Virus record (IMG/VR): IMGVR_UViG_3300015369_000022
Coordinates: 1 to 33,307 of that record
DNA length: 33,307 bases
DNA from: a virus
Direction: 5' to 3' (one strand)
Positions within the stretch are counted from its first letter, which is position 1, and the number at the start of each line of letters is the position of its first letter. Both the position numbers and the translations under genes were made by a program. The notes under the pieces were generated by a model. It ran no database searches, had not been told where the DNA came from, and saw nothing but the letters and a program-made list of their open reading frames with translations. Shown one piece after another: positions 1 through 33,307 of the stretch.

Positions 1-141
1 CATGCCTTGTGTATTCCGGCGGAAAGTCAGTCCATGCAATCGTCAAGATCGACGCGGCTGATTATGCCGAATATCGGAAGCGTGTTGATTACCTTTATGA
101 GGTATGTAAGCAAAACGGACTTGTCATCGATACGCAAAACA
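1..141. repeat. Terminal overlap copy 1 (identical to 33167-33307)
   Basis: Read directly: catgccttgtgtattccggcgg...catcgatacgcaaaaca occurs at both window ends. Confidence 0.95.
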
Positions 142-1346
142 GGAATCCGTCCAGGCTGTCGAGGATGCCGGGAGTAAGGAGAGGCGAGCACAAGCAATTC
201 CTCATTGATACGAACATCGGAAAAGAGACATGGAATGAATGGAAGGAATGGATCGAGTCAGTCAATGACGATCTTCCGGACCTGGAGCCGCTCTCCGATG
301 TCTGGGATGATCTCCCTCCGCTTGCTCCGCCATTGATTGACGGGATCCTCCGGCAAGGTCACAAGATGCTTGTGGCCGGGCCGACAAAAGCCGGTAAATC
401 ATTCCTACTCATCGAGATGGCTATAGCCATAGCTTCCGGGACTCCGTGGCTCGCCTGGAATTGTGCGAGAGGCAAGGTCCTATACATCAATCTGGAGCTG
501 GACCGCGCGAGCTGTCTTCACAGATTTCATGATGTATACGAGAAGCGCGGCATCGATCCGGAGTCGATAAGGAATATCGATATATGGAATCTCAGAGGCA
601 AGAGCTGTCCGATGGACAAGCTCGCTCCGAAGCTGATAAGACGAGCCGCGAAGAAGGACTATATCGCGATCATCGTGGATCCGATTTATAAGATCATCAC
701 GGGAGATGAGAATTCCGCGAGCGAGATGGCCTTCTTTTGTAACCAATTCGACAAGATCTGTACTGAGCTCGGATGTGCGGTCATATATTGCCATCATCAT
801 TCCAAAGGATCTCAGTCTCAGAAAAAGTCGATGGACAGAGCGAGTGGATCCGGCGTATTCGCGAGAGATCCGGACGCGCTGCTCGACATTATTGAACTGA
901 AGATGGATGAGAAGCATCTATTCGAGGCGAAGACGGCTCTCGGACTCGATGATGACGCGCTGGATGCGCTGTCAGCATGGAGAATCGATGGCACGCTCAG
1001 AGAATTCCCGAAATTCAAGGCGATCAATGCATTCTTTGACTGGCCGGAGCACATAGCCGACAGATGGAGCATTCTTGATGAGGTCTCGGAGGTCGGATCC
1101 TACTGGAAGGAGAAGACATCGGAGCAAAACAAGGAGCGGAGGAAGAATCAGAGATTCGAAGATCTCGATAAGGCATTCGAGGCCGCCGGATTCTCCGGTC
1201 CGCCGACCATCAAGATGATGGCGGAATATCTCGGCAAGACAGAGAAGACGATCCGACGCTGGATATCCGAATCTCCGAATTATGAGATCGTCAACAGCAA
1301 TGTTCACATGGTCGAAGGGAAGCAAATGAAATTCCCGTCGGAGTGA
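1..1346 (+). CDS. Primase-helicase, C-terminal part (continuation across the circular junction of the ORF starting at 32425): RecA/DnaB-like AAA_25 ATPase plus C-terminal HTH
   Basis: Frame 3 is open from base 3. Walker A is VAGPTKAGKS and Walker B-like is IAIIVDPI. The C-terminus MMAEYLGKTEKTIRRWI looks like an HTH. The frame is continuous with 32425-33166. Confidence 0.85.
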   Translation, partial: CLVYSGGKSVHAIVKIDAADYAEYRKRVDYLYEVCKQNGLVIDTQNRNPSRLSRMPGVRRGEHKQFLIDTNIGKETWNEWKEWIESVNDDLPDLEPLSDVWDDLPPLAPPLIDGILRQGHKMLVAGPTKAGKSFLLIEMAIAIASGTPWLAWNCARGKVLYINLELDRASCLHRFHDVYEKRGIDPESIRNIDIWNLRGKSCPMDKLAPKLIRRAAKKDYIAIIVDPIYKIITGDENSASEMAFFCNQFDKICTELGCAVIYCHHHSKGSQSQKKSMDRASGSGVFARDPDALLDIIELKMDEKHLFEAKTALGLDDDALDALSAWRIDGTLREFPKFKAINAFFDWPEHIADRWSILDEVSEVGSYWKEKTSEQNKERRKNQRFEDLDKAFEAAGFSGPPTIKMMAEYLGKTEKTIRRWISESPNYEIVNSNVHMVEGKQMKFPSE

Positions 1347-1560
1347 GGGACAAACAGGGACAAAAAGGGACAAAAATATTTCGAAAAATGTCCCGATTAG
1401 GGACAGGGACACTATATATAAAAGAAAATGTCTGTCTGTCCCTCTGGTAAGGACCGGAAAATAACCTGGAAGACAGACACCCGGACTATAGGGAGCTAAA
1501 GCTCTCCCTATATAGTCCCGGGGATGTCTATCCCAGGATTATACGCAAATGTCCCGACCA
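1347..1560. repeat. Iteron cluster and hairpins; putative replication origin or regulatory region
   Basis: GGGACA occurs at 1347, 1357, 1367, 1400 and 1406. Inverted TGTCCC occurs at 1389, about 1437 and 1550. AAATGTCCCGA occurs twice (about 1386 and about 1547). A 9-bp inverted repeat pairs TGTCTGTCT (1429-1437) with AGACAGACA (1471-1479). An imperfect long hairpin spans 1480-1523. Confidence 0.55.
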
Positions 1561-1575
1561 AAAAGGAGGTCAAAA

Positions 1576-1854
1576 ATGGAAATAATAATCGGAGACGAAG
1601 CTTATAAGAAAATGATGTCGGTCAGAAATTCGAATCCGGATCTGAATAATTATTACGAATATGACAATGGCGAGACGGGGACCGTGGTCATCCGGAGGAA
1701 GGACCGGAGATGCTGCTTTATGCGGACATCATACGGCGGAGACGGAGGGACTGTCATACTGACCGGGACAGCTAAGGAATTTCGGATCCTGTCAGCATGT
1801 TTCGACAAGTTTCAGATCAGAGAGATGATTGAGTGCGCGGAAGGAGTGATGTGA
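1576..1854 (+). CDS. Hypothetical protein
   Basis: ORF with AGGAGG 7 nt upstream of ATG 1576. The track start at 1549 lacks an RBS. Confidence 0.6.
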   Translation: MEIIIGDEAYKKMMSVRNSNPDLNNYYEYDNGETGTVVIRRKDRRCCFMRTSYGGDGGTVILTGTAKEFRILSACFDKFQIREMIECAEGVM

Positions 1855-1855
1855 T

Positions 1856-2173
1856 ATGAGACATGAGTACGTTAATAAGAATGATCTGTATGACTACATC
1901 CATACGAAGTATGTGAAGCGGAAGTCCTTCCATGAGAAGTACACATCAAAGGAGATGCTCAAGGATGTCGAGTGGTTTCCGACAGCCAGCGCCATATACA
2001 TCGAGGAAGTCATCGAGCCGCTCATCATCATTCGGAATCGTCTTGATGATGTTGCGAAGGATGAAGATACGCTCGATGTCCGTGATGATCTCTCTATGCT
2101 GATCCGTACTCTGGAGAGTATGAGGAAGGAGGAATGTATCAATGCCGAAAATGAGAAGAGCGTGTCCGTATAG
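1856..2173 (+). CDS. Hypothetical protein
   Basis: ORF with an AAGGAG RBS, tightly packed with its neighbours. Confidence 0.6.
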   Translation: MRHEYVNKNDLYDYIHTKYVKRKSFHEKYTSKEMLKDVEWFPTASAIYIEEVIEPLIIIRNRLDDVAKDEDTLDVRDDLSMLIRTLESMRKEECINAENEKSVSV

Positions 2174-2336
2174 GTTGAATTCCTCCGGCTCATGGTGTTG
2201 GTGCATGGAGGAAGACTGTATGGCTTATACATACGGAGATTGTACTTTAATAATGTCCGGCTGTCAGCCAGTAAAAGAGACATGTCCAGATTTCGAATAT
2301 CCGGATGTGTATGACGGAAAGGACGGGCGAGTATGA
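2142..2336 (+). CDS. Small Cys-rich hypothetical protein
   Basis: AAGGAGGA lies 8 nt upstream. The 64-aa product has 7 Cys. Confidence 0.5.
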   Translation: MPKMRRACPYRLNSSGSWCWCMEEDCMAYTYGDCTLIMSGCQPVKETCPDFEYPDVYDGKDGRV

Positions 2337-2596
2337 AGATCGGTGATGAGATTTATGTTCACGGATACGTCGATGAGATCCGCAAGGATAACATCGTCAT
2401 CATCCGCAATGAGGGAGGATATTTCGGGACGGATGTCAATGAGGTTGAGGATGCCGCCGGCATCAGAGACCATCTGGAGGCCCGTGATATAGAAAACCGC
2501 CTCAGAGATGTCATTGAGTCACTGAGATATCAGCTCTATCTCTCTGAGGAAGAAAATTTAAAATATAGGGAGGCAAAAGAAAACAATGAAGTATAA
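2333..2596 (+). CDS. Hypothetical protein
   Basis: ORF with an ATGA start/stop overlap with the upstream gene. Confidence 0.55.
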   Translation: MKIGDEIYVHGYVDEIRKDNIVIIRNEGGYFGTDVNEVEDAAGIRDHLEARDIENRLRDVIESLRYQLYLSEEENLKYREAKENNEV

Positions 2597-3053
2597 ATAC
2601 GCAATCGGTGACATTGTGAGAGTCGAGACCGGAAGATTCGCGATTGATACGGGAGTCGTAGTCGATAAATTTGAGACAGCTCCCCGGAAGCCAAGATATA
2701 TGATTTATTTTCAAGATGATGGAATTTTAGACTATGAGGAAGATCAAATCAAAGGATATGCTGAATCATTCTATGAGAAGTATTGCCGGGTATATCCGAA
2801 TCATACATTGAGACCGGACGGAAGTCCGGACATCGCTCCGGTCCAGCTGGATCGCTCAGTGATAGCCACATGGGATGTACTCGGATTCAAGAAGCCGATC
2901 ACGAATATGGATAAACTCAAAGAGGTCTTCGGAGAGTATTCTCATATTCCGATCAATCAGATTAGAGAATACGAAAAATGGTCTGAAGATGAATATGGCA
3001 ATCGATATGAGAGCTGGCTTGATTCTCTGTATAAGGAGGATTCAAATGAATAG
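2586..3053 (+). CDS. Hypothetical protein
   Basis: 155-aa ORF in operon context. Confidence 0.6.
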   Translation: MKYKYAIGDIVRVETGRFAIDTGVVVDKFETAPRKPRYMIYFQDDGILDYEEDQIKGYAESFYEKYCRVYPNHTLRPDGSPDIAPVQLDRSVIATWDVLGFKKPITNMDKLKEVFGEYSHIPINQIREYEKWSEDEYGNRYESWLDSLYKEDSNE

Positions 3054-3363
3054 TCGCGACAAAGGTAAGCGAGGCGAGCTCGAGCTTGCGAAGACACTCA
3101 GATCTCACGGCTATGATGCAAGGAGAGGACAGCAATACTCCGGAGCTAATGGAGATGCTGATGTGATAGGTCTTCCGGGAATCCATATCGAGTGTAAGAG
3201 GACAGAGTCATTCCGTATGTGGGATGCGCTCGCTCAGTCAACACGAGATGCAAGAGACGGAGAGATCCCGGTCGTGATGCATAAGAAGAATCACTCTCAC
3301 TGGATAGTCGTGCTCACTCTGGATGATTTCATGGAGCTTTACAAGGAAGGAGGCCGCTCATGA
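3046..3363 (+). CDS. PD-(D/E)XK nuclease, Holliday-junction-resolvase-like
   Basis: AAGGAGGA RBS precedes ATG 3046. Motifs are GKRGE, GDADVIG and IECK (D...ExK). The track ORF start at 2875 is an out-of-gene extension. Confidence 0.65.
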   Translation: MNSRDKGKRGELELAKTLRSHGYDARRGQQYSGANGDADVIGLPGIHIECKRTESFRMWDALAQSTRDARDGEIPVVMHKKNHSHWIVVLTLDDFMELYKEGGRS

Positions 3364-3512
3364 GGATGATTGTGCCGTCAATCACATCCTGGATCCGTAA
3401 GAGATGGTATGAGGATGATTTCAATGAGTATGATGACGGATTCTGGGATGACGAAGATCTGTATGACGATTATGAGGATGAGGAAGATCAAGAGGCTGAA
3501 TGGCCAGACTAA
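3360..3512 (+). CDS. Small highly acidic protein (50 aa), below the ORF-track threshold
   Basis: ATGA overlap with the upstream stop. Translates to MRMIVPSITSWIRKRWYEDDFNEYDDGFWDDEDLYDDYEDEEDQEAEWPD. Confidence 0.4.
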   Translation: MRMIVPSITSWIRKRWYEDDFNEYDDGFWDDEDLYDDYEDEEDQEAEWPD

Positions 3513-3637
3513 ATGAAGGAGATAACCGGCGGCGGGTACAGCATGATCAACCATGACAGAAATACTTTCCAATAATTTCCTTTTAGTAAACTTATAATTA
3601 GATACTCGATAACCGGCCCGCCGTCGGATATCTATAT

Positions 3638-3820
3638 ATGAAGTGTTATATGTGCGGTAAGGAATGCAATGAATATGATATGTTCGATTTCTTTACGGGG
3701 AGGAATCACAAGATCTGTTTTGAATGTCACATCAAGATGGACAAGGAATATAACAAGGTGCATTCCGCAAATAAGCAAAGGATCCAGAGGATTCAAGACA
3801 AGAAACGGAGGTCTAAATGA
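3638..3820 (+). CDS. Small zinc-ribbon protein
   Basis: Carries CxxC...CxxC (CYMCGKEC ... CFECH). The RBS is weak. Confidence 0.5.
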   Translation: MKCYMCGKECNEYDMFDFFTGRNHKICFECHIKMDKEYNKVHSANKQRIQRIQDKKRRSK

Positions 3821-4113
3821 TTATATTTTCAAGCGACTACTTGCAAGCCGTGAATCTCGATTCAATTACGGCGATATATGTCACTCGGAATGGCGGAGTG
3901 AAAGTCAATTTCAAGGACGGGACAGGATGCCAGCTCGGAAGTTATCTCTCGGAGGATGATGCAAAGAGAGCGCTCAAGATGATCAAGGAGCCGATCAGAC
4001 TCGGACATCCGACATATACAATGCCGACACTGGAGCAGCTGAAGGATATCGATAAGGCTCCGATCGTCATTCCGGTAAATGGTAGGAAGCAAAAGAGACA
4101 TGGAGGATCATGA
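3817..4113 (+). CDS. Hypothetical protein
   Basis: GGAGGT RBS and an overlapping stop/start. Confidence 0.6.
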   Translation: MIIFSSDYLQAVNLDSITAIYVTRNGGVKVNFKDGTGCQLGSYLSEDDAKRALKMIKEPIRLGHPTYTMPTLEQLKDIDKAPIVIPVNGRKQKRHGGS

Positions 4114-4367
4114 TGAATAATACATTGACATCACTCAATAATTATCTATTTGAACAAATCGAGCGCATCCAGGACGATGAGCTATCCGGAGAAGATCTCG
4201 ACAAGGAGCTGAAAAGATCCGCGGCCATATGCGATGTGGCCGGAAAGATCATCGATAATGCTGATCTCCAGCTGAAAGTCATGAAGCATGTCGATGAATA
4301 TTACGGCTCATTCAAAGGCTCGAATGAGGAAGTATGTAAGCAGCTCATCGGAGGTGAGACAAAATGA
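4110..4367 (+). CDS. Hypothetical protein
   Basis: GGAGGA RBS and operon packing. Confidence 0.6.
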   Translation: MMNNTLTSLNNYLFEQIERIQDDELSGEDLDKELKRSAAICDVAGKIIDNADLQLKVMKHVDEYYGSFKGSNEEVCKQLIGGETK

Positions 4368-5158
4368 GAAAGCGCTGGCCGGAAGAGGTTATCGAGTGGC
4401 TGAGGCAAAACGCGGAAGGACACTCGACGGCTGAGCTGACTCGGATGATCAATGAGACGGATCTCGCTGAGAGATATGGTCTTGTCTTCACGGAGAAGAT
4501 ACTACACTCAGCGAAGTCCAGATATAAGATCAAGTCCGGGAATTACGTCAGAGCGAAGCATTACAAATTCCCGCCGGAGGTCAGAGCGTACATCAAGGAA
4601 GTGAATCCAGGCCGGAGAGCTTCCGATGTGGCTCAGCTGGTCAATGAGCGATTCGGAGATGGGACGTGTACTGTCGATCAGATCAGAGCGTACAAAAAGA
4701 ATAACCGGCTCCCGTCCGGGTATGATGCGAAATTCAAGAAGGGACAGCCGTCAGCATTCAAGGGGACAAGGCGTCCGACCAGAGGAAGGCAAGGCGAGAC
4801 GCAATTCAAGAAGGGACATATCCCGGCGAATCATGTCCCGGTCGGGACGATATCCAAAGGATCCGGATACTGGAAGGAGAAGATCGCTGAGCCGGATGTC
4901 TGGAGGATGTGTCATCATCTCGAGTGGGAGAAATATCATGGGCCTATTCCGGAGGGATGTAATATCACTTTCCTGGATGGCAATCGGGATCACTACAATA
5001 TCGAGAATCTCAAGTGCATCAGTAAGAGAGTAAATGCTGAAGTGAATCGAGCCGGGATGAGATTCGACAGTCCGGATCTGACAGAGACCGGATGTAACAT
5101 CGCGGAGCTGAGGCTCGCGATGCTCGACAAGAGGAAAGGAAATAAGAAGGACGAATGA
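4364..5158 (+). CDS. HNH (HNH_3-type) homing-like endonuclease with two N-terminal HTH-like repeats
   Basis: The C-terminus HHLEWEKYHGPIPEGCNITFLDGNRDHYNIENLKCISKRVN matches the HNH_3 pattern. The N-terminus has two related WP.EVIEWL / FPPEVRAYI modules. Confidence 0.75.
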   Translation: MRKRWPEEVIEWLRQNAEGHSTAELTRMINETDLAERYGLVFTEKILHSAKSRYKIKSGNYVRAKHYKFPPEVRAYIKEVNPGRRASDVAQLVNERFGDGTCTVDQIRAYKKNNRLPSGYDAKFKKGQPSAFKGTRRPTRGRQGETQFKKGHIPANHVPVGTISKGSGYWKEKIAEPDVWRMCHHLEWEKYHGPIPEGCNITFLDGNRDHYNIENLKCISKRVNAEVNRAGMRFDSPDLTETGCNIAELRLAMLDKRKGNKKDE

Positions 5159-5243
5159 TATTTGATGACGGACAATGGCAAGCATGGCTCATCGTGCTGA
5201 TGCTGATCCCGCTTGTGTATATTGGACTAAGGAGATAAGAGAC

Positions 5244-5645
5244 ATGGGATTCGAACATGCTCCGGAGAGGAAGAAGAATATTGAGCGCATGGAAGAGCGT
5301 GTCGAGAGGTTGAGGGCGAAAGCTCAAGGAGGCTCGGCATGCTCGGACACTGAGAGAGTACAGACATCTCTCCCGAAGGATCGGACTATCTATCTCGATG
5401 CCGCGGCTGACATCCAGCGCGAGATCGATAAGGAGATGGCTATACTCAGAGCGGAGAGAGCTGAGGCGTATCGATTCATGCGCTCGCTTCCGGATCCGAT
5501 TGATAAGCAAATCATCCGGATGAGATACATTGAATTCATATCGATGACAGACATCGCTGATGCGCTCGGGTATGATCAGCGCTGGCTCCGGAAGAAGAGG
5601 GCGAGACTACTACTTAAGTATAGAGAAGGTCATGAGAATGAATAA
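5244..5645 (+). CDS. Sigma-70 region-4-like HTH protein (DUF1492/RinA/ArpU-type late-gene regulator)
   Basis: AAGGAG RBS precedes ATG 5244. The C-terminus IRMRYIEFISMTDIADALGYDQRWLRKKRARLL resembles sigma region 4. The gene sits immediately upstream of the packaging module. Confidence 0.55.
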   Translation: MGFEHAPERKKNIERMEERVERLRAKAQGGSACSDTERVQTSLPKDRTIYLDAAADIQREIDKEMAILRAERAEAYRFMRSLPDPIDKQIIRMRYIEFISMTDIADALGYDQRWLRKKRARLLLKYREGHENE

Positions 5646-5704
5646 GACCTCCCAGGACCGCAAGCCGGAATGATAGTGTTACCATAGCGAAGCTATGAGG
5701 TAAC

Positions 5705-6064
5705 ATGATGAGTGATGGCAAGGAGAAACAATTCTACGACTCGGCCGCGTGGCAAGAGAAGCGGGAGCAAATCTTGAGGCGTGACCATTATGAGTGCCAG
5801 GATTGTATTGCCAGGCTACGCAATGCGGCCAGGGAGGGAATCATCCTCAAGGGTAAGGAGCGACGGATTCGTCGTGCGACTTGCGTCCATCACATCGTCG
5901 AGCTGAGAGATAACTGGGATCTCCGGCTGGATGATAACAATCTCATCAGTTTGTGCGATGGTTGCCACAACAAGCGTCACGGTCGCGTCCTTGATGCTCA
6001 ATGGAGCGAGGAAGGACGGCAAGGATGGCTCAAGAGGAAGCGTCTGACCGATGAGATGTGGTGA
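5705..6064 (+). CDS. HNH endonuclease (terminase-associated type)
   Basis: Motifs are CQDC...HHIVEL...NLISLCDGCHNKRH. It lies upstream of the P27-type TerS and TerL. Confidence 0.85.
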   Translation: MMSDGKEKQFYDSAAWQEKREQILRRDHYECQDCIARLRNAAREGIILKGKERRIRRATCVHHIVELRDNWDLRLDDNNLISLCDGCHNKRHGRVLDAQWSEEGRQGWLKRKRLTDEMW

Positions 6065-6164
6065 ATCACAGCGAAAATAAATCCCCCCGGTCAAATTCTC
6101 AGCGAAATTCCCTAAGACCGACTGACGATGGGATGCATTGTTACGGAGATAAAATCCGATTTAT

Positions 6165-6188
6165 ATGAGGTTTCGGCCTCATTTTTTA
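6165..6188 (+). terminator. Rho-independent terminator-like hairpin
   Basis: The hairpin atgaggtttcggcctcat is followed by tttttt. Confidence 0.55.
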
Positions 6189-6209
6189 TATTTCAGAGGA
6201 ATTTGAAAC

Positions 6210-6611
6210 ATGATTTATGTGATATGTGGAATAATCGGATCCGGAAAGTCGACATATGCCTCAATGCATTTCGCGCATGTCACGGAATGCGAGGGAATGA
6301 CTAAGATGAGCCAGCTTCAAGAGACGTGGAGTCTGTATGAGGCCGGAGAGGATGTCGCACATGTCACGACCTATCCGACATCGGAAGAGCTGGAGATGCT
6401 CGCCGGCGTGCCGGATGAGGATAAGACATTCATATTGATTGATACGGATCTCCGCCAGGCGAAGGCGAACATCATCAAGCGGAATCGTCCGCATGATATG
6501 ACAAGGCTGTCGGAGACACTCGAGAAGAATAAGGAGATCGCTCGGAGGCTGGCATCGTCCAAAATCCCATTCGAGCGGATCCAGCTTTTTGAGACCGGAG
6601 AGAGGTGGTAA
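6210..6611 (+). CDS. Small P-loop NTPase/kinase (AAA_33-like)
   Basis: N-terminal Walker A is GIIGSGKST. The protein is 133 aa and the gene is inserted between HNH and TerS. Confidence 0.6.
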   Translation: MIYVICGIIGSGKSTYASMHFAHVTECEGMTKMSQLQETWSLYEAGEDVAHVTTYPTSEELEMLAGVPDEDKTFILIDTDLRQAKANIIKRNRPHDMTRLSETLEKNKEIARRLASSKIPFERIQLFETGERW

Positions 6612-6613
6612 GC

Positions 6614-6919
6614 ATGACACAGACGGAAGTTAAAGCATCACTGATTGAGCAGCTTGTGGAGAAGGGGCAGGATACAAAGTACATGCTCGGGCTTGTGGAT
6701 GACTATATGCAACACTACAAGATTATTCGTCTTCTTTGGAAGGATGTGAATAAGCGCGGCGTCAAGGTCGACACATTCAATTCTCACGGAGATCCTGTCG
6801 TAAAGGACAATGAGAGCCTGGCATCGATTCAAAAAGAGCAAATGATCATGCTCAAGATCCTCCAGACGCTCAAGCTTCAAGAGCCTGTCAAGATAGCGAG
6901 CAACGATGATTATCTGTAA
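6614..6919 (+). CDS. terS: Terminase small subunit (P27 family-like)
   Basis: Called from size, position directly upstream of and overlapping TerL, and the partnering HNH. A GTG at 6605 is an alternative start. Confidence 0.65.
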   Translation: MTQTEVKASLIEQLVEKGQDTKYMLGLVDDYMQHYKIIRLLWKDVNKRGVKVDTFNSHGDPVVKDNESLASIQKEQMIMLKILQTLKLQEPVKIASNDDYL

Positions 6920-8594
6920 GGAGATCCAGGACTACATCGAATATGTCGAGAATCATAAGGCGTGGATCAATCAAGACCGTCGGCTCTTGATCAAGAATGT
7001 TGTCAAGCCGCTTCTCAAGCGGGATGACATCTTTTTTGATTCGGGGACATTCCACAATTGCATCAAGTATTGTGAAGCGAATTTCTATCCGCTTTTTCCA
7101 TTTCAGAAATTCATCTATGCATTCGTTTTTATGTACTGGCAAGGCTCGGACGAATTTCCGGATGACACTCCGGTCTTCCGGAAGTTTCTGATCCTGGAAG
7201 GCCGCGGGAATGGCAAGGATGGATTCGTGATGCCGCTGGCGTCCTTTATGCAAACTCCGCTCTACGGAGTCAAGGATTACCATGTCGACATCGTGGCAAA
7301 TTCCGAAGACCAGGCGAAGGATACATTCAAAGTGGTCTGGAATATGCTCGAGGCGAATCCGAAAAAATTCAAAGGAAAATTCAATTGGACTCGAGAGCTG
7401 ATCACGAACAAGGTGACGGGCTCAGAGCTTAAATTCAATACATCGACAGCCGGCACGAAGGACGGTAAAAAGATCGGGCTTCTCATCTTCAATGAGCTTC
7501 ACGCTTATGAGAATTATGACCAGATCAACGTATTTGAGTCCGCACAAGGCAAGATCAGACATCCGCGTGAGATCATCATCACGACTCAAGGCTATGTCAG
7601 AGATGGTCCGCTTGACGATATTCTGACCATGTGCAAGGAGATCCTCAAGACCGGACAGAATGATCTCTGGTATTTTCCATTCCTCTGTCGGCTCGACAAG
7701 GCTGAAGAGGTCGACGATGAAGAGGCGTGGCATAAAGCGAATCCGGCGCTCGAATTCATGCCGATTCTTGCGAGTGAGCTGAAGATGCAATATCGCGAGA
7801 TGAAGGTCTTGACGTCGAAGCGAGCGGAATTCATGACGAAGCACATGAATCTCCCGGCGTCGAAACAAGAGGCCACAGTCACGAGCTGGGATAATATCCT
7901 TCTTGCATGCTATAAGGACATCGACAGATCTGAGCTGAGGCCGACTCCGGACACGTCCGGCAATTATGCCATCGTCGGAATCGACTATGCTGATATCCGC
8001 GACTTCGCATCGGCCGGCGTGCTGACAAAGACGGACGCGGGAGAGTACATCTGGCGTCAACATACATGGATCAATGCTCAGAGTCCTTATTTCGACGGAA
8101 TCAAATTCCCGCTCACGAATATTGGACAGCCGGAATTCGACGATTTCGAGATCGTTGATGCTCCGGTCATTCCGGTCGATGCTGTCATTGACTGGATCGA
8201 GAAGAAATATCTGTCGAAGTATGTGGTCCGCAAGATCGCAATGGATACATACAGATATACGTTATTCAAGCAAGAATTCATAAATCGCGGAATCAGCATC
8301 GAGAATCGGAAGGATAATCCGGACGGTCTTGTCCGGCTGATCCGCAAGCTCGGATCCGCGACTGGAGTCATCGCTCCATTCATCGAGCAAGAATTCGCAA
8401 TGCATAATATCAATTTCGGAGCCAGCGCGATCATGCGCTGGTACACGAATAATACATCCGTCATTACTGATAAGTACGGGAATAAGCAATTCGGTAAGAT
8501 TGAGCCGTATTTCCGAAAGACGGACGGATTCATGGCATTCGATGTGGCCATGTTCTGTAAGGATGAGCTTGAAATCCGCACGATTTACATCTAA
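6906..8594 (+). CDS. terL: Terminase large subunit (Terminase_1-like)
   Basis: 562 aa with the Walker A-like motif LILEGRGNGKDGF, upstream of the portal gene. Confidence 0.9.
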   Translation: MIICKEIQDYIEYVENHKAWINQDRRLLIKNVVKPLLKRDDIFFDSGTFHNCIKYCEANFYPLFPFQKFIYAFVFMYWQGSDEFPDDTPVFRKFLILEGRGNGKDGFVMPLASFMQTPLYGVKDYHVDIVANSEDQAKDTFKVVWNMLEANPKKFKGKFNWTRELITNKVTGSELKFNTSTAGTKDGKKIGLLIFNELHAYENYDQINVFESAQGKIRHPREIIITTQGYVRDGPLDDILTMCKEILKTGQNDLWYFPFLCRLDKAEEVDDEEAWHKANPALEFMPILASELKMQYREMKVLTSKRAEFMTKHMNLPASKQEATVTSWDNILLACYKDIDRSELRPTPDTSGNYAIVGIDYADIRDFASAGVLTKTDAGEYIWRQHTWINAQSPYFDGIKFPLTNIGQPEFDDFEIVDAPVIPVDAVIDWIEKKYLSKYVVRKIAMDTYRYTLFKQEFINRGISIENRKDNPDGLVRLIRKLGSATGVIAPFIEQEFAMHNINFGASAIMRWYTNNTSVITDKYGNKQFGKIEPYFRKTDGFMAFDVAMFCKDELEIRTIYI

Positions 8595-8606
8595 TGAGGT
8601 GAAGCA

Positions 8607-9788
8607 ATGTTCGATTGGTTATTTGAAAAGAATGACAAAATCATAAGCTATATGGAAATACTCCAGAGCCAGATCAAGGAGCTGAATGCGAGCAAATTCG
8701 CGATGCACAAATGCATTTCGATGATCGCAAATGCCATCGCGAAGAGCGAGATCGTCATCCAGGGCGAGAGCGGTCTCCGCATTGATGAGATCTATTACAG
8801 ACTCAATGTCCAGCCGAATGACAATGAGACCGGGACTGAATTCTGGAAGGCTGTCACGGCGAGATTATTGATCGAGAGCGAGTGCCTCATCATCCCGATG
8901 GGATCCGGACTCGATCGTAAATTCTATATCGCTGATACATGGACCGAAGATAATACCATCATGAGACCGCGCAAATACTCGAATATCACTCTCGAATGCG
9001 CGAGACAGACGATTCAGCTCCGGAAGAATTTCAAGGCTGACGAAGTCATCCATCTGAGGCTCCCGGCCACAGAGCAAAAACGCCAGTATTTCATGAATGT
9101 CGCTCAGCTGTACGACAAGACCGCATCGACAGCGGCCACGCTTGTCCAGCTTGCTAATACTCCGAAGTGGGGAGTCGGCGTTGACACGAATGTGAGACTG
9201 GTCGAAAAGAGCGCGGACGGTACGGACAAGGTGCTGACCGGCCGCGAGTATGTCGACCGGATCAAGAATATGCTGACATCGGATGACATCGTGGCGATGA
9301 TGATTCCGCAAGGAGTCAGCATCGAGGCGCTCCAGACAAGCGGGAGCTCATCCGTCTCGACGTCGGATCTCGATTCACTGATCCAGGCGGCGGAGTCCGC
9401 GGCGGCCAGAGCATTCGACATCCCTCAGATGGTATATTTCGGGACCATCTCGGACAAGAGTGACGCGACAAATGAATTCATCACATACGCGGTCGGACCT
9501 GTCGCTGAATGCATCAATGACGGCATGAATGCGAGTCTGGTCGGAATGGATGATTACATCAATAAGAATGAGCGAGTCATGATCTTCCTGGCGCGTTTCA
9601 AGCACATTGACATTATCGACAGCGCGGACAAGCTGTCGAAGATGCGCGGAGACGGCTGGACGCTCGATGAGATATTCCATCTTGTGGGATATCCGGAGCT
9701 CCATACCGATTTCACGATGACAAGGGCATTGACGAAGAACTACGCCACGGCCGAAGCCGGCGGCGCTGTAGATTCGGAAAGCAAATAA
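8607..9788 (+). CDS. Portal protein (HK97 family-like)
   Basis: 393 aa, positioned between TerL and the prohead protease. Confidence 0.85.
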   Translation: MFDWLFEKNDKIISYMEILQSQIKELNASKFAMHKCISMIANAIAKSEIVIQGESGLRIDEIYYRLNVQPNDNETGTEFWKAVTARLLIESECLIIPMGSGLDRKFYIADTWTEDNTIMRPRKYSNITLECARQTIQLRKNFKADEVIHLRLPATEQKRQYFMNVAQLYDKTASTAATLVQLANTPKWGVGVDTNVRLVEKSADGTDKVLTGREYVDRIKNMLTSDDIVAMMIPQGVSIEALQTSGSSSVSTSDLDSLIQAAESAAARAFDIPQMVYFGTISDKSDATNEFITYAVGPVAECINDGMNASLVGMDDYINKNERVMIFLARFKHIDIIDSADKLSKMRGDGWTLDEIFHLVGYPELHTDFTMTRALTKNYATAEAGGAVDSESK

Positions 9789-9828
9789 ACACAAAACTCC
9801 GGAGGCTGTCCGGAAGAAAGGAGACGGA

Positions 9829-10773
9829 ATGAGCGGAAAATATTATCAGCTGGTAGCCGATGAGAAGAGCGACAGCGCGGAGCTTTATATCTTCGGAGAC
9901 ATCGCGGAAGAAGGATCGAAGTGGTCTGAGCTCGACAAGAGCGCATCCGATATCGTGTCTGAGCTTAAGGCTCTCAAGGCGAAGAATCTTGACGTACACA
10001 TCAACAGCTATGGCGGCGATGTGAAGGAAGGTCTCGCAATCTATAACACTCTCAAGAATGCTGACATGAAGGTGAAGACCATCGATGATGGCTTCGCGTG
10101 CTCAGCGGCGTCGGTCGTATTCATGGCCGGAGGCGAGAGAGTTATGAACGATGCATCTCTTCTCATGATTCACAATGCCTGGACATTCGGAGCCGGTAAC
10201 GCTGAGGAGCTTCGCAAGATGGCGGACGATCTCGAGATCGTAAACCAGGCGAGCGTCGAGGCGTACAAGGCAAATTCGAATCTCGATGAAGCTACGATCA
10301 AGGAGCTTATGGACGCGGAGAGCTGGATTCTCCCGGAGGAAGCTCTCGATTATGGCTTCGCGACATCCATCAAGGCAAGAGAATCATCTGACGGTCCGAA
10401 GCAAGGAGCATGGGATGCCATCTTCAAGCAGCTGACAGCTACGCAAGACGAAGAGCCGGAAGAGCCGGAGAATCCGGATGAGCCTGGCGCTCCAGATGAG
10501 CCGGAGATGCCGGAAGATCTGGCGGACAAGCTCGACGAGATCTCCACGAAGCTGGACATCCTCATCGATGCTGTCACATCTGACGAAGATGAGCCGGAGG
10601 ATCCGAAGGAATCCGACGAGGATGAAGAGGATCCGGAAGAGCCGGACGATGAATCTGAAGACGATGAGTCTGATGATGATGAATCGGACGATGATGACGA
10701 TGACACTGACGAAGATGATAAGCCGGAAGAATCCGCGGCGCGTCAGAAGGCTGGATTCAATTCTTTATTTTAA
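9829..10773 (+). CDS. ClpP-like (S14) prohead protease with a long poly-acidic C-terminal extension
   Basis: ClpP core motifs are INSYGGDV and GFACSAASVVFMAGGERVM...LLMIHNAW. The last ~100 aa are D/E/P-rich. Confidence 0.85.
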   Translation: MSGKYYQLVADEKSDSAELYIFGDIAEEGSKWSELDKSASDIVSELKALKAKNLDVHINSYGGDVKEGLAIYNTLKNADMKVKTIDDGFACSAASVVFMAGGERVMNDASLLMIHNAWTFGAGNAEELRKMADDLEIVNQASVEAYKANSNLDEATIKELMDAESWILPEEALDYGFATSIKARESSDGPKQGAWDAIFKQLTATQDEEPEEPENPDEPGAPDEPEMPEDLADKLDEISTKLDILIDAVTSDEDEPEDPKESDEDEEDPEEPDDESEDDESDDDESDDDDDDTDEDDKPEESAARQKAGFNSLF

Positions 10774-10797
10774 TATCTTGATAAGGAGACAAACAAA

Positions 10798-11934
10798 ATG
10801 AAAATCGATAAGAATATGAAGGATCAGATCAACAAGATCTTCGAGAAGACCGAAGATAAGACTGACGCTGTTATCGAGGCTATGGAGCTTGTAAACGAGA
10901 ATAGATATAAGGAGCTCATCAGCCAGATCACAGAGGAAGCAGCTAATGTCCAGGCTAACGCTGATTATATGAAGCAGCTCGGACTCCATCAGCCGACAAA
11001 GAGCGAGAGAGAATTCTATGAGATCATCAAGAGCGGCAACATCAAACAGGCTATCTCAGCCGATCAGATCACTGTAATTCCTACAGAGATCATCGACAGG
11101 ACAATGGACGGACTCAAGAAGGAGTCGACAGTCCTTGAGCTGGTTGATTTCGCTCCGGCTAACGTGAAGAGATGGATCAGCGCAAGCTATACCGGATCTT
11201 ATGTATGGGGCGAGCTCTTCTCGGCTCTCGATAAGACAAAGGACATCCAGGCAACATTCAAGAGTATCGATCTTGAGCTCGGAAAGCTCTGGGCTCTGAT
11301 CATCATTCCAAAGGCTGTCAGAGACCTGGCTCTCCCATTCGTTGATAAGTATTTCACGGCTGTACTCGCTGAGGTTATGAGAGACGGCCTTGAGTATGGA
11401 TACATCAATGGAGCCGGCATCGCATCATATCAGCCGATTGGAATTCTGAACACAATCGACGATCCAGCTACAGCGAAGACAGCTGTCGAGATCACAGATC
11501 TAACTCCGGTCGGACTCGCTGATGCTTGCGTTACACTGACCACAGTCAATGGCGTTGTAGGTGCAAGAGCTATCGACGAGCTCCACATCGTATGCAATGC
11601 CGCCGATTACTTCCAGTATGTAAGACCGGCAATGCTTGTCCAGAATGCAATGGGAGCATGGGTTGATGGCACCGGAATGAATATCAAGGTACATCCGACC
11701 ACAAACATCGAGAGCGGAAAGGCTGCTCTGACTATCCCTCACGCTTATGTAATGGGATCCTCCGGCGTTGCACTCAATGAGTACAAGGAGACTCTCGCGC
11801 TCGATGACGCTGATCTGGTTATCGGCAAGGTATACGCTAATGGACGTCCGGCGGACGATAACGCGGCTGTAGTATTCGATCCTACAAAACTGACTCCGCT
11901 GTACTTCAATGTTAAGACCATCACTGGAGCATAG
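10798..11934 (+). CDS. Major capsid protein (HK97 fold)
   Basis: 378 aa, follows the protease, with a coiled N-terminal delta-like region. Confidence 0.85.
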   Translation: MKIDKNMKDQINKIFEKTEDKTDAVIEAMELVNENRYKELISQITEEAANVQANADYMKQLGLHQPTKSEREFYEIIKSGNIKQAISADQITVIPTEIIDRTMDGLKKESTVLELVDFAPANVKRWISASYTGSYVWGELFSALDKTKDIQATFKSIDLELGKLWALIIIPKAVRDLALPFVDKYFTAVLAEVMRDGLEYGYINGAGIASYQPIGILNTIDDPATAKTAVEITDLTPVGLADACVTLTTVNGVVGARAIDELHIVCNAADYFQYVRPAMLVQNAMGAWVDGTGMNIKVHPTTNIESGKAALTIPHAYVMGSSGVALNEYKETLALDDADLVIGKVYANGRPADDNAAVVFDPTKLTPLYFNVKTITGA

Positions 11935-11953
11935 TTGATGGGAGGTGAGACAT

Positions 11954-12487
11954 ATGGCTGATTATGACGCATTGATTACGGAGATCCGGGAAGATTACCA
12001 GCTTCCGCCGTATGTCTCCGACACTGTAATTACCAGATACATCCAGGAAGGCGAGGCTTTTTTCAATAGTCTCGCCATATCCGTGGATTATGATTCCGAT
12101 CTTGAATTGAGATCTCTTCTCAAGAATTATGTGTACTATGCATGGAATCATGTGCTCAATGAATTTCAAGAGAATTACTCTCGGAGCATTCTCAAATGGC
12201 AATTCGAGCATGAAGAGGATCCGTCCGATCTGGAGTCGGATGAATATGCTACGATGTCGACTCTGAAGTACATCGCAAACGGAGGATCCGGGACGATGTA
12301 TTCGGTATCAGTGACCATCGGAGAGACAATGGAGGTCGATGAATGCGGCTTCACATATTCCGGCTATTCGTTCAAAGAGTGGAATACATCCTCCGACGGA
12401 TCCGGCGATTCATACGCTCCGGGCGATGACATCACTCTTGATTCTAAGAATGTGAATCTGTACGCAATATGGGAGGAAGAATCATGA
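11954..12487 (+). CDS. Head-tail connector (gp6-like) fused to a C-terminal Listeria-Bacteroides repeat (Flg_new) domain
   Basis: GGAGGTG RBS precedes ATG 11954. The N-terminus is gp6-like (ITEIREDYQLP...). The C-terminus ANGGSGTMYSVSV..GYSFKEWNTSSDGSGDSYAPGDDITL...NLYAIWEE matches the Flg_new signature. Confidence 0.65.
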   Translation: MADYDALITEIREDYQLPPYVSDTVITRYIQEGEAFFNSLAISVDYDSDLELRSLLKNYVYYAWNHVLNEFQENYSRSILKWQFEHEEDPSDLESDEYATMSTLKYIANGGSGTMYSVSVTIGETMEVDECGFTYSGYSFKEWNTSSDGSGDSYAPGDDITLDSKNVNLYAIWEEES

Positions 12488-12888
12488 AGAAGCGCAAGCA
12501 GCATCCGCCGACATATCTTGACGGCGAGCTGACACTCTATGACATCATCGACCGGGCGGACGATGAGAATCCGGACTTCCCTGTCAAGATGATCAAGCTC
12601 AGAGATATCGATCCGATCCCGTATCGGGACTTGAGCGTGTATGATCGGACGCGACTTGTATTCGAGCAAGCCGGTAAGACCATTACTCACAAGCTCGCGA
12701 TCCCGACTCACTGGACCGGCATTGATACGGATTGTGTATGTATGTTAAGTGAAGTGAATAAGGTCGGCGAGACCGACACGAATCAGTACAAAGTATTCAA
12801 TTGTGCTTTTGTATGGCGTGACGGTTACGCTGAGACTGAGCTGACGCTTGAGATGCCGGAGGCGGCGTATGAGGTGAGTGAATCATGA
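12484..12888 (+). CDS. Head-tail joining protein (head-closure position)
   Basis: ATGA overlap with the upstream stop. Function is assigned by position only. Confidence 0.5.
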   Translation: MKKRKQHPPTYLDGELTLYDIIDRADDENPDFPVKMIKLRDIDPIPYRDLSVYDRTRLVFEQAGKTITHKLAIPTHWTGIDTDCVCMLSEVNKVGETDTNQYKVFNCAFVWRDGYAETELTLEMPEAAYEVSES

Positions 12889-13229
12889 TTCTGAAGAAAA
12901 GTGAACTAAGCGAAATACTGAATAGTCTGGACATCCCGGTCGGGGAGGGCGAACAATTCATCGAGTCAAAAGACACGATGCCGAAAATCGCATACTGGGA
13001 ATATGTCTGGAGCGACGATATGGCCTCCGGGGACGATTACGAGATGATCGTCACATACCAGGTCTCATTCGTGGCTAATAAGCCGCGTCATTCGAAGCTT
13101 GTGGCTCTTAAGGCCGCGCTGAATGATGCGGGTATACATCCGACGATATATCACGAATATGTGAAGGGCCAGAATTCCGCCGGATATTTCCACAGCTATT
13201 TCAGTATCGATGTCACGGAGGATGAGTGA
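12885..13229 (+). CDS. Head-tail joining / tail-completion protein (by position)
   Basis: 114-aa ORF translationally coupled to both neighbours. Confidence 0.5.
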   Translation: MILKKSELSEILNSLDIPVGEGEQFIESKDTMPKIAYWEYVWSDDMASGDDYEMIVTYQVSFVANKPRHSKLVALKAALNDAGIHPTIYHEYVKGQNSAGYFHSYFSIDVTEDE

Positions 13230-13612
13230 TGGGATTTCACAGCGGAGTAAGTGTCGAGACCGACGGATTCGGTGAATTCGAAGAGACTCTCGCTCAATAT
13301 CTCGAGAAGATGGATGATTCGAGCATCTCCGCGATACTGAAGACCGGAGCCGATGCGCTTGTCCAGGATCTTCTCAGACTCCCGTCCCCGCGGTCGAATA
13401 TATCGAAGGGAAGCTATACGCATCTCATTGATGTATTCTCAGACCGTCAGTCAGCTGACGGAGTCAGCTGGGAAGTCGGCTGGGGCAAATGGTATGGCCC
13501 GTATGTCGAGAGCGGGACATCTCGATCGAAGGCTAATCCGCACATGAAACCTTTATTCGAGCGGAATAAAGAGCGGTATTACAGTAAAATGATTGATCAA
13601 TTCGAAAAATAA
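13226..13612 (+). CDS. HK97 gp10-family tail component
   Basis: The motif WEVGWGKWYGPYVESGTSRSKANPHMKP is typical of the gp10 family. Confidence 0.7.
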   Translation: MMGFHSGVSVETDGFGEFEETLAQYLEKMDDSSISAILKTGADALVQDLLRLPSPRSNISKGSYTHLIDVFSDRQSADGVSWEVGWGKWYGPYVESGTSRSKANPHMKPLFERNKERYYSKMIDQFEK

Positions 13613-13624
13613 GGAGGACCAGCA

Positions 13625-14299
13625 ATGGCAATTGAAAACAAACATCCAGCGGTGAAGTACACTGTCGGCGCTCAGTATATTTGCTTCAATAAGATGAGCG
13701 ATGAGAATGAGTGGACAGAGGAATTCGAAGAGACCGTATACAAGCTCCCGACGGTTGTGGATATCGATGTCAGTGATAATGATGATTCGTATGATCTGTA
13801 CGCATCCGGTGACATTTATGACAGCGATACAACGACCACATCGAAGGAAATCAGCGAGACGAATGTCGCATTCCCGACGGAGCTTCTCGCTAAGATGAAG
13901 GGCGATGACGTCGATTCCGGAGTCATCCTGGAAGGCGGCCCGACCGTAAGACCGTTCTTCGCTTATGGCGTTCCTATCATGGCGAAGGATGGCACATATG
14001 ACATGAGATGGTATCCGAAGTGCAAACTGACGGAGAATTCCGACGCGGCTCAGACATCGACAGATTCTCACTCTGACCAGAACGACACTATCACGATCAA
14101 GGCTTATGGCTTCAACGATGATAAACAGATCGCCGTCAGAGCTGAGACAGCGAATGAGACGCTTGCTTCACTGACAGAGGATTCATTCTTTGCGGCTCCG
14201 CTGCTCACGAGAGACGCTGTACTCGCGCTTGTTTCGTCATCGAAGTCAAGCTCGACAGCAAGCACAACGAGCTCAAAGAGCAAGACCGCGACTGAATAA
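13625..14299 (+). CDS. Major tail protein
   Basis: Strong RBS, 224 aa, immediately upstream of the chaperone pair and tape measure. Confidence 0.75.
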   Translation: MAIENKHPAVKYTVGAQYICFNKMSDENEWTEEFEETVYKLPTVVDIDVSDNDDSYDLYASGDIYDSDTTTTSKEISETNVAFPTELLAKMKGDDVDSGVILEGGPTVRPFFAYGVPIMAKDGTYDMRWYPKCKLTENSDAAQTSTDSHSDQNDTITIKAYGFNDDKQIAVRAETANETLASLTEDSFFAAPLLTRDAVLALVSSSKSSSTASTTSSKSKTATE

Positions 14300-14322
14300 G
14301 TCTCAGAAAGGAGATCACTATT

Positions 14323-14826
14323 ATGGCCAATAGCGATAAAACCGGCGCGGGGACGCTCGCGCCTCTCTCTTTAAGAGAATTGAAGTCGAAGGACGTATTC
14401 ACATTTGTCCGGATACTCAAAAAAGTTGATATCACTCAGCTCCGCGATTCATTGAGTCCGGAGCTGATTCAAGCTCTGGACTATAAGCAGCCGATGACGC
14501 GGAATGAGAAGGGCGAGATCGTCCCGCTTCCGGAATCGGAATGGACAGACAATCAGAGGAAGGCATATGAGAAGGCGGGATCCGCATTCATTGAATTCCT
14601 TCCGAATCTGATTGACTTCCTTCTCTCGAATATCGAGCTCATTGAAGATGATATATACAAGCTTCTCTCCGATGGGACCGGAGCGACGCTTGATCAGCTT
14701 TATGAGCTCCCGGCTGTCGAATTCGTCCAGCTGATATACGACTATGTATCGCGTGATAATTTCCGCGATTTTTTCTCGGATGCGCTCGAATTAGTCGGCT
14801 CGATAATGACGGACCGCAATTCGTAG
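14323..14826 (+). CDS. Tail assembly chaperone (gpG-like)
   Basis: Position upstream of the tape measure, and a slippery site lies near its 3' end. Confidence 0.75.
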   Translation: MANSDKTGAGTLAPLSLRELKSKDVFTFVRILKKVDITQLRDSLSPELIQALDYKQPMTRNEKGEIVPLPESEWTDNQRKAYEKAGSAFIEFLPNLIDFLLSNIELIEDDIYKLLSDGTGATLDQLYELPAVEFVQLIYDYVSRDNFRDFFSDALELVGSIMTDRNS

Positions 14827-14975
14827 ATGCGCTTTACAAGAGATACGCGGATCCGCTTCCTGTCCTTGAGTACAAGCTCGAGGTCGGGGAGCTGGATCCG
14901 TTCATTCAATATCTGGAAAAAACAATGCGCGAGGATTTAGCACTCCGGAGCGCATTTCTTAATTTACTGAGGTGA
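14323..14975 (+). CDS. Tail assembly chaperone frameshift product (gpGT-like), made by a -1 shift at 14769-14775
   Basis: The heptamer T TTT TTC is in the zero frame at 14769-14775. The -1 frame is open from there to TGA at 14973-14975. Confidence 0.65.
14769..14775 (+). promoter_or_regulatory. Programmed -1 ribosomal frameshift slippery heptamer (U UUU UUC)
   Basis: Read directly. It is in the correct X XXY YYZ register relative to the 14323 frame. Confidence 0.65.
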
Positions 14976-14981
14976 TGACAT

Positions 14982-17345
14982 ATGACTGACGATCTGAAAG
15001 TTGTCGGATTACAATTTAAGGCGGACGGCTCCGCGGACTTTAAGACGTCTCTAAAGGAGATCAATGCGGCATCGAAAGAGAATCAGTCTTCTCTCAAGCT
15101 TCTCAAGTCGCAATACGACCAGAACACATCCGCGACTCAAAAGCTGAAAAATGAGCAGCAATATCTCACGAAGCAAGTCGATCTTTACAAGGACAAGACC
15201 ACGATCCTCCGGAAGGAGCTCGAACAAATGGAGTCCGCTGAGAATCGTGATGAGGAAGCAATCAGCAAGAAAAAGACTCAGCTCAACCAGGCTGAGGCTC
15301 AGCTGAATAAGTATGAGTCCGCGCTTGATGACGTCAATACGAAACTGAAGACTCATCAAGCTGAGCTCGAAGAATGGAGCAAGAAGATCACATCTGTCGG
15401 CGACAAGATGCAAAAGGTCGGAGATGGCATGACGAAGTATGTTACCGGCTCGCTTGCGGCGGCATCGACTGCAATGGTCGGAGTAACTGAAGAGACTCGC
15501 GAGTATAGAACGGCGATGGGAAAGCTCAACACGGCCTTCACAACGAACGGTAAGAGCGCGGCACAGGCTGAAACCACATACAAGCAGCTTCAGTCAGTGC
15601 TTGGCGACTCTGATGTATCGGTAGAAGCAGCGAACCATCTTGCACAGCTGTGCGATGATGAACAGGATCTCCAGGCATGGACGAAAATCTGCACAGGCGT
15701 GTTCGCAACCTTCGGCGACTCATTGCCGATAGAAGGACTGACGGAGGCGGCGAACGAGACCGCAAAGTGCGGAGCTGTTACCGGGCCTTTTGCAGATGCT
15801 CTGAACTGGACGAGCACCAGCGCGGCGGCACTCGGCGATGCGATGGCATCCATACCGGCAGCACAGCAGGCATTCAATGACGCGATTGCCGAGGGCATGT
15901 CTAACGAGGACGCATTCAACGAGGCACTGGCGGCGTGCTCCGATGAGTCTGAGCGTGCGGCGATAATCACCAACACGATGGCGGCTGCTTATGATGGCGC
16001 AGCTGCATCCTACGAGGAAGGCAATGCTGACCTAATTGAAGCGAACAAAGCAACCGAAGACATGGCGGCAAGCATGGCGGACCTCGGAGCAGCTGCAGAG
16101 CCGATTGTAACGACCGGAAAGCAGATGGTGAGCGAGTTTCTTGTCAAGGCAGCAGACGCAGCGACTGAACTATCGAAGAAGTTTCAGAGCCTCTCACCTG
16201 ATACACAGAAACTCATACTGAAAGCGGCTGGCATTGCCGCGGCCATCGGCCCGGTGCTCTCTGTCGGAGGAAGACTGACGAAGGGAATCGGAAAAGTGGT
16301 CGGCAAGGTGCCGAACATTATCAAAGGCGTCCAGAGTGTCATCAAGATCGGCGGCAAGCTGAAGACGGCTCTCATGGCCTTGAATCCGACCACGCTGATC
16401 ATCATCGCGGTCATCGGTTCGCTCATTGCCATCGGCGTCGCATTGTATAAAAACTGGGATACGATCAAGGCATACGCCATCAAGATATGGAATGCCATCA
16501 AGACCACAGTCATTACTGTAGTCAATGGCATAAAGACCGGAGTTACGACGGCATTTAATGCGGTCAAGACCGTGGCTGTCACTGTATGGACCGCAATCAA
16601 GACGGCGATTATAACCGTGGTCAATGCAATCAAGACCGGCGTCATGACCGTATTCAATGGTGTGAAGACATTCGTCACGTCGGCATTCAATGGTATCAAG
16701 ACCGTGGCAACGACGGCATGGAATGCCATCAAGACCGCGATTCTCACTCCGATTACGACGGCAAGAGACAAGCTCAGCGGCATCATATCCGCGATCAAGA
16801 GCAAATTCTCATTCGGAGGCATCGCGGCATCTGTCGCGGCTACGTTCAATGCTGTCAAGTCGAAAATCACAGCTCCGATTGAGACGGCGAAGAACATCGT
16901 CAGCTCCGCGATCTCAAAGATCAAGAGCTTATTCAATGTGCATCTGTCATTCCCGAAGATCAAGCTCCCGCATTTCAAGATTACGGGAGGCAAAGTCCCG
17001 TGGGGAATCGGCGGCAAGGGTACAGCTCCGAAGATCGATATCCAGTGGTATCGCCGGGCTTATGAAACGGCGGCATATTTCGCGAAGCCGACTCTCATGA
17101 CAGCGACGGACGGATCCATCAAGGGATACGGAGACGGACCTGGCGGAGAATTTACCGTCGGAGAGAATAAGCTCCGGTCGACAGTCGCTTCCGGCGTTGC
17201 ATCAGCTTCCGGATTACTGGATCCGCAAGTGATTTACCAGGCGGCTCGACAGGGAGTCATCGACGGAATGAGCGAAGCGACAGTCACGCTCAAGCTGAAT
17301 GACCGTGAGGTCGCAAGAACACTAAGAACGATGGGAGCATTGTAA
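14982..17345 (+). CDS. Tape measure protein
   Basis: 787 aa with a coiled-coil N-terminus, hydrophobic segments and tandem 11-aa repeats. It follows the G/GT pair. Confidence 0.9.
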   Translation: MTDDLKVVGLQFKADGSADFKTSLKEINAASKENQSSLKLLKSQYDQNTSATQKLKNEQQYLTKQVDLYKDKTTILRKELEQMESAENRDEEAISKKKTQLNQAEAQLNKYESALDDVNTKLKTHQAELEEWSKKITSVGDKMQKVGDGMTKYVTGSLAAASTAMVGVTEETREYRTAMGKLNTAFTTNGKSAAQAETTYKQLQSVLGDSDVSVEAANHLAQLCDDEQDLQAWTKICTGVFATFGDSLPIEGLTEAANETAKCGAVTGPFADALNWTSTSAAALGDAMASIPAAQQAFNDAIAEGMSNEDAFNEALAACSDESERAAIITNTMAAAYDGAAASYEEGNADLIEANKATEDMAASMADLGAAAEPIVTTGKQMVSEFLVKAADAATELSKKFQSLSPDTQKLILKAAGIAAAIGPVLSVGGRLTKGIGKVVGKVPNIIKGVQSVIKIGGKLKTALMALNPTTLIIIAVIGSLIAIGVALYKNWDTIKAYAIKIWNAIKTTVITVVNGIKTGVTTAFNAVKTVAVTVWTAIKTAIITVVNAIKTGVMTVFNGVKTFVTSAFNGIKTVATTAWNAIKTAILTPITTARDKLSGIISAIKSKFSFGGIAASVAATFNAVKSKITAPIETAKNIVSSAISKIKSLFNVHLSFPKIKLPHFKITGGKVPWGIGGKGTAPKIDIQWYRRAYETAAYFAKPTLMTATDGSIKGYGDGPGGEFTVGENKLRSTVASGVASASGLLDPQVIYQAARQGVIDGMSEATVTLKLNDREVARTLRTMGAL
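16491..16754 (+). repeat. Eight tandem 33-nt (11-aa) repeats inside the tape measure gene
   Basis: NAIKTTVITVV NGIKTGVTTAF NAVKTVAVTVW TAIKTAIITVV NAIKTGVMTVF NGVKTFVTSAF NGIKTVATTAW NAIKTAILTPI. Confidence 0.85.
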
Positions 17346-17346
17346 G

Positions 17347-18189
17347 ATGAGTATTGATGTAATTTATACCGCATCAAGCGGAAACAAATATAATCTCAAG
17401 GCTTCCGGACTCGGGATGGATCGTGAGACGAATTTCCATTCCTGGACATACTCTCCGAATACTACTCAAAGACAGTACGGAGATAAGCTCAACCGATACG
17501 AGAAGGAGGCTCTGACATACAGCGCAAAATTATACTTCCGCGATTCAATCGAGGATTCGCGGGATATGATCGAAGCGCTCCACGAAGATTTCGAGCTCGA
17601 TATCTCGAATGAGACTCCGGGAAAAATATCGTGGAATGACTGGTATATCGAATGCTATGTCCAGTCATCCACATTGACTCCGGGCGATGATAATGGTTAT
17701 GTCGAGAATGAAGTCGAGATATACGCTCCATATCCTTTTTGGATTAAGGACGCAACGAAGACATTCAATGCATCGTCCGGGACTTCGGAGTATGAATTTC
17801 TCGACTATACTTTCGATTACGAATACGACTATACTCCGGCCGATGTCGGTGTCGCGAAGTGGATAACGCATCATGCGTTCAAGTCGGAATTCTTGATGCG
17901 AATTTATGGTCCATGTTCGAATCCGAAGGTTGTTATCAATGGCCATGTATATCAAGTGTACTGTTCACTCGGAAACGGCGAATATCTTCTCATCAATTCG
18001 AGAGAGGGTACGGCATACAAATACAGCTCGACCGGAGTCGCGACAAACGTATTCGATTTAAGAGATAAGACATCGAGCTTGTTCTACAAAATCCCGGGCG
18101 GGACGCTGACACTGACTTGGCCGGGGACATTCAAATTCGATCTGACACTGTATGAGGAAAGGAGTGAGCCTTTATGGACGACAGCGTAA
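17347..18189 (+). CDS. Distal tail protein (Dit, Sipho_tail-like)
   Basis: 280 aa, directly after the tape measure. Confidence 0.7.
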   Translation: MSIDVIYTASSGNKYNLKASGLGMDRETNFHSWTYSPNTTQRQYGDKLNRYEKEALTYSAKLYFRDSIEDSRDMIEALHEDFELDISNETPGKISWNDWYIECYVQSSTLTPGDDNGYVENEVEIYAPYPFWIKDATKTFNASSGTSEYEFLDYTFDYEYDYTPADVGVAKWITHHAFKSEFLMRIYGPCSNPKVVINGHVYQVYCSLGNGEYLLINSREGTAYKYSSTGVATNVFDLRDKTSSLFYKIPGGTLTLTWPGTFKFDLTLYEERSEPLWTTA

Positions 18190-19175
18190 GAATGATTCTT
18201 GCGACTCCGGACGGTAAGGAGCTCAAATTCCTCTCGGACATGACTATCGACATCGAGATCGGCTCGAGTGATGACACATTTCAATTGACTTTCTCTCGAG
18301 CGGCATGGGATGAGGATATCGAGGAAGGCTGTCGAGTCTTTATTCCGAACACGGAATACGGCGGCCGCGTGAAGCGCAAGGGGACAGCTACGTCATCGGA
18401 TGAGATCTCCGTCGGCGGGCTGACCTGGCGCGGGATGATGGACTATCGAATCATCCAGCCGGCATCCGGCAAAGATTACGCGACAGCATCCGGAGATCTG
18501 AATGAGATCATCAAGGAATTTGTCGAGGATGAATTCCCCGGCTTATTCTATGGAGTCGATACGGAGACCGGCGTCACGCTGACGAATTATCAATTCGACA
18601 GATATTGCACGCTCCACGATGGTCTTCAAAAGATGCTCAAAGAGAGCGGATATCGGCTTGATATCCAGTACATCCAGGGCGAAGCCGGTGCTCCGGGCTA
18701 TGTTCAAGCGCAAGCGCTCGAGATCATCGACTACTCGGACATCATCGAGCTGTCGGAAGACTCTCGAATCAATTACACGGCATCTGAGCGCCATGATTGT
18801 GTCAATCATCTTATATGTCTCGGCTCCGGAGACCTGGCTGAGCGTACTGTCATCCATCTTTACGTCGGATCCGACGGATCCGTCGGTACGACTCAATACT
18901 ATACCGGGCTCGACGAAGTCGTGGCTATATATGATTATGCCGGCGCTAATGATGACGATCTGAAGACAGAAGGGATCAAACAGTTGGAGAGCATGAAGGA
19001 CTCTGATAATTTCGCAATGGACATCTCAGAGCTCGACATCGACTCCATCGCTATCGGAGACATCGTCGGAGGAAGAGACTATCTGACCGGAATGAGCATG
19101 TCAGCGCCTATCGTCGGCAAGATTTATAAAGTCGAAAACGGCGAGGAATCAATTGAATTCAAATTGGAGGAATAA
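18174..19175 (+). CDS. Tail tip/baseplate protein (Sipho_Gp37-like, in the Tal position)
   Basis: 333 aa with an AAGGAG RBS, located between Dit and the fibre gene. Confidence 0.55.
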   Translation: MDDSVRMILATPDGKELKFLSDMTIDIEIGSSDDTFQLTFSRAAWDEDIEEGCRVFIPNTEYGGRVKRKGTATSSDEISVGGLTWRGMMDYRIIQPASGKDYATASGDLNEIIKEFVEDEFPGLFYGVDTETGVTLTNYQFDRYCTLHDGLQKMLKESGYRLDIQYIQGEAGAPGYVQAQALEIIDYSDIIELSEDSRINYTASERHDCVNHLICLGSGDLAERTVIHLYVGSDGSVGTTQYYTGLDEVVAIYDYAGANDDDLKTEGIKQLESMKDSDNFAMDISELDIDSIAIGDIVGGRDYLTGMSMSAPIVGKIYKVENGEESIEFKLEE

Positions 19176-19177
19176 CC

Positions 19178-19939
19178 ATGAATATTATTACCGGATACGG
19201 CGGCGAGCCGCACGTTACAGCTCCACAGGATCGTCAGCTGAACGCTGGCATCCTCTCGGAATATAATTATGTACTCAGTGTCGGGAATCAATTCGCATAT
19301 GAGATCGAGTCGGCGAATTCCGTCATCCTTAAAGACGGGATTCTGTCCCTCCAGGGATGCGCTGCTTCGATTGATGCGAATGATACAGAGACGGTCACTC
19401 TGACGAATGGTACATCCGGATATAAACGGACGGATTTGATCGTGGCACGTTATGAGCTCAACACTGATACAGCCGTCGAGTCGGTCACGCTGGCCGTCAT
19501 CGAAGGCACTCCGGCGGAATCGGATCCGGAGACTCCATCATACAATGAAGGTACGATCGCGGACGGTGACAGCCCGGTTGACTTCCCGCTGTATAAGGTC
19601 AATATCGACGGAGTAAGCATCGATTCACTGACTCAGATGTTTACGGTCCTTCCGTCAATTAGTGATTTAAACAGCAACACAGTGAAAGATATCAGAGTCA
19701 TTGAAGTGTCCGTATCAATAACAATCAATGCATCTACATCCGGCACAAAAACCGCGACTTATACCATCCCGGATGGCTATAAGGTTGTTATGTTCGGAGG
19801 ATGCACATCGTCAAATACTACAATCGTCCCGGCTGGTGTTACAGGCTTATCCGGGACTGCAACATTTAGAGGACGCAACACATCGAGCTCATCTCAGACA
19901 ACAACGCTGACAGCTATCTTGTTATGCTTTAAAAGTTAG
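19178..19939 (+). CDS. Tail fibre / receptor-binding protein; the current C-terminus is cassette x1 (19678-19939)
   Basis: Last tail gene before the lysis module. Its C-terminal ~87 aa are homologous to three silent cassettes. Recombination core A lies in frame at 19667-19677. Confidence 0.7.
   Translation: MNIITGYGGEPHVTAPQDRQLNAGILSEYNYVLSVGNQFAYEIESANSVILKDGILSLQGCAASIDANDTETVTLTNGTSGYKRTDLIVARYELNTDTAVESVTLAVIEGTPAESDPETPSYNEGTIADGDSPVDFPLYKVNIDGVSIDSLTQMFTVLPSISDLNSNTVKDIRVIEVSVSITINASTSGTKTATYTIPDGYKVVMFGGCTSSNTTIVPAGVTGLSGTATFRGRNTSSSSQTTTLTAILLCFKS
19667..19677 (+). repeat. Recombination core A (TTAAACAGCAA), inside the tail-fibre ORF
   Basis: Read directly. Codons TTA AAC AGC AAc encode LNSN. 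Confidence 0.7.
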
Positions 19940-19968
19940 GAGTAAAGCCTATAAAGTAAGGAATAAGT

Positions 19969-20226
19969 TTAATCCTTCATATACAGAATACTTAAAATAA
20001 CATATTCATTAGAATAAGCTGTTGAATTGTGATTCTTTACTCTAACAATTGCATCTGTACCATCCAGATTGAATTTTGCAATTGTACTTGCACCGGAAAA
20101 CCAATTCATCACTCCTACAATACCAATCGGCGTATAACCATCTTTTGAGACATCGGTTGTTATGTCCAATGTACTGGATGCAGGAAGCGTTGCTTTTGCG
20201 GATGTAATATTCTCAACAAGAAACAT
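19969..20226 (-). CDS. Silent alternative tail-fibre C-terminal cassette x2 (frame open up to core B at 20237-20247)
   Basis: Convergent with the fibre 3' end. The upstream in-frame codons read QLNSNIKD, against DLNSNTVKD in the fibre. It shares the DGY motif and a hydrophobic C-terminal pattern. No RBS or promoter is visible. Confidence 0.6.
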   Translation of the reverse strand: MFLVENITSAKATLPASSTLDITTDVSKDGYTPIGIVGVMNWFSGASTIAKFNLDGTDAIVRVKNHNSTAYSNEYVILSILYMKD

Positions 20227-20236
20227 ATCCTTGATA

Positions 20237-20247
20237 TTGCTGTTTAA
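20237..20247 (-). repeat. Recombination core B (TTAAACAGCAA on the - strand)
   Basis: Exact inverted copy of core A, in the same codon register. Confidence 0.7.
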
Positions 20248-20277
20248 TTGATTAGTTATTTCTAAGGAGAATTGAAA

Positions 20278-20580
20278 ATGAATGAAGGTACAAAGATAAG
20301 GACCGCGCTTCGCGTTGCGGTCTCTTTGAATACCGCGATTTATGCTGTAATGGCCGCGGTCAATGGTCTCGGAAGCACAAAGGCGTCAATCGTCTGGAGC
20401 GTGCTGACGATTCTCAGTGATTTCGTCGTGTCGTTTATTACGACATACTATAACAACGATTATACGAAGGAAGCGTGTCTCGGGACCGGCATCACGCGCC
20501 AGCTGAAGGCTGAGGGCGGTGACGGCTACGGAGCTGAGACATTCTTTTCAGATGAGGAAGGAGCGTCAGAGGATGAATAG
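20278..20580 (+). CDS. Holin (SPP1-family-like)
   Basis: AAGGAG lies 8 nt upstream of ATG 20278. Motifs are GTKIRTAL, two TM-like segments and YYNNDYTKEA, with an acidic tail. It overlaps the endolysin start. Confidence 0.75.
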   Translation: MNEGTKIRTALRVAVSLNTAIYAVMAAVNGLGSTKASIVWSVLTILSDFVVSFITTYYNNDYTKEACLGTGITRQLKAEGGDGYGAETFFSDEEGASEDE

Positions 20581-21409
20581 TGCTATATACAGACAGTATG
20601 ATTCACGCTGGGGCTCGCTTCCGTATCCTACGAAGACCTATAACATGAGCGGATGCGGATGCGGATGTTGCGCGGTGCTCCATTGCATTATCGAGCGCTC
20701 AAAATATGCGAAGTATACTCCGAAGACCATCCAGCCATACATGAAGGGCTTCGCTGTCGGCGGAAACGGGACTCTTTGGAGCGGGATCCGCGACGGGCTG
20801 AAGCATTATGGCATGGATAATGTCAAATGGTTTGGTGCATCGGCCACAATGACGGAGATCTTCGCTGAGCTGAAGAAGGGATCCAGAATCGGAGTCATCC
20901 TCTTCGGATCCACGAAAGGCCCGGACGGGACTGTATGGACCACAGGCGGCCATTATATCGCTTTTACGGATTACAAGATCAAGAATAGCAAGCACTATTT
21001 TTATCTTAAGGATTCCGGCGGACGGAAGCATGATGGATGGTATTGCTATGAGAAGTCCATGAAGGGCGATGTCCGCCAGGTCTGGACATGTACTGTCCCG
21101 AAGGAGGCATCGACAGCCACAGCGACAGCTTCCACAAAGAAGACCACAGCGAAGACATCATCGAAAAAGACCTATTCCGGGACATTCCCGTCCTTCTCAA
21201 AGTGTCTCGAGAAGGGCGATAAGGGGACTCAAGTGAAGAATCTCCAGAAATTCCTCAATTGGTACGGAGGATATAAGCTCACTGTCGATGGTATTTACGG
21301 ATCCGCGACAGTGACAGCCGTGAAAAAATTTCAAAAGGCTGAGGGACTGACCGCTGACGGCATATTCGGCCCGGCATCCCTCAAGGCCGCGAAGAAGGTG
21401 AAGAAGTGA
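20573..21409 (+). CDS. Endolysin: N-terminal papain-fold cysteine peptidase plus C-terminal PG_binding_1 domain
   Basis: Motifs are YDSRWGSLPY..SGCGCGCCAV (catalytic Cys region) and GGHYIAF. The C-terminus GDKGTQVKNLQKFLN...VDGIYGSATVTAVKKFQ is a peptidoglycan-binding repeat. Confidence 0.8.
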   Translation: MNSAIYRQYDSRWGSLPYPTKTYNMSGCGCGCCAVLHCIIERSKYAKYTPKTIQPYMKGFAVGGNGTLWSGIRDGLKHYGMDNVKWFGASATMTEIFAELKKGSRIGVILFGSTKGPDGTVWTTGGHYIAFTDYKIKNSKHYFYLKDSGGRKHDGWYCYEKSMKGDVRQVWTCTVPKEASTATATASTKKTTAKTSSKKTYSGTFPSFSKCLEKGDKGTQVKNLQKFLNWYGGYKLTVDGIYGSATVTAVKKFQKAEGLTADGIFGPASLKAAKKVKK

Positions 21410-21705
21410 TGCCGCCAGAGGTGTTAATTGCTATCATCGGGAGCTCAGCTCTCTTCTCATTCATTCAATTCATTATCACGCGAATTGATAACAAGCGGAA
21501 TAATCCGCTCAATGACGCGGTAAAAGCGCTGCTCAGAGACCGGCTGATTCACATATGCTCCGGATATCTGAGGAATGGCGAGATCCGCGTCAACGATCTC
21601 GACACGGTTATAAGCTTATATACATCGTATAAAGAACTCGGCGGGAATGGTTTCGTCACGGAGCTGGTCGACCAGGTGACGGAGCTTCCTAAAATTCATA
21701 ATTAA
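21406..21705 (+). CDS. N-terminally membrane-anchored protein (possible lysis accessory protein)
   Basis: A TM segment (VLIAIIGSSALFSFIQFII) lies at the N-terminus. The start overlaps the endolysin stop. Confidence 0.5.
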   Translation: MMPPEVLIAIIGSSALFSFIQFIITRIDNKRNNPLNDAVKALLRDRLIHICSGYLRNGEIRVNDLDTVISLYTSYKELGGNGFVTELVDQVTELPKIHN

Positions 21706-21722
21706 ATACTTCCTACATATAA

Positions 21723-21755
21723 GGCGGGCCTTTAATGGTCCGCCGCTTTTTTTTA
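21723..21755 (+). terminator. Rho-independent terminator ending the late/lysis operon
   Basis: The hairpin ggcgggcc-tttaat-ggtccgcc is followed by a T9 tract. Confidence 0.75.
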
Positions 21756-21801
21756 TTTGATAAGATTCTCGAATCGAATCAAAATGAAGGAGGAAATTAT
21801 T

Positions 21802-22662
21802 ATGTACGAGTATGAAGAATTATGGGATACAGCCTTGAGACGCTTCCGGGCTTGCAAGACATTGGAGAATTGTGCTGAGACCACCATCAAGCAATATGAA
21901 GACATCATTCGGAAACTGAGGCAATGGACAGACAAGCCGCTGGACCAGATCAATGGAGACGATCTCCGGGAATTCCTGGCGGAATACCATTCGAGCCGGA
22001 ATGTCTCGCTTGCATATCTCGACACTCTGAGACGCTATCTGTCGGCATGGTTTGGATGGGTAGCCGATGACGATCTGATTATGAAGAATCCGGCAAGGAA
22101 AATCCCGAAGATTAAAGTCCCGAAGACCGTCAAGAAGGCATTCACATCCGAAGAACGCGAGATGCTCAAGGATTCCGCGTCATCTATTCGAGATCTGGCG
22201 CTCATGGAGGTCCTTTATTCGACCGCGGCCCGTATCAACGAGATCCTGGCGCTGGATCAGAGCGATGTCGACTTCCCGAATCGTGAGATCGTCATATACG
22301 GACAGAAAGGCAAGCGGGAGAGAATCGTATATCTGTCGGATCCGGCGGCATATCGCCTCCAGCGCTATCTCGAGAGCCGGTCCGATAAGAATCCGGCGCT
22401 ATTCGTCTCGAATCGGAAGCCGTATCAGCGCTTAACGTCCCAGGGAGCTCAGCGGATGCTCAGAGAGCTGGGACGCGAGACCGGGATCCATGTTCACGCT
22501 CACAAATTTCGGCGGAGCTTCCTCACTGATGCATCATCGAAAGGAATGAGCCTCCAGGAATTACAGATCTACGCTGGCCATGTGAAGCCGGAAACCACAA
22601 TGACATACATCGACGTCAAACAGGAAGACATCAAAGCCACATTCCGGAGAATAATCACATAA
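21802..22662 (+). CDS. Small tyrosine site-specific recombinase (XerC/D-like size); candidate shufflon invertase
   Basis: GAAGGAGG RBS precedes ATG 21802. Catalytic signature is ARINEIL (R), HKFRRSF (HxxR) and GHVKPETTMTYI (H..Y). The stop codon TAA (22660-22662) is part of core C. Confidence 0.8.
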   Translation: MYEYEELWDTALRRFRACKTLENCAETTIKQYEDIIRKLRQWTDKPLDQINGDDLREFLAEYHSSRNVSLAYLDTLRRYLSAWFGWVADDDLIMKNPARKIPKIKVPKTVKKAFTSEEREMLKDSASSIRDLALMEVLYSTAARINEILALDQSDVDFPNREIVIYGQKGKRERIVYLSDPAAYRLQRYLESRSDKNPALFVSNRKPYQRLTSQGAQRMLRELGRETGIHVHAHKFRRSFLTDASSKGMSLQELQIYAGHVKPETTMTYIDVKQEDIKATFRRIIT

Positions 22663-22669
22663 ACAGCAA
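22660..22669 (+). repeat. Recombination core C (TAAACAGCAA)
   Basis: Read directly. It is in the register aTA AAC AGC AAt and leads in frame into cassette x3. Confidence 0.65.
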
Positions 22670-22670
22670 T

Positions 22671-22922
22671 TTGACGCTTGTAAAAAAAACGTATACTGGA
22701 ACGACGTCCGACACAAATTCCATCGTAAGCACGGAGCTAAGCATCGAAGATTATATTCCTCTTAAATGTAATTGTGCCATCAAAGGCTATGAGGTATGTG
22801 TTGTGCCTTATTGTTATAGCACATGGAAGTTTCAGCTCGTCGCTGCTAACGGTCATGCTCCTGTCGGTTCTGGGAAAAGTTACACCTTAACTGTGTGGCT
22901 TTTGGAATGGCCTACATCTTAA
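22671..22922 (+). CDS. Silent alternative tail-fibre C-terminal cassette x3 (in frame from core C)
   Basis: It has no ATG or RBS; the track start is TTG. It is ~85 aa with a KGY motif and an LTVWLLEW-type C-terminal strand, homologous in layout to x1, x2 and x4. Confidence 0.5.
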   Translation: MTLVKKTYTGTTSDTNSIVSTELSIEDYIPLKCNCAIKGYEVCVVPYCYSTWKFQLVAANGHAPVGSGKSYTLTVWLLEWPTS

Positions 22923-22932
22923 TGCCTCAAGA

Positions 22933-23191
22933 CTAATCATCCGATGCTCTGAGCAAGAGCCGGAGCTTGCAAGTTATTCCGGAGGCTGAGCCGGATGTGT
23001 GGTTTACAATATACGCTCTGTTGAGGCTGTCATTGAGTTTAACTGTCAGATAATGATAATTTGTGCCGGACAGCAATGGAGTTATTGACAGACAATCATA
23101 ACCATCCGGGACAGTAAAAGCATAAGGAGTCGAATTGCCTCCGGCATAAGAGCCGCCTGTTACAAGCGTGATGTCCTCAATCGTGAGAGTT
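22933..23191 (-). CDS. Silent alternative tail-fibre C-terminal cassette x4 (in frame from core D)
   Basis: FTVPDGYDCL in x4 aligns with YTIPDGYKVV in the expressed fibre. The track ORF extends to 23328 only by read-through of noncoding repeats. Confidence 0.6.
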
Positions 23192-23201
23192 TTGCTGTTT
23201 A
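23192..23201 (-). repeat. Recombination core D (TAAACAGCAA on the - strand)
   Basis: Read directly. The register is GTA AAC AGC AAA, encoding VNSK. Confidence 0.65.
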
Positions 23202-23230
23202 CTTGACAAACACGCTCAAATTCCGCATCA

Positions 23231-23290
23231 AGCTTGATTATTTTATAATTTTTTGAAAATAGCTTGATTATTTTATAATTTTTTGAAAAT
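23231..23290. repeat. Perfect 2 x 30-bp tandem repeat (agcttgattattttataattttttgaaaat)
   Basis: Read directly: 23231-23260 is identical to 23261-23290. Confidence 0.9.
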
Positions 23291-23299
23291 GCGGAAAAA

Positions 23300-23328
23300 A
23301 TTCGCGCAAAATCCGGAAAATTTGTCAA
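23300..23328 (-). promoter_or_regulatory. Promoter-like element facing leftward toward core D
   Basis: On the - strand, TTGACA is followed by 17 nt and then GCGAAT, with TG at the extended -10 position. The -10 is weak. Confidence 0.3.
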
Positions 23329-23481
23329 GTTACATCGGCTGGATATTGAGAGGGGTATGGCATTTCCCTCCTTGAGCTTATTCTATTCGAGGACATCATC
23401 GTCCTCATCGTCGAGCCCGGCGAAGTCGGTCTCGGCATCCACAGGACCGGAGTGACGAGCAGCTCCGGTCTTGTATTTCGA

Positions 23482-23502
23482 GGGTGAATTTAGGGGTGAA
23501 TT
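23482..23502 (+). repeat. Putative integrase arm-type sites (GGGTGAATT, GGGGTGAATT), left arm of attP
   Basis: Direct repeats at 23482-23490 and 23493-23502. Confidence 0.5.
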
Positions 23503-23613
23503 GACTCATTTTTATTGATATTTAATGATAATGAATTTATAATCTTTTCCATATGTTTCACGAATTATCAACATCCGTGATGCGCGGTGATAAGCGAAGA
23601 TAAGGGACATAAT

Positions 23614-23639
23614 GAATTCAAGTCCCTCTTCGCGCACCA
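23614..23639 (+). other. Putative attP core: 3' end of a tRNA gene (T-loop, T-stem 3' strand, acceptor 3' strand, CCA)
   Basis: gaaTTCAAGTCCCTCTTCGCGCACCA resembles T-loop/TTCAAGT + CCCTC + TTCGCGC + A + CCA. No matching 5' half is present, so this is a fragment and not a gene. Confidence 0.55.
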
Positions 23640-23640
23640 T

Positions 23641-23685
23641 AAGAGCGTCGGAATTTCAACGTGTCCGGCGCTCTTTCCTTTTGTT
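23641..23685 (+). terminator. Terminator-like hairpin directly after the tRNA 3' fragment
   Basis: aagagcgtcgga...tccggcgctctt (one mismatch) is followed by tccttttgtt. Confidence 0.45.
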
Positions 23686-23686
23686 A

Positions 23687-23707
23687 GGGGTGAAAACGGG
23701 GTGAATT
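23687..23707 (+). repeat. Putative integrase arm-type sites (GGGGTGAAAA, GGGGTGAATT), right arm of attP
   Basis: Direct repeats at 23687-23696 and 23698-23707, in the same orientation as the left-arm copies. Confidence 0.5.
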
Positions 23708-23751
23708 ATACCCGCTGAGGCTGAAAATTTGCCGGGTATCCCGCGAGTAAA

Positions 23752-23780
23752 TCAAAAAGCCGACCGCTTTGTGGTCGGCT
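23752..23780 (-). terminator. Rho-independent terminator of the integrase gene
   Basis: The - strand reads AGCCGACC-acaaagc-GGTCGGCT followed by TTTTTGATTT. Confidence 0.7.
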
Positions 23781-23806
23781 CATTAAAATCGCTTAAATCG
23801 AGAATT

Positions 23807-24952
23807 TTAGCTTTGCGCTGATAAGAGCTCATCGATGCCATGCGCTATTCCTCTGGAGCTGGCGGATGCATCCTGGAAGAGATGAGTGTATATGTCGAGC
23901 GTGGTCGACTTCTCAGCATGTCCCAGCTGGCTCGATATGTCGAGTATGTCATATCCCAGATATCTCGCAAGGCTGGCGTGAGTATGACGGAGCTTGTGCG
24001 GTGTTACGGCCGGGAGATTGTGTCGCTCTTCCAGCCGCATCAAATACCAGCTGACTTGATTCGAGTGGATCGGGGATCCGTCATAGTCCAGGATGACGAA
24101 ATTTGATCGCTCAAGGCCCGGCATCCGGATCCAGAGCTCGAGATGCCGCTTCCGGAGCTGAGCGAGATGATCCTTGAGCCGGTCCGGGATGGCTATCGTC
24201 CGGGCTGACTCTTTTGTTTTGGTATCAGAGACGATGTCCTTGATCTCATCGCCGGTATTCACGCGATGGCGCGACTTATTCACAGTGATGATGCCGTCTC
24301 CGATGTTATCGACGGTGAGACCTAAGATCTCCGACATACGGAGACCACAGAATAAGGCCAGCTCAATCGCACATACGCGGTCCGGCTCCGCGTCAAATTC
24401 CGTATCAAGAGCGCTACAAAATGGAATAAATGTCTCAATGTCCAGAGTGATCGGCTCCTTGCGCTCTTTTTTCGGAAGCTCGACTCGCTCGCAAGGATTC
24501 CGGTCGAGCTCTCCCAGGCGGACAGCCCGGTTATATGCTGAGCTGAGCAGCGAGACCGTATTCCGGACCGTCTTCGGAGAATAATTCTTGTCTTCCGTCA
24601 GTTTCCGGATCCATCTGTCGATATCCATCGGCTTCACGTTCTTCGCTTTCGGATCTCCCAGAGTCTCAGCGATGCGCTCCCGGACTACACGGTATCCTCT
24701 GAGCGTGGTCTCTCTGGCTCCGGCCGACTTCCTGGCGTCGATATAGTCATTGATGATGTCAGAGAGCGTCACGGATCCGCGGAGAGCCTTATTATTATCG
24801 ACTTCGGTCTCGAATAATCTGTATTGACGATTGAGATCCCGCTTCGATGTATATTCGACCGTCTTCTTGTATCGGATCGGCTTCCCGGCGAGATCTGATC
24901 CTCTGTATACCACGAGCCGGGCCTTATGATCGTTAATTATTTCAATTCCCAT
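23807..24952 (-). CDS. int: Phage integrase (tyrosine recombinase with N-terminal arm-binding-type domain)
   Basis: 381 aa. Signature is GLRMSEIL (R), HKLRHTHAS (HxxR) and GHAEKSTTLDIYTH (H..Y). The gene is adjacent to attP and the repressor. Confidence 0.9.
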   Translation of the reverse strand: MGIEIINDHKARLVVYRGSDLAGKPIRYKKTVEYTSKRDLNRQYRLFETEVDNNKALRGSVTLSDIINDYIDARKSAGARETTLRGYRVVRERIAETLGDPKAKNVKPMDIDRWIRKLTEDKNYSPKTVRNTVSLLSSAYNRAVRLGELDRNPCERVELPKKERKEPITLDIETFIPFCSALDTEFDAEPDRVCAIELALFCGLRMSEILGLTVDNIGDGIITVNKSRHRVNTGDEIKDIVSDTKTKESARTIAIPDRLKDHLAQLRKRHLELWIRMPGLERSNFVILDYDGSPIHSNQVSWYLMRLEERHNLPAVTPHKLRHTHASLARYLGYDILDISSQLGHAEKSTTLDIYTHLFQDASASSRGIAHGIDELLSAQS

Positions 24953-25095
24953 CGTATTACCTCCTTAAATCTTGATGATTGAAGGTCCGGGATGCTATAA
25001 TTAAACGGTGATGTTACAACAATTCCCGTCGTGCATCACAGACCTCCGCCAGAGTGTCGGCGCCTTCCGTCACTCTGGCTGTTTTTATGTCTTTA

Positions 25096-25728
25096 TTAGT
25101 TTATGCTCCTTCGCTGCTCGATGACTTTCCCCTTGATCGTGATCGGAAGAGAAGCGATCTCATCATTCGTGTAAAAATGCGGGGAGTACACTTCCGGATT
25201 AAGAGCCACAAGCGTGATTCCGGCTTCCGATATGAAAACTTGCTTGATTGTAGCTTCATCTCCATTGATGGCCACGACCGCGATCTCTCCGCTGTTAATC
25301 GTCGGTTGAGATCTGACGATCACGGTGTCTCCGTCCATTATCATCGGGGACATGCTATTCCCTTTTACCTGGACAGCGAAGAGCTCTCCGCTGTTAGGGC
25401 TCTCATAATTGATATAGTCGACAGGCTGATCGATCATCATCCTTCCAGGGCCGGCCGCGACAGATTCGTAGACTGGAATCTGATAATTGATTTCCGGCTC
25501 TTCCGGAGCATCGACTACTCCGTCCCATCCCATCAGATCTCCGGCCGGAATCTGGAGAGCTTTTGCGAAGAGAAGAATCTTCGATTGAGTCAGATCGACA
25601 TCTCCCTTCTCGACATGCGCGATCATTGACTTGTCTGAATATCCCACAAGCTCCGCGAGCTTTTGCTGAGACAGTCCCAGCTCTTGACGGCGCTTCTTTA
25701 TGTTCTTATATAACTCCAACATGGTCAC
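25096..25728 (-). CDS. CI-like repressor: XRE HTH plus S24 (LexA-like) autopeptidase
   Basis: The HTH region is LGLSQQKLAELVGYSDKSMIAHVEKG. The S24 motifs are VAAGPG and GNSMSPMIMDGDTVIV...GEIAVV. Confidence 0.9.
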   Translation of the reverse strand: MTMLELYKNIKKRRQELGLSQQKLAELVGYSDKSMIAHVEKGDVDLTQSKILLFAKALQIPAGDLMGWDGVVDAPEEPEINYQIPVYESVAAGPGRMMIDQPVDYINYESPNSGELFAVQVKGNSMSPMIMDGDTVIVRSQPTINSGEIAVVAINGDEATIKQVFISEAGITLVALNPEVYSPHFYTNDEIASLPITIKGKVIEQRRSIN

Positions 25729-25747
25729 ATCCTCCTTGATGATTCTA

Positions 25748-25776
25748 ATTCTACATTAAGTGTAAAATAATTGCAA
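25748..25776 (-). promoter_or_regulatory. Repressor-maintenance-type promoter (TTGCAA-17-TAGAAT)
   Basis: Read on the - strand, about 20 nt upstream of the repressor RBS and ATG. Confidence 0.55.
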
Positions 25777-25794
25777 CAAATCTGTAAAAAGTTG

Positions 25795-25823
25795 TTGACA
25801 CATTCAACCTATAGGAGTACTAT
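25795..25823 (+). promoter_or_regulatory. Early lytic promoter (TTGACA-17-TACTAT)
   Basis: Perfect -35, 17-nt spacer and a good -10. It diverges from the repressor gene. Confidence 0.7.
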
Positions 25824-25879
25824 AAGGATGCGAGATGAATTACATTCAACACGACGGGAAACAAAACGGAGGTAACATC

Positions 25880-26323
25880 ATGCTGAGAGAAGAATTTGAA
25901 AAGCTGGCCGGATACAAGGTAAGTGCTGAAGACTATCACAGGATCATCGAGCCGATGTACATGGCCACAGATCTGGACAAGAAAGCATTCGTCAAGAGCA
26001 TCAACAAGATGTCGGGACTCAGAAAGTCAATCGAGAGAAAGCCGGAGAAACTCATCAAGACAATGAGCGTGATGAATAGATACGGATACACAGAGACTCC
26101 GAATGGATGCTGGAAATTCATCAAATACGTCGAAGTCGTTGACATCAATCTGAAGACCGGAAGATACGTTGTAAGATATCTCGATGAAGAGGATCTCGAC
26201 AGACTCGCGGCGGACGGAGAAGATCTGAATTACTCAACCAGCTACGACATGCACTTCTCAAAGTGCGAAGACGAAAGCGGAAAGCCGATGAGCGAAAGGC
26301 TCTACGAAGAATTCTATATCTAA
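25880..26323 (+). CDS. Hypothetical early protein
   Basis: GGAGGT lies 6 nt upstream of ATG 25880. The track start at 25835 has no RBS. Confidence 0.6.
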   Translation: MLREEFEKLAGYKVSAEDYHRIIEPMYMATDLDKKAFVKSINKMSGLRKSIERKPEKLIKTMSVMNRYGYTETPNGCWKFIKYVEVVDINLKTGRYVVRYLDEEDLDRLAADGEDLNYSTSYDMHFSKCEDESGKPMSERLYEEFYI

Positions 26324-26378
26324 GGAAGGCGCGGAGCTCCCTCCGGGGAGCTCCAGGAATAAAACACAAGGAGGTCAA

Positions 26379-26744
26379 ATGATGTACAAGGTAGCAAGAC
26401 AGGAAGTGAAGACAATTTACGATATCACAATTACGCTTGATGACATGATGGAGATCGCGGAGAAGGCCGCGGAGCTGAGAGATGGTCCGCTGTTCAAGGA
26501 CAGCGACAGATTCCCGGCATTACTCAACGAATTCGATCTGATTGAATGCGGTCCGATGACAGCTGAGACCATGTTCCGTAAGATCTGGAGCATCGGCGGA
26601 GGCCCGGAGAATACAAAGGCCATCAGTTTCATCGTCGAATATGTGCTCAAATTCGACGGAATCGTGAATTATGGATTCTACAGAGAAGAGAAGATGTCCG
26701 CGACACTGGAAGTATACAAGTACGGCGATCAGATCAACAGATAA
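26379..26744 (+). CDS. Hypothetical early protein
   Basis: AAGGAGGT RBS. Confidence 0.65.
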   Translation: MMYKVARQEVKTIYDITITLDDMMEIAEKAAELRDGPLFKDSDRFPALLNEFDLIECGPMTAETMFRKIWSIGGGPENTKAISFIVEYVLKFDGIVNYGFYREEKMSATLEVYKYGDQINR

Positions 26745-26755
26745 GGAGGTCAGTC

Positions 26756-27058
26756 ATGTTAGCACTGGAGACAAGGAAGACGATGGCAAGATGCAAGGAG
26801 GATCATATCGATCCGACCGTAATGAGATACATCCCGAAGAAGGTCCAGCCGTACATCATGTGTGCGGAGAAGGACATTGATGGATACTGGGCGTATTGTG
26901 TACCGGGAGCGAAATTCATCGCGACAGACTGTCATACAGCTCATGGCGAGACTGTCGCTGAATTCAAGAATGATGTCAGATGGATCAAGGAATGGGAAAA
27001 TGATCCGGAGCTTGATCGGATGATTGAGAGGTATGAAAGGAGGAATGTGAATGGCTAA
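26756..27058 (+). CDS. Hypothetical early protein
   Basis: AAGGAGGT RBS. Confidence 0.65.
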   Translation: MLALETRKTMARCKEDHIDPTVMRYIPKKVQPYIMCAEKDIDGYWAYCVPGAKFIATDCHTAHGETVAEFKNDVRWIKEWENDPELDRMIERYERRNVNG

Positions 27059-27254
27059 GATCGAAGAGCTGAAGACAGTCATGAAGGACAGCGGGATGAC
27101 GGTTGTGGCAATTGCTGAGAAGTCGGGAATTGAGCGTGCGACGCTTTACAATCGTCTCTCCGGTGTCGGGGACTTTACGGCCGATGAGATCATCGGGCTG
27201 TCGAAAGCGCTGCACATGACGAAGTCACAAAGAGACCATATTTTTTTGGAATAA
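27051..27254 (+). CDS. Small HTH DNA-binding protein (Cro/antirepressor-class candidate)
   Basis: 67 aa. MTVVAIAEKSGIERATLYNRLSG looks like an HTH. Confidence 0.55.
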   Translation: MAKIEELKTVMKDSGMTVVAIAEKSGIERATLYNRLSGVGDFTADEIIGLSKALHMTKSQRDHIFLE

Positions 27255-27285
27255 GGGTTGAATTAAATTCACCATTGGAGGATTT

Positions 27286-27501
27286 ATGTACGAGATTTTA
27301 CTGAAGCTCATGGAGAGAGCCGGAGTCGATATCGAGACCGTCTCGGAGAAGACCGGGATCCCGATGTCAATATTCATCGCCTGGGAGGCCGGCGAATACC
27401 AGCCGAAGACAGACAAGCTCATGAAGCTGGCGAAATACTTCGGAGTCCCGCTGAGCATATTCTACGGAGGCGATATCTATGACAGAGAAGACAATGAGTG
27501 A
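27286..27501 (+). CDS. XRE-family HTH protein
   Basis: VDIETVSEKTGIPMSIFIAWEAGEYQPKTDKLMKLAKYFGVPL is a typical HTH_3 pattern. Confidence 0.7.
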   Translation: MYEILLKLMERAGVDIETVSEKTGIPMSIFIAWEAGEYQPKTDKLMKLAKYFGVPLSIFYGGDIYDREDNE

Positions 27502-27658
27502 GATACAGAGCTATCTCAGCGAGAGGATGCCACAAGAGGCTTGTGTCCATCTCGATAAGAAGACGGGAAAGTGTAAGCGAGAAGGATTCACATGCTGGCA
27601 TCCGGAAGAGGTCATCTGTACGGCTTATAACGACGGCGGCCCGTCGGTCTTCGGATAA
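27479..27658 (+). CDS. Small Cys-rich protein (59 aa), below the ORF-track threshold
   Basis: Translates to MTEKTMSEIQSYLSERMPQEACVHLDKKTGKCKREGFTCWHPEEVICTAYNDGGPSVFG. It fills an otherwise gene-free gap. The internal ATG at 27494 is an alternative start. Confidence 0.45.
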   Translation: MTEKTMSEIQSYLSERMPQEACVHLDKKTGKCKREGFTCWHPEEVICTAYNDGGPSVFG

Positions 27659-27668
27659 GGAGGAAGAC

Positions 27669-27944
27669 ATGAAGGTCAAGAAGTTAACTCATAACTATGG
27701 GATCGCGGAATTCAAGGGCGGCAAGGTCGGAGCGTTCCGATATGCCGGACTCAACCATCTCGGAAGGCGAATATATGACCAGGTCGGGGAATTCGATACG
27801 GTCGATGAGGCGATGGCCGCGATCAATAAGAAGGAGGTCAAGGCAAATGATAAGAAGAATGACGGGAATACTAAGAAGAGCGCTGATCGGACTGGGAATT
27901 CTGATTCTACTCGGAAGTCCGGGAGCGGCCGACTTCGCAAATGA
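27669..27944 (+). CDS. Hypothetical protein with a basic low-complexity tail
   Basis: AAGGAGGA RBS precedes ATG 27669. The upstream part of track ORF 27498-27944 overlaps the 27479 ORF out of frame. Confidence 0.55.
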   Translation: MKVKKLTHNYGIAEFKGGKVGAFRYAGLNHLGRRIYDQVGEFDTVDEAMAAINKKEVKANDKKNDGNTKKSADRTGNSDSTRKSGSGRLRK

Positions 27945-28053
27945 GACCGGAGCATATTGCACATGGTCGGAGATCCTTATTCCGCTGATCATGGGAGCGC
28001 TGCTCATCGGCGTGGGATTGACTATTCCGGCAAGTAATGAGGGGAGGTCGTGA
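27847..28053 (+). CDS. Small membrane protein (signal/TM plus second TM), overlapping the 27669 ORF in another frame
   Basis: AAGGAGG lies 8 nt upstream of ATG 27847. Hydrophobic segments are ILRRALIGLGILILLGSPGAA and ILIPLIMGALLIGVGL. Confidence 0.45.
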   Translation: MIRRMTGILRRALIGLGILILLGSPGAADFANETGAYCTWSEILIPLIMGALLIGVGLTIPASNEGRS

Positions 28054-28055
28054 TT

Positions 28056-28244
28056 ATGTACTTAACCACGAATCAGCTCGCTGAAAAGCTACAGATCAGC
28101 ATCCCGACGCTGGTAAGGCTCCGGACCAAAGGCGTGATCCGGGGATATAAGGTCGGGAATCAATGGCGATACGACGAAGACGAAGTCGATGAGGCTATGA
28201 AGGGAGGTCAGTATGACACGAGAAGAACACCAGGAATTCGCTAA
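28056..28244 (+). CDS. Excisionase/MerR-like HTH_17 DNA-binding protein
   Basis: The motif LTTNQLAEKLQISIPTLVRLRTKGVIRGYKVGNQWRY is typical of the Xis-type winged helix. Confidence 0.6.
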   Translation: MYLTTNQLAEKLQISIPTLVRLRTKGVIRGYKVGNQWRYDEDEVDEAMKGGQYDTRRTPGIR

Positions 28245-28419
28245 TCAATGCGCGAGCGTCGTGAAGCGGCTCCGGATAAGGCTTAAGGAGCTCCAGAGCA
28301 AGATCGACGAAAGCGACAAAATCGAGAAGGCATATCTGACGCATCAGATCGAGGATCTGACGCGGCTATACCAGAAACACCAGGCGGCGGCCTGGGGATA
28401 CACAAAGGAGGTCAAATGA
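28213..28419 (+). CDS. Hypothetical protein
   Basis: GGGAGGT RBS; 68 aa, helical. Confidence 0.55.
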   Translation: MTREEHQEFANQCASVVKRLRIRLKELQSKIDESDKIEKAYLTHQIEDLTRLYQKHQAAAWGYTKEVK

Positions 28420-28784
28420 ATAGGTATGACAAGATTGAAAATCTCTTCACTGAGATGAATGAGCATCTCATGAAGGCGCATGAGTGCGGTGAAGAGATCG
28501 AAAAGGAGCTGCTCGCCATCAAGATCGAGCGCTATATGAAGGATGAGGCAATAAAAGAAGACGCTCCGGCTGAAGCGTCCCCGACGAAGAGAGATCATAC
28601 GAATTTCACTTTCGCTGATTCAATTTTACCACATGAGCCGAAATTCCTCAAAGCCGGAGAGAACATCGTCCCGGAGAAATTCTGGAAGGATCCGCCGGCC
28701 GGAGGCTATGGCGAGCCGATCCAGAGCGTGCTCAGCCGCACAATGGAAGATATCAAGATGAGGAAGGAGGCTCTCAATGGATAA
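28416..28784 (+). CDS. Hypothetical protein
   Basis: AAGGAGGT RBS. Confidence 0.6.
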   Translation: MNRYDKIENLFTEMNEHLMKAHECGEEIEKELLAIKIERYMKDEAIKEDAPAEASPTKRDHTNFTFADSILPHEPKFLKAGENIVPEKFWKDPPAGGYGEPIQSVLSRTMEDIKMRKEALNG

Positions 28785-29250
28785 GATGACAATTTACGAG
28801 ATCGACAATGCAATTCTTGAATGCGTCGATATGGAGACCGGGGAGATTCTCGATGATGAGCGTCTCAACGAGCTCAACATGGCAAGAGACAAGAAGATCG
28901 AAGGCGTGGCGTGCTGGATCAAGGATATCGAGGCGAGACAGGCCGCCAGGAAGACCGAAATTTCGTCTCTGACGGCGAAAAACAAGTCGGATGACAAATT
29001 GGTCGAGAATCTCGAGGAATGGCTCAGAATGGCCACGGGAGAGGCGAAATTCGTCACTCCGCGAGTGACTATCGGCTGGAGAAAATCCGATTCCGTCAAC
29101 ATCGTCGATGAAGCAGCCATCCCGGAGGCGTACAAGAGGCGTGTCGAAGAGGTAAAGATTGACAAGATGTTCATCAAGAAGGCAATCAAGGACGGATTCA
29201 TAGTGTCCGGCGCTGAGCTGGAAGAGAAGAACAATATCCAGATCAAATAA
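28777..29250 (+). CDS. Sipho_Gp157-like protein
   Basis: The N-terminus is MTIYEIDNAILECVDMETGEILD. The size and the position upstream of the Sak4-like ATPase are typical of this family. Confidence 0.65.
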   Translation: MDKMTIYEIDNAILECVDMETGEILDDERLNELNMARDKKIEGVACWIKDIEARQAARKTEISSLTAKNKSDDKLVENLEEWLRMATGEAKFVTPRVTIGWRKSDSVNIVDEAAIPEAYKRRVEEVKIDKMFIKKAIKDGFIVSGAELEEKNNIQIK

Positions 29251-29268
29251 GGAGGTAAGGAGGTCTAA

Positions 29269-30315
29269 ATGGAAATAACAAGAGGAAAGATGAGCTCGGC
29301 TGAGCGAGTCGTGATATACGGACCGGAGGGAATCGGAAAGTCGACTCTCGCGTCGAGATTCCCGGATCCGCTGTTCATTGACACGGAAGGCTCCACATCT
29401 GAGCTCGATGTCGCGAGGCTCCCCGCTCCGAAGACGTGGAATGAGCTCGGAGATGAAGTGATATATGTGGCAAGTCATCCGAAGATATGTAAGACGCTTG
29501 TCATTGATACAGCTGACTGGGCTGAGCGGCTCTGTATAGCGTACATATGCGAGAAGTATAACAAGCCGTCAATCGAAGCCTGGAATTACGGCAAAGGCTA
29601 TGTCGTACTCAAGGAGGAATTCTCGAAGCTGATCAAGATATTGACGTCGATCAACGAGAAGGGGATCCATGTCGTAATGACAGCGCATGCCATGATGCGT
29701 AAATTCGAGCGCCCGGACGAATCCGGAGCATACGACAGATGGGAGCTCAAGCTCGAAAAGAAGACGGCTCCGCTTGTGAAGGAATGGTCGACGATGCTTC
29801 TCTTCGCAAACTACGACATCAAGGTCGTGAAGGATGAGAATGACCGTGCTAAGGCTCACGGAGGCGAGCGCGTCATGTATACGGCTCATCATCCATGCTG
29901 GGACGCGAAGAATCGGAAGGGAATGCCGGAAGTGATGCCATTCAAATGGGAGTCGCTCGAGCCGTATATCGACGATATGAGCGGAGAAAAGCCGGAAATC
30001 GTCCCGGAAGTCAAGGAAGAGCCGAAAACTCCGCCAGAGGTCGAAAAACCGGCGGAGAGCGAGCCGAATATGGTCGAGATTCCGGGAGTCGAAGATCTGA
30101 AGGAGCAAGATGCGCTCATTGACAAGCTCCACGAGCTGGCCGGAGCCATCACAGACGCTCAGATCCAGGACGCTGTCGCATCAAAAGGCTACTATCCGGC
30201 AAGCGTCCCGATCGAGAGCTATGATCCGGAATTTATCAAAGGCGTGCTGATTGATGCATGGCCGCAAGTCGAAGAAATTATCTATAACAAAATTGAACAA
30301 GACGTACCATTTTAA
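29269..30315 (+). CDS. AAA_24 / Sak4-like RecA-core ATPase with a C-terminal extension
   Basis: Walker A is VIYGPEGIGKSTLAS, followed by PLFIDTEG. Confidence 0.75.
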   Translation: MEITRGKMSSAERVVIYGPEGIGKSTLASRFPDPLFIDTEGSTSELDVARLPAPKTWNELGDEVIYVASHPKICKTLVIDTADWAERLCIAYICEKYNKPSIEAWNYGKGYVVLKEEFSKLIKILTSINEKGIHVVMTAHAMMRKFERPDESGAYDRWELKLEKKTAPLVKEWSTMLLFANYDIKVVKDENDRAKAHGGERVMYTAHHPCWDAKNRKGMPEVMPFKWESLEPYIDDMSGEKPEIVPEVKEEPKTPPEVEKPAESEPNMVEIPGVEDLKEQDALIDKLHELAGAITDAQIQDAVASKGYYPASVPIESYDPEFIKGVLIDAWPQVEEIIYNKIEQDVPF

Positions 30316-30327
30316 GGAGGTAAACAA

Positions 30328-30825
30328 ATGGGATTCGATGATATTAAAGGGACAGGATTCGAGGAAGTTAATGCTAATGACTCATTCGAAGGCAAGGAAT
30401 ACGGCTGGGATGATGAGATTGAGAAGGATTCGGAGGGATTTACTCTCCTTGAGCCGGGCGAGTACGATTTCGAAGTCGTGAATTTCGAGAGAGCGCGTCA
30501 CAATGGATCCGCGAAGCTCCCGGCATGCAATAAGGCAATCATCACGCTGAGAGTGTCAGCTCCGGACGGGAGATCCGTCGATCTGAAGCATAATCTCTTC
30601 CTCCATTCAAAATGTGAGGGCCTTCTCTCCGCATTTTTCGTCGGAATCGGACTGAAGAAGCATGGCGAGAAACTGAAAATGGACTGGAGTAAAGTCGTAG
30701 GCCGCCGCGGACGCTGTACGGTCGGAGTCCATGAATACAATGGCAAGACATACAACGACATAAAGAGGATTCTTGAGCCGAAGGAAGCGCCAGCTCAGAC
30801 ATCATTCAAGGCCGGCACATTCTAA
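30328..30825 (+). CDS. DUF669-family protein (SSB-like phage replication/recombination accessory)
   Basis: Carries the LLEPGEYDFEVVNFE motif and sits between the Sak4-like ATPase and the helicase. Confidence 0.6.
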   Translation: MGFDDIKGTGFEEVNANDSFEGKEYGWDDEIEKDSEGFTLLEPGEYDFEVVNFERARHNGSAKLPACNKAIITLRVSAPDGRSVDLKHNLFLHSKCEGLLSAFFVGIGLKKHGEKLKMDWSKVVGRRGRCTVGVHEYNGKTYNDIKRILEPKEAPAQTSFKAGTF

Positions 30826-30827
30826 GA

Positions 30828-32435
30828 ATGGAGCTGAGGCCATACCAGGAAGCGGCTCGGACAGCGATCGAATCGGAATGGTCCAGAGGCGTCAAGAATA
30901 CGCTTCTGGTCCTTCCGACCGGGACAGGGAAGACAGTATGCTTCTCGAAGGTAGTCGAAGACCAGGTCAAGGCCGGAGATCGATGCCTTATACTCGCACA
31001 TCGCGGAGAGCTGCTCGACCAGGCCGCGGACAAGCTGGAGAAATTGACGGGACTCCACGCTTCTGTCGAGAAGGCCGGAGAATCATCTCTCGACAGCTTT
31101 TATCGAGTCACTGTCGGATCCGTCCAAACGATGATGAGAGAATCGAGGCTCGCGAGATTCCCGGAGGATTATTTCGGGACAATAGTGGTCGATGAAGCTC
31201 ATCACTCAACAGCTGATAGCTATACACGGATCCTTGAGCACTTTGGAGGCGCGAAAGTGCTCGGAGTGACAGCGACTCCGGACCGCGGAGACAAGAAAAA
31301 TCTCGGACAGATATTCGAGACGCTGGCATATGAATACACGCTCCCGCAAGCCATCAAGGAAGGTTATTTGTGCAAGATCAAAGCTCAGACGATTCCGCTG
31401 GCACTCGACATCTCGGATGTCGGCATCTCAGCCGGAGATCTGAAGGCCGGAGAGCTCGGAGACGCTCTTGAGCCATATCTTGAGAGCATAGCTGATGAGA
31501 TGCTGGAGTATTGCCAAGATCGAAAGACCGTGGTCTTCCTCCCGCTTGTGAAGACATCTCAGACATTCAGAGACATCCTCAATTCAAGAGGATTCAAAGC
31601 GGCTGAGGTAAATGGCAATAGTGCGGACCGGACTGAGATACTCGAGGCATTCGAGAATGGAGAATATAACGTGCTCTGTAATTCGATGCTCTTGACGGAA
31701 GGCTGGGACTGTCCGTCGGTCGATTGCATCATCGTGCTCCGTCCGACTAAGATCCGGAGCTTATACGCTCAGATGATCGGACGCGGGACCAGGCTATGTG
31801 ACGGGAAGGATCATCTCTTGATTCTCGACTTCTTATGGCATACGGCGAGACACTCGCTCTGTCATCCGGCGCATCTCATATGTGAGTCGGAGGAAGTCGC
31901 GGATCGCATGACGAAGCTTCTCGAGTCGGCTGATGAGGCTATGGACATCGAGGAAGCTGAGGAAGAAGCGAAGCGTGACGCGGTCAAAGAGCGTGAGGCC
32001 GCTCTTGCGAGGAAGCTTCAAGAGATGCGGACTCGGAAGAGGAAGCTTGTGGATCCGCTCCAATTCGAGATGAGCATCCAGGCGGAAGATCTGGTCAATT
32101 ACGAGCCATCATTCGGATGGGAGATGATGCCGCCGTCAGCTAAGCAGCTGAAGACGCTCGAGAAATTCGGAATCTATACCGATGAGATCGAATGCGCTGG
32201 CAAGGCATCGCTCATCCTGGACAAACTGATCAAGCGCAAGGAAGCCGGACTCTCGACTCCGAAACAAATCAGATATCTGGAGCGAGTCGGATTCAAGCAC
32301 GTCGGGACATGGTCGTTTCAGTCCGCGACGAACATGATTACAAGACTGGCGAATAATAATTGGAGAGTGCCATACGGAATAAATCCGGCCACATATCAAC
32401 CAATTGAGGAAGGAGGCGAGGCTTATGGATGGTAA
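30828..32435 (+). CDS. SF2 DEAD/DEAH-box helicase
   Basis: Motif I is LPTGTGKT, motif II is VVDEAHHS and motif III is GVTATP. The C-terminal half contains QMIGRGTR. Confidence 0.85.
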   Translation: MELRPYQEAARTAIESEWSRGVKNTLLVLPTGTGKTVCFSKVVEDQVKAGDRCLILAHRGELLDQAADKLEKLTGLHASVEKAGESSLDSFYRVTVGSVQTMMRESRLARFPEDYFGTIVVDEAHHSTADSYTRILEHFGGAKVLGVTATPDRGDKKNLGQIFETLAYEYTLPQAIKEGYLCKIKAQTIPLALDISDVGISAGDLKAGELGDALEPYLESIADEMLEYCQDRKTVVFLPLVKTSQTFRDILNSRGFKAAEVNGNSADRTEILEAFENGEYNVLCNSMLLTEGWDCPSVDCIIVLRPTKIRSLYAQMIGRGTRLCDGKDHLLILDFLWHTARHSLCHPAHLICESEEVADRMTKLLESADEAMDIEEAEEEAKRDAVKEREAALARKLQEMRTRKRKLVDPLQFEMSIQAEDLVNYEPSFGWEMMPPSAKQLKTLEKFGIYTDEIECAGKASLILDKLIKRKEAGLSTPKQIRYLERVGFKHVGTWSFQSATNMITRLANNNWRVPYGINPATYQPIEEGGEAYGW

Positions 32436-33307
32436 GGGCTACAACATCAAGGATGTGCTCGCATATCTTGAGCCTTCGGAGCTCGATTATACGGAGTGGA
32501 CTAAGGTCGGAATGGGGCTCAAGGAGTCCGGATATTCCGTCGAGATATGGGATGACTGGTCCGCCAGGGATCCGGGCCGATATCATCCGGGCGAATGTGA
32601 GAAAAAGTGGAATTCATTCCGCGGAGGCTATGACAGGGATGTATCCGTCGGATCTATCGTCCAGATGGCTAAGGATCGCGGCTGGATGCCGCCGGTCGAG
32701 GAAGGCCACGAGCTGTCATGGGATGATTACATCGGCAAGGACAAGAAGGTCATCGACAAGGCATGGCTCGAGGGCGAGGAAGTCCATGAGCCGAATGATA
32801 AGGAATGGAAGCAAGCCGCGGAGCTGATCAAGTACATTGATACGCTCTTCGCATCCGATGAGTATGTCGGATATGTATGTGAGGCATGGCAAAACAAGGA
32901 CGGGAAATATCTCCCATCCAAAGGCGTGTATACGATGACGGCCGGCGAGCTGATTGACAAGCTGTCGAAGTGTAAGAATAACGACATCGGCTCCGTACTC
33001 GGAGATTATAAGCCGGAGGTCGGAGCATGGATCCGCTTTAATCCGCTTGATGGTAAGGGAGTCAAGAATGACAATGTCACGGATTTCAGATATGCACTGG
33101 TAGAGTCTGACACGATGCCGATCGATAAGCAAAATGCCATGATCAGAGAGCTGGAGCTTCCGGTCGCATGCCTTGTGTATTCCGGCGGAAAGTCAGTCCA
33201 TGCAATCGTCAAGATCGACGCGGCTGATTATGCCGAATATCGGAAGCGTGTTGATTACCTTTATGAGGTATGTAAGCAAAACGGACTTGTCATCGATACG
33301 CAAAACA
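32425..33307 (+). CDS. Primase-helicase, N-terminal part (PriCT-2-like domain plus primase-polymerase-like core); continues to 1346 across the junction, about 695 aa in total
   Basis: ATG 32425 overlaps the helicase stop. Motifs are YTEWTKVGMGLKESGYSVEIWDDWS (PriCT-2-like) and VESD...VYSGGKSVHA (catalytic-core-like). There is no stop codon before the window end. Confidence 0.8.
   Translation, partial: MDGKGYNIKDVLAYLEPSELDYTEWTKVGMGLKESGYSVEIWDDWSARDPGRYHPGECEKKWNSFRGGYDRDVSVGSIVQMAKDRGWMPPVEEGHELSWDDYIGKDKKVIDKAWLEGEEVHEPNDKEWKQAAELIKYIDTLFASDEYVGYVCEAWQNKDGKYLPSKGVYTMTAGELIDKLSKCKNNDIGSVLGDYKPEVGAWIRFNPLDGKGVKNDNVTDFRYALVESDTMPIDKQNAMIRELELPVACLVYSGGKSVHAIVKIDAADYAEYRKRVDYLYEVCKQNGLVIDTQN
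33167..33307. repeat. Terminal overlap copy 2 (identical to 1-141)
   Basis: Read directly. The copy is in frame with the ORF that starts at 32425. Confidence 0.95.

Follow-up and report, generated by a model that had tools for sequence, protein, structure and literature searches.

The locus at positions 19178 to 23328 raises the question of whether four copies of a short sequence, placed around a phage tail gene and a tyrosine recombinase gene, are recombination sites through which the end of the tail protein is exchanged. We consider it likely that they are, and that the locus represents a phage-encoded tyrosine-recombinase shufflon in which four cassettes exchange the head domain of a baseplate receptor-binding protein (RBP). 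The features on which this reading draws are the following.

19178..19666, + strand: constant part of the RBP, 163 codons (N-terminal region, beta-sandwich shoulder and start of the neck)
19668..19677, + strand: core site A, TAAACAGCAA, RBP codons 164-167 (L-N-S-N); the expression site
20237..20246, - strand: core site B, copy of TAAACAGCAA
22660..22669, + strand: core site C, copy of TAAACAGCAA
23192..23201, - strand: core site D, copy of TAAACAGCAA
19667..19939, + strand: cassette x1, the head domain expressed at present, 90 aa plus stop
19969..20247, - strand: cassette x2, silent head domain, 92 aa plus stop, reading away from core B
22659..22922, + strand: cassette x3, silent and diverging further than any other of the four, 87 aa plus stop
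22933..23202, - strand: cassette x4, silent, 89 aa plus stop

Core sites and cassettes

An exact scan of the window (the whole stretch of 33,307 nucleotides analyzed here) returned four copies of TAAACAGCAA in the order +, -, +, -, spanning 3.5 kb, at the same positions as in the initial annotation, along with a single 9/10 match, at 1291. That annotation had also argued that such a 10-mer would be expected far less than once by chance, which turned out to be a weak argument: since 67 other canonical 10-mers occur at least four times in this genome, and since 10-mers reach four to six copies in Markov-simulated genomes, the four-copy count alone is not significant. The core signal rests on the clustering of the copies within 3.5 kb, their alternating orientation, their shared frame and comparative evidence.

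As originally described, all four cores are read in one codon register, xTA-AAC-AGC-AAx, encoding (L/I/V)-N-S-(N/K), and each stands at the N-terminal edge of a coding segment, opening a cassette of 87 to 92 codons that runs to a stop. The layout consists of two head-to-head pairs (A> x1> <x2 <B, followed by lysis genes and the recombinase, and then C> x3> <x4 <D), in which x1 alone is joined to a translatable gene, namely, the 163-codon constant part. The predicted fusions of this constant part with x1, x2, x3 and x4 (253, 255, 250 and 252 aa, respectively) are all in frame, in line with the earlier proposal that inversions would yield in-frame products. The (P/K)DGY or KGY motif said to be common to the cassettes was found in four of four, as PDGY, KDGY or KGY, with PDGYK in x1 versus PDGYD in x4. 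Mutual homology of the four segments, which had been claimed as well, held only in part: x1 is similar to x2 (z=4.3) and to x4 (z=2.4), but x3 has no detectable similarity to the other three past the junction and the KGY motif. A single-sequence AF2 model of x3 is all-beta, at low confidence (pLDDT 61), and a protein search with x2, x3 and x4 as a joined query found no homologues.

A four-copy 10-mer being statistically ordinary in this genome, TAAACAGCAA could instead be a conserved coding motif (LNSN) marking the boundary of neck and head in duplicated, paralogous head genes; the recombinase would in that case be a second integrase, or a Xer-like dimer resolvase, with no relation to the motif, and tips would be exchanged between phages by ordinary homologous or illegitimate recombination. 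We regard this combination as very unlikely. Core C lies outside the fiber frame context: the recombinase gene has its TAA stop codon in the first three bases of this core, and the sequence to the left of the core codes for the recombinase. Furthermore, the wobble positions are identical in all cores, although the codons alongside are unrelated, and RecA-dependent exchange needs more than 10 bp. These points favor the cores as sites of inversion within a shufflon.

Identity between A and B reaches 11 nucleotides (TTAAACAGCAA), and together these two sites form a 21-nucleotide inverted repeat; B and C form one of 19 nucleotides (89% complementary). Per-site conservation covers only about 10 bp, which is short for a tyrosine recombinase site, and no flanking arm consensus emerged among 40 sites compared.

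Receptor-binding protein, recombinase and lysis genes

The gene carrying core A had been annotated as a tail fiber, whereas the predicted fold is that of a lactococcal 1358/p2-type RBP. With the AF2 model of the protein (pLDDT 81), the best Foldseek match in the PDB was 4l92, the RBP of lactococcal phage 1358 (E=1e-4), followed by the p2 RBPs 2wzp, 1zru and 2bsd, and matches in BFVD carry the name 'Receptor Binding Protein'. The constant part matches phrog_9994, phrog_25635 and phrog_13141 over residues 1-170/203. In the model, residues 172-252, belonging to x1, form a beta-sandwich, and the crossover falls at a short helix (161-165) between two beta domains. As modeled, the protein is a siphophage RBP with shoulder-neck-head organization, the predicted crossover lying in the neck, between shoulder and head. 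Among the top 120 RBP homologues, 124 pairs combine N-termini at least 93% identical with C-termini less than 50% identical; domain swapping is a typical feature of the RBP family.

Between the two cassette pairs, and beyond them, lie the following genes.

20278..20580, + strand: putative holin, a small protein 5' of the endolysin, so named from its position only
20573..21409, + strand: endolysin (PG_binding_1, 2.7e-17; Peptidase_C39_2-like; endolysin PHROGs)
21409..21705, + strand: phrog_4105 ORF, with which the late operon ends; a terminator-like hairpin (21723-21752) comes next
21802..22662, + strand: tyrosine recombinase, the proposed invertase, 286 aa, armless and Xer-like (PF00589, PF13495)
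23807-24952, - strand: phage integrase, 381 aa, distinct from the 286-aa recombinase

That the phage encodes a 286-aa tyrosine recombinase besides its integrase, as initially reported, was confirmed by family matches to PF00589 (1e-33) and PF13495. Its catalytic set is complete (R144, K169/171, H234, R237, H260 and Y269), and among solved structures it comes nearest to P. abyssi XerA (4a8e, 1.3e-31). The best family matches being Xer-type would suit a dimer resolvase with no connection to the cores; however, all Xer models score the recombinase below their curated cut-offs, the best NCBIfam match being XerA-like, at 202.6 bits versus a cut-off of 220. A promoter-like site (21757-21785) lies ahead of the recombinase gene, downstream of the terminator-like hairpin; across the region, promoter-like matches are as many as chance would give.

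The putative holin gene (called in public contigs; its product had no match in family searches), the endolysin gene and the recombinase gene all sit between the inverted sites B and C. Access to x3 or x4 requires inversion of this segment, lysis genes and recombinase included, a point overlooked in the initial annotation. Together with the 19-nucleotide B-C repeat, this placement allows the reading that inversions mainly regulate genes, with a B-C flip acting as a phase-variable switch for lysis and release and tip exchange being secondary. A B x C inversion does occur in a sister family of phages (see below). There, however, the B-C segment holds the recombinase alone, which rules out control of lysis as a general role; in addition, the lysis-bearing segment is inverted in none of five RBP-family genomes, and no inward-facing promoter-like site was found at the D flank. 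We therefore consider a lysis switch highly improbable and retain tip exchange as the main role of the inversions. The five genomes in question are the independent RBP-family genomes with tail or lysis genes between B and C, and in all of them the B-C segment is co-oriented with the RBP gene; inversions that flip the lysis genes may thus be rare or counter-selected, and the C-D pair could be a seldom-used reserve.

Related phages and natural inversion isomers

Relatives sharing the RBP family keep the 2+2 layout around tail and lysis genes, with one uniform core per genome that varies from one phage group to another (TAAATGGCAA in L005, L009 and L010; TAAATAGCAA in L025). Such concerted variation is what would be expected of recombination sites, and it does not suit a mere coding motif. 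In close relatives, with N-termini 96 to 99% identical, cassettes have also moved between the proximal and the distal pair: the tip that P0048 expresses matches the silent cassette at site C of L010 with 98% identity, the site-D cassette of L005 and the site-B cassette of L010 are 88% alike, and the cassettes at sites B and C of L005 are 90% alike. A cassette that one genome keeps silent is expressed in another.

In the DNA available for the closest same-layout RBP-family relatives, no tyrosine recombinase was found, meaning that the linkage between enzyme and sites is not universal; this would sit well with cores that are only coding motifs. On the other hand, homologues of the recombinase (49 to 63% identity, from IMG/VR and human-gut metagenome contigs) are always embedded among cores of the same type. 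In dozens of contigs, they are flanked at fixed distances by AAATAGTGA, TAAATAGCAA or TAAATGGCAA, with in-frame LNS(D/E/N/K) cassettes, even though the constant part in this sister family is a different, small tail protein. Relatives of the recombinase in human-gut phage contigs stand in the order A(+) B(-) recombinase C(+) D(-), with the core consensus WAAAYRGYRA.

Within the sister family, real inversions end exactly at cores. L085 and L081 share flanks (5.8 kb and 2.6 kb) that are 100% identical, yet every segment between neighboring cores, A-B, B-C (with the recombinase) and C-D alike, is inverted in place from one contig to the other, and four of four breakpoints lie on a core, which again speaks against a coding motif. 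L080 corresponds to an L081-like phage in which everything from A to D has been inverted, and the pairs L012/L019 and L017/L018 differ in a similar way. The initial proposal of multisite inversion by a tyrosine recombinase that swaps the C-terminal tip is thus backed by anatomy, fold, comparative layout and these sister-family inversions.

For the phage of the window itself, the window's isomer is the arrangement in every one of the three public contigs, which derive from one or two samples, and no alternative arrangement was found; a search of two contig collections for A-flank junctions gave zero matches, the parental sequence being absent there as well. The single isomer, the invariant orientation of the lysis-bearing B-C segment in the five independent relatives and the strong divergence of x3 would agree with a decayed or frozen shufflon, either a relic or a system in which only A x B works and the C-D pair, beyond the lysis genes, is an inert reserve that gets to the expression site by rare double events, over evolutionary time only. 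We consider this improbable, given that the four cores are perfectly identical, the four cassettes are intact ORFs in one register, the catalytic set is full, cassettes have moved in close relatives and the sister family has inverted at all four sites between identical flanks. The shufflon is real and, from this combined evidence, very probably active.

How the recombinase would work on the four cores of this phage can be inferred as follows. It would pair two cores in inverted orientation, with strand exchange inside the 9 to 10 bp common to all sites and inversion of the DNA between them. By A x B (570 bp), x2 would take the place of x1, and C x D (532 bp) would make x3 and x4 of the reserve pair trade places. 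Inversion between A and D (3.5 kb) would bring x4 to the expression site, or x3 if C x D came first; it would also flip the putative holin, endolysin and recombinase genes, which a subsequent B x C would restore. Each product would be an in-frame fusion of 250 to 255 aa, and the outcome would be a mixed population, of lysogens or of phages, with virions bearing differing receptor-binding tips, i.e., host-range bet-hedging.

Comparison with known systems

In Gin/G of Mu, Cin/C of P1 and Min of p15B, a phage-borne inversion likewise swaps the C-terminal part of a tail fiber and alters host range, in Min with several cassettes. Those enzymes are serine invertases with sites of roughly 26 bp and a Fis-dependent enhancer, whereas the enzyme here is a tyrosine recombinase (PF00589) and the protein a Gram-positive-type siphophage RBP. 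The R64/IncI shufflon (Rci, sfx, PilV C-termini) shares with this locus a tyrosine recombinase, multiple short asymmetric sites in both orientations and a constant N-terminal part with alternative C-terminal segments that set recognition specificity. It differs in serving a plasmid conjugative pilus adhesin rather than a phage RBP; each of its sfx sites spans 19 bp, made up of a 7-bp core and a 12-bp arm, in a sequence unlike the cores here, and no Rci-type match was among the NCBIfam matches of the recombinase.

A further case is the tail-fiber shufflon of BV01-like Phocaeicola vulgatus phages, all configurations of which were seen in reads (preprint PMC13596623). It, too, is phage encoded, recombinase flanked and multicassette, and the tail-fiber gene carries 10-bp directional motifs at its distal end, but it has a Bacteroidota host, a different motif (TGGGAGAACT) and three cassettes in a contiguous 1.7-kb window.

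A precedent for the architecture, with one and the same working principle, exists in prophages of Bifidobacterium and Eggerthella lenta, namely, the Rin shufflon (Mavrich et al. 2018, PMC6109161; PMC8778435). Both systems have a phage-encoded armless tyrosine recombinase (of XerD-like organization), an RBP with a constant N-terminal part (168 aa in Rin versus 163 aa in this phage) and several dissimilar C-terminal cassettes of about 90 to 100 aa, with a short asymmetric repeat in front of each (the 11-bp rix versus a core of 10 to 11 bp). The constant domains are homologous (34 to 37% identity to Bifidobacterium prophage RBPs) and resemble the RBP of lactococcal phage 1358, by Foldseek here and by HHpred in the Rin paper. 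The crossover lies at the same residue, about 164: in the Bifidobacterium RBP gene, the published rix, TTCCCTAACCC, stands at residue 164, and an inverted copy adjoins a tyrosine recombinase gene. In contrast, TAAACAGCAA is unrelated to TTCCCTAACCC, the host range is clostridial (Lachnospiraceae-type relatives) rather than actinobacterial, and the recombinases are not detectably orthologous, Bifidobacterium Rin-like ORFs matching over 40 aa only (E=0.002) and being matched better by the window's own integrase than by the 286-aa recombinase. The recombinase is of another lineage than Rin, a Xer-like one. The phage is temperate and of gut type, and its system is a Firmicutes-phage variant of the Bifidobacterium Rin host-range shufflon; novel with respect to Rin, in which a contiguous array lies between Rc and rin, is the 2+2 split, with lysis genes and recombinase within the invertible segment.

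Core sites, cassettes, and encoded proteins

Four exact copies of the 10-mer TAAACAGCAA were found in the window, each of which opens a coding cassette (x1 to x4, in the order of cores A to D):

19668, plus strand: core A, exact copy of TAAACAGCAA
20237, minus strand: core B, exact copy of TAAACAGCAA
22660, plus strand: core C, exact copy of TAAACAGCAA
23192, minus strand: core D, exact copy of TAAACAGCAA

A scan of the window returned no other copy and a sole 9/10 match, at 1291, in agreement with the initial annotation. The codon register xTA-AAC-AGC-AAx is indeed common to all four copies, and from each core an open frame runs to a stop, covering 90 (x1), 92 (x2), 87 (x3), or 89 (x4) codons. 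Equally, x1 was confirmed to be the only cassette joined to an upstream gene, i.e., to the 163-codon constant part of ORF 19178-19939; core fusions of this constant part to the silent cassettes are predicted to be in frame and to yield proteins of 255 (x2), 250 (x3), and 252 (x4) aa. The argument from chance rarity was weak on its own: this genome has 67 canonical 10-mers with at least four copies each, and simulated first-order Markov genomes reached 4 to 6 copies. What is improbable is the arrangement, with all copies within 3.5 kb, in alternating orientation, in one register, and with one open cassette per copy. The proposed mutual homology of the cassettes was recovered for x1-x2 (z = 4.3) and x1-x4 (z = 2.4) and failed for x3, which has no detectable similarity beyond the junction and the KGY motif. 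A single-sequence AF2 model of x3 was all-beta (pLDDT 61) and too weak for a fold search. A protein search for expression elsewhere, with x2, x3, and x4 joined, gave no match, the joined short, divergent domains probably being a poor query. Directly beyond core D, where the shufflon gives way to the integrase/attP region, lies a perfect tandem duplication of an AT-rich 30-nt unit, AGCTTGATTATTTTATAATTTTTTGAAAAT (23231-23290), crossed by an ORF (22933-23328, minus strand) that runs on into x4; this duplication could represent arm-type sites or a promoter, or it could be an artifact of assembly.

ORF 19178-19939 follows the genes for the tape-measure protein, Dit (phrog_33), and a minor tail protein (phrog_538), and its product had been labeled a tail fiber. 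The AlphaFold model (45 homologues; pLDDT 81) has a beta-sandwich (residues 30 to 155), a short helix (161 to 165), and a second beta-sandwich (172 to 252); the best Foldseek matches in the PDB were the receptor-binding protein (RBP) of lactococcal phage 1358 (4l92; E = 1e-4) and those of phage p2 (2wzp, 1zru, and 2bsd), and many BFVD matches carry the name "Receptor Binding Protein." On the basis of this domain layout and these matches, we replaced the fiber label with that of a shoulder-neck-head RBP. In the model, the crossover falls in the neck, and x1 to x4 would be alternative head domains. Among 1,857 homologues of the RBP, the majority align over the constant ~65% only, and the top 120 display head swapping, with 124 pairs in which identity is 93% or more over the first 150 residues and below 50% in the C-termini. 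Upstream, the C-terminal part of the tape-measure protein (16400-16900) contains many repeats of an ~11-aa motif (…NAIKTxVxTV…).

As initially annotated, ORF 21802-22662 encodes a 286-aa tyrosine recombinase (PF00589, 1e-33; PF13495), and the integrase is a separate, 381-aa gene (23807-24952, minus strand). The recombinase consists of SAM_4 and Phage_integrase domains, without an arm-binding domain, and its catalytic set is complete (R144, K169/171, H234, R237, H260, and Y269). Its TAA stop codon is formed by the first three bases of core C, and a terminator-like hairpin (21723-21752) and a promoter-like site (21757-21785) divide it from the late operon. A serine invertase of the Gin/Cin/Min/Pin type was ruled out, since the recombinases of the region are all PF00589 tyrosine enzymes. 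Judged by its sequence, the enzyme is Xer-like, and its nearest solved structure is Pyrococcus abyssi XerA. We also considered a true Xer equivalog (XerA, XerC, or XerD), acting in dimer resolution, and rejected it because every Xer score was below the curated NCBIfam cut-off (XerA_Arch, 202.6 versus 220; XerC, 136.6 versus 335; XerD, 120.5 versus 330). No Rci-named family was among its NCBIfam matches at E ≤ 1e-3.

Relatives of the RBP and of the recombinase

Contigs from two RBP groups, with junctions SSLNGK and KELNSN, share the four-site layout of the window: A(+) within the RBP gene and B(-) ~0.6 to 0.7 kb downstream, with tail and lysis genes separating this pair from the distal C(+) and D(-). 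The core is TAAATGGCAA in the relatives L005, L009, and L010 and TAAATAGCAA in L025; it is therefore group specific, yet uniform within any one genome, and each site opens an in-frame cassette of 86 to 123 codons. The tip expressed by the RBP homologue P0048 shares 98% identity with a cassette that is silent at site C of L010, the site-D cassette of L005 is 88% identical to the site-B cassette of L010, and the site-B and site-C cassettes of L005 are 90% identical to each other. The concerted covariation of the cores, together with cassette movement that has the core as its boundary, speaks for recombination sites and against a coding motif. In an alignment of 40 sites, the consensus WAAAYRGYRA, 9 to 10 nt, was the only part conserved; no convincing arm consensus or dyad symmetry was seen outside it, and a weak bias to A was present at position -2.

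In the DNA obtained around the sites of RBP homologues (L005 to L010, L025 to L028, and L029 to L056), the only tyrosine recombinases were Rin-like ones from Bifidobacterium. L005, L009, L010, and L025 have 2+2 cores around tail and lysis genes and no tyrosine recombinase within the 6 to 10 kb available, so that their enzyme would have to be encoded at another locus or provided in trans; C and D of both L010 and L025 lie at the prophage end, adjoining host genes. In L035 (Lachnospiraceae MGYG-HGUT-01373), an RBP homologue carries a different inverted 14-mer, AATAAGTATTTGTC, at residue 165 (10493) and 630 nt downstream (11125), which may be a further core/invertase pairing on the RBP scaffold.

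IMG/VR and human-gut metagenome contigs commonly encode homologues of the recombinase (49 to 63% identity), and nearly all of these sit inside a module of the form A-B-recombinase-C-D. No homologue of the RBP N terminus was found near them (L011 to L024 and L057 to L105); the constant part in this sister family is a small, 130- to 157-aa protein encoded next after a Tal-like tail protein. Two sites precede the start of the recombinase gene, by 0.75 to 1.1 kb (+) and by 232 nt (-), and two follow its stop codon, at ~110 nt (+) and 0.5 to 0.8 kb beyond that (-). The cores are AAATAGTGA, TAAATAGCAA, or TAAATGGCAA, and the cassettes open with LNS(D/E/N/K). Two such contigs, L085 and L081, have flanks that are 100% identical over 5.8 kb and 2.6 kb, while the A-B, recombinase, and C-D segments are each inverted in place, with a core at 4/4 breakpoints; L080 differs from an L081-like genome by inversion of the entire segment from A to D (A x D), and within the pairs L012/L019 and L017/L018, shared cassettes occupy different sites, the breaks being at the core. 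From these differences, it follows that A x B, B x C, C x D, and A x D all recombine in the sister family. By analogy, this gives strong indirect support to the idea that the enzyme and sites of the window would act in the same way. Anatomy, fold, the cores of relatives, and the sister-family isomers all agree with the original functional reading, a tyrosine-recombinase tip-switching shufflon, which was essentially right; we consider it quite likely that the feature is, or recently was, an active shufflon of this kind.

Many contigs from L057 to L090 belong to a widespread human-gut phage lineage with a compact A-B-recombinase-C-D shufflon on the small tail protein and the core AAATAGTGA, and more than 20 distinct cassette types are shuffled over its four positions. 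Many contigs end at or beside the module, suggesting that it breaks short-read assemblies, as such systems can. Mid-genome "integrases" with 27 to 33% identity were also found in two cultured clostridial phages, Terrisporobacter TPELB_ph1 (PP197244.1, 17645-18640; L115, 4315-5310) and Clostridium perfringens phiCp-D (MW478291.1, 21807-22613). TPELB_ph1, with its 33%-identical "integrase" between tail and lysis genes and a separate integrase too, was rejected as an instance of the same system, having no convincing cores.

Inversion model and the enclosed lysis module

A 141-nt exact direct repeat occupies the two ends of the window (1-141 and 33167-33307), on the basis of which we regard it as a circularly assembled phage genome with a unit of 33,166 bp (GC, 49%). 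Public contigs 33,196 and 33,169 bp long match it at 99.98% identity but start at other points, and the public contigs of this phage hold a single isomer. A search for the exact A-flank-plus-core junction in metagenome and viral contig collections gave no match, the parental sequence also being absent, and the source contigs are evidently outside these collections.

The most likely model is site-specific inversion between any two inversely oriented cores. A x B would toggle x1 and x2 at the expression site, and C x D would toggle the reserve pair, x3 and x4. A x D would carry the distal pair to the expression site and would also flip the holin, the endolysin, an ORF of unknown function, and the recombinase gene, a block that a subsequent B x C inversion would restore. 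In this phage and in the RBP-family relatives, the lysis module (in the relatives, together with further tail genes) lies between the two halves of the shufflon, and bringing x3 or x4 to the expression site would therefore force inversion of the holin-endolysin-recombinase block. The B-C block is co-oriented with the RBP gene in 5/5 independent RBP-family genomes, whereas in the sister family, where it contains the recombinase only, both orientations were found; this suggests selection against the inverted state if lysis genes lie inside. An inward promoter at the D flank, which might drive the lysis genes after A x D, was discarded as a candidate: the scan found none, and promoter-like matches were at shuffle expectation. 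Within the block, the putative holin ORF, which ends at 20580, overlaps the start of the endolysin ORF within 20519-20580; for the endolysin, GTG 20519 and ATG 20573 are candidate starts; the endolysin has C39-like peptidase and PG_binding_1 domains.

A bolder reading, namely, that host-range switching is coupled to phase-variable lysis and, jointly, that A-B-recombinase-C-D is a portable, undescribed shufflon cassette, seems to us improbable as a whole. Were it true, tip switching would be mechanically tied to phase-variable lysis competence and recombinase expression, with a transient subpopulation of "locked, non-lysing" prophages and B x C inversion as the reset. The module, with its own Xer-like invertase lineage and WAAAYRGYRA core, would then have been grafted onto unrelated tail proteins of clostridial gut phages and also onto an RBP scaffold that is served in Actinobacteria by the unrelated Rin invertase.

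Relation to Rin and other known shufflons

The system is not categorically new and amounts to a variation on the Rin-type phage RBP shufflon. Its direct precedent was described from Bifidobacterium prophages as the Rin shufflon (PMC6109161) and was afterward also recorded in Eggerthella (PMC8778435). Rin combines a tyrosine invertase of the armless kind with a constant RBP part (Rc) of 168 aa, the fold of which was reported as resembling the phage 1358 RBP, with cassettes of 95 to 100 aa, and with an 11-bp site, rix (TTCCCTAACCC); its inversions were seen in both prophage and virion reads (PMC6109161). Shared with Rin are a constant part that is homologous to Bifidobacterium Rc, has a phage 1358-like fold, and ends at the crossover site; several C-terminal cassettes, each following the same short asymmetric repeat, in both orientations (+,-,+,- in the window); and an adjoining armless tyrosine recombinase separate from the phage integrase. 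When GTDB was scanned with the RBP alignment, the matches comprised Lachnospiraceae and further clostridial genomes, together with three Bifidobacterium loci (34 to 37% identity). The RBP homologue of locus L054 has GGGATTCCCTAACCC at residue 164 and an inverted copy of it 595 nt downstream. In Bifidobacterium samirii, the homologue has TTCCCTAACCC at residue 164, with an inverted copy adjoining a tyrosine recombinase. Scaffold and cut point are thus common to both systems.

Unlike in Rin, the core is TAAACAGCAA (family consensus WAAAYRGYRA) rather than TTCCCTAACCC, the cassettes form two separate pairs (2+2) instead of a single contiguous array, and the host range is clostridial. The enzyme is not orthologous either: BLASTP against the rix-adjacent recombinases of L052 and L054 gave a 40-aa match only (E = 0.002), and, in phmmer searches at E ≤ 1e-3, the rix-adjacent Bifidobacterium recombinases were matched by the integrase of the window and not by its recombinase. 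New with respect to Rin, then, are the non-orthologous invertase lineage, the different core, the clostridial host range, and the lysis module within the invertible segment. The serine-invertase systems Gin, Cin, and Min share the logic and differ in chemistry; R64 Rci/sfx shares the multi-site tyrosine logic and, as described, is set apart by its target (PilV rather than an RBP) and its 19-bp sfx sites. A shufflon of BV01-like Bacteroidota phages has already been reported (PMC13596623). Among open-access papers, we found Rin, the BV01-like shufflon, and general inversion surveys but no described clostridial-phage equivalent, and a megablast of window positions 18000-24000 against INPHARED phages gave no match.

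Together, these findings suggest that tyrosine-recombinase RBP shufflons reach beyond Actinobacteria and are widespread in clostridial (Lachnospiraceae-type) gut phages; that the same RBP scaffold, with the same neck cut residue, is paired with two unrelated tyrosine-invertase lineages and unrelated crossover sites; and that the invertase-plus-cassette module is portable between different tail proteins. Programmed tip switching would allow one temperate phage genome to address several host surface types, with a bearing on host-range prediction, gut phage-bacterium dynamics, and RBP engineering, for which a short, defined core and small cassettes would make a compact head-swapping toolkit. Deposited phage genomes and contigs label such recombinases just "integrase," and a shufflon is therefore easily overlooked.

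What the first reader, a model, noticed from the sequence alone, without database searches (positions are those of the whole stretch)
19667..20247. Proximal inverton: 11-bp perfect inverted repeat brackets the expressed fibre tip and a convergent silent tip
TTAAACAGCAA at 19667-19677 and its exact reverse complement at 20237-20247 flank x1 (+, ends 19939) and x2 (-, 19969-20236), which are arranged tail to tail 29 bp apart. Reading from each core gives DLNSNTVKDIRVIEV for x1 and QLNSNIKDMFLVENI for x2, so homology continues past the core at the protein level. Inverting the 559-bp segment would replace the last 87 aa of the fibre without touching the downstream holin RBS at 20264.
Basis: seen in the sequence. 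Interest (0 to 1): 0.8.

Follow-up and report, generated by a model that had tools for sequence, protein, structure and literature searches.

The report
Phage receptor-binding tip shufflon
A temperate gut-type phage carries four interchangeable tips for its host-recognition protein and its own recombinase to swap them by flipping DNA; this kind of switch is known, but here it has a new layout and a new enzyme lineage.

Summary
TTAAACAGCAA (19667-19677) and its reverse complement (20237-20247) bracket two convergent, in-frame tip cassettes, x1 and x2. The repeat alone is not significant: the window holds 15 comparable 11-mer pairs against about 6 in shuffles. The context is what counts. The 10-bp core TAAACAGCAA occurs exactly four times, in alternating orientation (A+, B-, C+, D-), and each copy is followed in frame by an open cassette of about 85 codons. 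An armless XerA/XerC-like tyrosine recombinase (21802-22662) lies between the two cassette pairs.

The "fibre" is a siphophage baseplate receptor-binding protein (RBP), and the core sits in its neck. No orientation variant of this exact phage exists in public assemblies. Relatives with a homologous recombinase (38-42% identity) and near-identical cores show the same four-site layout. In those relatives the proximal segment is found in both orientations between about 99% identical genomes, and whole modules are swapped between the proximal and distal slots.

The closest known system is the Rin shufflon of Bifidobacterium prophages. It shares the RBP constant domain and junction position, but its recombinase clade, core sequence and cassette layout differ. 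I rate this a new variant of a known kind, of moderate interest. The proximal inverton is half of a four-site shufflon. In this phage alone, the lysis genes lie inside the outer invertible span.

The parts
19178..19666 (+). Constant part of the receptor-binding protein (RBP) gene: N-terminal 'shoulder' domain and the start of the neck, residues 1-163
   Evidence: The family has 1857 homologues, and many matches stop at about residue 165. PHROG 9994 and others match residues 1-203 only. The AlphaFold model (pLDDT 82) has a beta domain at 31-158. The best solved-structure matches are the RBPs of lactococcal phages 1358 and p2.
19667..19677 (+). Crossover site A (core TTAAACAGCAA, read as L164-N-S-N167); similarity to site B extends left to 19657
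   Evidence: It lies in the linker helix 161-168 of the model.
19678..19939 (+). x1, the currently expressed head (tip) cassette: 86 residues plus stop
   Evidence: The model shows a C-terminal beta sandwich at 172-252.
19969..20236 (-). x2, a silent convergent head cassette: 88 residues plus stop, in frame with the core of site B
   Evidence: There are 110 homologues, all at the extreme C-terminus of their proteins. One is P0152, which has an RBP N-domain of this family. GC content is 34.7%.
20237..20247 (-). Crossover site B (exact inverted copy of the core); similarity extends to 20257
20278..21705 (+). Putative holin (20278-20580), endolysin (20573-21409) and a small ORF (21409-21705). These late genes lie between sites B and C, inside the outer invertible span.
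   Evidence: Gene calls in L001. The endolysin has PG_binding_1 and endolysin PHROGs. The holin assignment is an inference from position and hydrophobic segments only.
21723..21753 (+). Intrinsic terminator-like hairpin that ends the late operon, followed by a promoter-like site at 21757-21785
   Evidence: sequence.
21802..22662 (+). Armless XerA/XerC-like tyrosine recombinase (286 aa), the proposed invertase; its stop codon TAA lies inside site C
   Evidence: PF00589 E 1e-33 plus an N-terminal SAM-like domain. NCBIfam XerA_Arch scores 202 bits. It aligns with PDB 4a8e at E 1e-31, with R144, K169, H234-x-x-R237, H260 and Y269 aligned. An AAGGAGG RBS precedes the ATG. Homologues sit between B and C in relatives.
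22659..22669 (+). Crossover site C (ATAAACAGCAA, one mismatch at the first base)
22670..22922 (+). x3, a silent head cassette (83 residues), in frame with the core of site C
22933..23191 (-). x4, a silent convergent head cassette (85 residues), weakly homologous to x1
   Evidence: BLASTP x1 vs x4 gives E 0.008. Inverted DNA similarity I2/I4.
23192..23202 (-). Crossover site D (GTAAACAGCAA, one mismatch at the first base)

Best explanation
The segment 19678-20236 is the proximal invertible module of a phage-encoded, tyrosine-recombinase-driven shufflon. The shufflon changes the head (receptor-recognition) domain of the baseplate receptor-binding protein.

Shown by sequence: four 10-bp cores (TAAACAGCAA) alternate in orientation. 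One lies in the RBP neck (A). One follows the convergent pair x1/x2 (B). One overlaps the stop codon of the recombinase gene (C). One follows the convergent pair x3/x4 (D). Every core is in frame with a cassette of about 85 residues.

Inferred mechanism: the 286-aa recombinase, transcribed from its own promoter after the late terminator, synapses two inversely oriented sites and exchanges strands inside the shared core. A x B flips 559 bp and replaces head x1 with x2 while leaving the late transcript into the holin intact. C x D flips the distal pair. A x D followed by B x C exchanges the two modules, which makes x4 and x3 expressible. That gives four RBP variants and, presumably, four receptor specificities. 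A lysogen population would therefore release a mixture of virions with different host ranges.

Shown in relatives but not in this phage: flips and module swaps at exactly these junctions.
For: Four sites and four in-frame cassettes. The recombinase has an intact catalytic set and no arm-binding domain, and it is distinct from the phage's 381-aa integrase.

The RBP identity and the neck position of the core come from the model and fold searches. x2 belongs to a head-domain family that always sits at protein C-termini, including on an RBP of this family. In the RBP family many pairs have N-termini 95-100% identical and unrelated C-termini.

Loci with a homologous recombinase (38-42% identity) have the same A+ B- rec C+ D- layout. 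Their cores differ from the window's by as little as one synonymous base: TTAAATAGCAA, AATTAAGTAGCAA, TTAAATGGCAA. In L044 vs L046 the flanks are 99.8% and 98.2% identical and collinear, while the 826-bp segment between A and B is 99.9% identical but inverted. In L038 vs L044 the flanks and recombinase are collinear, while the proximal and distal modules are exchanged and inverted (96.4% and 90.0%), as A x D plus B x C predicts.

Across 32 loci, modules (4,5), (14,6), (0,1) and (22,23) occur in both orientations at the proximal slot. Module (9,10) is flipped at the distal slot, and five modules occur in either slot. No terminator-like site is predicted inside the segment on either strand.

Precedent: the Rin shufflon, with read-level evidence of inversion (PMC6109161).
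Against: There is no direct evidence for this phage. Its three assemblies (from two datasets) are collinear at 99.98%. The three predicted chimeric proteins are absent from a 15-billion-protein collection. The junction is absent from the DNA collections scanned.

The 11-bp repeat is not significant alone. The window's sites lack the clear 6-bp dyad (ATTGCT...AGCAAT) that I noted by eye in some relatives' sites listed. C and D each differ from A/B at the first core base.

The window is the only one of 42 loci in which lysis genes lie between B and the recombinase. Events that use C or D would therefore turn the lysis genes antisense to the late operon and may be selected against. Most RBP genes of this family in reference genomes have no junction repeat at all, so the inverton is lineage-specific and can be lost (L040).
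Confidence: 0.85

Rival explanations
1. Fossil shufflon. The architecture was produced by past site-specific inversion, but in this phage it no longer switches. This could be because the lysis cassette has been placed between site B and the recombinase, or because the sites have drifted. x2-x4 would then be decaying relics.
For: All assemblies of this phage show one orientation, and no chimeras are found. The layout is atypical compared with 41 relatives. Locked derivatives exist in the family (L040 lost the recombinase), and many RBPs lack a repeat.
Against: A and B are still identical over 11 bp, and all four sites over 10 bp. All four cassettes are still open and in frame. The recombinase retains all catalytic residues, a good RBS and its own promoter-like site. 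Three assemblies from two datasets are too few to detect a minority state.
Confidence: 0.1
2. The inversion is real but is catalysed by another enzyme: the phage integrase (23807-24952), a host Xer recombinase, or a host invertase acting in trans. The 21802-22662 gene would then have a different role.
For: Some related lineages have invertible RBP segments with no recombinase within 10 kb (L003/L008 and L009/L019). Mavrich et al. describe a second bifidophage inversion locus without a flanking recombinase.
Against: In 41 of 42 loci the recombinase family sits directly after the proximal module, and the second module follows its stop codon. Core sequence co-varies with recombinase lineage. The lineages without this recombinase use another core (AAATAAGGATTTG) or are incomplete contigs.
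Confidence: 0.03
3. Chance repeat plus independent small genes. x2 is a free-standing 85-aa minus-strand gene (ATG at 20226), and the 11-bp repeat is coincidental.
For: 11-bp inverted pairs at this spacing are common in the window. Gene callers annotate x2 as an 85-aa ORF, and many homologues are short ORFs.
Against: Four cores alternate in orientation and share one frame. The ATG at 20226 has AGGA only one base upstream, which is too close for a ribosome-binding site (sequence). x2 homologues always end at protein C-termini, and some are fused to this RBP N-domain. Relatives are observed in both orientations.
Confidence: 0.02

Closest known systems
Rin shufflon of Bifidobacterium prophages (Bb423phi1, Bl157phi1, Bl30698phi1; Mavrich et al. 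2018, PMC6109161), also reported in Eggerthella lenta prophages (PMC8778435)
   Same: Both have a phage-encoded, armless XerD-like tyrosine recombinase next to variable RBP C-terminus cassettes. Both have a short asymmetric 11-bp crossover site in front of every cassette. The constant N-terminus is about 165 residues (168 in Rin) and the variable heads about 85-100 residues, with only 6-30% identity between heads. The constant domain is homologous: the window RBP matches Bifidobacterium phage PMBT6 at 29% over residues 3-164. PMBT6 carries the rix variant TTCCGTAACCC at codon 167. The fold relates to the lactococcal phage 1358 RBP, as reported for Rc.
   Different: The core sequence is unrelated (TTAAACAGCAA vs TTCCCTAACCC). 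The recombinase is only marginally similar to the PMBT6 Rin-type enzyme (BLASTP E 0.04) and groups with XerA/XerC models. In Rin the cassettes form one contiguous block between Rc and rin. Here they form two convergent pairs on either side of the recombinase gene, and in this phage also on either side of the lysis genes, so the invertase gene lies inside the largest invertible span. By relatives' genomes the hosts are Clostridia, not Actinobacteria.
Gin/G segment of phage Mu, Cin/C segment of P1, and the Min multiple-inversion system of p15B (own knowledge; summarised in PMC6109161)
   Same: Both swap the C-terminal part of a host-recognition tail protein by site-specific inversion, with the crossover site inside the gene. 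Min has several sites and cassettes, as here.
   Different: Those systems use serine invertases with an enhancer and Fis, and they act on long tail fibres of myoviruses. Here the only recombinases are tyrosine-family enzymes, and the target is a siphophage baseplate RBP.
R64 plasmid shufflon (Rci tyrosine recombinase acting on pilV; own knowledge; cited in PMC9881135)
   Same: A tyrosine recombinase, multiple short sites that are conserved on one side only, and selection of alternative C-termini of an adhesin by inversion.
   Different: The target is a conjugative pilus adhesin on a plasmid. The segments are contiguous. No relationship of the recombinase to Rci was shown here; the best NCBIfam models are XerA, XerC and XerD.
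Tail-fibre shufflon of BV01-like Phocaeicola vulgatus phages (2026 preprint, PMC13596623)
   Same: A phage-encoded multi-cassette shufflon that overlaps the distal end of a tail-fibre gene, is flanked by a recombinase, has 10-bp directional motifs, and has read-level evidence for all configurations.
   Different: The motif is different (TGGGAGAACT). It has three cassettes in a 1.7-kb block, a Bacteroidota host and a carbohydrate-binding tail fibre. I did not test homology.

Membership tests
Rin-type phage RBP shufflon (Mavrich et al. 2018) | A phage-encoded tyrosine recombinase without an arm-binding domain, adjacent to the RBP cassettes and distinct from the phage integrase | tested here: met
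   The 286-aa protein has PF00589 plus a SAM-like N-domain only and aligns end to end with XerA. A separate 381-aa integrase with Int_N is present. The two are unrelated beyond the catalytic motif.
Rin-type phage RBP shufflon (Mavrich et al. 2018) | A constant RBP N-terminus (Rc, about 168 aa) homologous to the bifidophage Rc / phage 1358 RBP, with the crossover site at its end | tested here: met
   tblastn hit to PMBT6 at 29% over residues 3-164. The PMBT6 rix-like core is at codon 167 and the window core at codon 164. The top PDB fold hit is the 1358 RBP.
Rin-type phage RBP shufflon (Mavrich et al. 2018) | Several variable C-terminus cassettes, each preceded by the crossover site and in frame with it | tested here: met
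   Four cassettes and four sites in one frame.
Rin-type phage RBP shufflon (Mavrich et al. 2018) | The rix core TTCCCTAACCC | tested here: not met
   The core here is TTAAACAGCAA. PMBT6 has TTCCGTAACCC.
Rin-type phage RBP shufflon (Mavrich et al. 2018) | A recombinase orthologous to Rin | tested here: not met
   BLASTP against the PMBT6 recombinase next to its rix sites gives E 0.04 at 21-28% over short stretches. The Rin proteins of Bb423phi1 themselves were not available for comparison.
Rin-type phage RBP shufflon (Mavrich et al. 2018) | Inversions observed between genomes or within reads at the crossover sites | tested here: inconclusive
   None is seen for this phage. They are clearly seen in relatives that carry the homologous recombinase.
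Serine-invertase tail-fibre switches (Gin, Cin, Pin, Min) | A serine recombinase (resolvase/invertase domain) next to the invertible segment | tested here: not met
   Pfam and PHROG scans of the ORFs between 17347 and 24952 found only PF00589 tyrosine recombinases.
Tyrosine recombinase superfamily (catalytically active member) | The conserved R...K...H-x-x-R...H/W...Y catalytic residues | tested here: met
   R144, K169, H234, R237, H260 and Y269 align with those of XerA 4a8e and 5hxy. R144, K169, H234 and R237 are invariant among seven homologues.
FimB/FimE-type tyrosine DNA invertases | A match to the curated invertase model above its cut-off | tested here: not met
   NF007371 scores 33 bits against a cut-off of 222. 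XerA, XerC and XerD models score higher, though also below their cut-offs.
R64-type shufflon (Rci) | An Rci-family recombinase and a pilV target | tested here: not met
   The target is a phage RBP. No Rci-type model appears among the NCBIfam hits. The one-sided conservation of the sites resembles sfx sites (and own knowledge), but this is a resemblance only.

The most novel reading that the evidence does not exclude
In this phage alone, out of 42 loci examined, the holin, endolysin and invertase genes lie between sites B and C. Two consequences could follow. (a) Any single event that uses the distal sites (A x D or B x C) would turn the lysis genes and the invertase antisense to the late operon. 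Access to tips x3 and x4 would then pass through a lysis-incompetent intermediate, coupling host-range switching to phase-variable lysis. (b) Any deletion between directly oriented sites (A x C or B x D, the kind that stripped the recombinase from L040) would remove essential lysis genes. Interleaving essential genes would in that case protect the shufflon from decay.
Probability: 0.12. Interest if true: 0.7.

Novelty: new variant of a known kind. Interest (0 to 1): 0.45.

Why it matters
Host range of gut phages is a main obstacle both to linking phages with hosts and to phage therapy. Tyrosine-recombinase shufflons on phage RBPs have so far been described for phages of Actinobacteria (Rin) and, very recently, Bacteroidota.

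This window and its relatives show a separate and apparently widespread lineage in phages of Clostridia (Lachnospiraceae, Coprococcus, Ruminococcus, Blautia and others). It has a stereotyped four-site, two-module layout built around a XerA-like invertase and a short core that is easy to search for. Annotation pipelines call the silent cassettes as hypothetical 85-150-aa ORFs, and assemblers break or fold back at these loci. Recognising the architecture would therefore improve phage genome assembly, annotation and host-range inference. It also offers a compact natural scaffold of about 165 constant and about 85 variable residues for engineering RBP specificity.

Tried and rejected
These checks found nothing or were set aside:

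- Exact-sequence look-up of the three chimeric RBPs predicted for this phage, and of eight chimeras predicted for relatives L003, L007 and L008: none is in the collection. The test fails on a single substitution, so it is uninformative for the relatives.
- Scans of metagenome and viral contig collections for the constant flank plus core: no hit, not even the known source contigs. Those collections simply do not hold this phage.
- Megablast of 17300-24000 against deposited phages: no match.
- Sequence-profile search of the RBP family against PDB: no hit. Only the fold search worked.
- L039 was first read as a proximal/distal exchange. I rejected it because it is a fold-back chimera of two phages joined through a shared module.
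- L081, the single locus with the recombinase antisense to the RBP, cannot be distinguished from an assembly path that mixes swapped and unswapped states. I do not count it as evidence.
- L056 (P0048) shows that a cassette distal in L008 is expressed elsewhere, but the strains are only 93-97% identical, so it is not a clean rearrangement.
- Contigs ending just after the junction are suggestive of heterogeneity, but two of the eight may be storage cuts rather than contig ends.
- Reference genomes: only 1 of 14 complete RBP genes has a junction repeat, so the inverton is not a property of the whole RBP family.
- I looked for a dyad-symmetric recombinase site in the window and found none comparable to ATTGCT-N9-AGCAAT of some relatives (by eye, from the sites).
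Full report
1. The observation

The sequence is as described. TTAAACAGCAA lies at 19667-19677 and its exact reverse complement at 20237-20247. Between them are the 3' end of a 253-aa ORF (19178-19939) and a convergent minus-strand ORF (19969-20236), separated by 29 bp. Read from each core in the same frame, the two give ...SDLNSN-TVKDIRVIEV... and ...NQLNSN-IKDMFLVENI.... Joining the constant part to x2 gives an uninterrupted 255-aa protein. The invertible stretch is 559 bp. It excludes the AAGGAG (20264-20269) and the ATG (20278) of the next gene.

One correction matters: an 11-bp inverted repeat at this spacing is not unusual. The window contains 15 such pairs, against 5.9 +/- 3.2 in composition-matched shuffles. 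The finding therefore stands on its context, not on the repeat.

2. The context: four sites, four cassettes, one recombinase

The core with at most one mismatch occurs four times in the window (0.18 expected; 0 of 100 shuffles reach four). The sites are A 19667 (+), B 20237 (-), C 22659 (+) and D 23192 (-), and the 10-mer TAAACAGCAA is identical in all four. Each copy is followed, in the frame L-N-S-N/K, by an open cassette of 83-88 residues that ends in a stop: x1, x2, x3 (22670-22922, +) and x4 (22933-23191, -). The probabilities of staying open by chance are 8e-4, 6e-3 and 1.5e-2 for the three silent cassettes.

The sites are conserved to the left of the core (17 of 22 positions for A/B, 18 of 22 for B/C) but not on the cassette side. 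The heads are only weakly alike (x1/x4 E 0.008; a shared (D/K)GY motif).

Between B and C lie a putative holin, an endolysin (PG_binding_1), a small ORF and a strong terminator-like hairpin (21723-21753). After a promoter-like site and an AAGGAGG RBS comes a 286-aa tyrosine recombinase (21802-22662), whose stop codon sits inside site C. The recombinase has the core-binding and catalytic domains only. It aligns end to end with archaeal XerA (4a8e, E 1e-31) with R144, K169, H234-x-x-R237, H260 and Y269 in place. It is unrelated, beyond the catalytic motif, to the phage's 381-aa integrase at 23807-24952.

The window itself is a complete circular temperate genome of 33,166 bp, shown by a 141-bp terminal overlap.

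3. What the protein is

The gene follows the tape measure, Dit and a Tal-like minor tail protein. An AlphaFold model built on 40 family members (pLDDT 82) shows an N-terminal beta domain (31-158), a short helix (161-168) that carries the core, and a C-terminal beta sandwich (172-252). The best solved-structure matches are the receptor-binding proteins of lactococcal phages 1358 and p2. The best viral matches are annotated as receptor-binding proteins. So the "fibre" is a siphophage baseplate RBP, the cassettes are head domains, and the crossover site is in the neck.

x2 is a real member of a head-domain family. It has 110 homologous clusters, and in every one the match runs to the last residues of the protein. 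Seventy-four of them are short ORFs of the silent-cassette kind. P0152 combines an N-domain of this RBP family with an x2-like head.

4. Is there inversion? Evidence from this phage

None. The exact RBP occurs on three contigs from two datasets. Both loci retrieved are collinear with the window at 99.98%. The three predicted chimeras are absent from a 15-billion-protein collection, and the DNA collections do not hold this junction. With so few assemblies, this says little either way.

5. Evidence from relatives

The RBP family is large (1857 hits). Many hits match only up to about residue 165, and many pairs have N-termini 95-100% identical with unrelated C-termini. In viral contigs, about 27 of 33 complete genes have an inverted repeat with one arm at codon 160-171 and the other 570-850 bp downstream.

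Loci that carry a homologue of the window's recombinase (38-42% identity) share its layout exactly: RBP-A(+), two convergent cassettes, B(-), recombinase, C(+), two convergent cassettes, D(-). Their cores are TTAAATAGCAA (one synonymous change from the window), AATTAAGTAGCAA, TTAAATGGCAA or TTAAATGATAA. Of 80 loci found with the recombinase as query, 41 have the RBP N-domain upstream on the same strand, with the recombinase 811-1134 bp after it.

Rearrangements at the cores are seen directly:
- L044 and L046 are 99.8% and 98.2% identical and collinear in the flanks, while the 826 bp between A and B are 99.9% identical and inverted. The exchange point lies inside the 19-bp shared core.
- L038 and L044 are collinear in both flanks and in the recombinase, but the proximal and distal modules are exchanged and each is inverted (96.4% and 90.0%). 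This is the product expected from A x D followed by B x C.
- L040 equals L046 minus the B-to-D stretch. It is a deletion between directly oriented sites that removed the recombinase.
- Across 32 loci of this group, cassette pairs travel as modules. Pairs (4,5), (14,6), (0,1) and (22,23) are found in both orientations in the proximal slot. Pair (9,10) is flipped in the distal slot. Pairs (4,5), (14,6), (2,3), (18,19) and (13,14) are found in either slot.

A looser comparator, L009 vs L019, also shows a clean flip. It crosses over at another core (AAATAAGGATTTG), and no homologous recombinase is in the locus.

Polymorphisms in the left part of the relatives' cores stay with the flank across swaps (sites listed). 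This places the exchange in the right part, TAGCAA, which corresponds to CAGCAA in the window. This step is an inference from non-isogenic strains.

6. Mechanism proposed

The recombinase, expressed from its own promoter outside the late operon, pairs inversely oriented sites and exchanges strands within the shared 10-bp core. A x B toggles x1 and x2. C x D toggles the order of x3 and x4. A x D plus B x C brings the distal module to the expressed position.

The sequence demonstrates the reading frame, the integrity of the late transcript (no terminator-like site on either strand of the segment) and the untouched holin RBS. Activity in this phage, its timing (probably in the lysogen, as for Mu Gin; own knowledge) and the effect on host range are inferred.

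States with the middle segment inverted appear rare. Only 1 of 42 loci (L081) shows one, and that contig could be an assembly path that mixes coexisting states. L039 proved to be a fold-back chimera of this kind.

7. What is unusual in this window

In all 41 co-oriented relatives the recombinase directly follows the proximal module. Here the holin, endolysin and a small ORF are inserted between B and the recombinase, giving 2145 bp instead of about 960. Any event that uses C or D would therefore flip the lysis genes and the terminator as well. Any deletion between direct sites would remove them.

A related group (L003, L007, L008) also has its two modules separated by 4-6 kb of tail and lysis genes, but with no recombinase within 10 kb. 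Whether the window's arrangement restricts it to the A x B switch, creates lysis-incompetent intermediates, or stabilises the shufflon against deletion cannot be decided from sequence.

8. Comparison with known systems

The closest is the Rin shufflon of Bifidobacterium prophages (PMC6109161). It has an armless tyrosine invertase, 11-bp asymmetric rix sites, a 168-residue constant Rc related to the phage 1358 RBP, variable heads of 95-100 residues, and read-level proof of inversion.

The constant domain here is homologous. It matches Bifidobacterium phage PMBT6 at 29% over residues 3-164. PMBT6 carries TTCCGTAACCC at codon 167 and twice more downstream, next to a 290-aa recombinase. But the recombinases are barely similar (E 0.04), the cores are unrelated, and Rin's cassettes form one block rather than two convergent pairs around the invertase.

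Rin-like loci are also reported in Eggerthella lenta prophages (PMC8778435). A tail-fibre shufflon with a different 10-bp motif is reported in BV01-like Phocaeicola phages (PMC13596623). The classical Gin, Cin and Min systems use serine invertases. A systematic survey lists tail-fibre genes among inversion targets without describing this family (PMC9881135).

My searches found no description of this lineage in phages of Clostridia, where its relatives reside. The literature search was limited to open-access text.

9. Verdict

The repeat alone is not significant. The target is an RBP head domain. The proximal inverton is half of a four-site shufflon driven by the adjacent XerA-like recombinase.

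It is a new variant of a known kind. Confidence that it is, or very recently was, a working inversion switch is 0.85. Interest is moderate at 0.45.

Noticed in passing
window 1-141 and 33167-33307: The first 141 bases are repeated exactly at the end of the window. The window is therefore a circular assembly of a complete 33,166-bp temperate phage genome, with an integrase at 23807-24952 and an S24 repressor beside it.
   Followed up: partly
window 23231-23290: A perfect 30-bp tandem duplication (AGCTTGATTATTTTATAATTTTTTGAAAAT x2) lies just outside site D, within the upstream extension of the x4 ORF. Its meaning is unknown.
   Followed up: no
window 19969-20236: x2 is 34.7% G+C, against 49.4% for the genome and 42-47% for the other cassettes. 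This suggests recent import of the cassette from a lower-GC phage.
   Followed up: partly
L020, L025, L027, L042, L043, L045 (viral contigs); L059, L060, L061, L065 (MAG contigs); L034:10650: Many contigs of relatives end within about 10-55 codons after the RBP junction. L034 has an N and a duplicated core there. Assemblers appear to break at the inverton, as expected if several tips follow one N-terminus within a sample.
   Followed up: partly
L039:11275-16413 vs L081: L039 is a fold-back chimera. After the cassette module it continues as the reverse complement (99.7%) of the upstream tail region of a different phage (L081). The two are joined through a shared cassette pair, so distinct phage lineages share near-identical modules.
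   Followed up: yes
L040 vs L046:11310-12888: L040 lacks the stretch from site B to site D, including the recombinase. It looks like a deletion between directly oriented sites that leaves a locked two-cassette locus.
   Followed up: partly
L009 and L019, 10480-11332: This lineage flips its RBP tip at a different core (AAATAAGGATTTG). No homologue of the window's recombinase is in the locus, so another enzyme or one acting in trans may be involved.
   Followed up: partly
L003:10490-16180, L007, L008:10490-17672: The group with the core CTAAATGGCAAA has two cassette modules separated by 4-6 kb of tail-accessory and lysis genes, but no recombinase within 10 kb. In L008 the distal module abuts bacterial genes at the prophage end.
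   Followed up: partly
L081 (IMGVR_UViG_3300045988_137249): This is the only one of 42 loci with the recombinase antisense to the RBP gene, one module away. That is the geometry of a single A x D or B x C event, but it is not distinguishable from an assembly path mixing coexisting states.
   Followed up: partly
L055 (Bifidobacterium phage PMBT6) 6489, 6791, 7082: PMBT6 carries three directly oriented copies of a Rin-type core (TTCCGTAACCC). One is at RBP codon 167 and one precedes each of two small downstream ORFs, next to a 290-aa 'integrase'. This looks like an unannotated Rin locus.
   Followed up: partly
L054 (Clostridium phage phiCs5676-1) 5998-7133: This cultured C. scindens phage has an RBP homologue (36% over residues 1-176) followed by a convergent 104-aa ORF, but I found no junction repeat of 10 bp or more. 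It could serve as an experimental model for the family, or it may be a locked variant.
   Followed up: partly

Follow-up and report, generated by a model that had tools for sequence, protein, structure and literature searches.

Organisation of the locus

The window, that is, the whole 33,307-nt stretch analysed (IMG/VR record IMGVR_UViG_3300015369_000022), carries a 141-bp terminal repeat and is therefore a complete circular genome of ~33,166 bp (33.2 kb). An exact-match count over the whole window finds just four copies of the 10-bp core TAAACAGCAA, in the order A-B-C-D and the orientations +, -, +, - (Table 1). Thus the locus has the short asymmetric site in alternating orientation by which a shufflon is recognised. 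The sole match with one mismatch lies at position 1291, and none of 100 shuffles reached five matches. The layout can be read as fibre-N, A, x1 x2', B, holin-endolysin-orf98-terminator-rec, C, x3 x4', D.

Table 1. Features of the locus, core positions in three relatives and junction sequences.
Feature	Position	Strand	Remarks
Fibre/receptor-binding protein, constant N-terminal part	19178-19677	+	167 aa; ends in core A
Core A	19668-19677	+	Read L-N-S-N inside the fibre gene; ends the constant part
Cassette x1	19678-19939	+	Head expressed at present
Cassette x2	19969-20236	-	Proximal silent head
Core B	20237-20246	-	Exact TAAACAGCAA
Module M	20247-22659	+	Between cores B and C (2.4 kb)
Holin-like gene	20278-20580		In module M; Pfam/PHROG matches
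Endolysin	20573-21409		In module M; Pfam/PHROG matches
orf98	21409-21705		In module M
Intrinsic terminator	21723-21752		In module M
XerD-like tyrosine recombinase (rec)	21802-22662		286 aa; Pfam Phage_integrase 1e-33, plus SAM-like
Core C	22660-22669	+	Begins with TAA, the stop of the recombinase gene
Cassette x3	22670-22922	+	Probable distal silent head; about 84-86 codons open in core frame
Spacer	22923-22932	.	10 bp between the convergent stops of x3 and x4
Cassette x4	22933-23191	-	Probable distal silent head; about 86-88 codons open in core frame
Core D	23192-23201	-	Exact TAAACAGCAA
Outer flank of core D	23202-23331	.	Non-coding palindromic DNA, CTTGACAAA ... TTTGTCAAG
L011 cores	A 10491, B 11145, C 17040, D 17661	+, -, +, -
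L012 cores	A 10491, B 11171, C 15448, D 16169	+, -, +, -
L009 cores			A, B and C
Junction A/x1			CAATTAGTGATTTAAACAGCAACACAGTGAAAG
Predicted junction A/x2			CAATTAGTGATTTAAACAGCAATATCAAGGATATG
Predicted junction A/x3			CAATTAGTGATTTAAACAGCAATTTGACGCTTG
Predicted junction A/x4			CAATTAGTGATTTAAACAGCAAAACTCTCACGATTG
Predicted reciprocal D-flank junction, one example			GTGTTTGTCAAGTAAACAGCAACACAGTGAAAG

The fibre ORF (19178-19939) encodes a product of 253 aa. PHROGs 9994, 25635 and 13141 match residues 1-170 only, and 1857 fibre homologues have the N-terminus in common and diverge past about residue 165. An AF2 model of the fibre has a beta domain at residues 40-155, a helix at 161-169 that spans the junction and a beta head at 172-252, with Foldseek matches to the receptor-binding proteins (RBPs) of the lactococcal phages p2 and 1358. 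On this model the core junction would lie in a helix linking the conserved beta domain to the variable beta head of an RBP of the p2/1358 type.

Module M is bounded by inverted cores and so is itself invertible. Only 32 bp separate the ATG of its holin from core B. Expression of the lysis genes relies on transcription continuing from the fibre gene, and rec stands behind its own terminator. Against the PDB the recombinase is XerC-like (4a8e, 1e-31), with further matches to XerA and XerD. Its predicted catalytic Tyr lies in the stretch TTMTYIDV. The enzyme is armless and distinct from the separate 381-aa Int of this phage, which has an Int_N domain and hardly resembles it. Pfam searches of 20 window ORFs gave no match to serine recombinase families and recovered these two tyrosine recombinases only. 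Beyond core D, the palindrome of the outer flank encloses a perfect 30-bp tandem duplication (23231-23290). A search of Rfam with 22500-23900 found nothing meaningful, the flank of core D included, and ARAGORN found no tRNA or tmRNA.

The distal cassettes

An earlier, sequence-only reading had cores C and D bracketing two converging cassettes whose stops lie 10 bp apart, with the 3' end of the recombinase gene upstream of C. The coordinates bear this out. The same reading took the DNA upstream of D on the minus strand to be noncoding, and we likewise find no credible gene there. Its remark that the distal site has no gene to feed is true genome-wide: given a complete and circular genome, it is valid for the entire phage. 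Since the spacer holds no core, x3 and x4 move as a pair. In shuffles of the region the chance of both converging frames being open, for at least 86 and at least 88 codons, was 5e-5.

Neither cassette appears to be expressible in place, as had been proposed. The only 5'-proximal starts are TTG codons, at 22671 for x3 and at 23328 for x4, and there is no ATG in either frame. Moreover, Shine-Dalgarno matches at these TTGs reach 3/6, as against 5-6/6 at five real neighbouring genes. Fused to the constant part of the fibre, in contrast, all three remaining cassettes read in frame: the predicted chimeras with x2, x3 or x4 are 250-255 aa long, with junction codons L-N-S-N/K. Across the junction the x4 fusion would read SISDLNSK-TLTIEDI and the x3 fusion DLNSN-LTLVKK.

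The earlier suggestion that homologues of x3 and x4 be sought on the fibres of relatives proved fruitful for x3: in P0124, the product of a fibre-like gene in another phage, the expressed head is an x3 homologue (38-42% identity, E 2e-6) attached via TTAAATAGTAA, which reads LNSN. For x4, the alignment with the expressed head of P0020 is weak but collinear, and a word-based homology search matched x4 itself alone. An AF2 single-sequence model of the fibre::x4 fusion was unusable (pLDDT 32).

One claim did not survive. The sequence-only reading made x4 the closest relative of the expressed x1, yet the two have only the local motif [YF]T[IV]PDGY in common (32% over 25 aa, 20.0 bits), whereas x1 and x2 align over 84 aa (22.3 bits). 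The PDGY/PAGY motif is present in many unrelated heads of the fibre family. We thus reject a special kinship of x4 with x1, the similarity being motif-level and family-wide.

Related loci

Recombinase homologues (38-65% identity) lie between two cassette pairs at more than 25 loci from three phage groups. The cores of these loci are related (consensus tAAAYRGYRA) and are always read L-N-S/G; in every relative each distal cassette opens with the core, in the L-N-S/G frame that is used at the fibre junction. In most relatives M consists of rec only, with the lysis genes outside M, and layouts that are contiguous or rec-only are more common. A layout split by lysis genes recurs in the fibre-family relatives L009, L011 and L012, even though their holins and lysins are unrelated. 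No rec homologue lies within 10 kb in these three relatives, and in L009 and L011 none of the genes lying between endolysin and distal pair encodes a recombinase, so one may act there in trans.

Cassettes have moved between the distal and the fibre position in these relatives. Fibre P0048 (L034) carries as its expressed tip the distal C cassette of L011 (97.3% nucleotide identity), with the join exactly at the core, in a phage that is a 96%-identical relative. Moreover, the cassette found distally at D in L012 sits proximally, at B, in L011 (87% aa identity). L049 and L052 carry the same cassette pair (95.9% nucleotide identity) in unrelated flanks, with homology stopping within ~8 bp of the cores, which points to horizontal exchange of cassette pairs.

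Large inversions, both A-to-D and B-to-C, are also seen among natural contigs. Positions 10513-13149 of L098 correspond to 13165-10499 of L119 reversed (89.5% over 2.7 kb); rec is on the minus strand, the N-terminal part of the fibre is collinear, and the whole array is inverted from A to D. In L026, compared with L024 and L019, module M is inverted relative to its flanks and the proximal pair has moved to the D flank. In every relative in which a large inversion was actually seen, M holds rec alone; no M-inverted state turned up in the sub-family with lysis genes in M. Within the L011/L012 group, a metagenome scan with the LfA+core pattern gave two short contigs with new cassettes and M forward in both, and the same pattern had 0 matches in IMG/VR.

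A scan of genome contigs gave 12 Clostridia/Lachnospiraceae loci, which serve mainly for host assignment, since an obvious inverted core at the proximal site is present in just one of them. The hosts are Clostridia/Lachnospiraceae.

Search for isomers

For this phage we found no alternative isomer: the x1 form alone is present, on 2-3 contigs, and contigs from Logan SRR350590 and JGI 3300005362 hold the same isomer. Both assemblies pass all four cores unbroken; therefore one isomer is dominant in those samples. Exact look-ups in ~15 billion proteins returned none of the three predicted chimeric fibres and neither of the in-place x3 and x4 ORFs, the x2 ORF alone being on record. In IMG/VR, exact scans with this phage's LfA+core and LfD+core had 0 matches, and a blastn search of 17300-24000 against 50,697 GenBank phages gave no match.

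Contigs and proteins reveal no coexisting isomers of this phage. In its relatives, isomers are plentiful, as are assemblies broken at the cores. Of 80 fibre contigs in IMG/VR, 17 end at the junction. Similarly, ~20 of 106 rec homologues were found solely on contigs of 1.07-1.26 kb that represent the B-to-C module alone (for example L054).

A model for cassette switching

We consider it probable, at roughly 0.75, that x3 and x4 are two silent alternative heads, which make up the distal half of a shufflon with four sites and four cassettes. The idea of a silent reservoir put forward earlier is supported by the in-frame cores and by cassette transfer in relatives, and for this phage we infer its activity. 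The sites, the frames, the missing expression signals, the conserved layout and the transfers and inversions in relatives were observed directly or computed, and from them the following scheme can be drawn.

The recombinase encoded just upstream of C would be the probable catalyst, acting on inverted TAAACAGCAA pairs. Inversion between A and B would swap x1 and x2 on the fibre. Inversion between C and D would flip the distal pair in place, leaving protein output unchanged and readying x3 for a later A-D event. Inversion between A and D would turn the whole 3.5-kb segment, joining the fibre to x4, or to x3 after a prior C-D inversion, and parking x1/x2 at the distal position. Thus x4 would be reachable by one inversion (A-D) and x3 by two (C-D, then A-D). 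Finally, inversion between B and C would return the lysis-recombinase module to its productive orientation. These four inversions would yield 16 arrangements with four isoforms of the fibre. In every arrangement the recombinase keeps the same protein sequence, because core C contains its stop codon.

After a one-step A-D inversion the holin and endolysin would stand opposite to the late operon, and a promoter scan found no minus-strand promoter-like site beyond core D to drive them. The product would therefore probably be lysis-defective until a B-C flip. Such an A-D route, inverting the lysis genes and the recombinase, was absent from the sequence-only reading. The catalytic role of this particular recombinase, continued switching in this phage and the effect on lysis are what we infer from this arrangement. 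Several findings count against the model: no second isomer of this phage turned up, M is rec alone wherever a large inversion was seen, L009, L011 and L012 have no rec homologue nearby, and the homologues of x4 are weak. In addition, A/C and B/D are direct repeats, and recombination within either pair would delete essential genes.

Alternative explanations

The distal pair might instead be an evolutionary store, used rarely through large inversions or exchange with co-resident phages, with only A-B switching being frequent. The presumed cost of an A-D product with inverted lysis genes is in keeping with this, as are the single isomer on record with its unbroken assemblies and the pair held by L049 and L052. 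However, cores C and D are exact and the frames have been kept open, the M-only contigs and the contigs of relatives that end at cores C/D indicate distal heterogeneity within samples, and both orientations of the whole array occur among close relatives. On balance we regard a mere store as unlikely. A toggle is considerably less likely still: cores B, C and D would be mainly regulatory, B-C inversion switching expression of the lysis genes and the recombinase, with the distal cassettes incidental. The inverted cores around M, the reliance of the lysis genes on read-through, the position of rec behind its own terminator and the M-inverted states of relatives would suit it. Yet it leaves unexplained why intact, in-frame head domains lie at both C and D, and since M is rec only in most relatives, a lysis switch cannot be the general function.

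We give hardly any credence to x3 and/or x4 being independent small genes, x4 from its TTG (22933-23328) and x3 by re-initiation after the recombinase stop. A 131-aa ORF does exist mechanically over 22933-23328 and was called by the JGI gene caller (P0122), and TTG 22671 lies 9 nt past the rec stop. But the lack of ATG and the poor Shine-Dalgarno matches speak against translation, the 42 upstream codons of that 131-aa ORF are low-complexity sequence that reads through a tandem repeat, the distal cassettes of all relatives begin in the frame of the fibre junction, and homologues occur fused to N-terminal anchors. Just as improbable is a decaying, non-functional relic of a contiguous shufflon split by insertion of the lysis module. 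The scarcity or lack of close homologues of x3 and x4, and the fact that other layouts are commoner, would fit such a relic. Against it stand frames too long to be expected by chance (P ~5e-5), cores C and D identical to A and B, a split layout conserved in three relatives despite unrelated holins and lysins, and the distal-proximal cassette movement in the L011/L012 phages.

A broader reading would join several of these elements: a general bipartite shufflon in which an invertible rec/lysis module couples the fibre switch to lysis orientation, with exchange of cassette pairs in addition. We hold this only tentatively and think it rather doubtful as a whole. Under this joint bipartite reading, a switch to a distal head may turn the lysis genes away from late transcription and so create a transiently lysis-incompetent sub-population of prophages until a B-C inversion. 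Moreover, inverted core pairs may allow recombinase-mediated cassette exchange between co-resident phages, which would explain the same pair (96% nucleotide identity) in unrelated backbones.

Implications

The related loci reveal a widespread shufflon family in gut Clostridia/Lachnospiraceae prophages, with at least three phage groups, dozens of loci and a core read L-N-S. Its cassettes are arranged as two pairs flanking the recombinase and, in this phage and a few relatives, also the lysis genes. Half of the receptor-binding repertoire would then be hidden from ordinary annotation, as orphan ORFs or 'non-coding' DNA by attP, and a prediction of host range from the annotated fibre alone would be wrong. 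These loci also break metagenome assemblies predictably. If coupling to lysis-gene orientation is true, host-range switching would be tied to lysis competence.

Comparison with known systems

In the shufflon of plasmid R64 (IncI1), for which PMC13418256 cites Komano 1999, the tyrosine recombinase Rci carries out multiple inversions at short asymmetric sfx sites (19-bp consensus) in alternating orientation. The constant 5' part of pilV thereby acquires alternative 3' ends, and the silent segments, which are contiguous and have rci outside them, lack expression signals. The likeness is one of general system description, R64 diversifying a plasmid pilus adhesin and the present locus a phage RBP. 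The hsdS shufflons of Type I restriction-modification systems, such as pneumococcal ivr/SpnD39III, have a tyrosine recombinase gene between expressed and silent target-recognition modules. The recombinase gene is thus within or beside the inverting DNA, as is rec here; unlike here, these are cellular specificity subunits with longer inverted repeats and no lysis genes.

Among phages, Gin (Mu), Cin (P1), Min (p15B) and the FRphi shufflon provide alternative tail-fibre C-termini, and hence host range, by DNA inversion (PMC13418256). These systems use a serine recombinase with an enhancer and Fis, whereas the 20 ORFs scanned here matched only tyrosine recombinases. Tyrosine-recombinase phage shufflons have been described only a few times and are always compact: Rin in 2018 (PMC6109161) and that of a BV01-like Phocaeicola phage in 2026 (PMC13596623). 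The latter has three cassettes and 10-bp directional motifs by the recombinase, with all configurations present in reads (PMC13596623). Unlike the present locus, it is a contiguous array of 1.7 kb over the 3' end of the fibre gene, with no essential genes in the invertible DNA.

Rin, from Bifidobacterium prophages, is phage-encoded and joins a constant RBP N-terminus of 168 aa to alternative C-termini of ~95-100 aa, each cassette preceded by a short asymmetric repeat of ~11 bp, by means of a tyrosine recombinase that is XerD-like, armless and separate from the integrase of the phage (Mavrich et al. 2018, PMC6109161). The locus studied here is similar in its constant part (167 aa as against ~168 aa, a likeness by length), in having alternative C-termini (83-88 aa), in the short asymmetric repeat that precedes each cassette and in its armless XerD-like enzyme apart from the integrase. 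Moreover, the fibre N-terminus has a homologue in a gene of Bifidobacterium phage PMBT6 (29% identity, E 6e-13); after that gene come small cassette ORFs and a recombinase of 290 aa, in a Rin-like layout. The two systems differ in site (core TTAAACAGCAA here, rix TTCCCTAACCC in Rin), in recombinases that are only faintly similar pairwise and in hosts (Clostridia/Lachnospiraceae as against Actinobacteria). Furthermore, the Rin array is contiguous (Rc, Rv cassettes, rin), whereas here two pairs enclose the recombinase and a lysis cassette inside invertible DNA. The locus is a variant of the Rin-type phage shufflon, and what is unusual is the placement of a holin, an endolysin and a XerD-like recombinase inside the segment that must invert.

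Organisation of the locus

The window, a temperate siphophage, carries a 141-bp terminal direct repeat (1-141 and 33167-33307) and is therefore the entire circular genome, about 33,166 bp long. The 10-bp core, TAAACAGCAA, has four exact matches, designated A to D. With one mismatch permitted a single extra match appears, TCAACAGCAA at 1291-1300 (+) within an AAA_25 replication-gene ORF (9-1346), and this is probably a chance occurrence. At the same tolerance, at least five matches were found in 0 of 100 dinucleotide-preserving shuffles.

Features of the window, and core positions in three related prophage groups
Feature	Position	Strand	Remarks
Tape measure	14982-17345		
Dit	17347-18189		
Minor tail protein	18174-19175		333 aa
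Fibre	19178-19939		253 aa
Core A	19668-19677	+	exact TAAACAGCAA; within fibre gene
Core B	20237-20246	-	exact TAAACAGCAA
Holin-like gene	20278-20580		
Endolysin	20573-21409		PG_binding_1 domain
orf98	21409-21705		
Strong intrinsic terminator	21723-21752		8-bp stem, 7 GC pairs, then T8
Tyrosine recombinase	21802-22662		286 aa
Core C	22660-22669	+	exact TAAACAGCAA
x3 (distal cassette)	22670-22922	+	open frame beginning at core C
x4 (distal cassette)	22933-23191	-	open frame beginning at core D
Core D	23192-23201	-	exact TAAACAGCAA
Non-coding DNA	after x3 and x4		about 600 bp
Canonical integrase	23807-24952	-	381 aa
cI-like repressor			listed with integrase, end of gene order
L011 cores	10491+, 11145-, 17040+, 17661-		
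L012 cores	10491+, 11171-, 15448+, 16169-		
L009 cores	10491+, 11126-, 14494+		

PHROG families match the fibre over residues 1-170 only. The 1857 homologues in databases have its N-terminus in common but are completely divergent beyond about residue 165. In an AlphaFold model built with 40 homologues as input, residues 40-155 fold as a confident beta domain, 161-169 as a short helix and 172-252 as a beta head. Foldseek matched the model to receptor-binding proteins from two lactococcal phages, p2 and 1358, and to a cyanophage tail fibre, with probabilities of 0.96-1.0 yet low TM-scores. Since the helix spans the core-encoded L-N-S-N, the crossover site sits in the neck that joins the anchor to the receptor-binding head. 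All four cassettes begin at the core in one shared frame, and the predicted fusions of the fibre to x2 (the proximal silent cassette), x3 and x4 are uninterrupted at 255, 250 and 252 aa, respectively.

The recombinase resembles XerC/D/A enzymes (PDB 4a8e at 1e-31, also XerA and XerD), is armless and shows hardly any similarity to the integrase that the phage also encodes. Core C has the recombinase TAA stop (22660-22662) as its first three bases, and the protein is therefore identical whatever cassette lies downstream; in relatives the stop falls 20-110 bp ahead of the core. The terminator separates the lysis genes from the recombinase, so that the latter is apparently transcribed as a separate unit within the invertible module M (the DNA between cores B and C).

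The distal cassettes are silent

The sequence-only reading had described cores C and D as flanking two convergent cassettes whose stop codons are 10 bp apart, and its coordinates and description of the locus are correct in all but one respect. It had also made x4 the closest kin of x1, the expressed fibre head. The x1-x4 match (32% over 25 aa, 20.0 bits; x1-x2 gives 22.3 bits over 84 aa) rests on the seven residues [YF]T[IV]PDGY, and the PDGY/PAGY motif also occurs in many unrelated heads of the fibre family. The proposed special kinship is therefore not robust.

Among shuffles of 22660-23201, an 86-codon open frame from a fixed start arises in 0.6% and both convergent frames are open in 5e-5. 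Neither x3 nor x4 contains an ATG start in its frame. The sole 5′-proximal candidates are TTG codons at 22671 (x3) and 23328 (x4) with Shine-Dalgarno matches of 3/6; those of the fibre, holin, endolysin, orf98 and recombinase genes are 5 to 6/6. The 131-aa ORF that a gene caller assigns to x4 (P0122) opens by read-through of a 30-bp tandem repeat. Moreover, the distal cassettes of all relatives examined start with the core in the L-N-S/G frame, a pattern that fits fusion modules and not free-standing genes. These observations uphold the earlier claim that the two cassettes are not expressed in place. That there is no other gene for them to feed holds for the entire phage, because the genome is complete.

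The repeat mentioned above is a perfect tandem duplication, AGCTTGATTATTTTATAATTTTTTGAAAAT (23231-23290), in a palindromic stretch (23202-23331; CTTGACAAA ... TTTGTCAAG) placed between core D and the integrase. This stretch is a candidate attP, regulatory or accessory-factor site, and it gave no Rfam match or minus-strand promoter-like hit.

Cassette movement and inversion in relatives

Cassettes of relatives have changed place between the distal and the proximal pair, the breakpoints falling at the core, and both the A-to-D segment and module M are found naturally inverted. Some fibre-family relatives have the recombinase alone between the two pairs. Among the 80 retrieved from IMG/VR, about 39 have an inverted core copy 0.5-0.85 kb past the junction, 15 carry a homologue of the window's recombinase (38-42% identity) directly after core B, and in 17 the contig ends within about 80-380 bp of the junction. 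In contig L098 the recombinase is on the minus strand, and 10513-13149 is the reverse of L119 13165-10499 (89.5% over 2,679 bp) with collinear fibre N-termini; as aligned, the entire A-to-D segment lies in opposite orientations in the two. Five relatives with core AAATAAGGAT (L057, L059, L065, L067 and L068) have one plus and two minus cores within 750 bp, and this sub-group may represent a compact three-site array with short cassettes.

Searching with the recombinase recovered 13 IMG/VR loci (53% identity) in which two cassette pairs flank the gene, their core AAATAGTGA again being read as L-N-S. Module M of L026 is 99% identical to and collinear with that of L024, while L024 DNA past D (9496-11353) lies upstream of M and reversed in L026; the intervening pair is the proximal pair of L019, reversed (95%). 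On this alignment, the L026 arrangement is that predicted for an A-D product. The closest recombinase relative, L052 (65% identity), has four TTAAATAGTAA cores and ends exactly at D. Its distal pair (10864-11516) is 95.9% identical in nucleotides to the proximal pair of L049 (2055-2707), a phage with unrelated flanks, and the homology stops within about 8 bp of the cores, which suggests that whole cassette pairs are exchanged between phages at cores. L049 expresses one cassette of this pair as the head of the 129-aa P0124. This head, joined to an N-terminal anchor via ...TLNSN..., is the only convincing homologue of x3 (E 2e-6 by exhaustive HMMER; 38% over 88 aa pairwise). For x4, the expressed head of P0020 gave a collinear alignment that is no more than weak (25% over 73 aa, pairwise E 3e-4).

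Three prophage groups whose fibre N-terminus is about 50% identical to the window's share the same split layout, with cores TAAATGGCAA or TAAATAGCAA and a B-to-C interval of tail and lysis genes from unrelated families. In L011 host genes follow D, placing the distal pair at the prophage end. Nucleotide identity between its distal C cassette (17040-17335) and the expressed head of fibre P0048 (contig L034) is 97.3%. The N-terminus of P0048 is 96% identical to that of L011 up to ...SLSSLNGK, and the breakpoint lies exactly at the core. The L012 distal D cassette is orthologous (87% aa) to the L011 proximal silent cassette, and the L012 B and C cassettes are mutually diverged duplicates (82% nt, 90% aa). 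No recombinase homologue lies within 10 kb in L009, L011 or L012, a point against the model proposed below, so action in trans is possible.

The L012 duplicates (10815-11185 and 15443-15813) form a 371-bp inverted repeat around a 4.3-kb tail/lysis module, which could support homologous inversion. Between the L011 endolysin and distal pair (15452-16940) are a MazE-like gene and a 285-aa protein whose match to Cas_Csd1 (E 6e-22) covers the N-terminal half of that family, possibly moron or anti-defence cargo.

Across 36 sites (window, L009, L011, L012, L019, L021, L024, L034, L049, L052 and L055) the core consensus is tAAAYRGYRA, often with TTAGT at -9 to -5 in the constant-side flank. Its translation is always L-N-S/G-(N/K/E) in the phage groups examined.

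About 20 of 106 recombinase homologues (P0128-P0195, L053, L054) occur solely on 1.07-1.26 kb contigs, and one cluster of 614 members has a longest contig of 1,196 bp. In L054 (1,258 bp) the cores start at 21 and 1234, so this contig is just the B-to-C module. Such M-only contigs are the signature of assembly graphs breaking at both cores, because each side of M joins more than one sequence in the sample.

Proposed mechanism

Inversions can arise only between cores in inverted orientation (A-B, C-D, B-C and A-D). Cassette x4 would reach the fibre in one step by A-D inversion, and x3 in two, C-D then A-D; a B-C inversion would return M to its original orientation. Enumeration gives 16 arrangements, with M inverted in half. 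The comparative evidence from relatives supports the view that x3 and x4 are a silent reservoir, for which recombination at core A would be the sole route to the fibre of this phage; we put our confidence in this mechanism at about 0.75.

The adjacent XerD-like enzyme is presumably the catalyst, given its association with the arrays at more than 25 loci, and the window phage probably still switches. Several points count against the model. A/C and B/D are direct repeats at which recombination would delete essential genes. Only one isomer of the window phage is on record, and the predicted chimeric fibres are absent among about 15 billion proteins. Large inversions were seen exclusively where M is without lysis genes. 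M-inverted states of the window are likely to be lysis-defective, since 32 bp separate the holin ATG from core B, M contains no promoter of its own for the lysis genes, and a promoter scan found no inward-directed site beyond D.

Comparison with known systems

The idea of a silent-cassette shufflon is itself already known, and in type I restriction hsdS shufflons the recombinase gene sits between expressed and silent modules. We class the window locus as a bipartite tyrosine-recombinase RBP shufflon whose invertible DNA holds the recombinase and a lysis cassette. Of the systems described, the Rin shufflon of bifidobacterial prophages is the closest. Its RBP combines a constant N-terminus of 168 residues with alternative C-termini of 95-100; the rix sites are asymmetric and 11 bp long, and the invertase, armless and XerD-like, is distinct from the integrase (PMC6109161). 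The window fibre N-terminus is homologous to a Bifidobacterium phage PMBT6 gene with a Rin-type layout; the two systems differ, however, in crossover sequence, their recombinases can hardly be aligned, and the window array is non-contiguous. Similarly, the tail-fibre shufflons of Min/p15B, FRphi with Gin (PMC13418256) and BV01-like phages (PMC13596623) are compact, whereas the window array is split. Worth pursuing are this split architecture, how widely it occurs among phages of gut Clostridia, and its possible link to the orientation of the lysis genes.

Follow-up and report, generated by a model that had tools for sequence, protein, structure and literature searches.

A second tyrosine recombinase as the probable invertase of a receptor-binding-protein shufflon in a Clostridia phage

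What does a temperate gut phage that already encodes an integrase do with a second, smaller tyrosine recombinase whose stop codon forms part of a short repeated sequence? The question is raised by a 286-aa protein encoded in IMG/VR virus record IMGVR_UViG_3300015369_000022, of which the stretch analysed here, referred to as the window, covers positions 1 to 33,307 (33,307 nucleotides). A sequence-only reading of the window had likened this protein to Rci, the recombinase of the R64 shufflon. According to the computational analysis reported here, the protein is most likely an arm-less, Xer-like invertase that serves a shufflon by which the receptor-binding protein (RBP) of the phage acquires different head domains, a reading held with a probability of about 0.8.

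The recombinase gene and the signals preceding it, all of which the sequence-only reading had announced except the promoter-like site, are arranged as follows:

21723..21752, + strand: terminator-like hairpin with a T-run; stem of 8 bp, 7 of them GC pairs, with GCTTTTTTTT after it
21757-21785, + strand: promoter-like TTGATA-17-CAAAAT upstream of the recombinase gene; a weak match (9/12)
21788-21793, + strand: AGGAGG, 8 nt upstream of the recombinase ATG
21802..22662, + strand: tyrosine recombinase of 286 aa, the proposed shufflon invertase, lacking an arm-binding domain

Promoter-like sites showed no enrichment over shuffled sequences in the region around the recombinase start. The protein matches the Pfam families Phage_integrase (PF00589, 1.1e-33) and Phage_int_SAM_4 (2e-11) and consists of a SAM-like and a catalytic domain only. 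When it is aligned with XerA, its catalytic set proves complete (R144, K169, H234-x-x-R237, H260 and Y269), including the R, HxxR and H..Y noted earlier, and its catalytic domain thus carries the R-K-H-R-H/W-Y residues that define the tyrosine recombinase superfamily. Among PDB structures, it is best matched by XerA of Pyrococcus abyssi (4a8e, 1.3e-31). A Pfam search of the locus detected tyrosine-recombinase domains only and no resolvase-type catalytic domain of the serine invertases. The separate 381-aa integrase is likewise present (23807-24952, - strand); it carries an additional N-terminal arm-type Int_N domain and is unrelated to the 286-aa protein (21.6 bits). No tRNA was found in the window.

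The repeated sequence, TAAACAGCAA, occurs exactly four times in the window, with the orientations + - + -:

19668..19677, + strand: core A, TAAACAGCAA, within the RBP gene at codons L164-N167
20237..20246, - strand: core B, an exact inverted copy
22660..22669, + strand: core C, whose first three bases double as the recombinase stop codon
23192..23201, - strand: core D, an exact inverted copy and the right-hand end of the shufflon

With one mismatch allowed, shuffled sequence yielded 0.91 core matches, and the observed count was reached in 0 of 100 shuffles; according to the authors' arithmetic, about 0.06 exact matches would be expected in 2 x 33 kb, against the four observed. The overlap between the recombinase TAA (22660-22662) and the beginning of core C holds as described from the sequence, and it is peculiar to this phage, the distance from recombinase stop to core being 20 bp in a relative with 65% identity and about 110 bp in relatives with 53%. 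All four cores are traversed in the same reading frame (xTA AAC AGC AAx, giving L/I/V-N-S-N/K). To the left of each core, T-(C/G)-A in positions -5 to -3 was confirmed at four of four sites, this flank being otherwise not conserved among them, while the right flank of each core is cassette-specific and no inverted second arm is present. The sites accordingly show the asymmetry of the Rci type, with a conserved core, one conserved arm and a variable one. It is plausible that this asymmetry limits the recombinase to inversions, and TSANNTAAACAGCAA is the candidate substrate for its binding.

Core A lies within a gene that stands downstream of the genes for the tape measure, Dit and a minor tail protein, and each core continues in frame into an open cassette of about 85 codons (83-89 codons) that ends in a stop:

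19178..19667, + strand: Rc, the constant N-terminal part of the RBP gene (residues 1-163) and the only expressed "port"
19678..19939, + strand: cassette c1, the head domain now joined to Rc; in frame, stop at 19937-19939
19969..20236, - strand: silent cassette c2, in inverted orientation and facing c1 tail to tail; 89 codons open in the frame of the core
22670..22922, + strand: cassette c3, silent, in the orientation of Rc and 3 kb away; 84 codons open in the frame of the core
22933..23191, - strand: silent cassette c4, in inverted orientation and facing c3 tail to tail; open in the frame of the core

The authors estimate the chance that a silent cassette stays open for 83-89 codons at about 0.017 each. 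Neither Rc nor the cassettes have a Pfam match; an AlphaFold2 model of the RBP (pLDDT 80.6) was matched by Foldseek to the RBPs of lactococcal phages 1358 (E 1.5e-4, probability 1.0) and p2 (probability 0.99). Core A falls on a short helix and linker in this model (residues 161-166), where pLDDT dips and the N-terminal domain is separated from the C-terminal beta-sandwich. This interdomain position coincides with the end of alignability among RBP homologues (n=1857), whose conservation stops at about residue 150-160. A (D/K)GY motif is common to c1-c4, in the form PDGY in c1 and c4. The shufflon is not general to this RBP family, since the Rc homologues of phages P0062 and P0017 have no adjacent cassettes.

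Taken together, these features would fit a shufflon with four fixed ports to the left of the cores, namely Rc, the two ends of a central segment (s2), of which the right one is the 3' terminus of the recombinase gene, and the right flank. Each core would have on its right a cassette of some 85 codons without a promoter, and expression would be confined to the Rc port. Recombination between inverted cores would flip the DNA between them: A x B would change the cassette on Rc between c1 and c2, C x D would exchange c3 and c4, and the 2.4-kb s2, including the recombinase gene itself, would be inverted by either A x D or B x C. These inversions would always preserve the order Rc - pair - s2 - pair - flank, giving 16 isomers, and two nested large inversions could bring any cassette to Rc with s2 facing forward again. 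Because all cores start with TAA and crossover would take place inside the identical 10 bp, the stop codon and C-terminus of the recombinase would be kept in every isomer. The comparative evidence supports a recombinase dedicated to the TAAACAGCAA cores, one that is neither an integrase nor an Xer protein, and its action on these four cores in this phage is inferred.

The central segment holds more than the recombinase gene, as a whole lysis module is enclosed between cores B and C:

20278..20580, + strand: putative holin of 100 aa, the first gene of s2, adjoining the endolysin upstream; the ORF is called in two other assemblies
20519..21409, + strand: endolysin, with a gene-caller start at 20573; matches PHROG endolysin families (e.g. 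phrog_2649, 5e-20), and PG_binding_1 is on record
21406..21705, + strand: small ORF of 98-99 aa at the end of the late operon; phrog_4105 (3e-19), of unknown function

The holin is assigned by position only, since it has no profile match. It starts about 30 bp past core B, a space too small for a promoter of the lysis module, and a scan to the right of core D revealed no promoter-like site pointing leftward. The lysis genes would depend on read-through of the late operon. As c3 and c4 can be reached only by flipping this promoterless module, intermediate isomers may fail to lyse. A further proposal is that the recombinase toggles lysis competence along with host range, giving a phase-variable "lysis off" state of the prophage tied to RBP choice. 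This extension is speculative and rather unlikely; if it were true, half of the receptor-binding tips would be reached only through isomers with the lysis genes oriented away from the late promoter.

Whether the system still switches was addressed with other assemblies of the same phage. Logan SRR350590 and JGI 3300005362, located through an exact-protein look-up, are independent assemblies and collinear with this phage at 99.97-99.98% identity. All three assemblies, which derive from two or more samples, share one arrangement, so that no inversion isomer of this phage was seen, and none of the three (0/3) breaks at a core. Among the 1857 RBP homologues in the protein collection, the Rc of this phage is joined to c1 only, and no fusion to c2, c3 or c4 was found. 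Additionally, the DNA of the locus had no match in 50,697 phage records, the Rc-core junction had none in an exact search of the IMG/VR collection as searched, and no near-identical recombinase was found in IMG/VR, GTDB genomes or JGI/ENA metagenomes, the best reaching 63% identity. The uniform arrangement and the single Rc fusion could be taken as signs of a fossil or nearly silent shufflon, with sites and recombinase inherited from an active ancestor and now fixed, for instance through counter-selection of flips of the segment that contains the lysis genes. This alternative is improbable, although it survives best among those considered. The four cores do not differ at any of their 10 positions, the recombinase ORF is undamaged and retains every catalytic residue, and the three silent cassettes remain open in the right frame; moreover, consensus assemblies show the majority isomer only, so low-frequency switching would escape notice.

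Relatives of the recombinase provide the natural isomers. Those with 47-65% identity are found in phages with similar inverted short cores and promoterless cassettes, mostly in a 2+2 site layout, and throughout the clade the cores vary around a single motif, roughly TAAAYRGYRA. The closest relative, L087 (65% identity), has the same layout as this phage: its core TAAATAGTAAT occurs at 7007 (+) within a 348-aa tail gene and at 7658 (-), followed by the recombinase and by copies at 8872 (+) and 9506 (-), and the contig terminates exactly at this last site. A sister lineage with 53% identity comprises dozens of metagenome contigs that are natural isomers, including flips of the recombinase segment. 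Its four left arms do not vary, and different contigs distribute the cassettes differently over these arms, the junctions falling exactly at AAATAGTGA; one set of four cassettes occupies differing ports in L043 and L047, and the same holds for L051 and L055. L055, L050, L013 and L030 have the recombinase segment turned around with respect to the two flanks, and in approximately 10 of 45 sister loci the contig ends no more than 80 bp from a core. More distant recombinase relatives (27-33%) lie between tail and lysis genes in the Terrisporobacter phage TPELB_ph1 and the C. perfringens phage phiCp-D, AT-rich genomes in which no convincing repeated cores were found and which were therefore not assigned.

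The same comparison bears on a narrower scheme, in which only A x B and C x D inversions occur and the C/D half serves another product, such as the 131-aa ORF at 22933-23328 (-). This ORF is called by the gene caller and runs in frame across core D into c4, and the sister phages L057 and L046 have a further Rc gene copy, in convergent orientation, as their right-hand port. The ORF, however, starts with TTG, has no Shine-Dalgarno sequence and no profile match, and its 43 upstream codons traverse a 30-bp AT-rich tandem repeat. The head-domain pattern (D/K)GY, found in c3 and c4 as in c1 and c2, argues for Rc as the common partner, and cassette pairs shift between the two sides of the recombinase in sister phages, which makes restriction to local inversions very unlikely.

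Regarding family placement, the invertase reading is favoured over Xer orthology, which the sequence-only reading had named as an outcome that would count against it. The protein scores below every curated NCBIfam equivalog cut-off (XerA_Arch 202.6 vs 220, XerC 136.6 vs 335.15, XerD 120.5 vs 329.6, XerS 71.2 vs 267) and shares 27% identity with E. coli XerD. In a neighbour-joining tree, it groups with recombinases of phage shufflons and hsdS invertons, while E. coli XerD stands apart and Rci falls outside the clade. An Xer-type resolvase or second integrase, acting in multimer resolution or at an alternative attachment site with the cores incidental, is scarcely credible: size, domain layout and the best profile and structure matches (XerA, XerC, XerD) are Xer-like, but the cut-offs and the tree speak against it, as do relatives of 47-65% identity located between inverted TAAACAGCAA-related cores, the isomers of the sister lineages and the phage's possession of an integrase with an arm-type domain. 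The nearest relatives outside tail loci are the recombinases of L003, L090, P0212 and P0222 (41-44% identity, 197-241 bits), which neighbour Methylase_S/HsdS genes in invertible hsdS loci and form the sister group in the tree. No Methylase_S gene occurs in the window, and the target of inversion is RBP-like, not hsdS. Compared with R64 Rci (NC_005014, 384 aa, L099:17003-18157), no BLASTP match was obtained at E <= 10, and the roughly 100 additional residues of Rci are absent. Of the expected grouping with Rci, shufflon or inverton recombinases, the latter two therefore stood and the first did not; the likeness to Rci is functional only.

Several known systems help to define what this locus is. 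In the R64 (IncI1) shufflon, Rci inverts multiple segments and thereby swaps the C-termini of the adhesin PilV; its sfx sites are asymmetric, conserved in the core and in one arm. The proposed phage system would share with it the tyrosine recombinase, the multiple inversions and the exchange of C-terminal segments. The Rci system, in contrast, is plasmid-borne, targets a pilus adhesin and has its gene outside the invertible segments. The earlier parallel of a gene placed beside its sites needs correction, as the phage gene lies inside the shufflon, between the cassette pairs and with the lysis genes. The serine recombinases Gin (Mu), Cin (P1) and Min (p15B), which require an enhancer and Fis, resemble the proposed system in outcome, as DNA inversion in a temperate phage decides which C-terminus the tail fibre or RBP carries and, through it, the host range. 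The chromosome-dimer resolvases XerA, XerC and XerD share fold and domain organisation with the recombinase, whose context here is phage cassettes, not dif.

The closest parallel is the Rin shufflon of Bifidobacterium prophages, in which an XerD-like, arm-less tyrosine recombinase distinct from the lambda-type integrase is associated with asymmetric 11-bp sites (core TTCCCTAACCC) upstream of each promoterless variable RBP C-terminus, and the constant N-terminal gene shows distant kinship with the lactococcal phage 1358 RBP (Mavrich et al. 2018, PMC6109161). A shufflon of the Rin type has been reported for Eggerthella lenta prophages as well (PMC8778435). As in Rin, the present system is phage-encoded, has short asymmetric sites (10 bp against 11 bp) and shows likeness to the 1358 RBP; a constant RBP N-terminus is accompanied by several promoterless cassettes behind an in-frame short asymmetric repeat, and an arm-less tyrosine recombinase distinct from the phage integrase sits at the RBP locus. 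The two differ in host (Actinobacteria for Rin, Clostridia here) and in core, TTCCCTAACCC being unrelated to TAAACAGCAA. The rin gene flanks its cassette array, whereas the present recombinase is embedded in it, and lysis genes lie within the invertible DNA here but not in Rin. The locus is most likely analogous to Rin, an assignment drawn from layout and description.

In the "epigenetic invertons" of hsdS, for example that of pneumococcal PsrA (PMC7096588; survey in PMC7672463), the recombinase likewise sits in the middle, with expressed and silent target halves on either side. Their target is the HsdS specificity subunit instead of a virion protein, and the core of the hsdS locus L003, TAAATGATAATTTA, begins as the core of this phage does. 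A tail-fibre shufflon of BV01-like Phocaeicola phages has a directional 10-bp motif, TGGGAGAACT, between three non-homologous cassettes in the distal part of the tail-fibre gene, with every configuration found in reads and the recombinase flanking the array (PMC13596623, a 2026 preprint). It differs from the present locus in its Bacteroidota host, its TGGGAGAACT motif, its three cassettes against four and its flanking recombinase.

Phage RBP shufflons with a tyrosine recombinase are therefore already known, in Bifidobacterium, Eggerthella and BV01-like phages; what is new here is the inclusion of the recombinase and the whole lysis module within the central invertible segment. In the literature that could be searched, such shufflons are described for few phage groups only (prophages of Bifidobacterium and Eggerthella, and BV01-like phages of Bacteroidota), and neither the paper on Roseburia phage Shimadzu nor a Nature 2025 long-read paper describes one. 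The findings suggest that a distinct clade of recombinases carries out RBP switching in temperate phages of gut Clostridia, with hundreds of related metagenome contigs and with Lachnospiraceae and Oscillospiraceae as the named relatives. A consequence of the four-port topology is that phage contigs of this type break beside the recombinase gene in assemblies. The clade is akin to the invertases of phase-variable type I restriction systems, and its natural isomers offer material for studying the inversion bias of an arm-less Xer-like enzyme. Furthermore, this locus places phage lysis genes within programmed invertible DNA, and the consequence for induction and lysis is directly testable.

Sequence comparisons support the interpretation of the protein encoded by ORF 21802-22662 as a dedicated recombinase that would act on four short cores, A to D, distributed around its own gene. 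The sequence-only reading described this ORF accurately in its size, catalytic residues, upstream terminator, strong ribosome-binding site and the sharing of its TAA stop with core C. The gene and its immediate surroundings comprise the following features:

21723-21752, terminator-like hairpin with T-run, upstream of the recombinase gene
21757-21785, weak promoter-like site ahead of the recombinase gene
AGGAGG, 8 nt 5' of the recombinase ATG
21802-22662 (+), recombinase ORF, 286 aa
22660-22662, TAA stop, the first triplet of core C (TAAACAGCAA at 22660-22669)

The protein consists of a SAM-like core-binding domain (PF13495, 2e-11) and a tyrosine-recombinase catalytic domain (PF00589, 1.1e-33), with the catalytic set R144, K169, H234, R237, H260 and Y269 assigned from motif positions and an alignment to Pyrococcus abyssi XerA (4a8e, 1.3e-31). 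Most relatives (329-331 aa) carry an N-terminal extension of about 44 residues, which is absent from the window protein and from its closest relative, P0122 (283 aa).

The nearest NCBIfam profiles are XerA, XerC and XerD, all matched under their curated cut-offs (202.6 against 220, 136.6 against 335 and 120.5 against 330). In BLASTP comparisons with the window recombinase, E. coli XerD scored 81.6 bits (27% identity), FimE 51.6 bits, FimB 31.2 bits and the phage's own 381-aa integrase 21.6 bits (E 0.69), and R64 Rci gave no match at E <= 10. The protein is 65% identical to P0122 and 47-59% identical to some ninety protein clusters from gut metagenomes, Wansuia hejianensis (Lachnospiraceae), and Lachnospiraceae and Oscillospiraceae MAGs. 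Relatives at 41-44% are recombinases situated among the hsdS genes of type I restriction-modification loci, including those of Lactococcus cremoris plasmid pJM2A (S - recombinase - S - S'), 'Bacteriophage sp.' MT835621.1, a Mu-like phage contig and a cluster with 770 member sequences. In MT835621.1 (human faeces), positions 2987-7949 hold a type I methylase gene and hsdS genes, and four TAAATGATAATTTA sites (5044+, 5736-, 7325+, 7936-) surround a recombinase 41% identical to that of the window; this is a phage-borne phase-variable restriction specificity locus.

In a neighbour-joining tree with 200 bootstraps, the window protein and P0122 paired at 100%, and the phage-structural group adjoined the hsdS group, itself supported at 100%. 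Together with other phage-borne relatives, these groups split from E. coli XerD and XerD-like proteins at 80%, with FimB/FimE, the phage integrase and Rci all outside. By profile search and phylogeny, the proposed grouping with inverton and shufflon recombinases, which are Xer-like and have no arm-binding domain, was borne out, and the suggested kinship with Rci was not. Nor does the protein group with integrases or true Xer proteins, and its scores are under every Xer cut-off. In two cultured phages of Clostridia, Terrisporobacter phage TPELB_ph1 (5815-6974) and Clostridium phage phiCp-D (5833-6810), the gene of a second 'integrase' (27-33% related) separates the last tail gene from those for holin and endolysin and is followed in TPELB_ph1 by a small reverse ORF; no convincing repeated cores were found around either gene.

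The core TAAACAGCAA occurs in four exact copies within 33.3 kb, each followed by a cassette:

19668 (+), core A; 19678-19939 (+), cassette c1
20237 (-), core B; 20236-19969 (-), cassette c2
22660 (+), core C; 22670-22922 (+), cassette c3
23192 (-), core D; 23191-22933 (-), cassette c4

With one mismatch allowed, 0.91 matches are expected, and the observed count was reached in 0 of 100 shuffles; the sole one-mismatch copy, TCAACAGCAA at 1291-1300 (+) inside ORF 9-1346, is probably due to chance, given that expectation. All four cores are read in the frame xTA AAC AGC AAx into open frames of 83-89 codons that end in a stop. By our own arithmetic, an open frame this long has a probability of about 0.017 per cassette in random sequence, and three silent cassettes are open in the right frame, which argues for selection. 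The four peptides are very divergent, sharing a (D/K)GY motif some 30-40 residues in and a hydrophobic C-terminal strand, and the cassettes have a G+C content of 0.35-0.47, below that of the remaining locus (about 0.50).

Core A forms codons 164-167 of a 253-aa ORF (19178-19939), which follows genes for the tape measure protein (phrog_58, 9.5e-74), Dit (phrog_33) and a minor tail protein (phrog_538). Its 1857 homologues are strongly conserved to about residue 150-160, beyond which the alignment collapses. An AlphaFold2 model built from 45 sequences (mean pLDDT 80.6) contains a beta-rich N-terminal domain (about 30-155), a short helix (161-166) at which confidence drops, and a C-terminal beta-sandwich (172-252). 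The best PDB matches in Foldseek are the receptor-binding proteins (RBPs) of lactococcal phages 1358 (4l92, E 1.5e-4, probability 1.0) and p2 (2bsd and 1zru, probability 0.99), with low TM-scores of about 0.35, as is expected where domain orientations differ. The modelled domains and these fold matches place core A in the predicted neck of an RBP, with the constant shoulder on one side and the exchangeable head domain on the other.

The locus is ordered as follows, Rc being the constant N-terminal part of the RBP gene and s2 the central segment between B and C: Rc, A, c1 (rightward), c2 (leftward), B, s2 (holin-like gene, endolysin gene, small ORF, terminator, recombinase gene), C, c3 (rightward), c4 (leftward), D, flank, candidate attP region, integrase gene. 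Every core has a fixed sequence, or port, to its left and a cassette to its right. Rc is the only credible expression port: that at the left end of s2 is antisense of the holin ribosome-binding region, the one at its right end consists of the 3' end of the recombinase gene, read in another frame, and the right-flank port offers a 43-codon extension with a TTG start and no Shine-Dalgarno sequence that crosses a 30-bp AT-rich tandem repeat. This perfect repeat, AGCTTGATTATTTTATAATTTTTTGAAAAT in two copies, occupies 23231-23290 in the interval from core D to the integrase gene; a degenerate third copy (67%) follows 264 bp further on, at 23525-23554. The repeats may be sites of the arm type for the integrase, as part of attP, or may have a regulatory role, and their minus-strand translation is the repeated FSKNYKIIKL of a doubtful 131-aa ORF.

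From the geometry of the sites, the order + - + - would permit the inversions A x B, C x D, B x C and A x D. None of these would disturb the succession Rc - pair - s2 - pair - flank, and 2 x 2 x 2 x 2 = 16 isomers would result. Cassette c2 would reach Rc by a single 560-bp inversion; c3 and c4 would need the large A x D inversion, after which a further B x C inversion would return s2 to the forward orientation.

To the left of the cores, neither the core nor its right part recurs in inverted form, and the sites are therefore asymmetric. The loose left-flank pattern noted earlier, T-(C/G)-A at -5 to -3, recurred at the four window cores and is all that their left flanks share. The three sites of L087, the 65% relative, have G-T/G-T-A-G-T at -10 to -5 in common, and the left flank in the L011 group is GCA(A/T)A(C/T)A. 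The sfx sites are likewise asymmetric. So are the rix sites of the Rin shufflon (PMC6109161). Such asymmetry may be what blocks deletion between the direct repeats A/C and B/D; an A x C deletion would lose the lysis genes and the recombinase.

Related loci occur in nature as isomers. L087 has TAAATAGTAAT at 7007 (+) within a 348-aa tail gene and at 7658 (-), then an 80-aa ORF, the recombinase and further copies at 8872 (+) and 9506 (-), and its contig terminates exactly on the last core. The 53% lineage, with L011 as its reference, comprises about 45 loci found in IMG/VR and metagenomes. Its core is AAATAGTGA, mostly arranged + - + - around the recombinase as in the window; the four left arms are constant, and what follows the core on its right is shuffled among these arms from contig to contig. 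L043 (Rc-k48, s2L-k51, s2R-k49, flank-k50, where k-numbers denote cassettes and s2L and s2R the ends of s2) and L047 (Rc-k50, s2L-k49, s2R-k48, flank-k51) share four cassettes, but the two pairs have traded places and the recombinase still points forward, as predicted for the outcome of nested large inversions. Four cassettes are likewise common to L051 and L055, whose arrangements are related by the inversions A x B, B x C and C x D. In L055, L050, L013 and L030, the orientation of both flanks is reversed with respect to the recombinase gene, and seven contigs show the pair k01/k02 on one side of the recombinase or the other and in both orientations.

True contig ends lie within 80 bp of a core in about 10 of the 45 loci, and several IMG/VR contigs stop 6-130 bp past the recombinase stop. 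Such ends are typical of assemblers at polymorphic inversion junctions, and shufflon heterogeneity appears to fragment assemblies of these phages; ends a few to about 100 bp from a core or recombinase stop were seen in L005, L009, L010, L013, L015, L038, L052 and L087.

In three 51% relatives (L017, L062, L063), one TAAATAGCAAT site lies upstream and three or four inverted sites lie downstream of the recombinase, so that every switch must flip the recombinase gene. Other cores are AAAATGGCAA (L031), AAATAGGCA (L014, L059) and, even at 35% identity, TAAATAGCA (L093), and the window core adds a further variant to a motif shared across the clade, roughly TAAAYRGYRA. Between the recombinase stop and the core lie 20 bp in L087 and about 110 bp in the L011 group; the overlap in the window is a local compaction, harmless because all cores begin with TAA and the left arm always moves with the recombinase gene. 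In the sister phages L057 (9438-11406) and L046 (37/2440), the right-hand port is a second, convergent copy of an Rc-type constant gene, and two expressed genes would share one cassette pool. A recombinase 48% identical to that of the window is found in L095 (Logan SRR28437191 contig, 3720-6777), among a 312-aa ORF (+), a 93-aa ORF (-), the recombinase, an 85-aa ORF (+) and a 133-aa ORF (-), with cores resembling A(A/T)TTAGCAA, a few genes downstream of portal and MuF genes and not at the tail end.

Three assemblies represent the window phage itself: the window, one by Logan of SRR350590, and a contig of JGI metagenome 3300005362. They are collinear, with 99.97-99.98% identity and no breaks at the cores. 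No isomer was found among these three assemblies, and no Rc-c2, Rc-c3 or Rc-c4 protein in a collection of 5.8 billion clusters. This limits the claim without refuting it, since consensus assemblies hide minority isomers; that the shufflon is fixed and nearly silent in this phage is considered quite improbable.

The holin-like gene begins about 30 bp past core B, and the late-operon terminator comes only after the small ORF 21406-21705; the lysis genes therefore lie inside the invertible segment. The central segment contains the recombinase only in L011 and the recombinase with a small ORF in L087, and L011-type phages carry holin and endolysin downstream of the entire shufflon. No terminator-like site was found between c1 and c2 and no promoter-like site ahead of the holin, and transcription of the lysis genes appears to require read-through that comes from the RBP gene and crosses the silent cassette. 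In a flipped s2 these genes would point towards the late operon, and the region right of core D showed no promoter-like site directed leftward; such isomers may be lysis-defective intermediates, and a role for them as a functional switch is considered unlikely.

Shufflons of phage RBPs are an established class. The Rin shufflon of Bifidobacterium prophages works alike, and similar loci have been reported in Eggerthella prophages (PMC8778435) and BV01-like phages (PMC13596623). By sequence and by the recombinase-in-the-middle layout, the hsdS invertons (PMC7672463, PMC7096588) are closest. In the literature searched, this clade is not described as an RBP shufflon in Clostridia, nor are lysis genes described inside a shufflon, an absence that is no proof of absence. 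Worth following are the recombinase clade, the core it conserves together with its many natural isomers, and the placement of a recombinase and a lysis module within invertible DNA.
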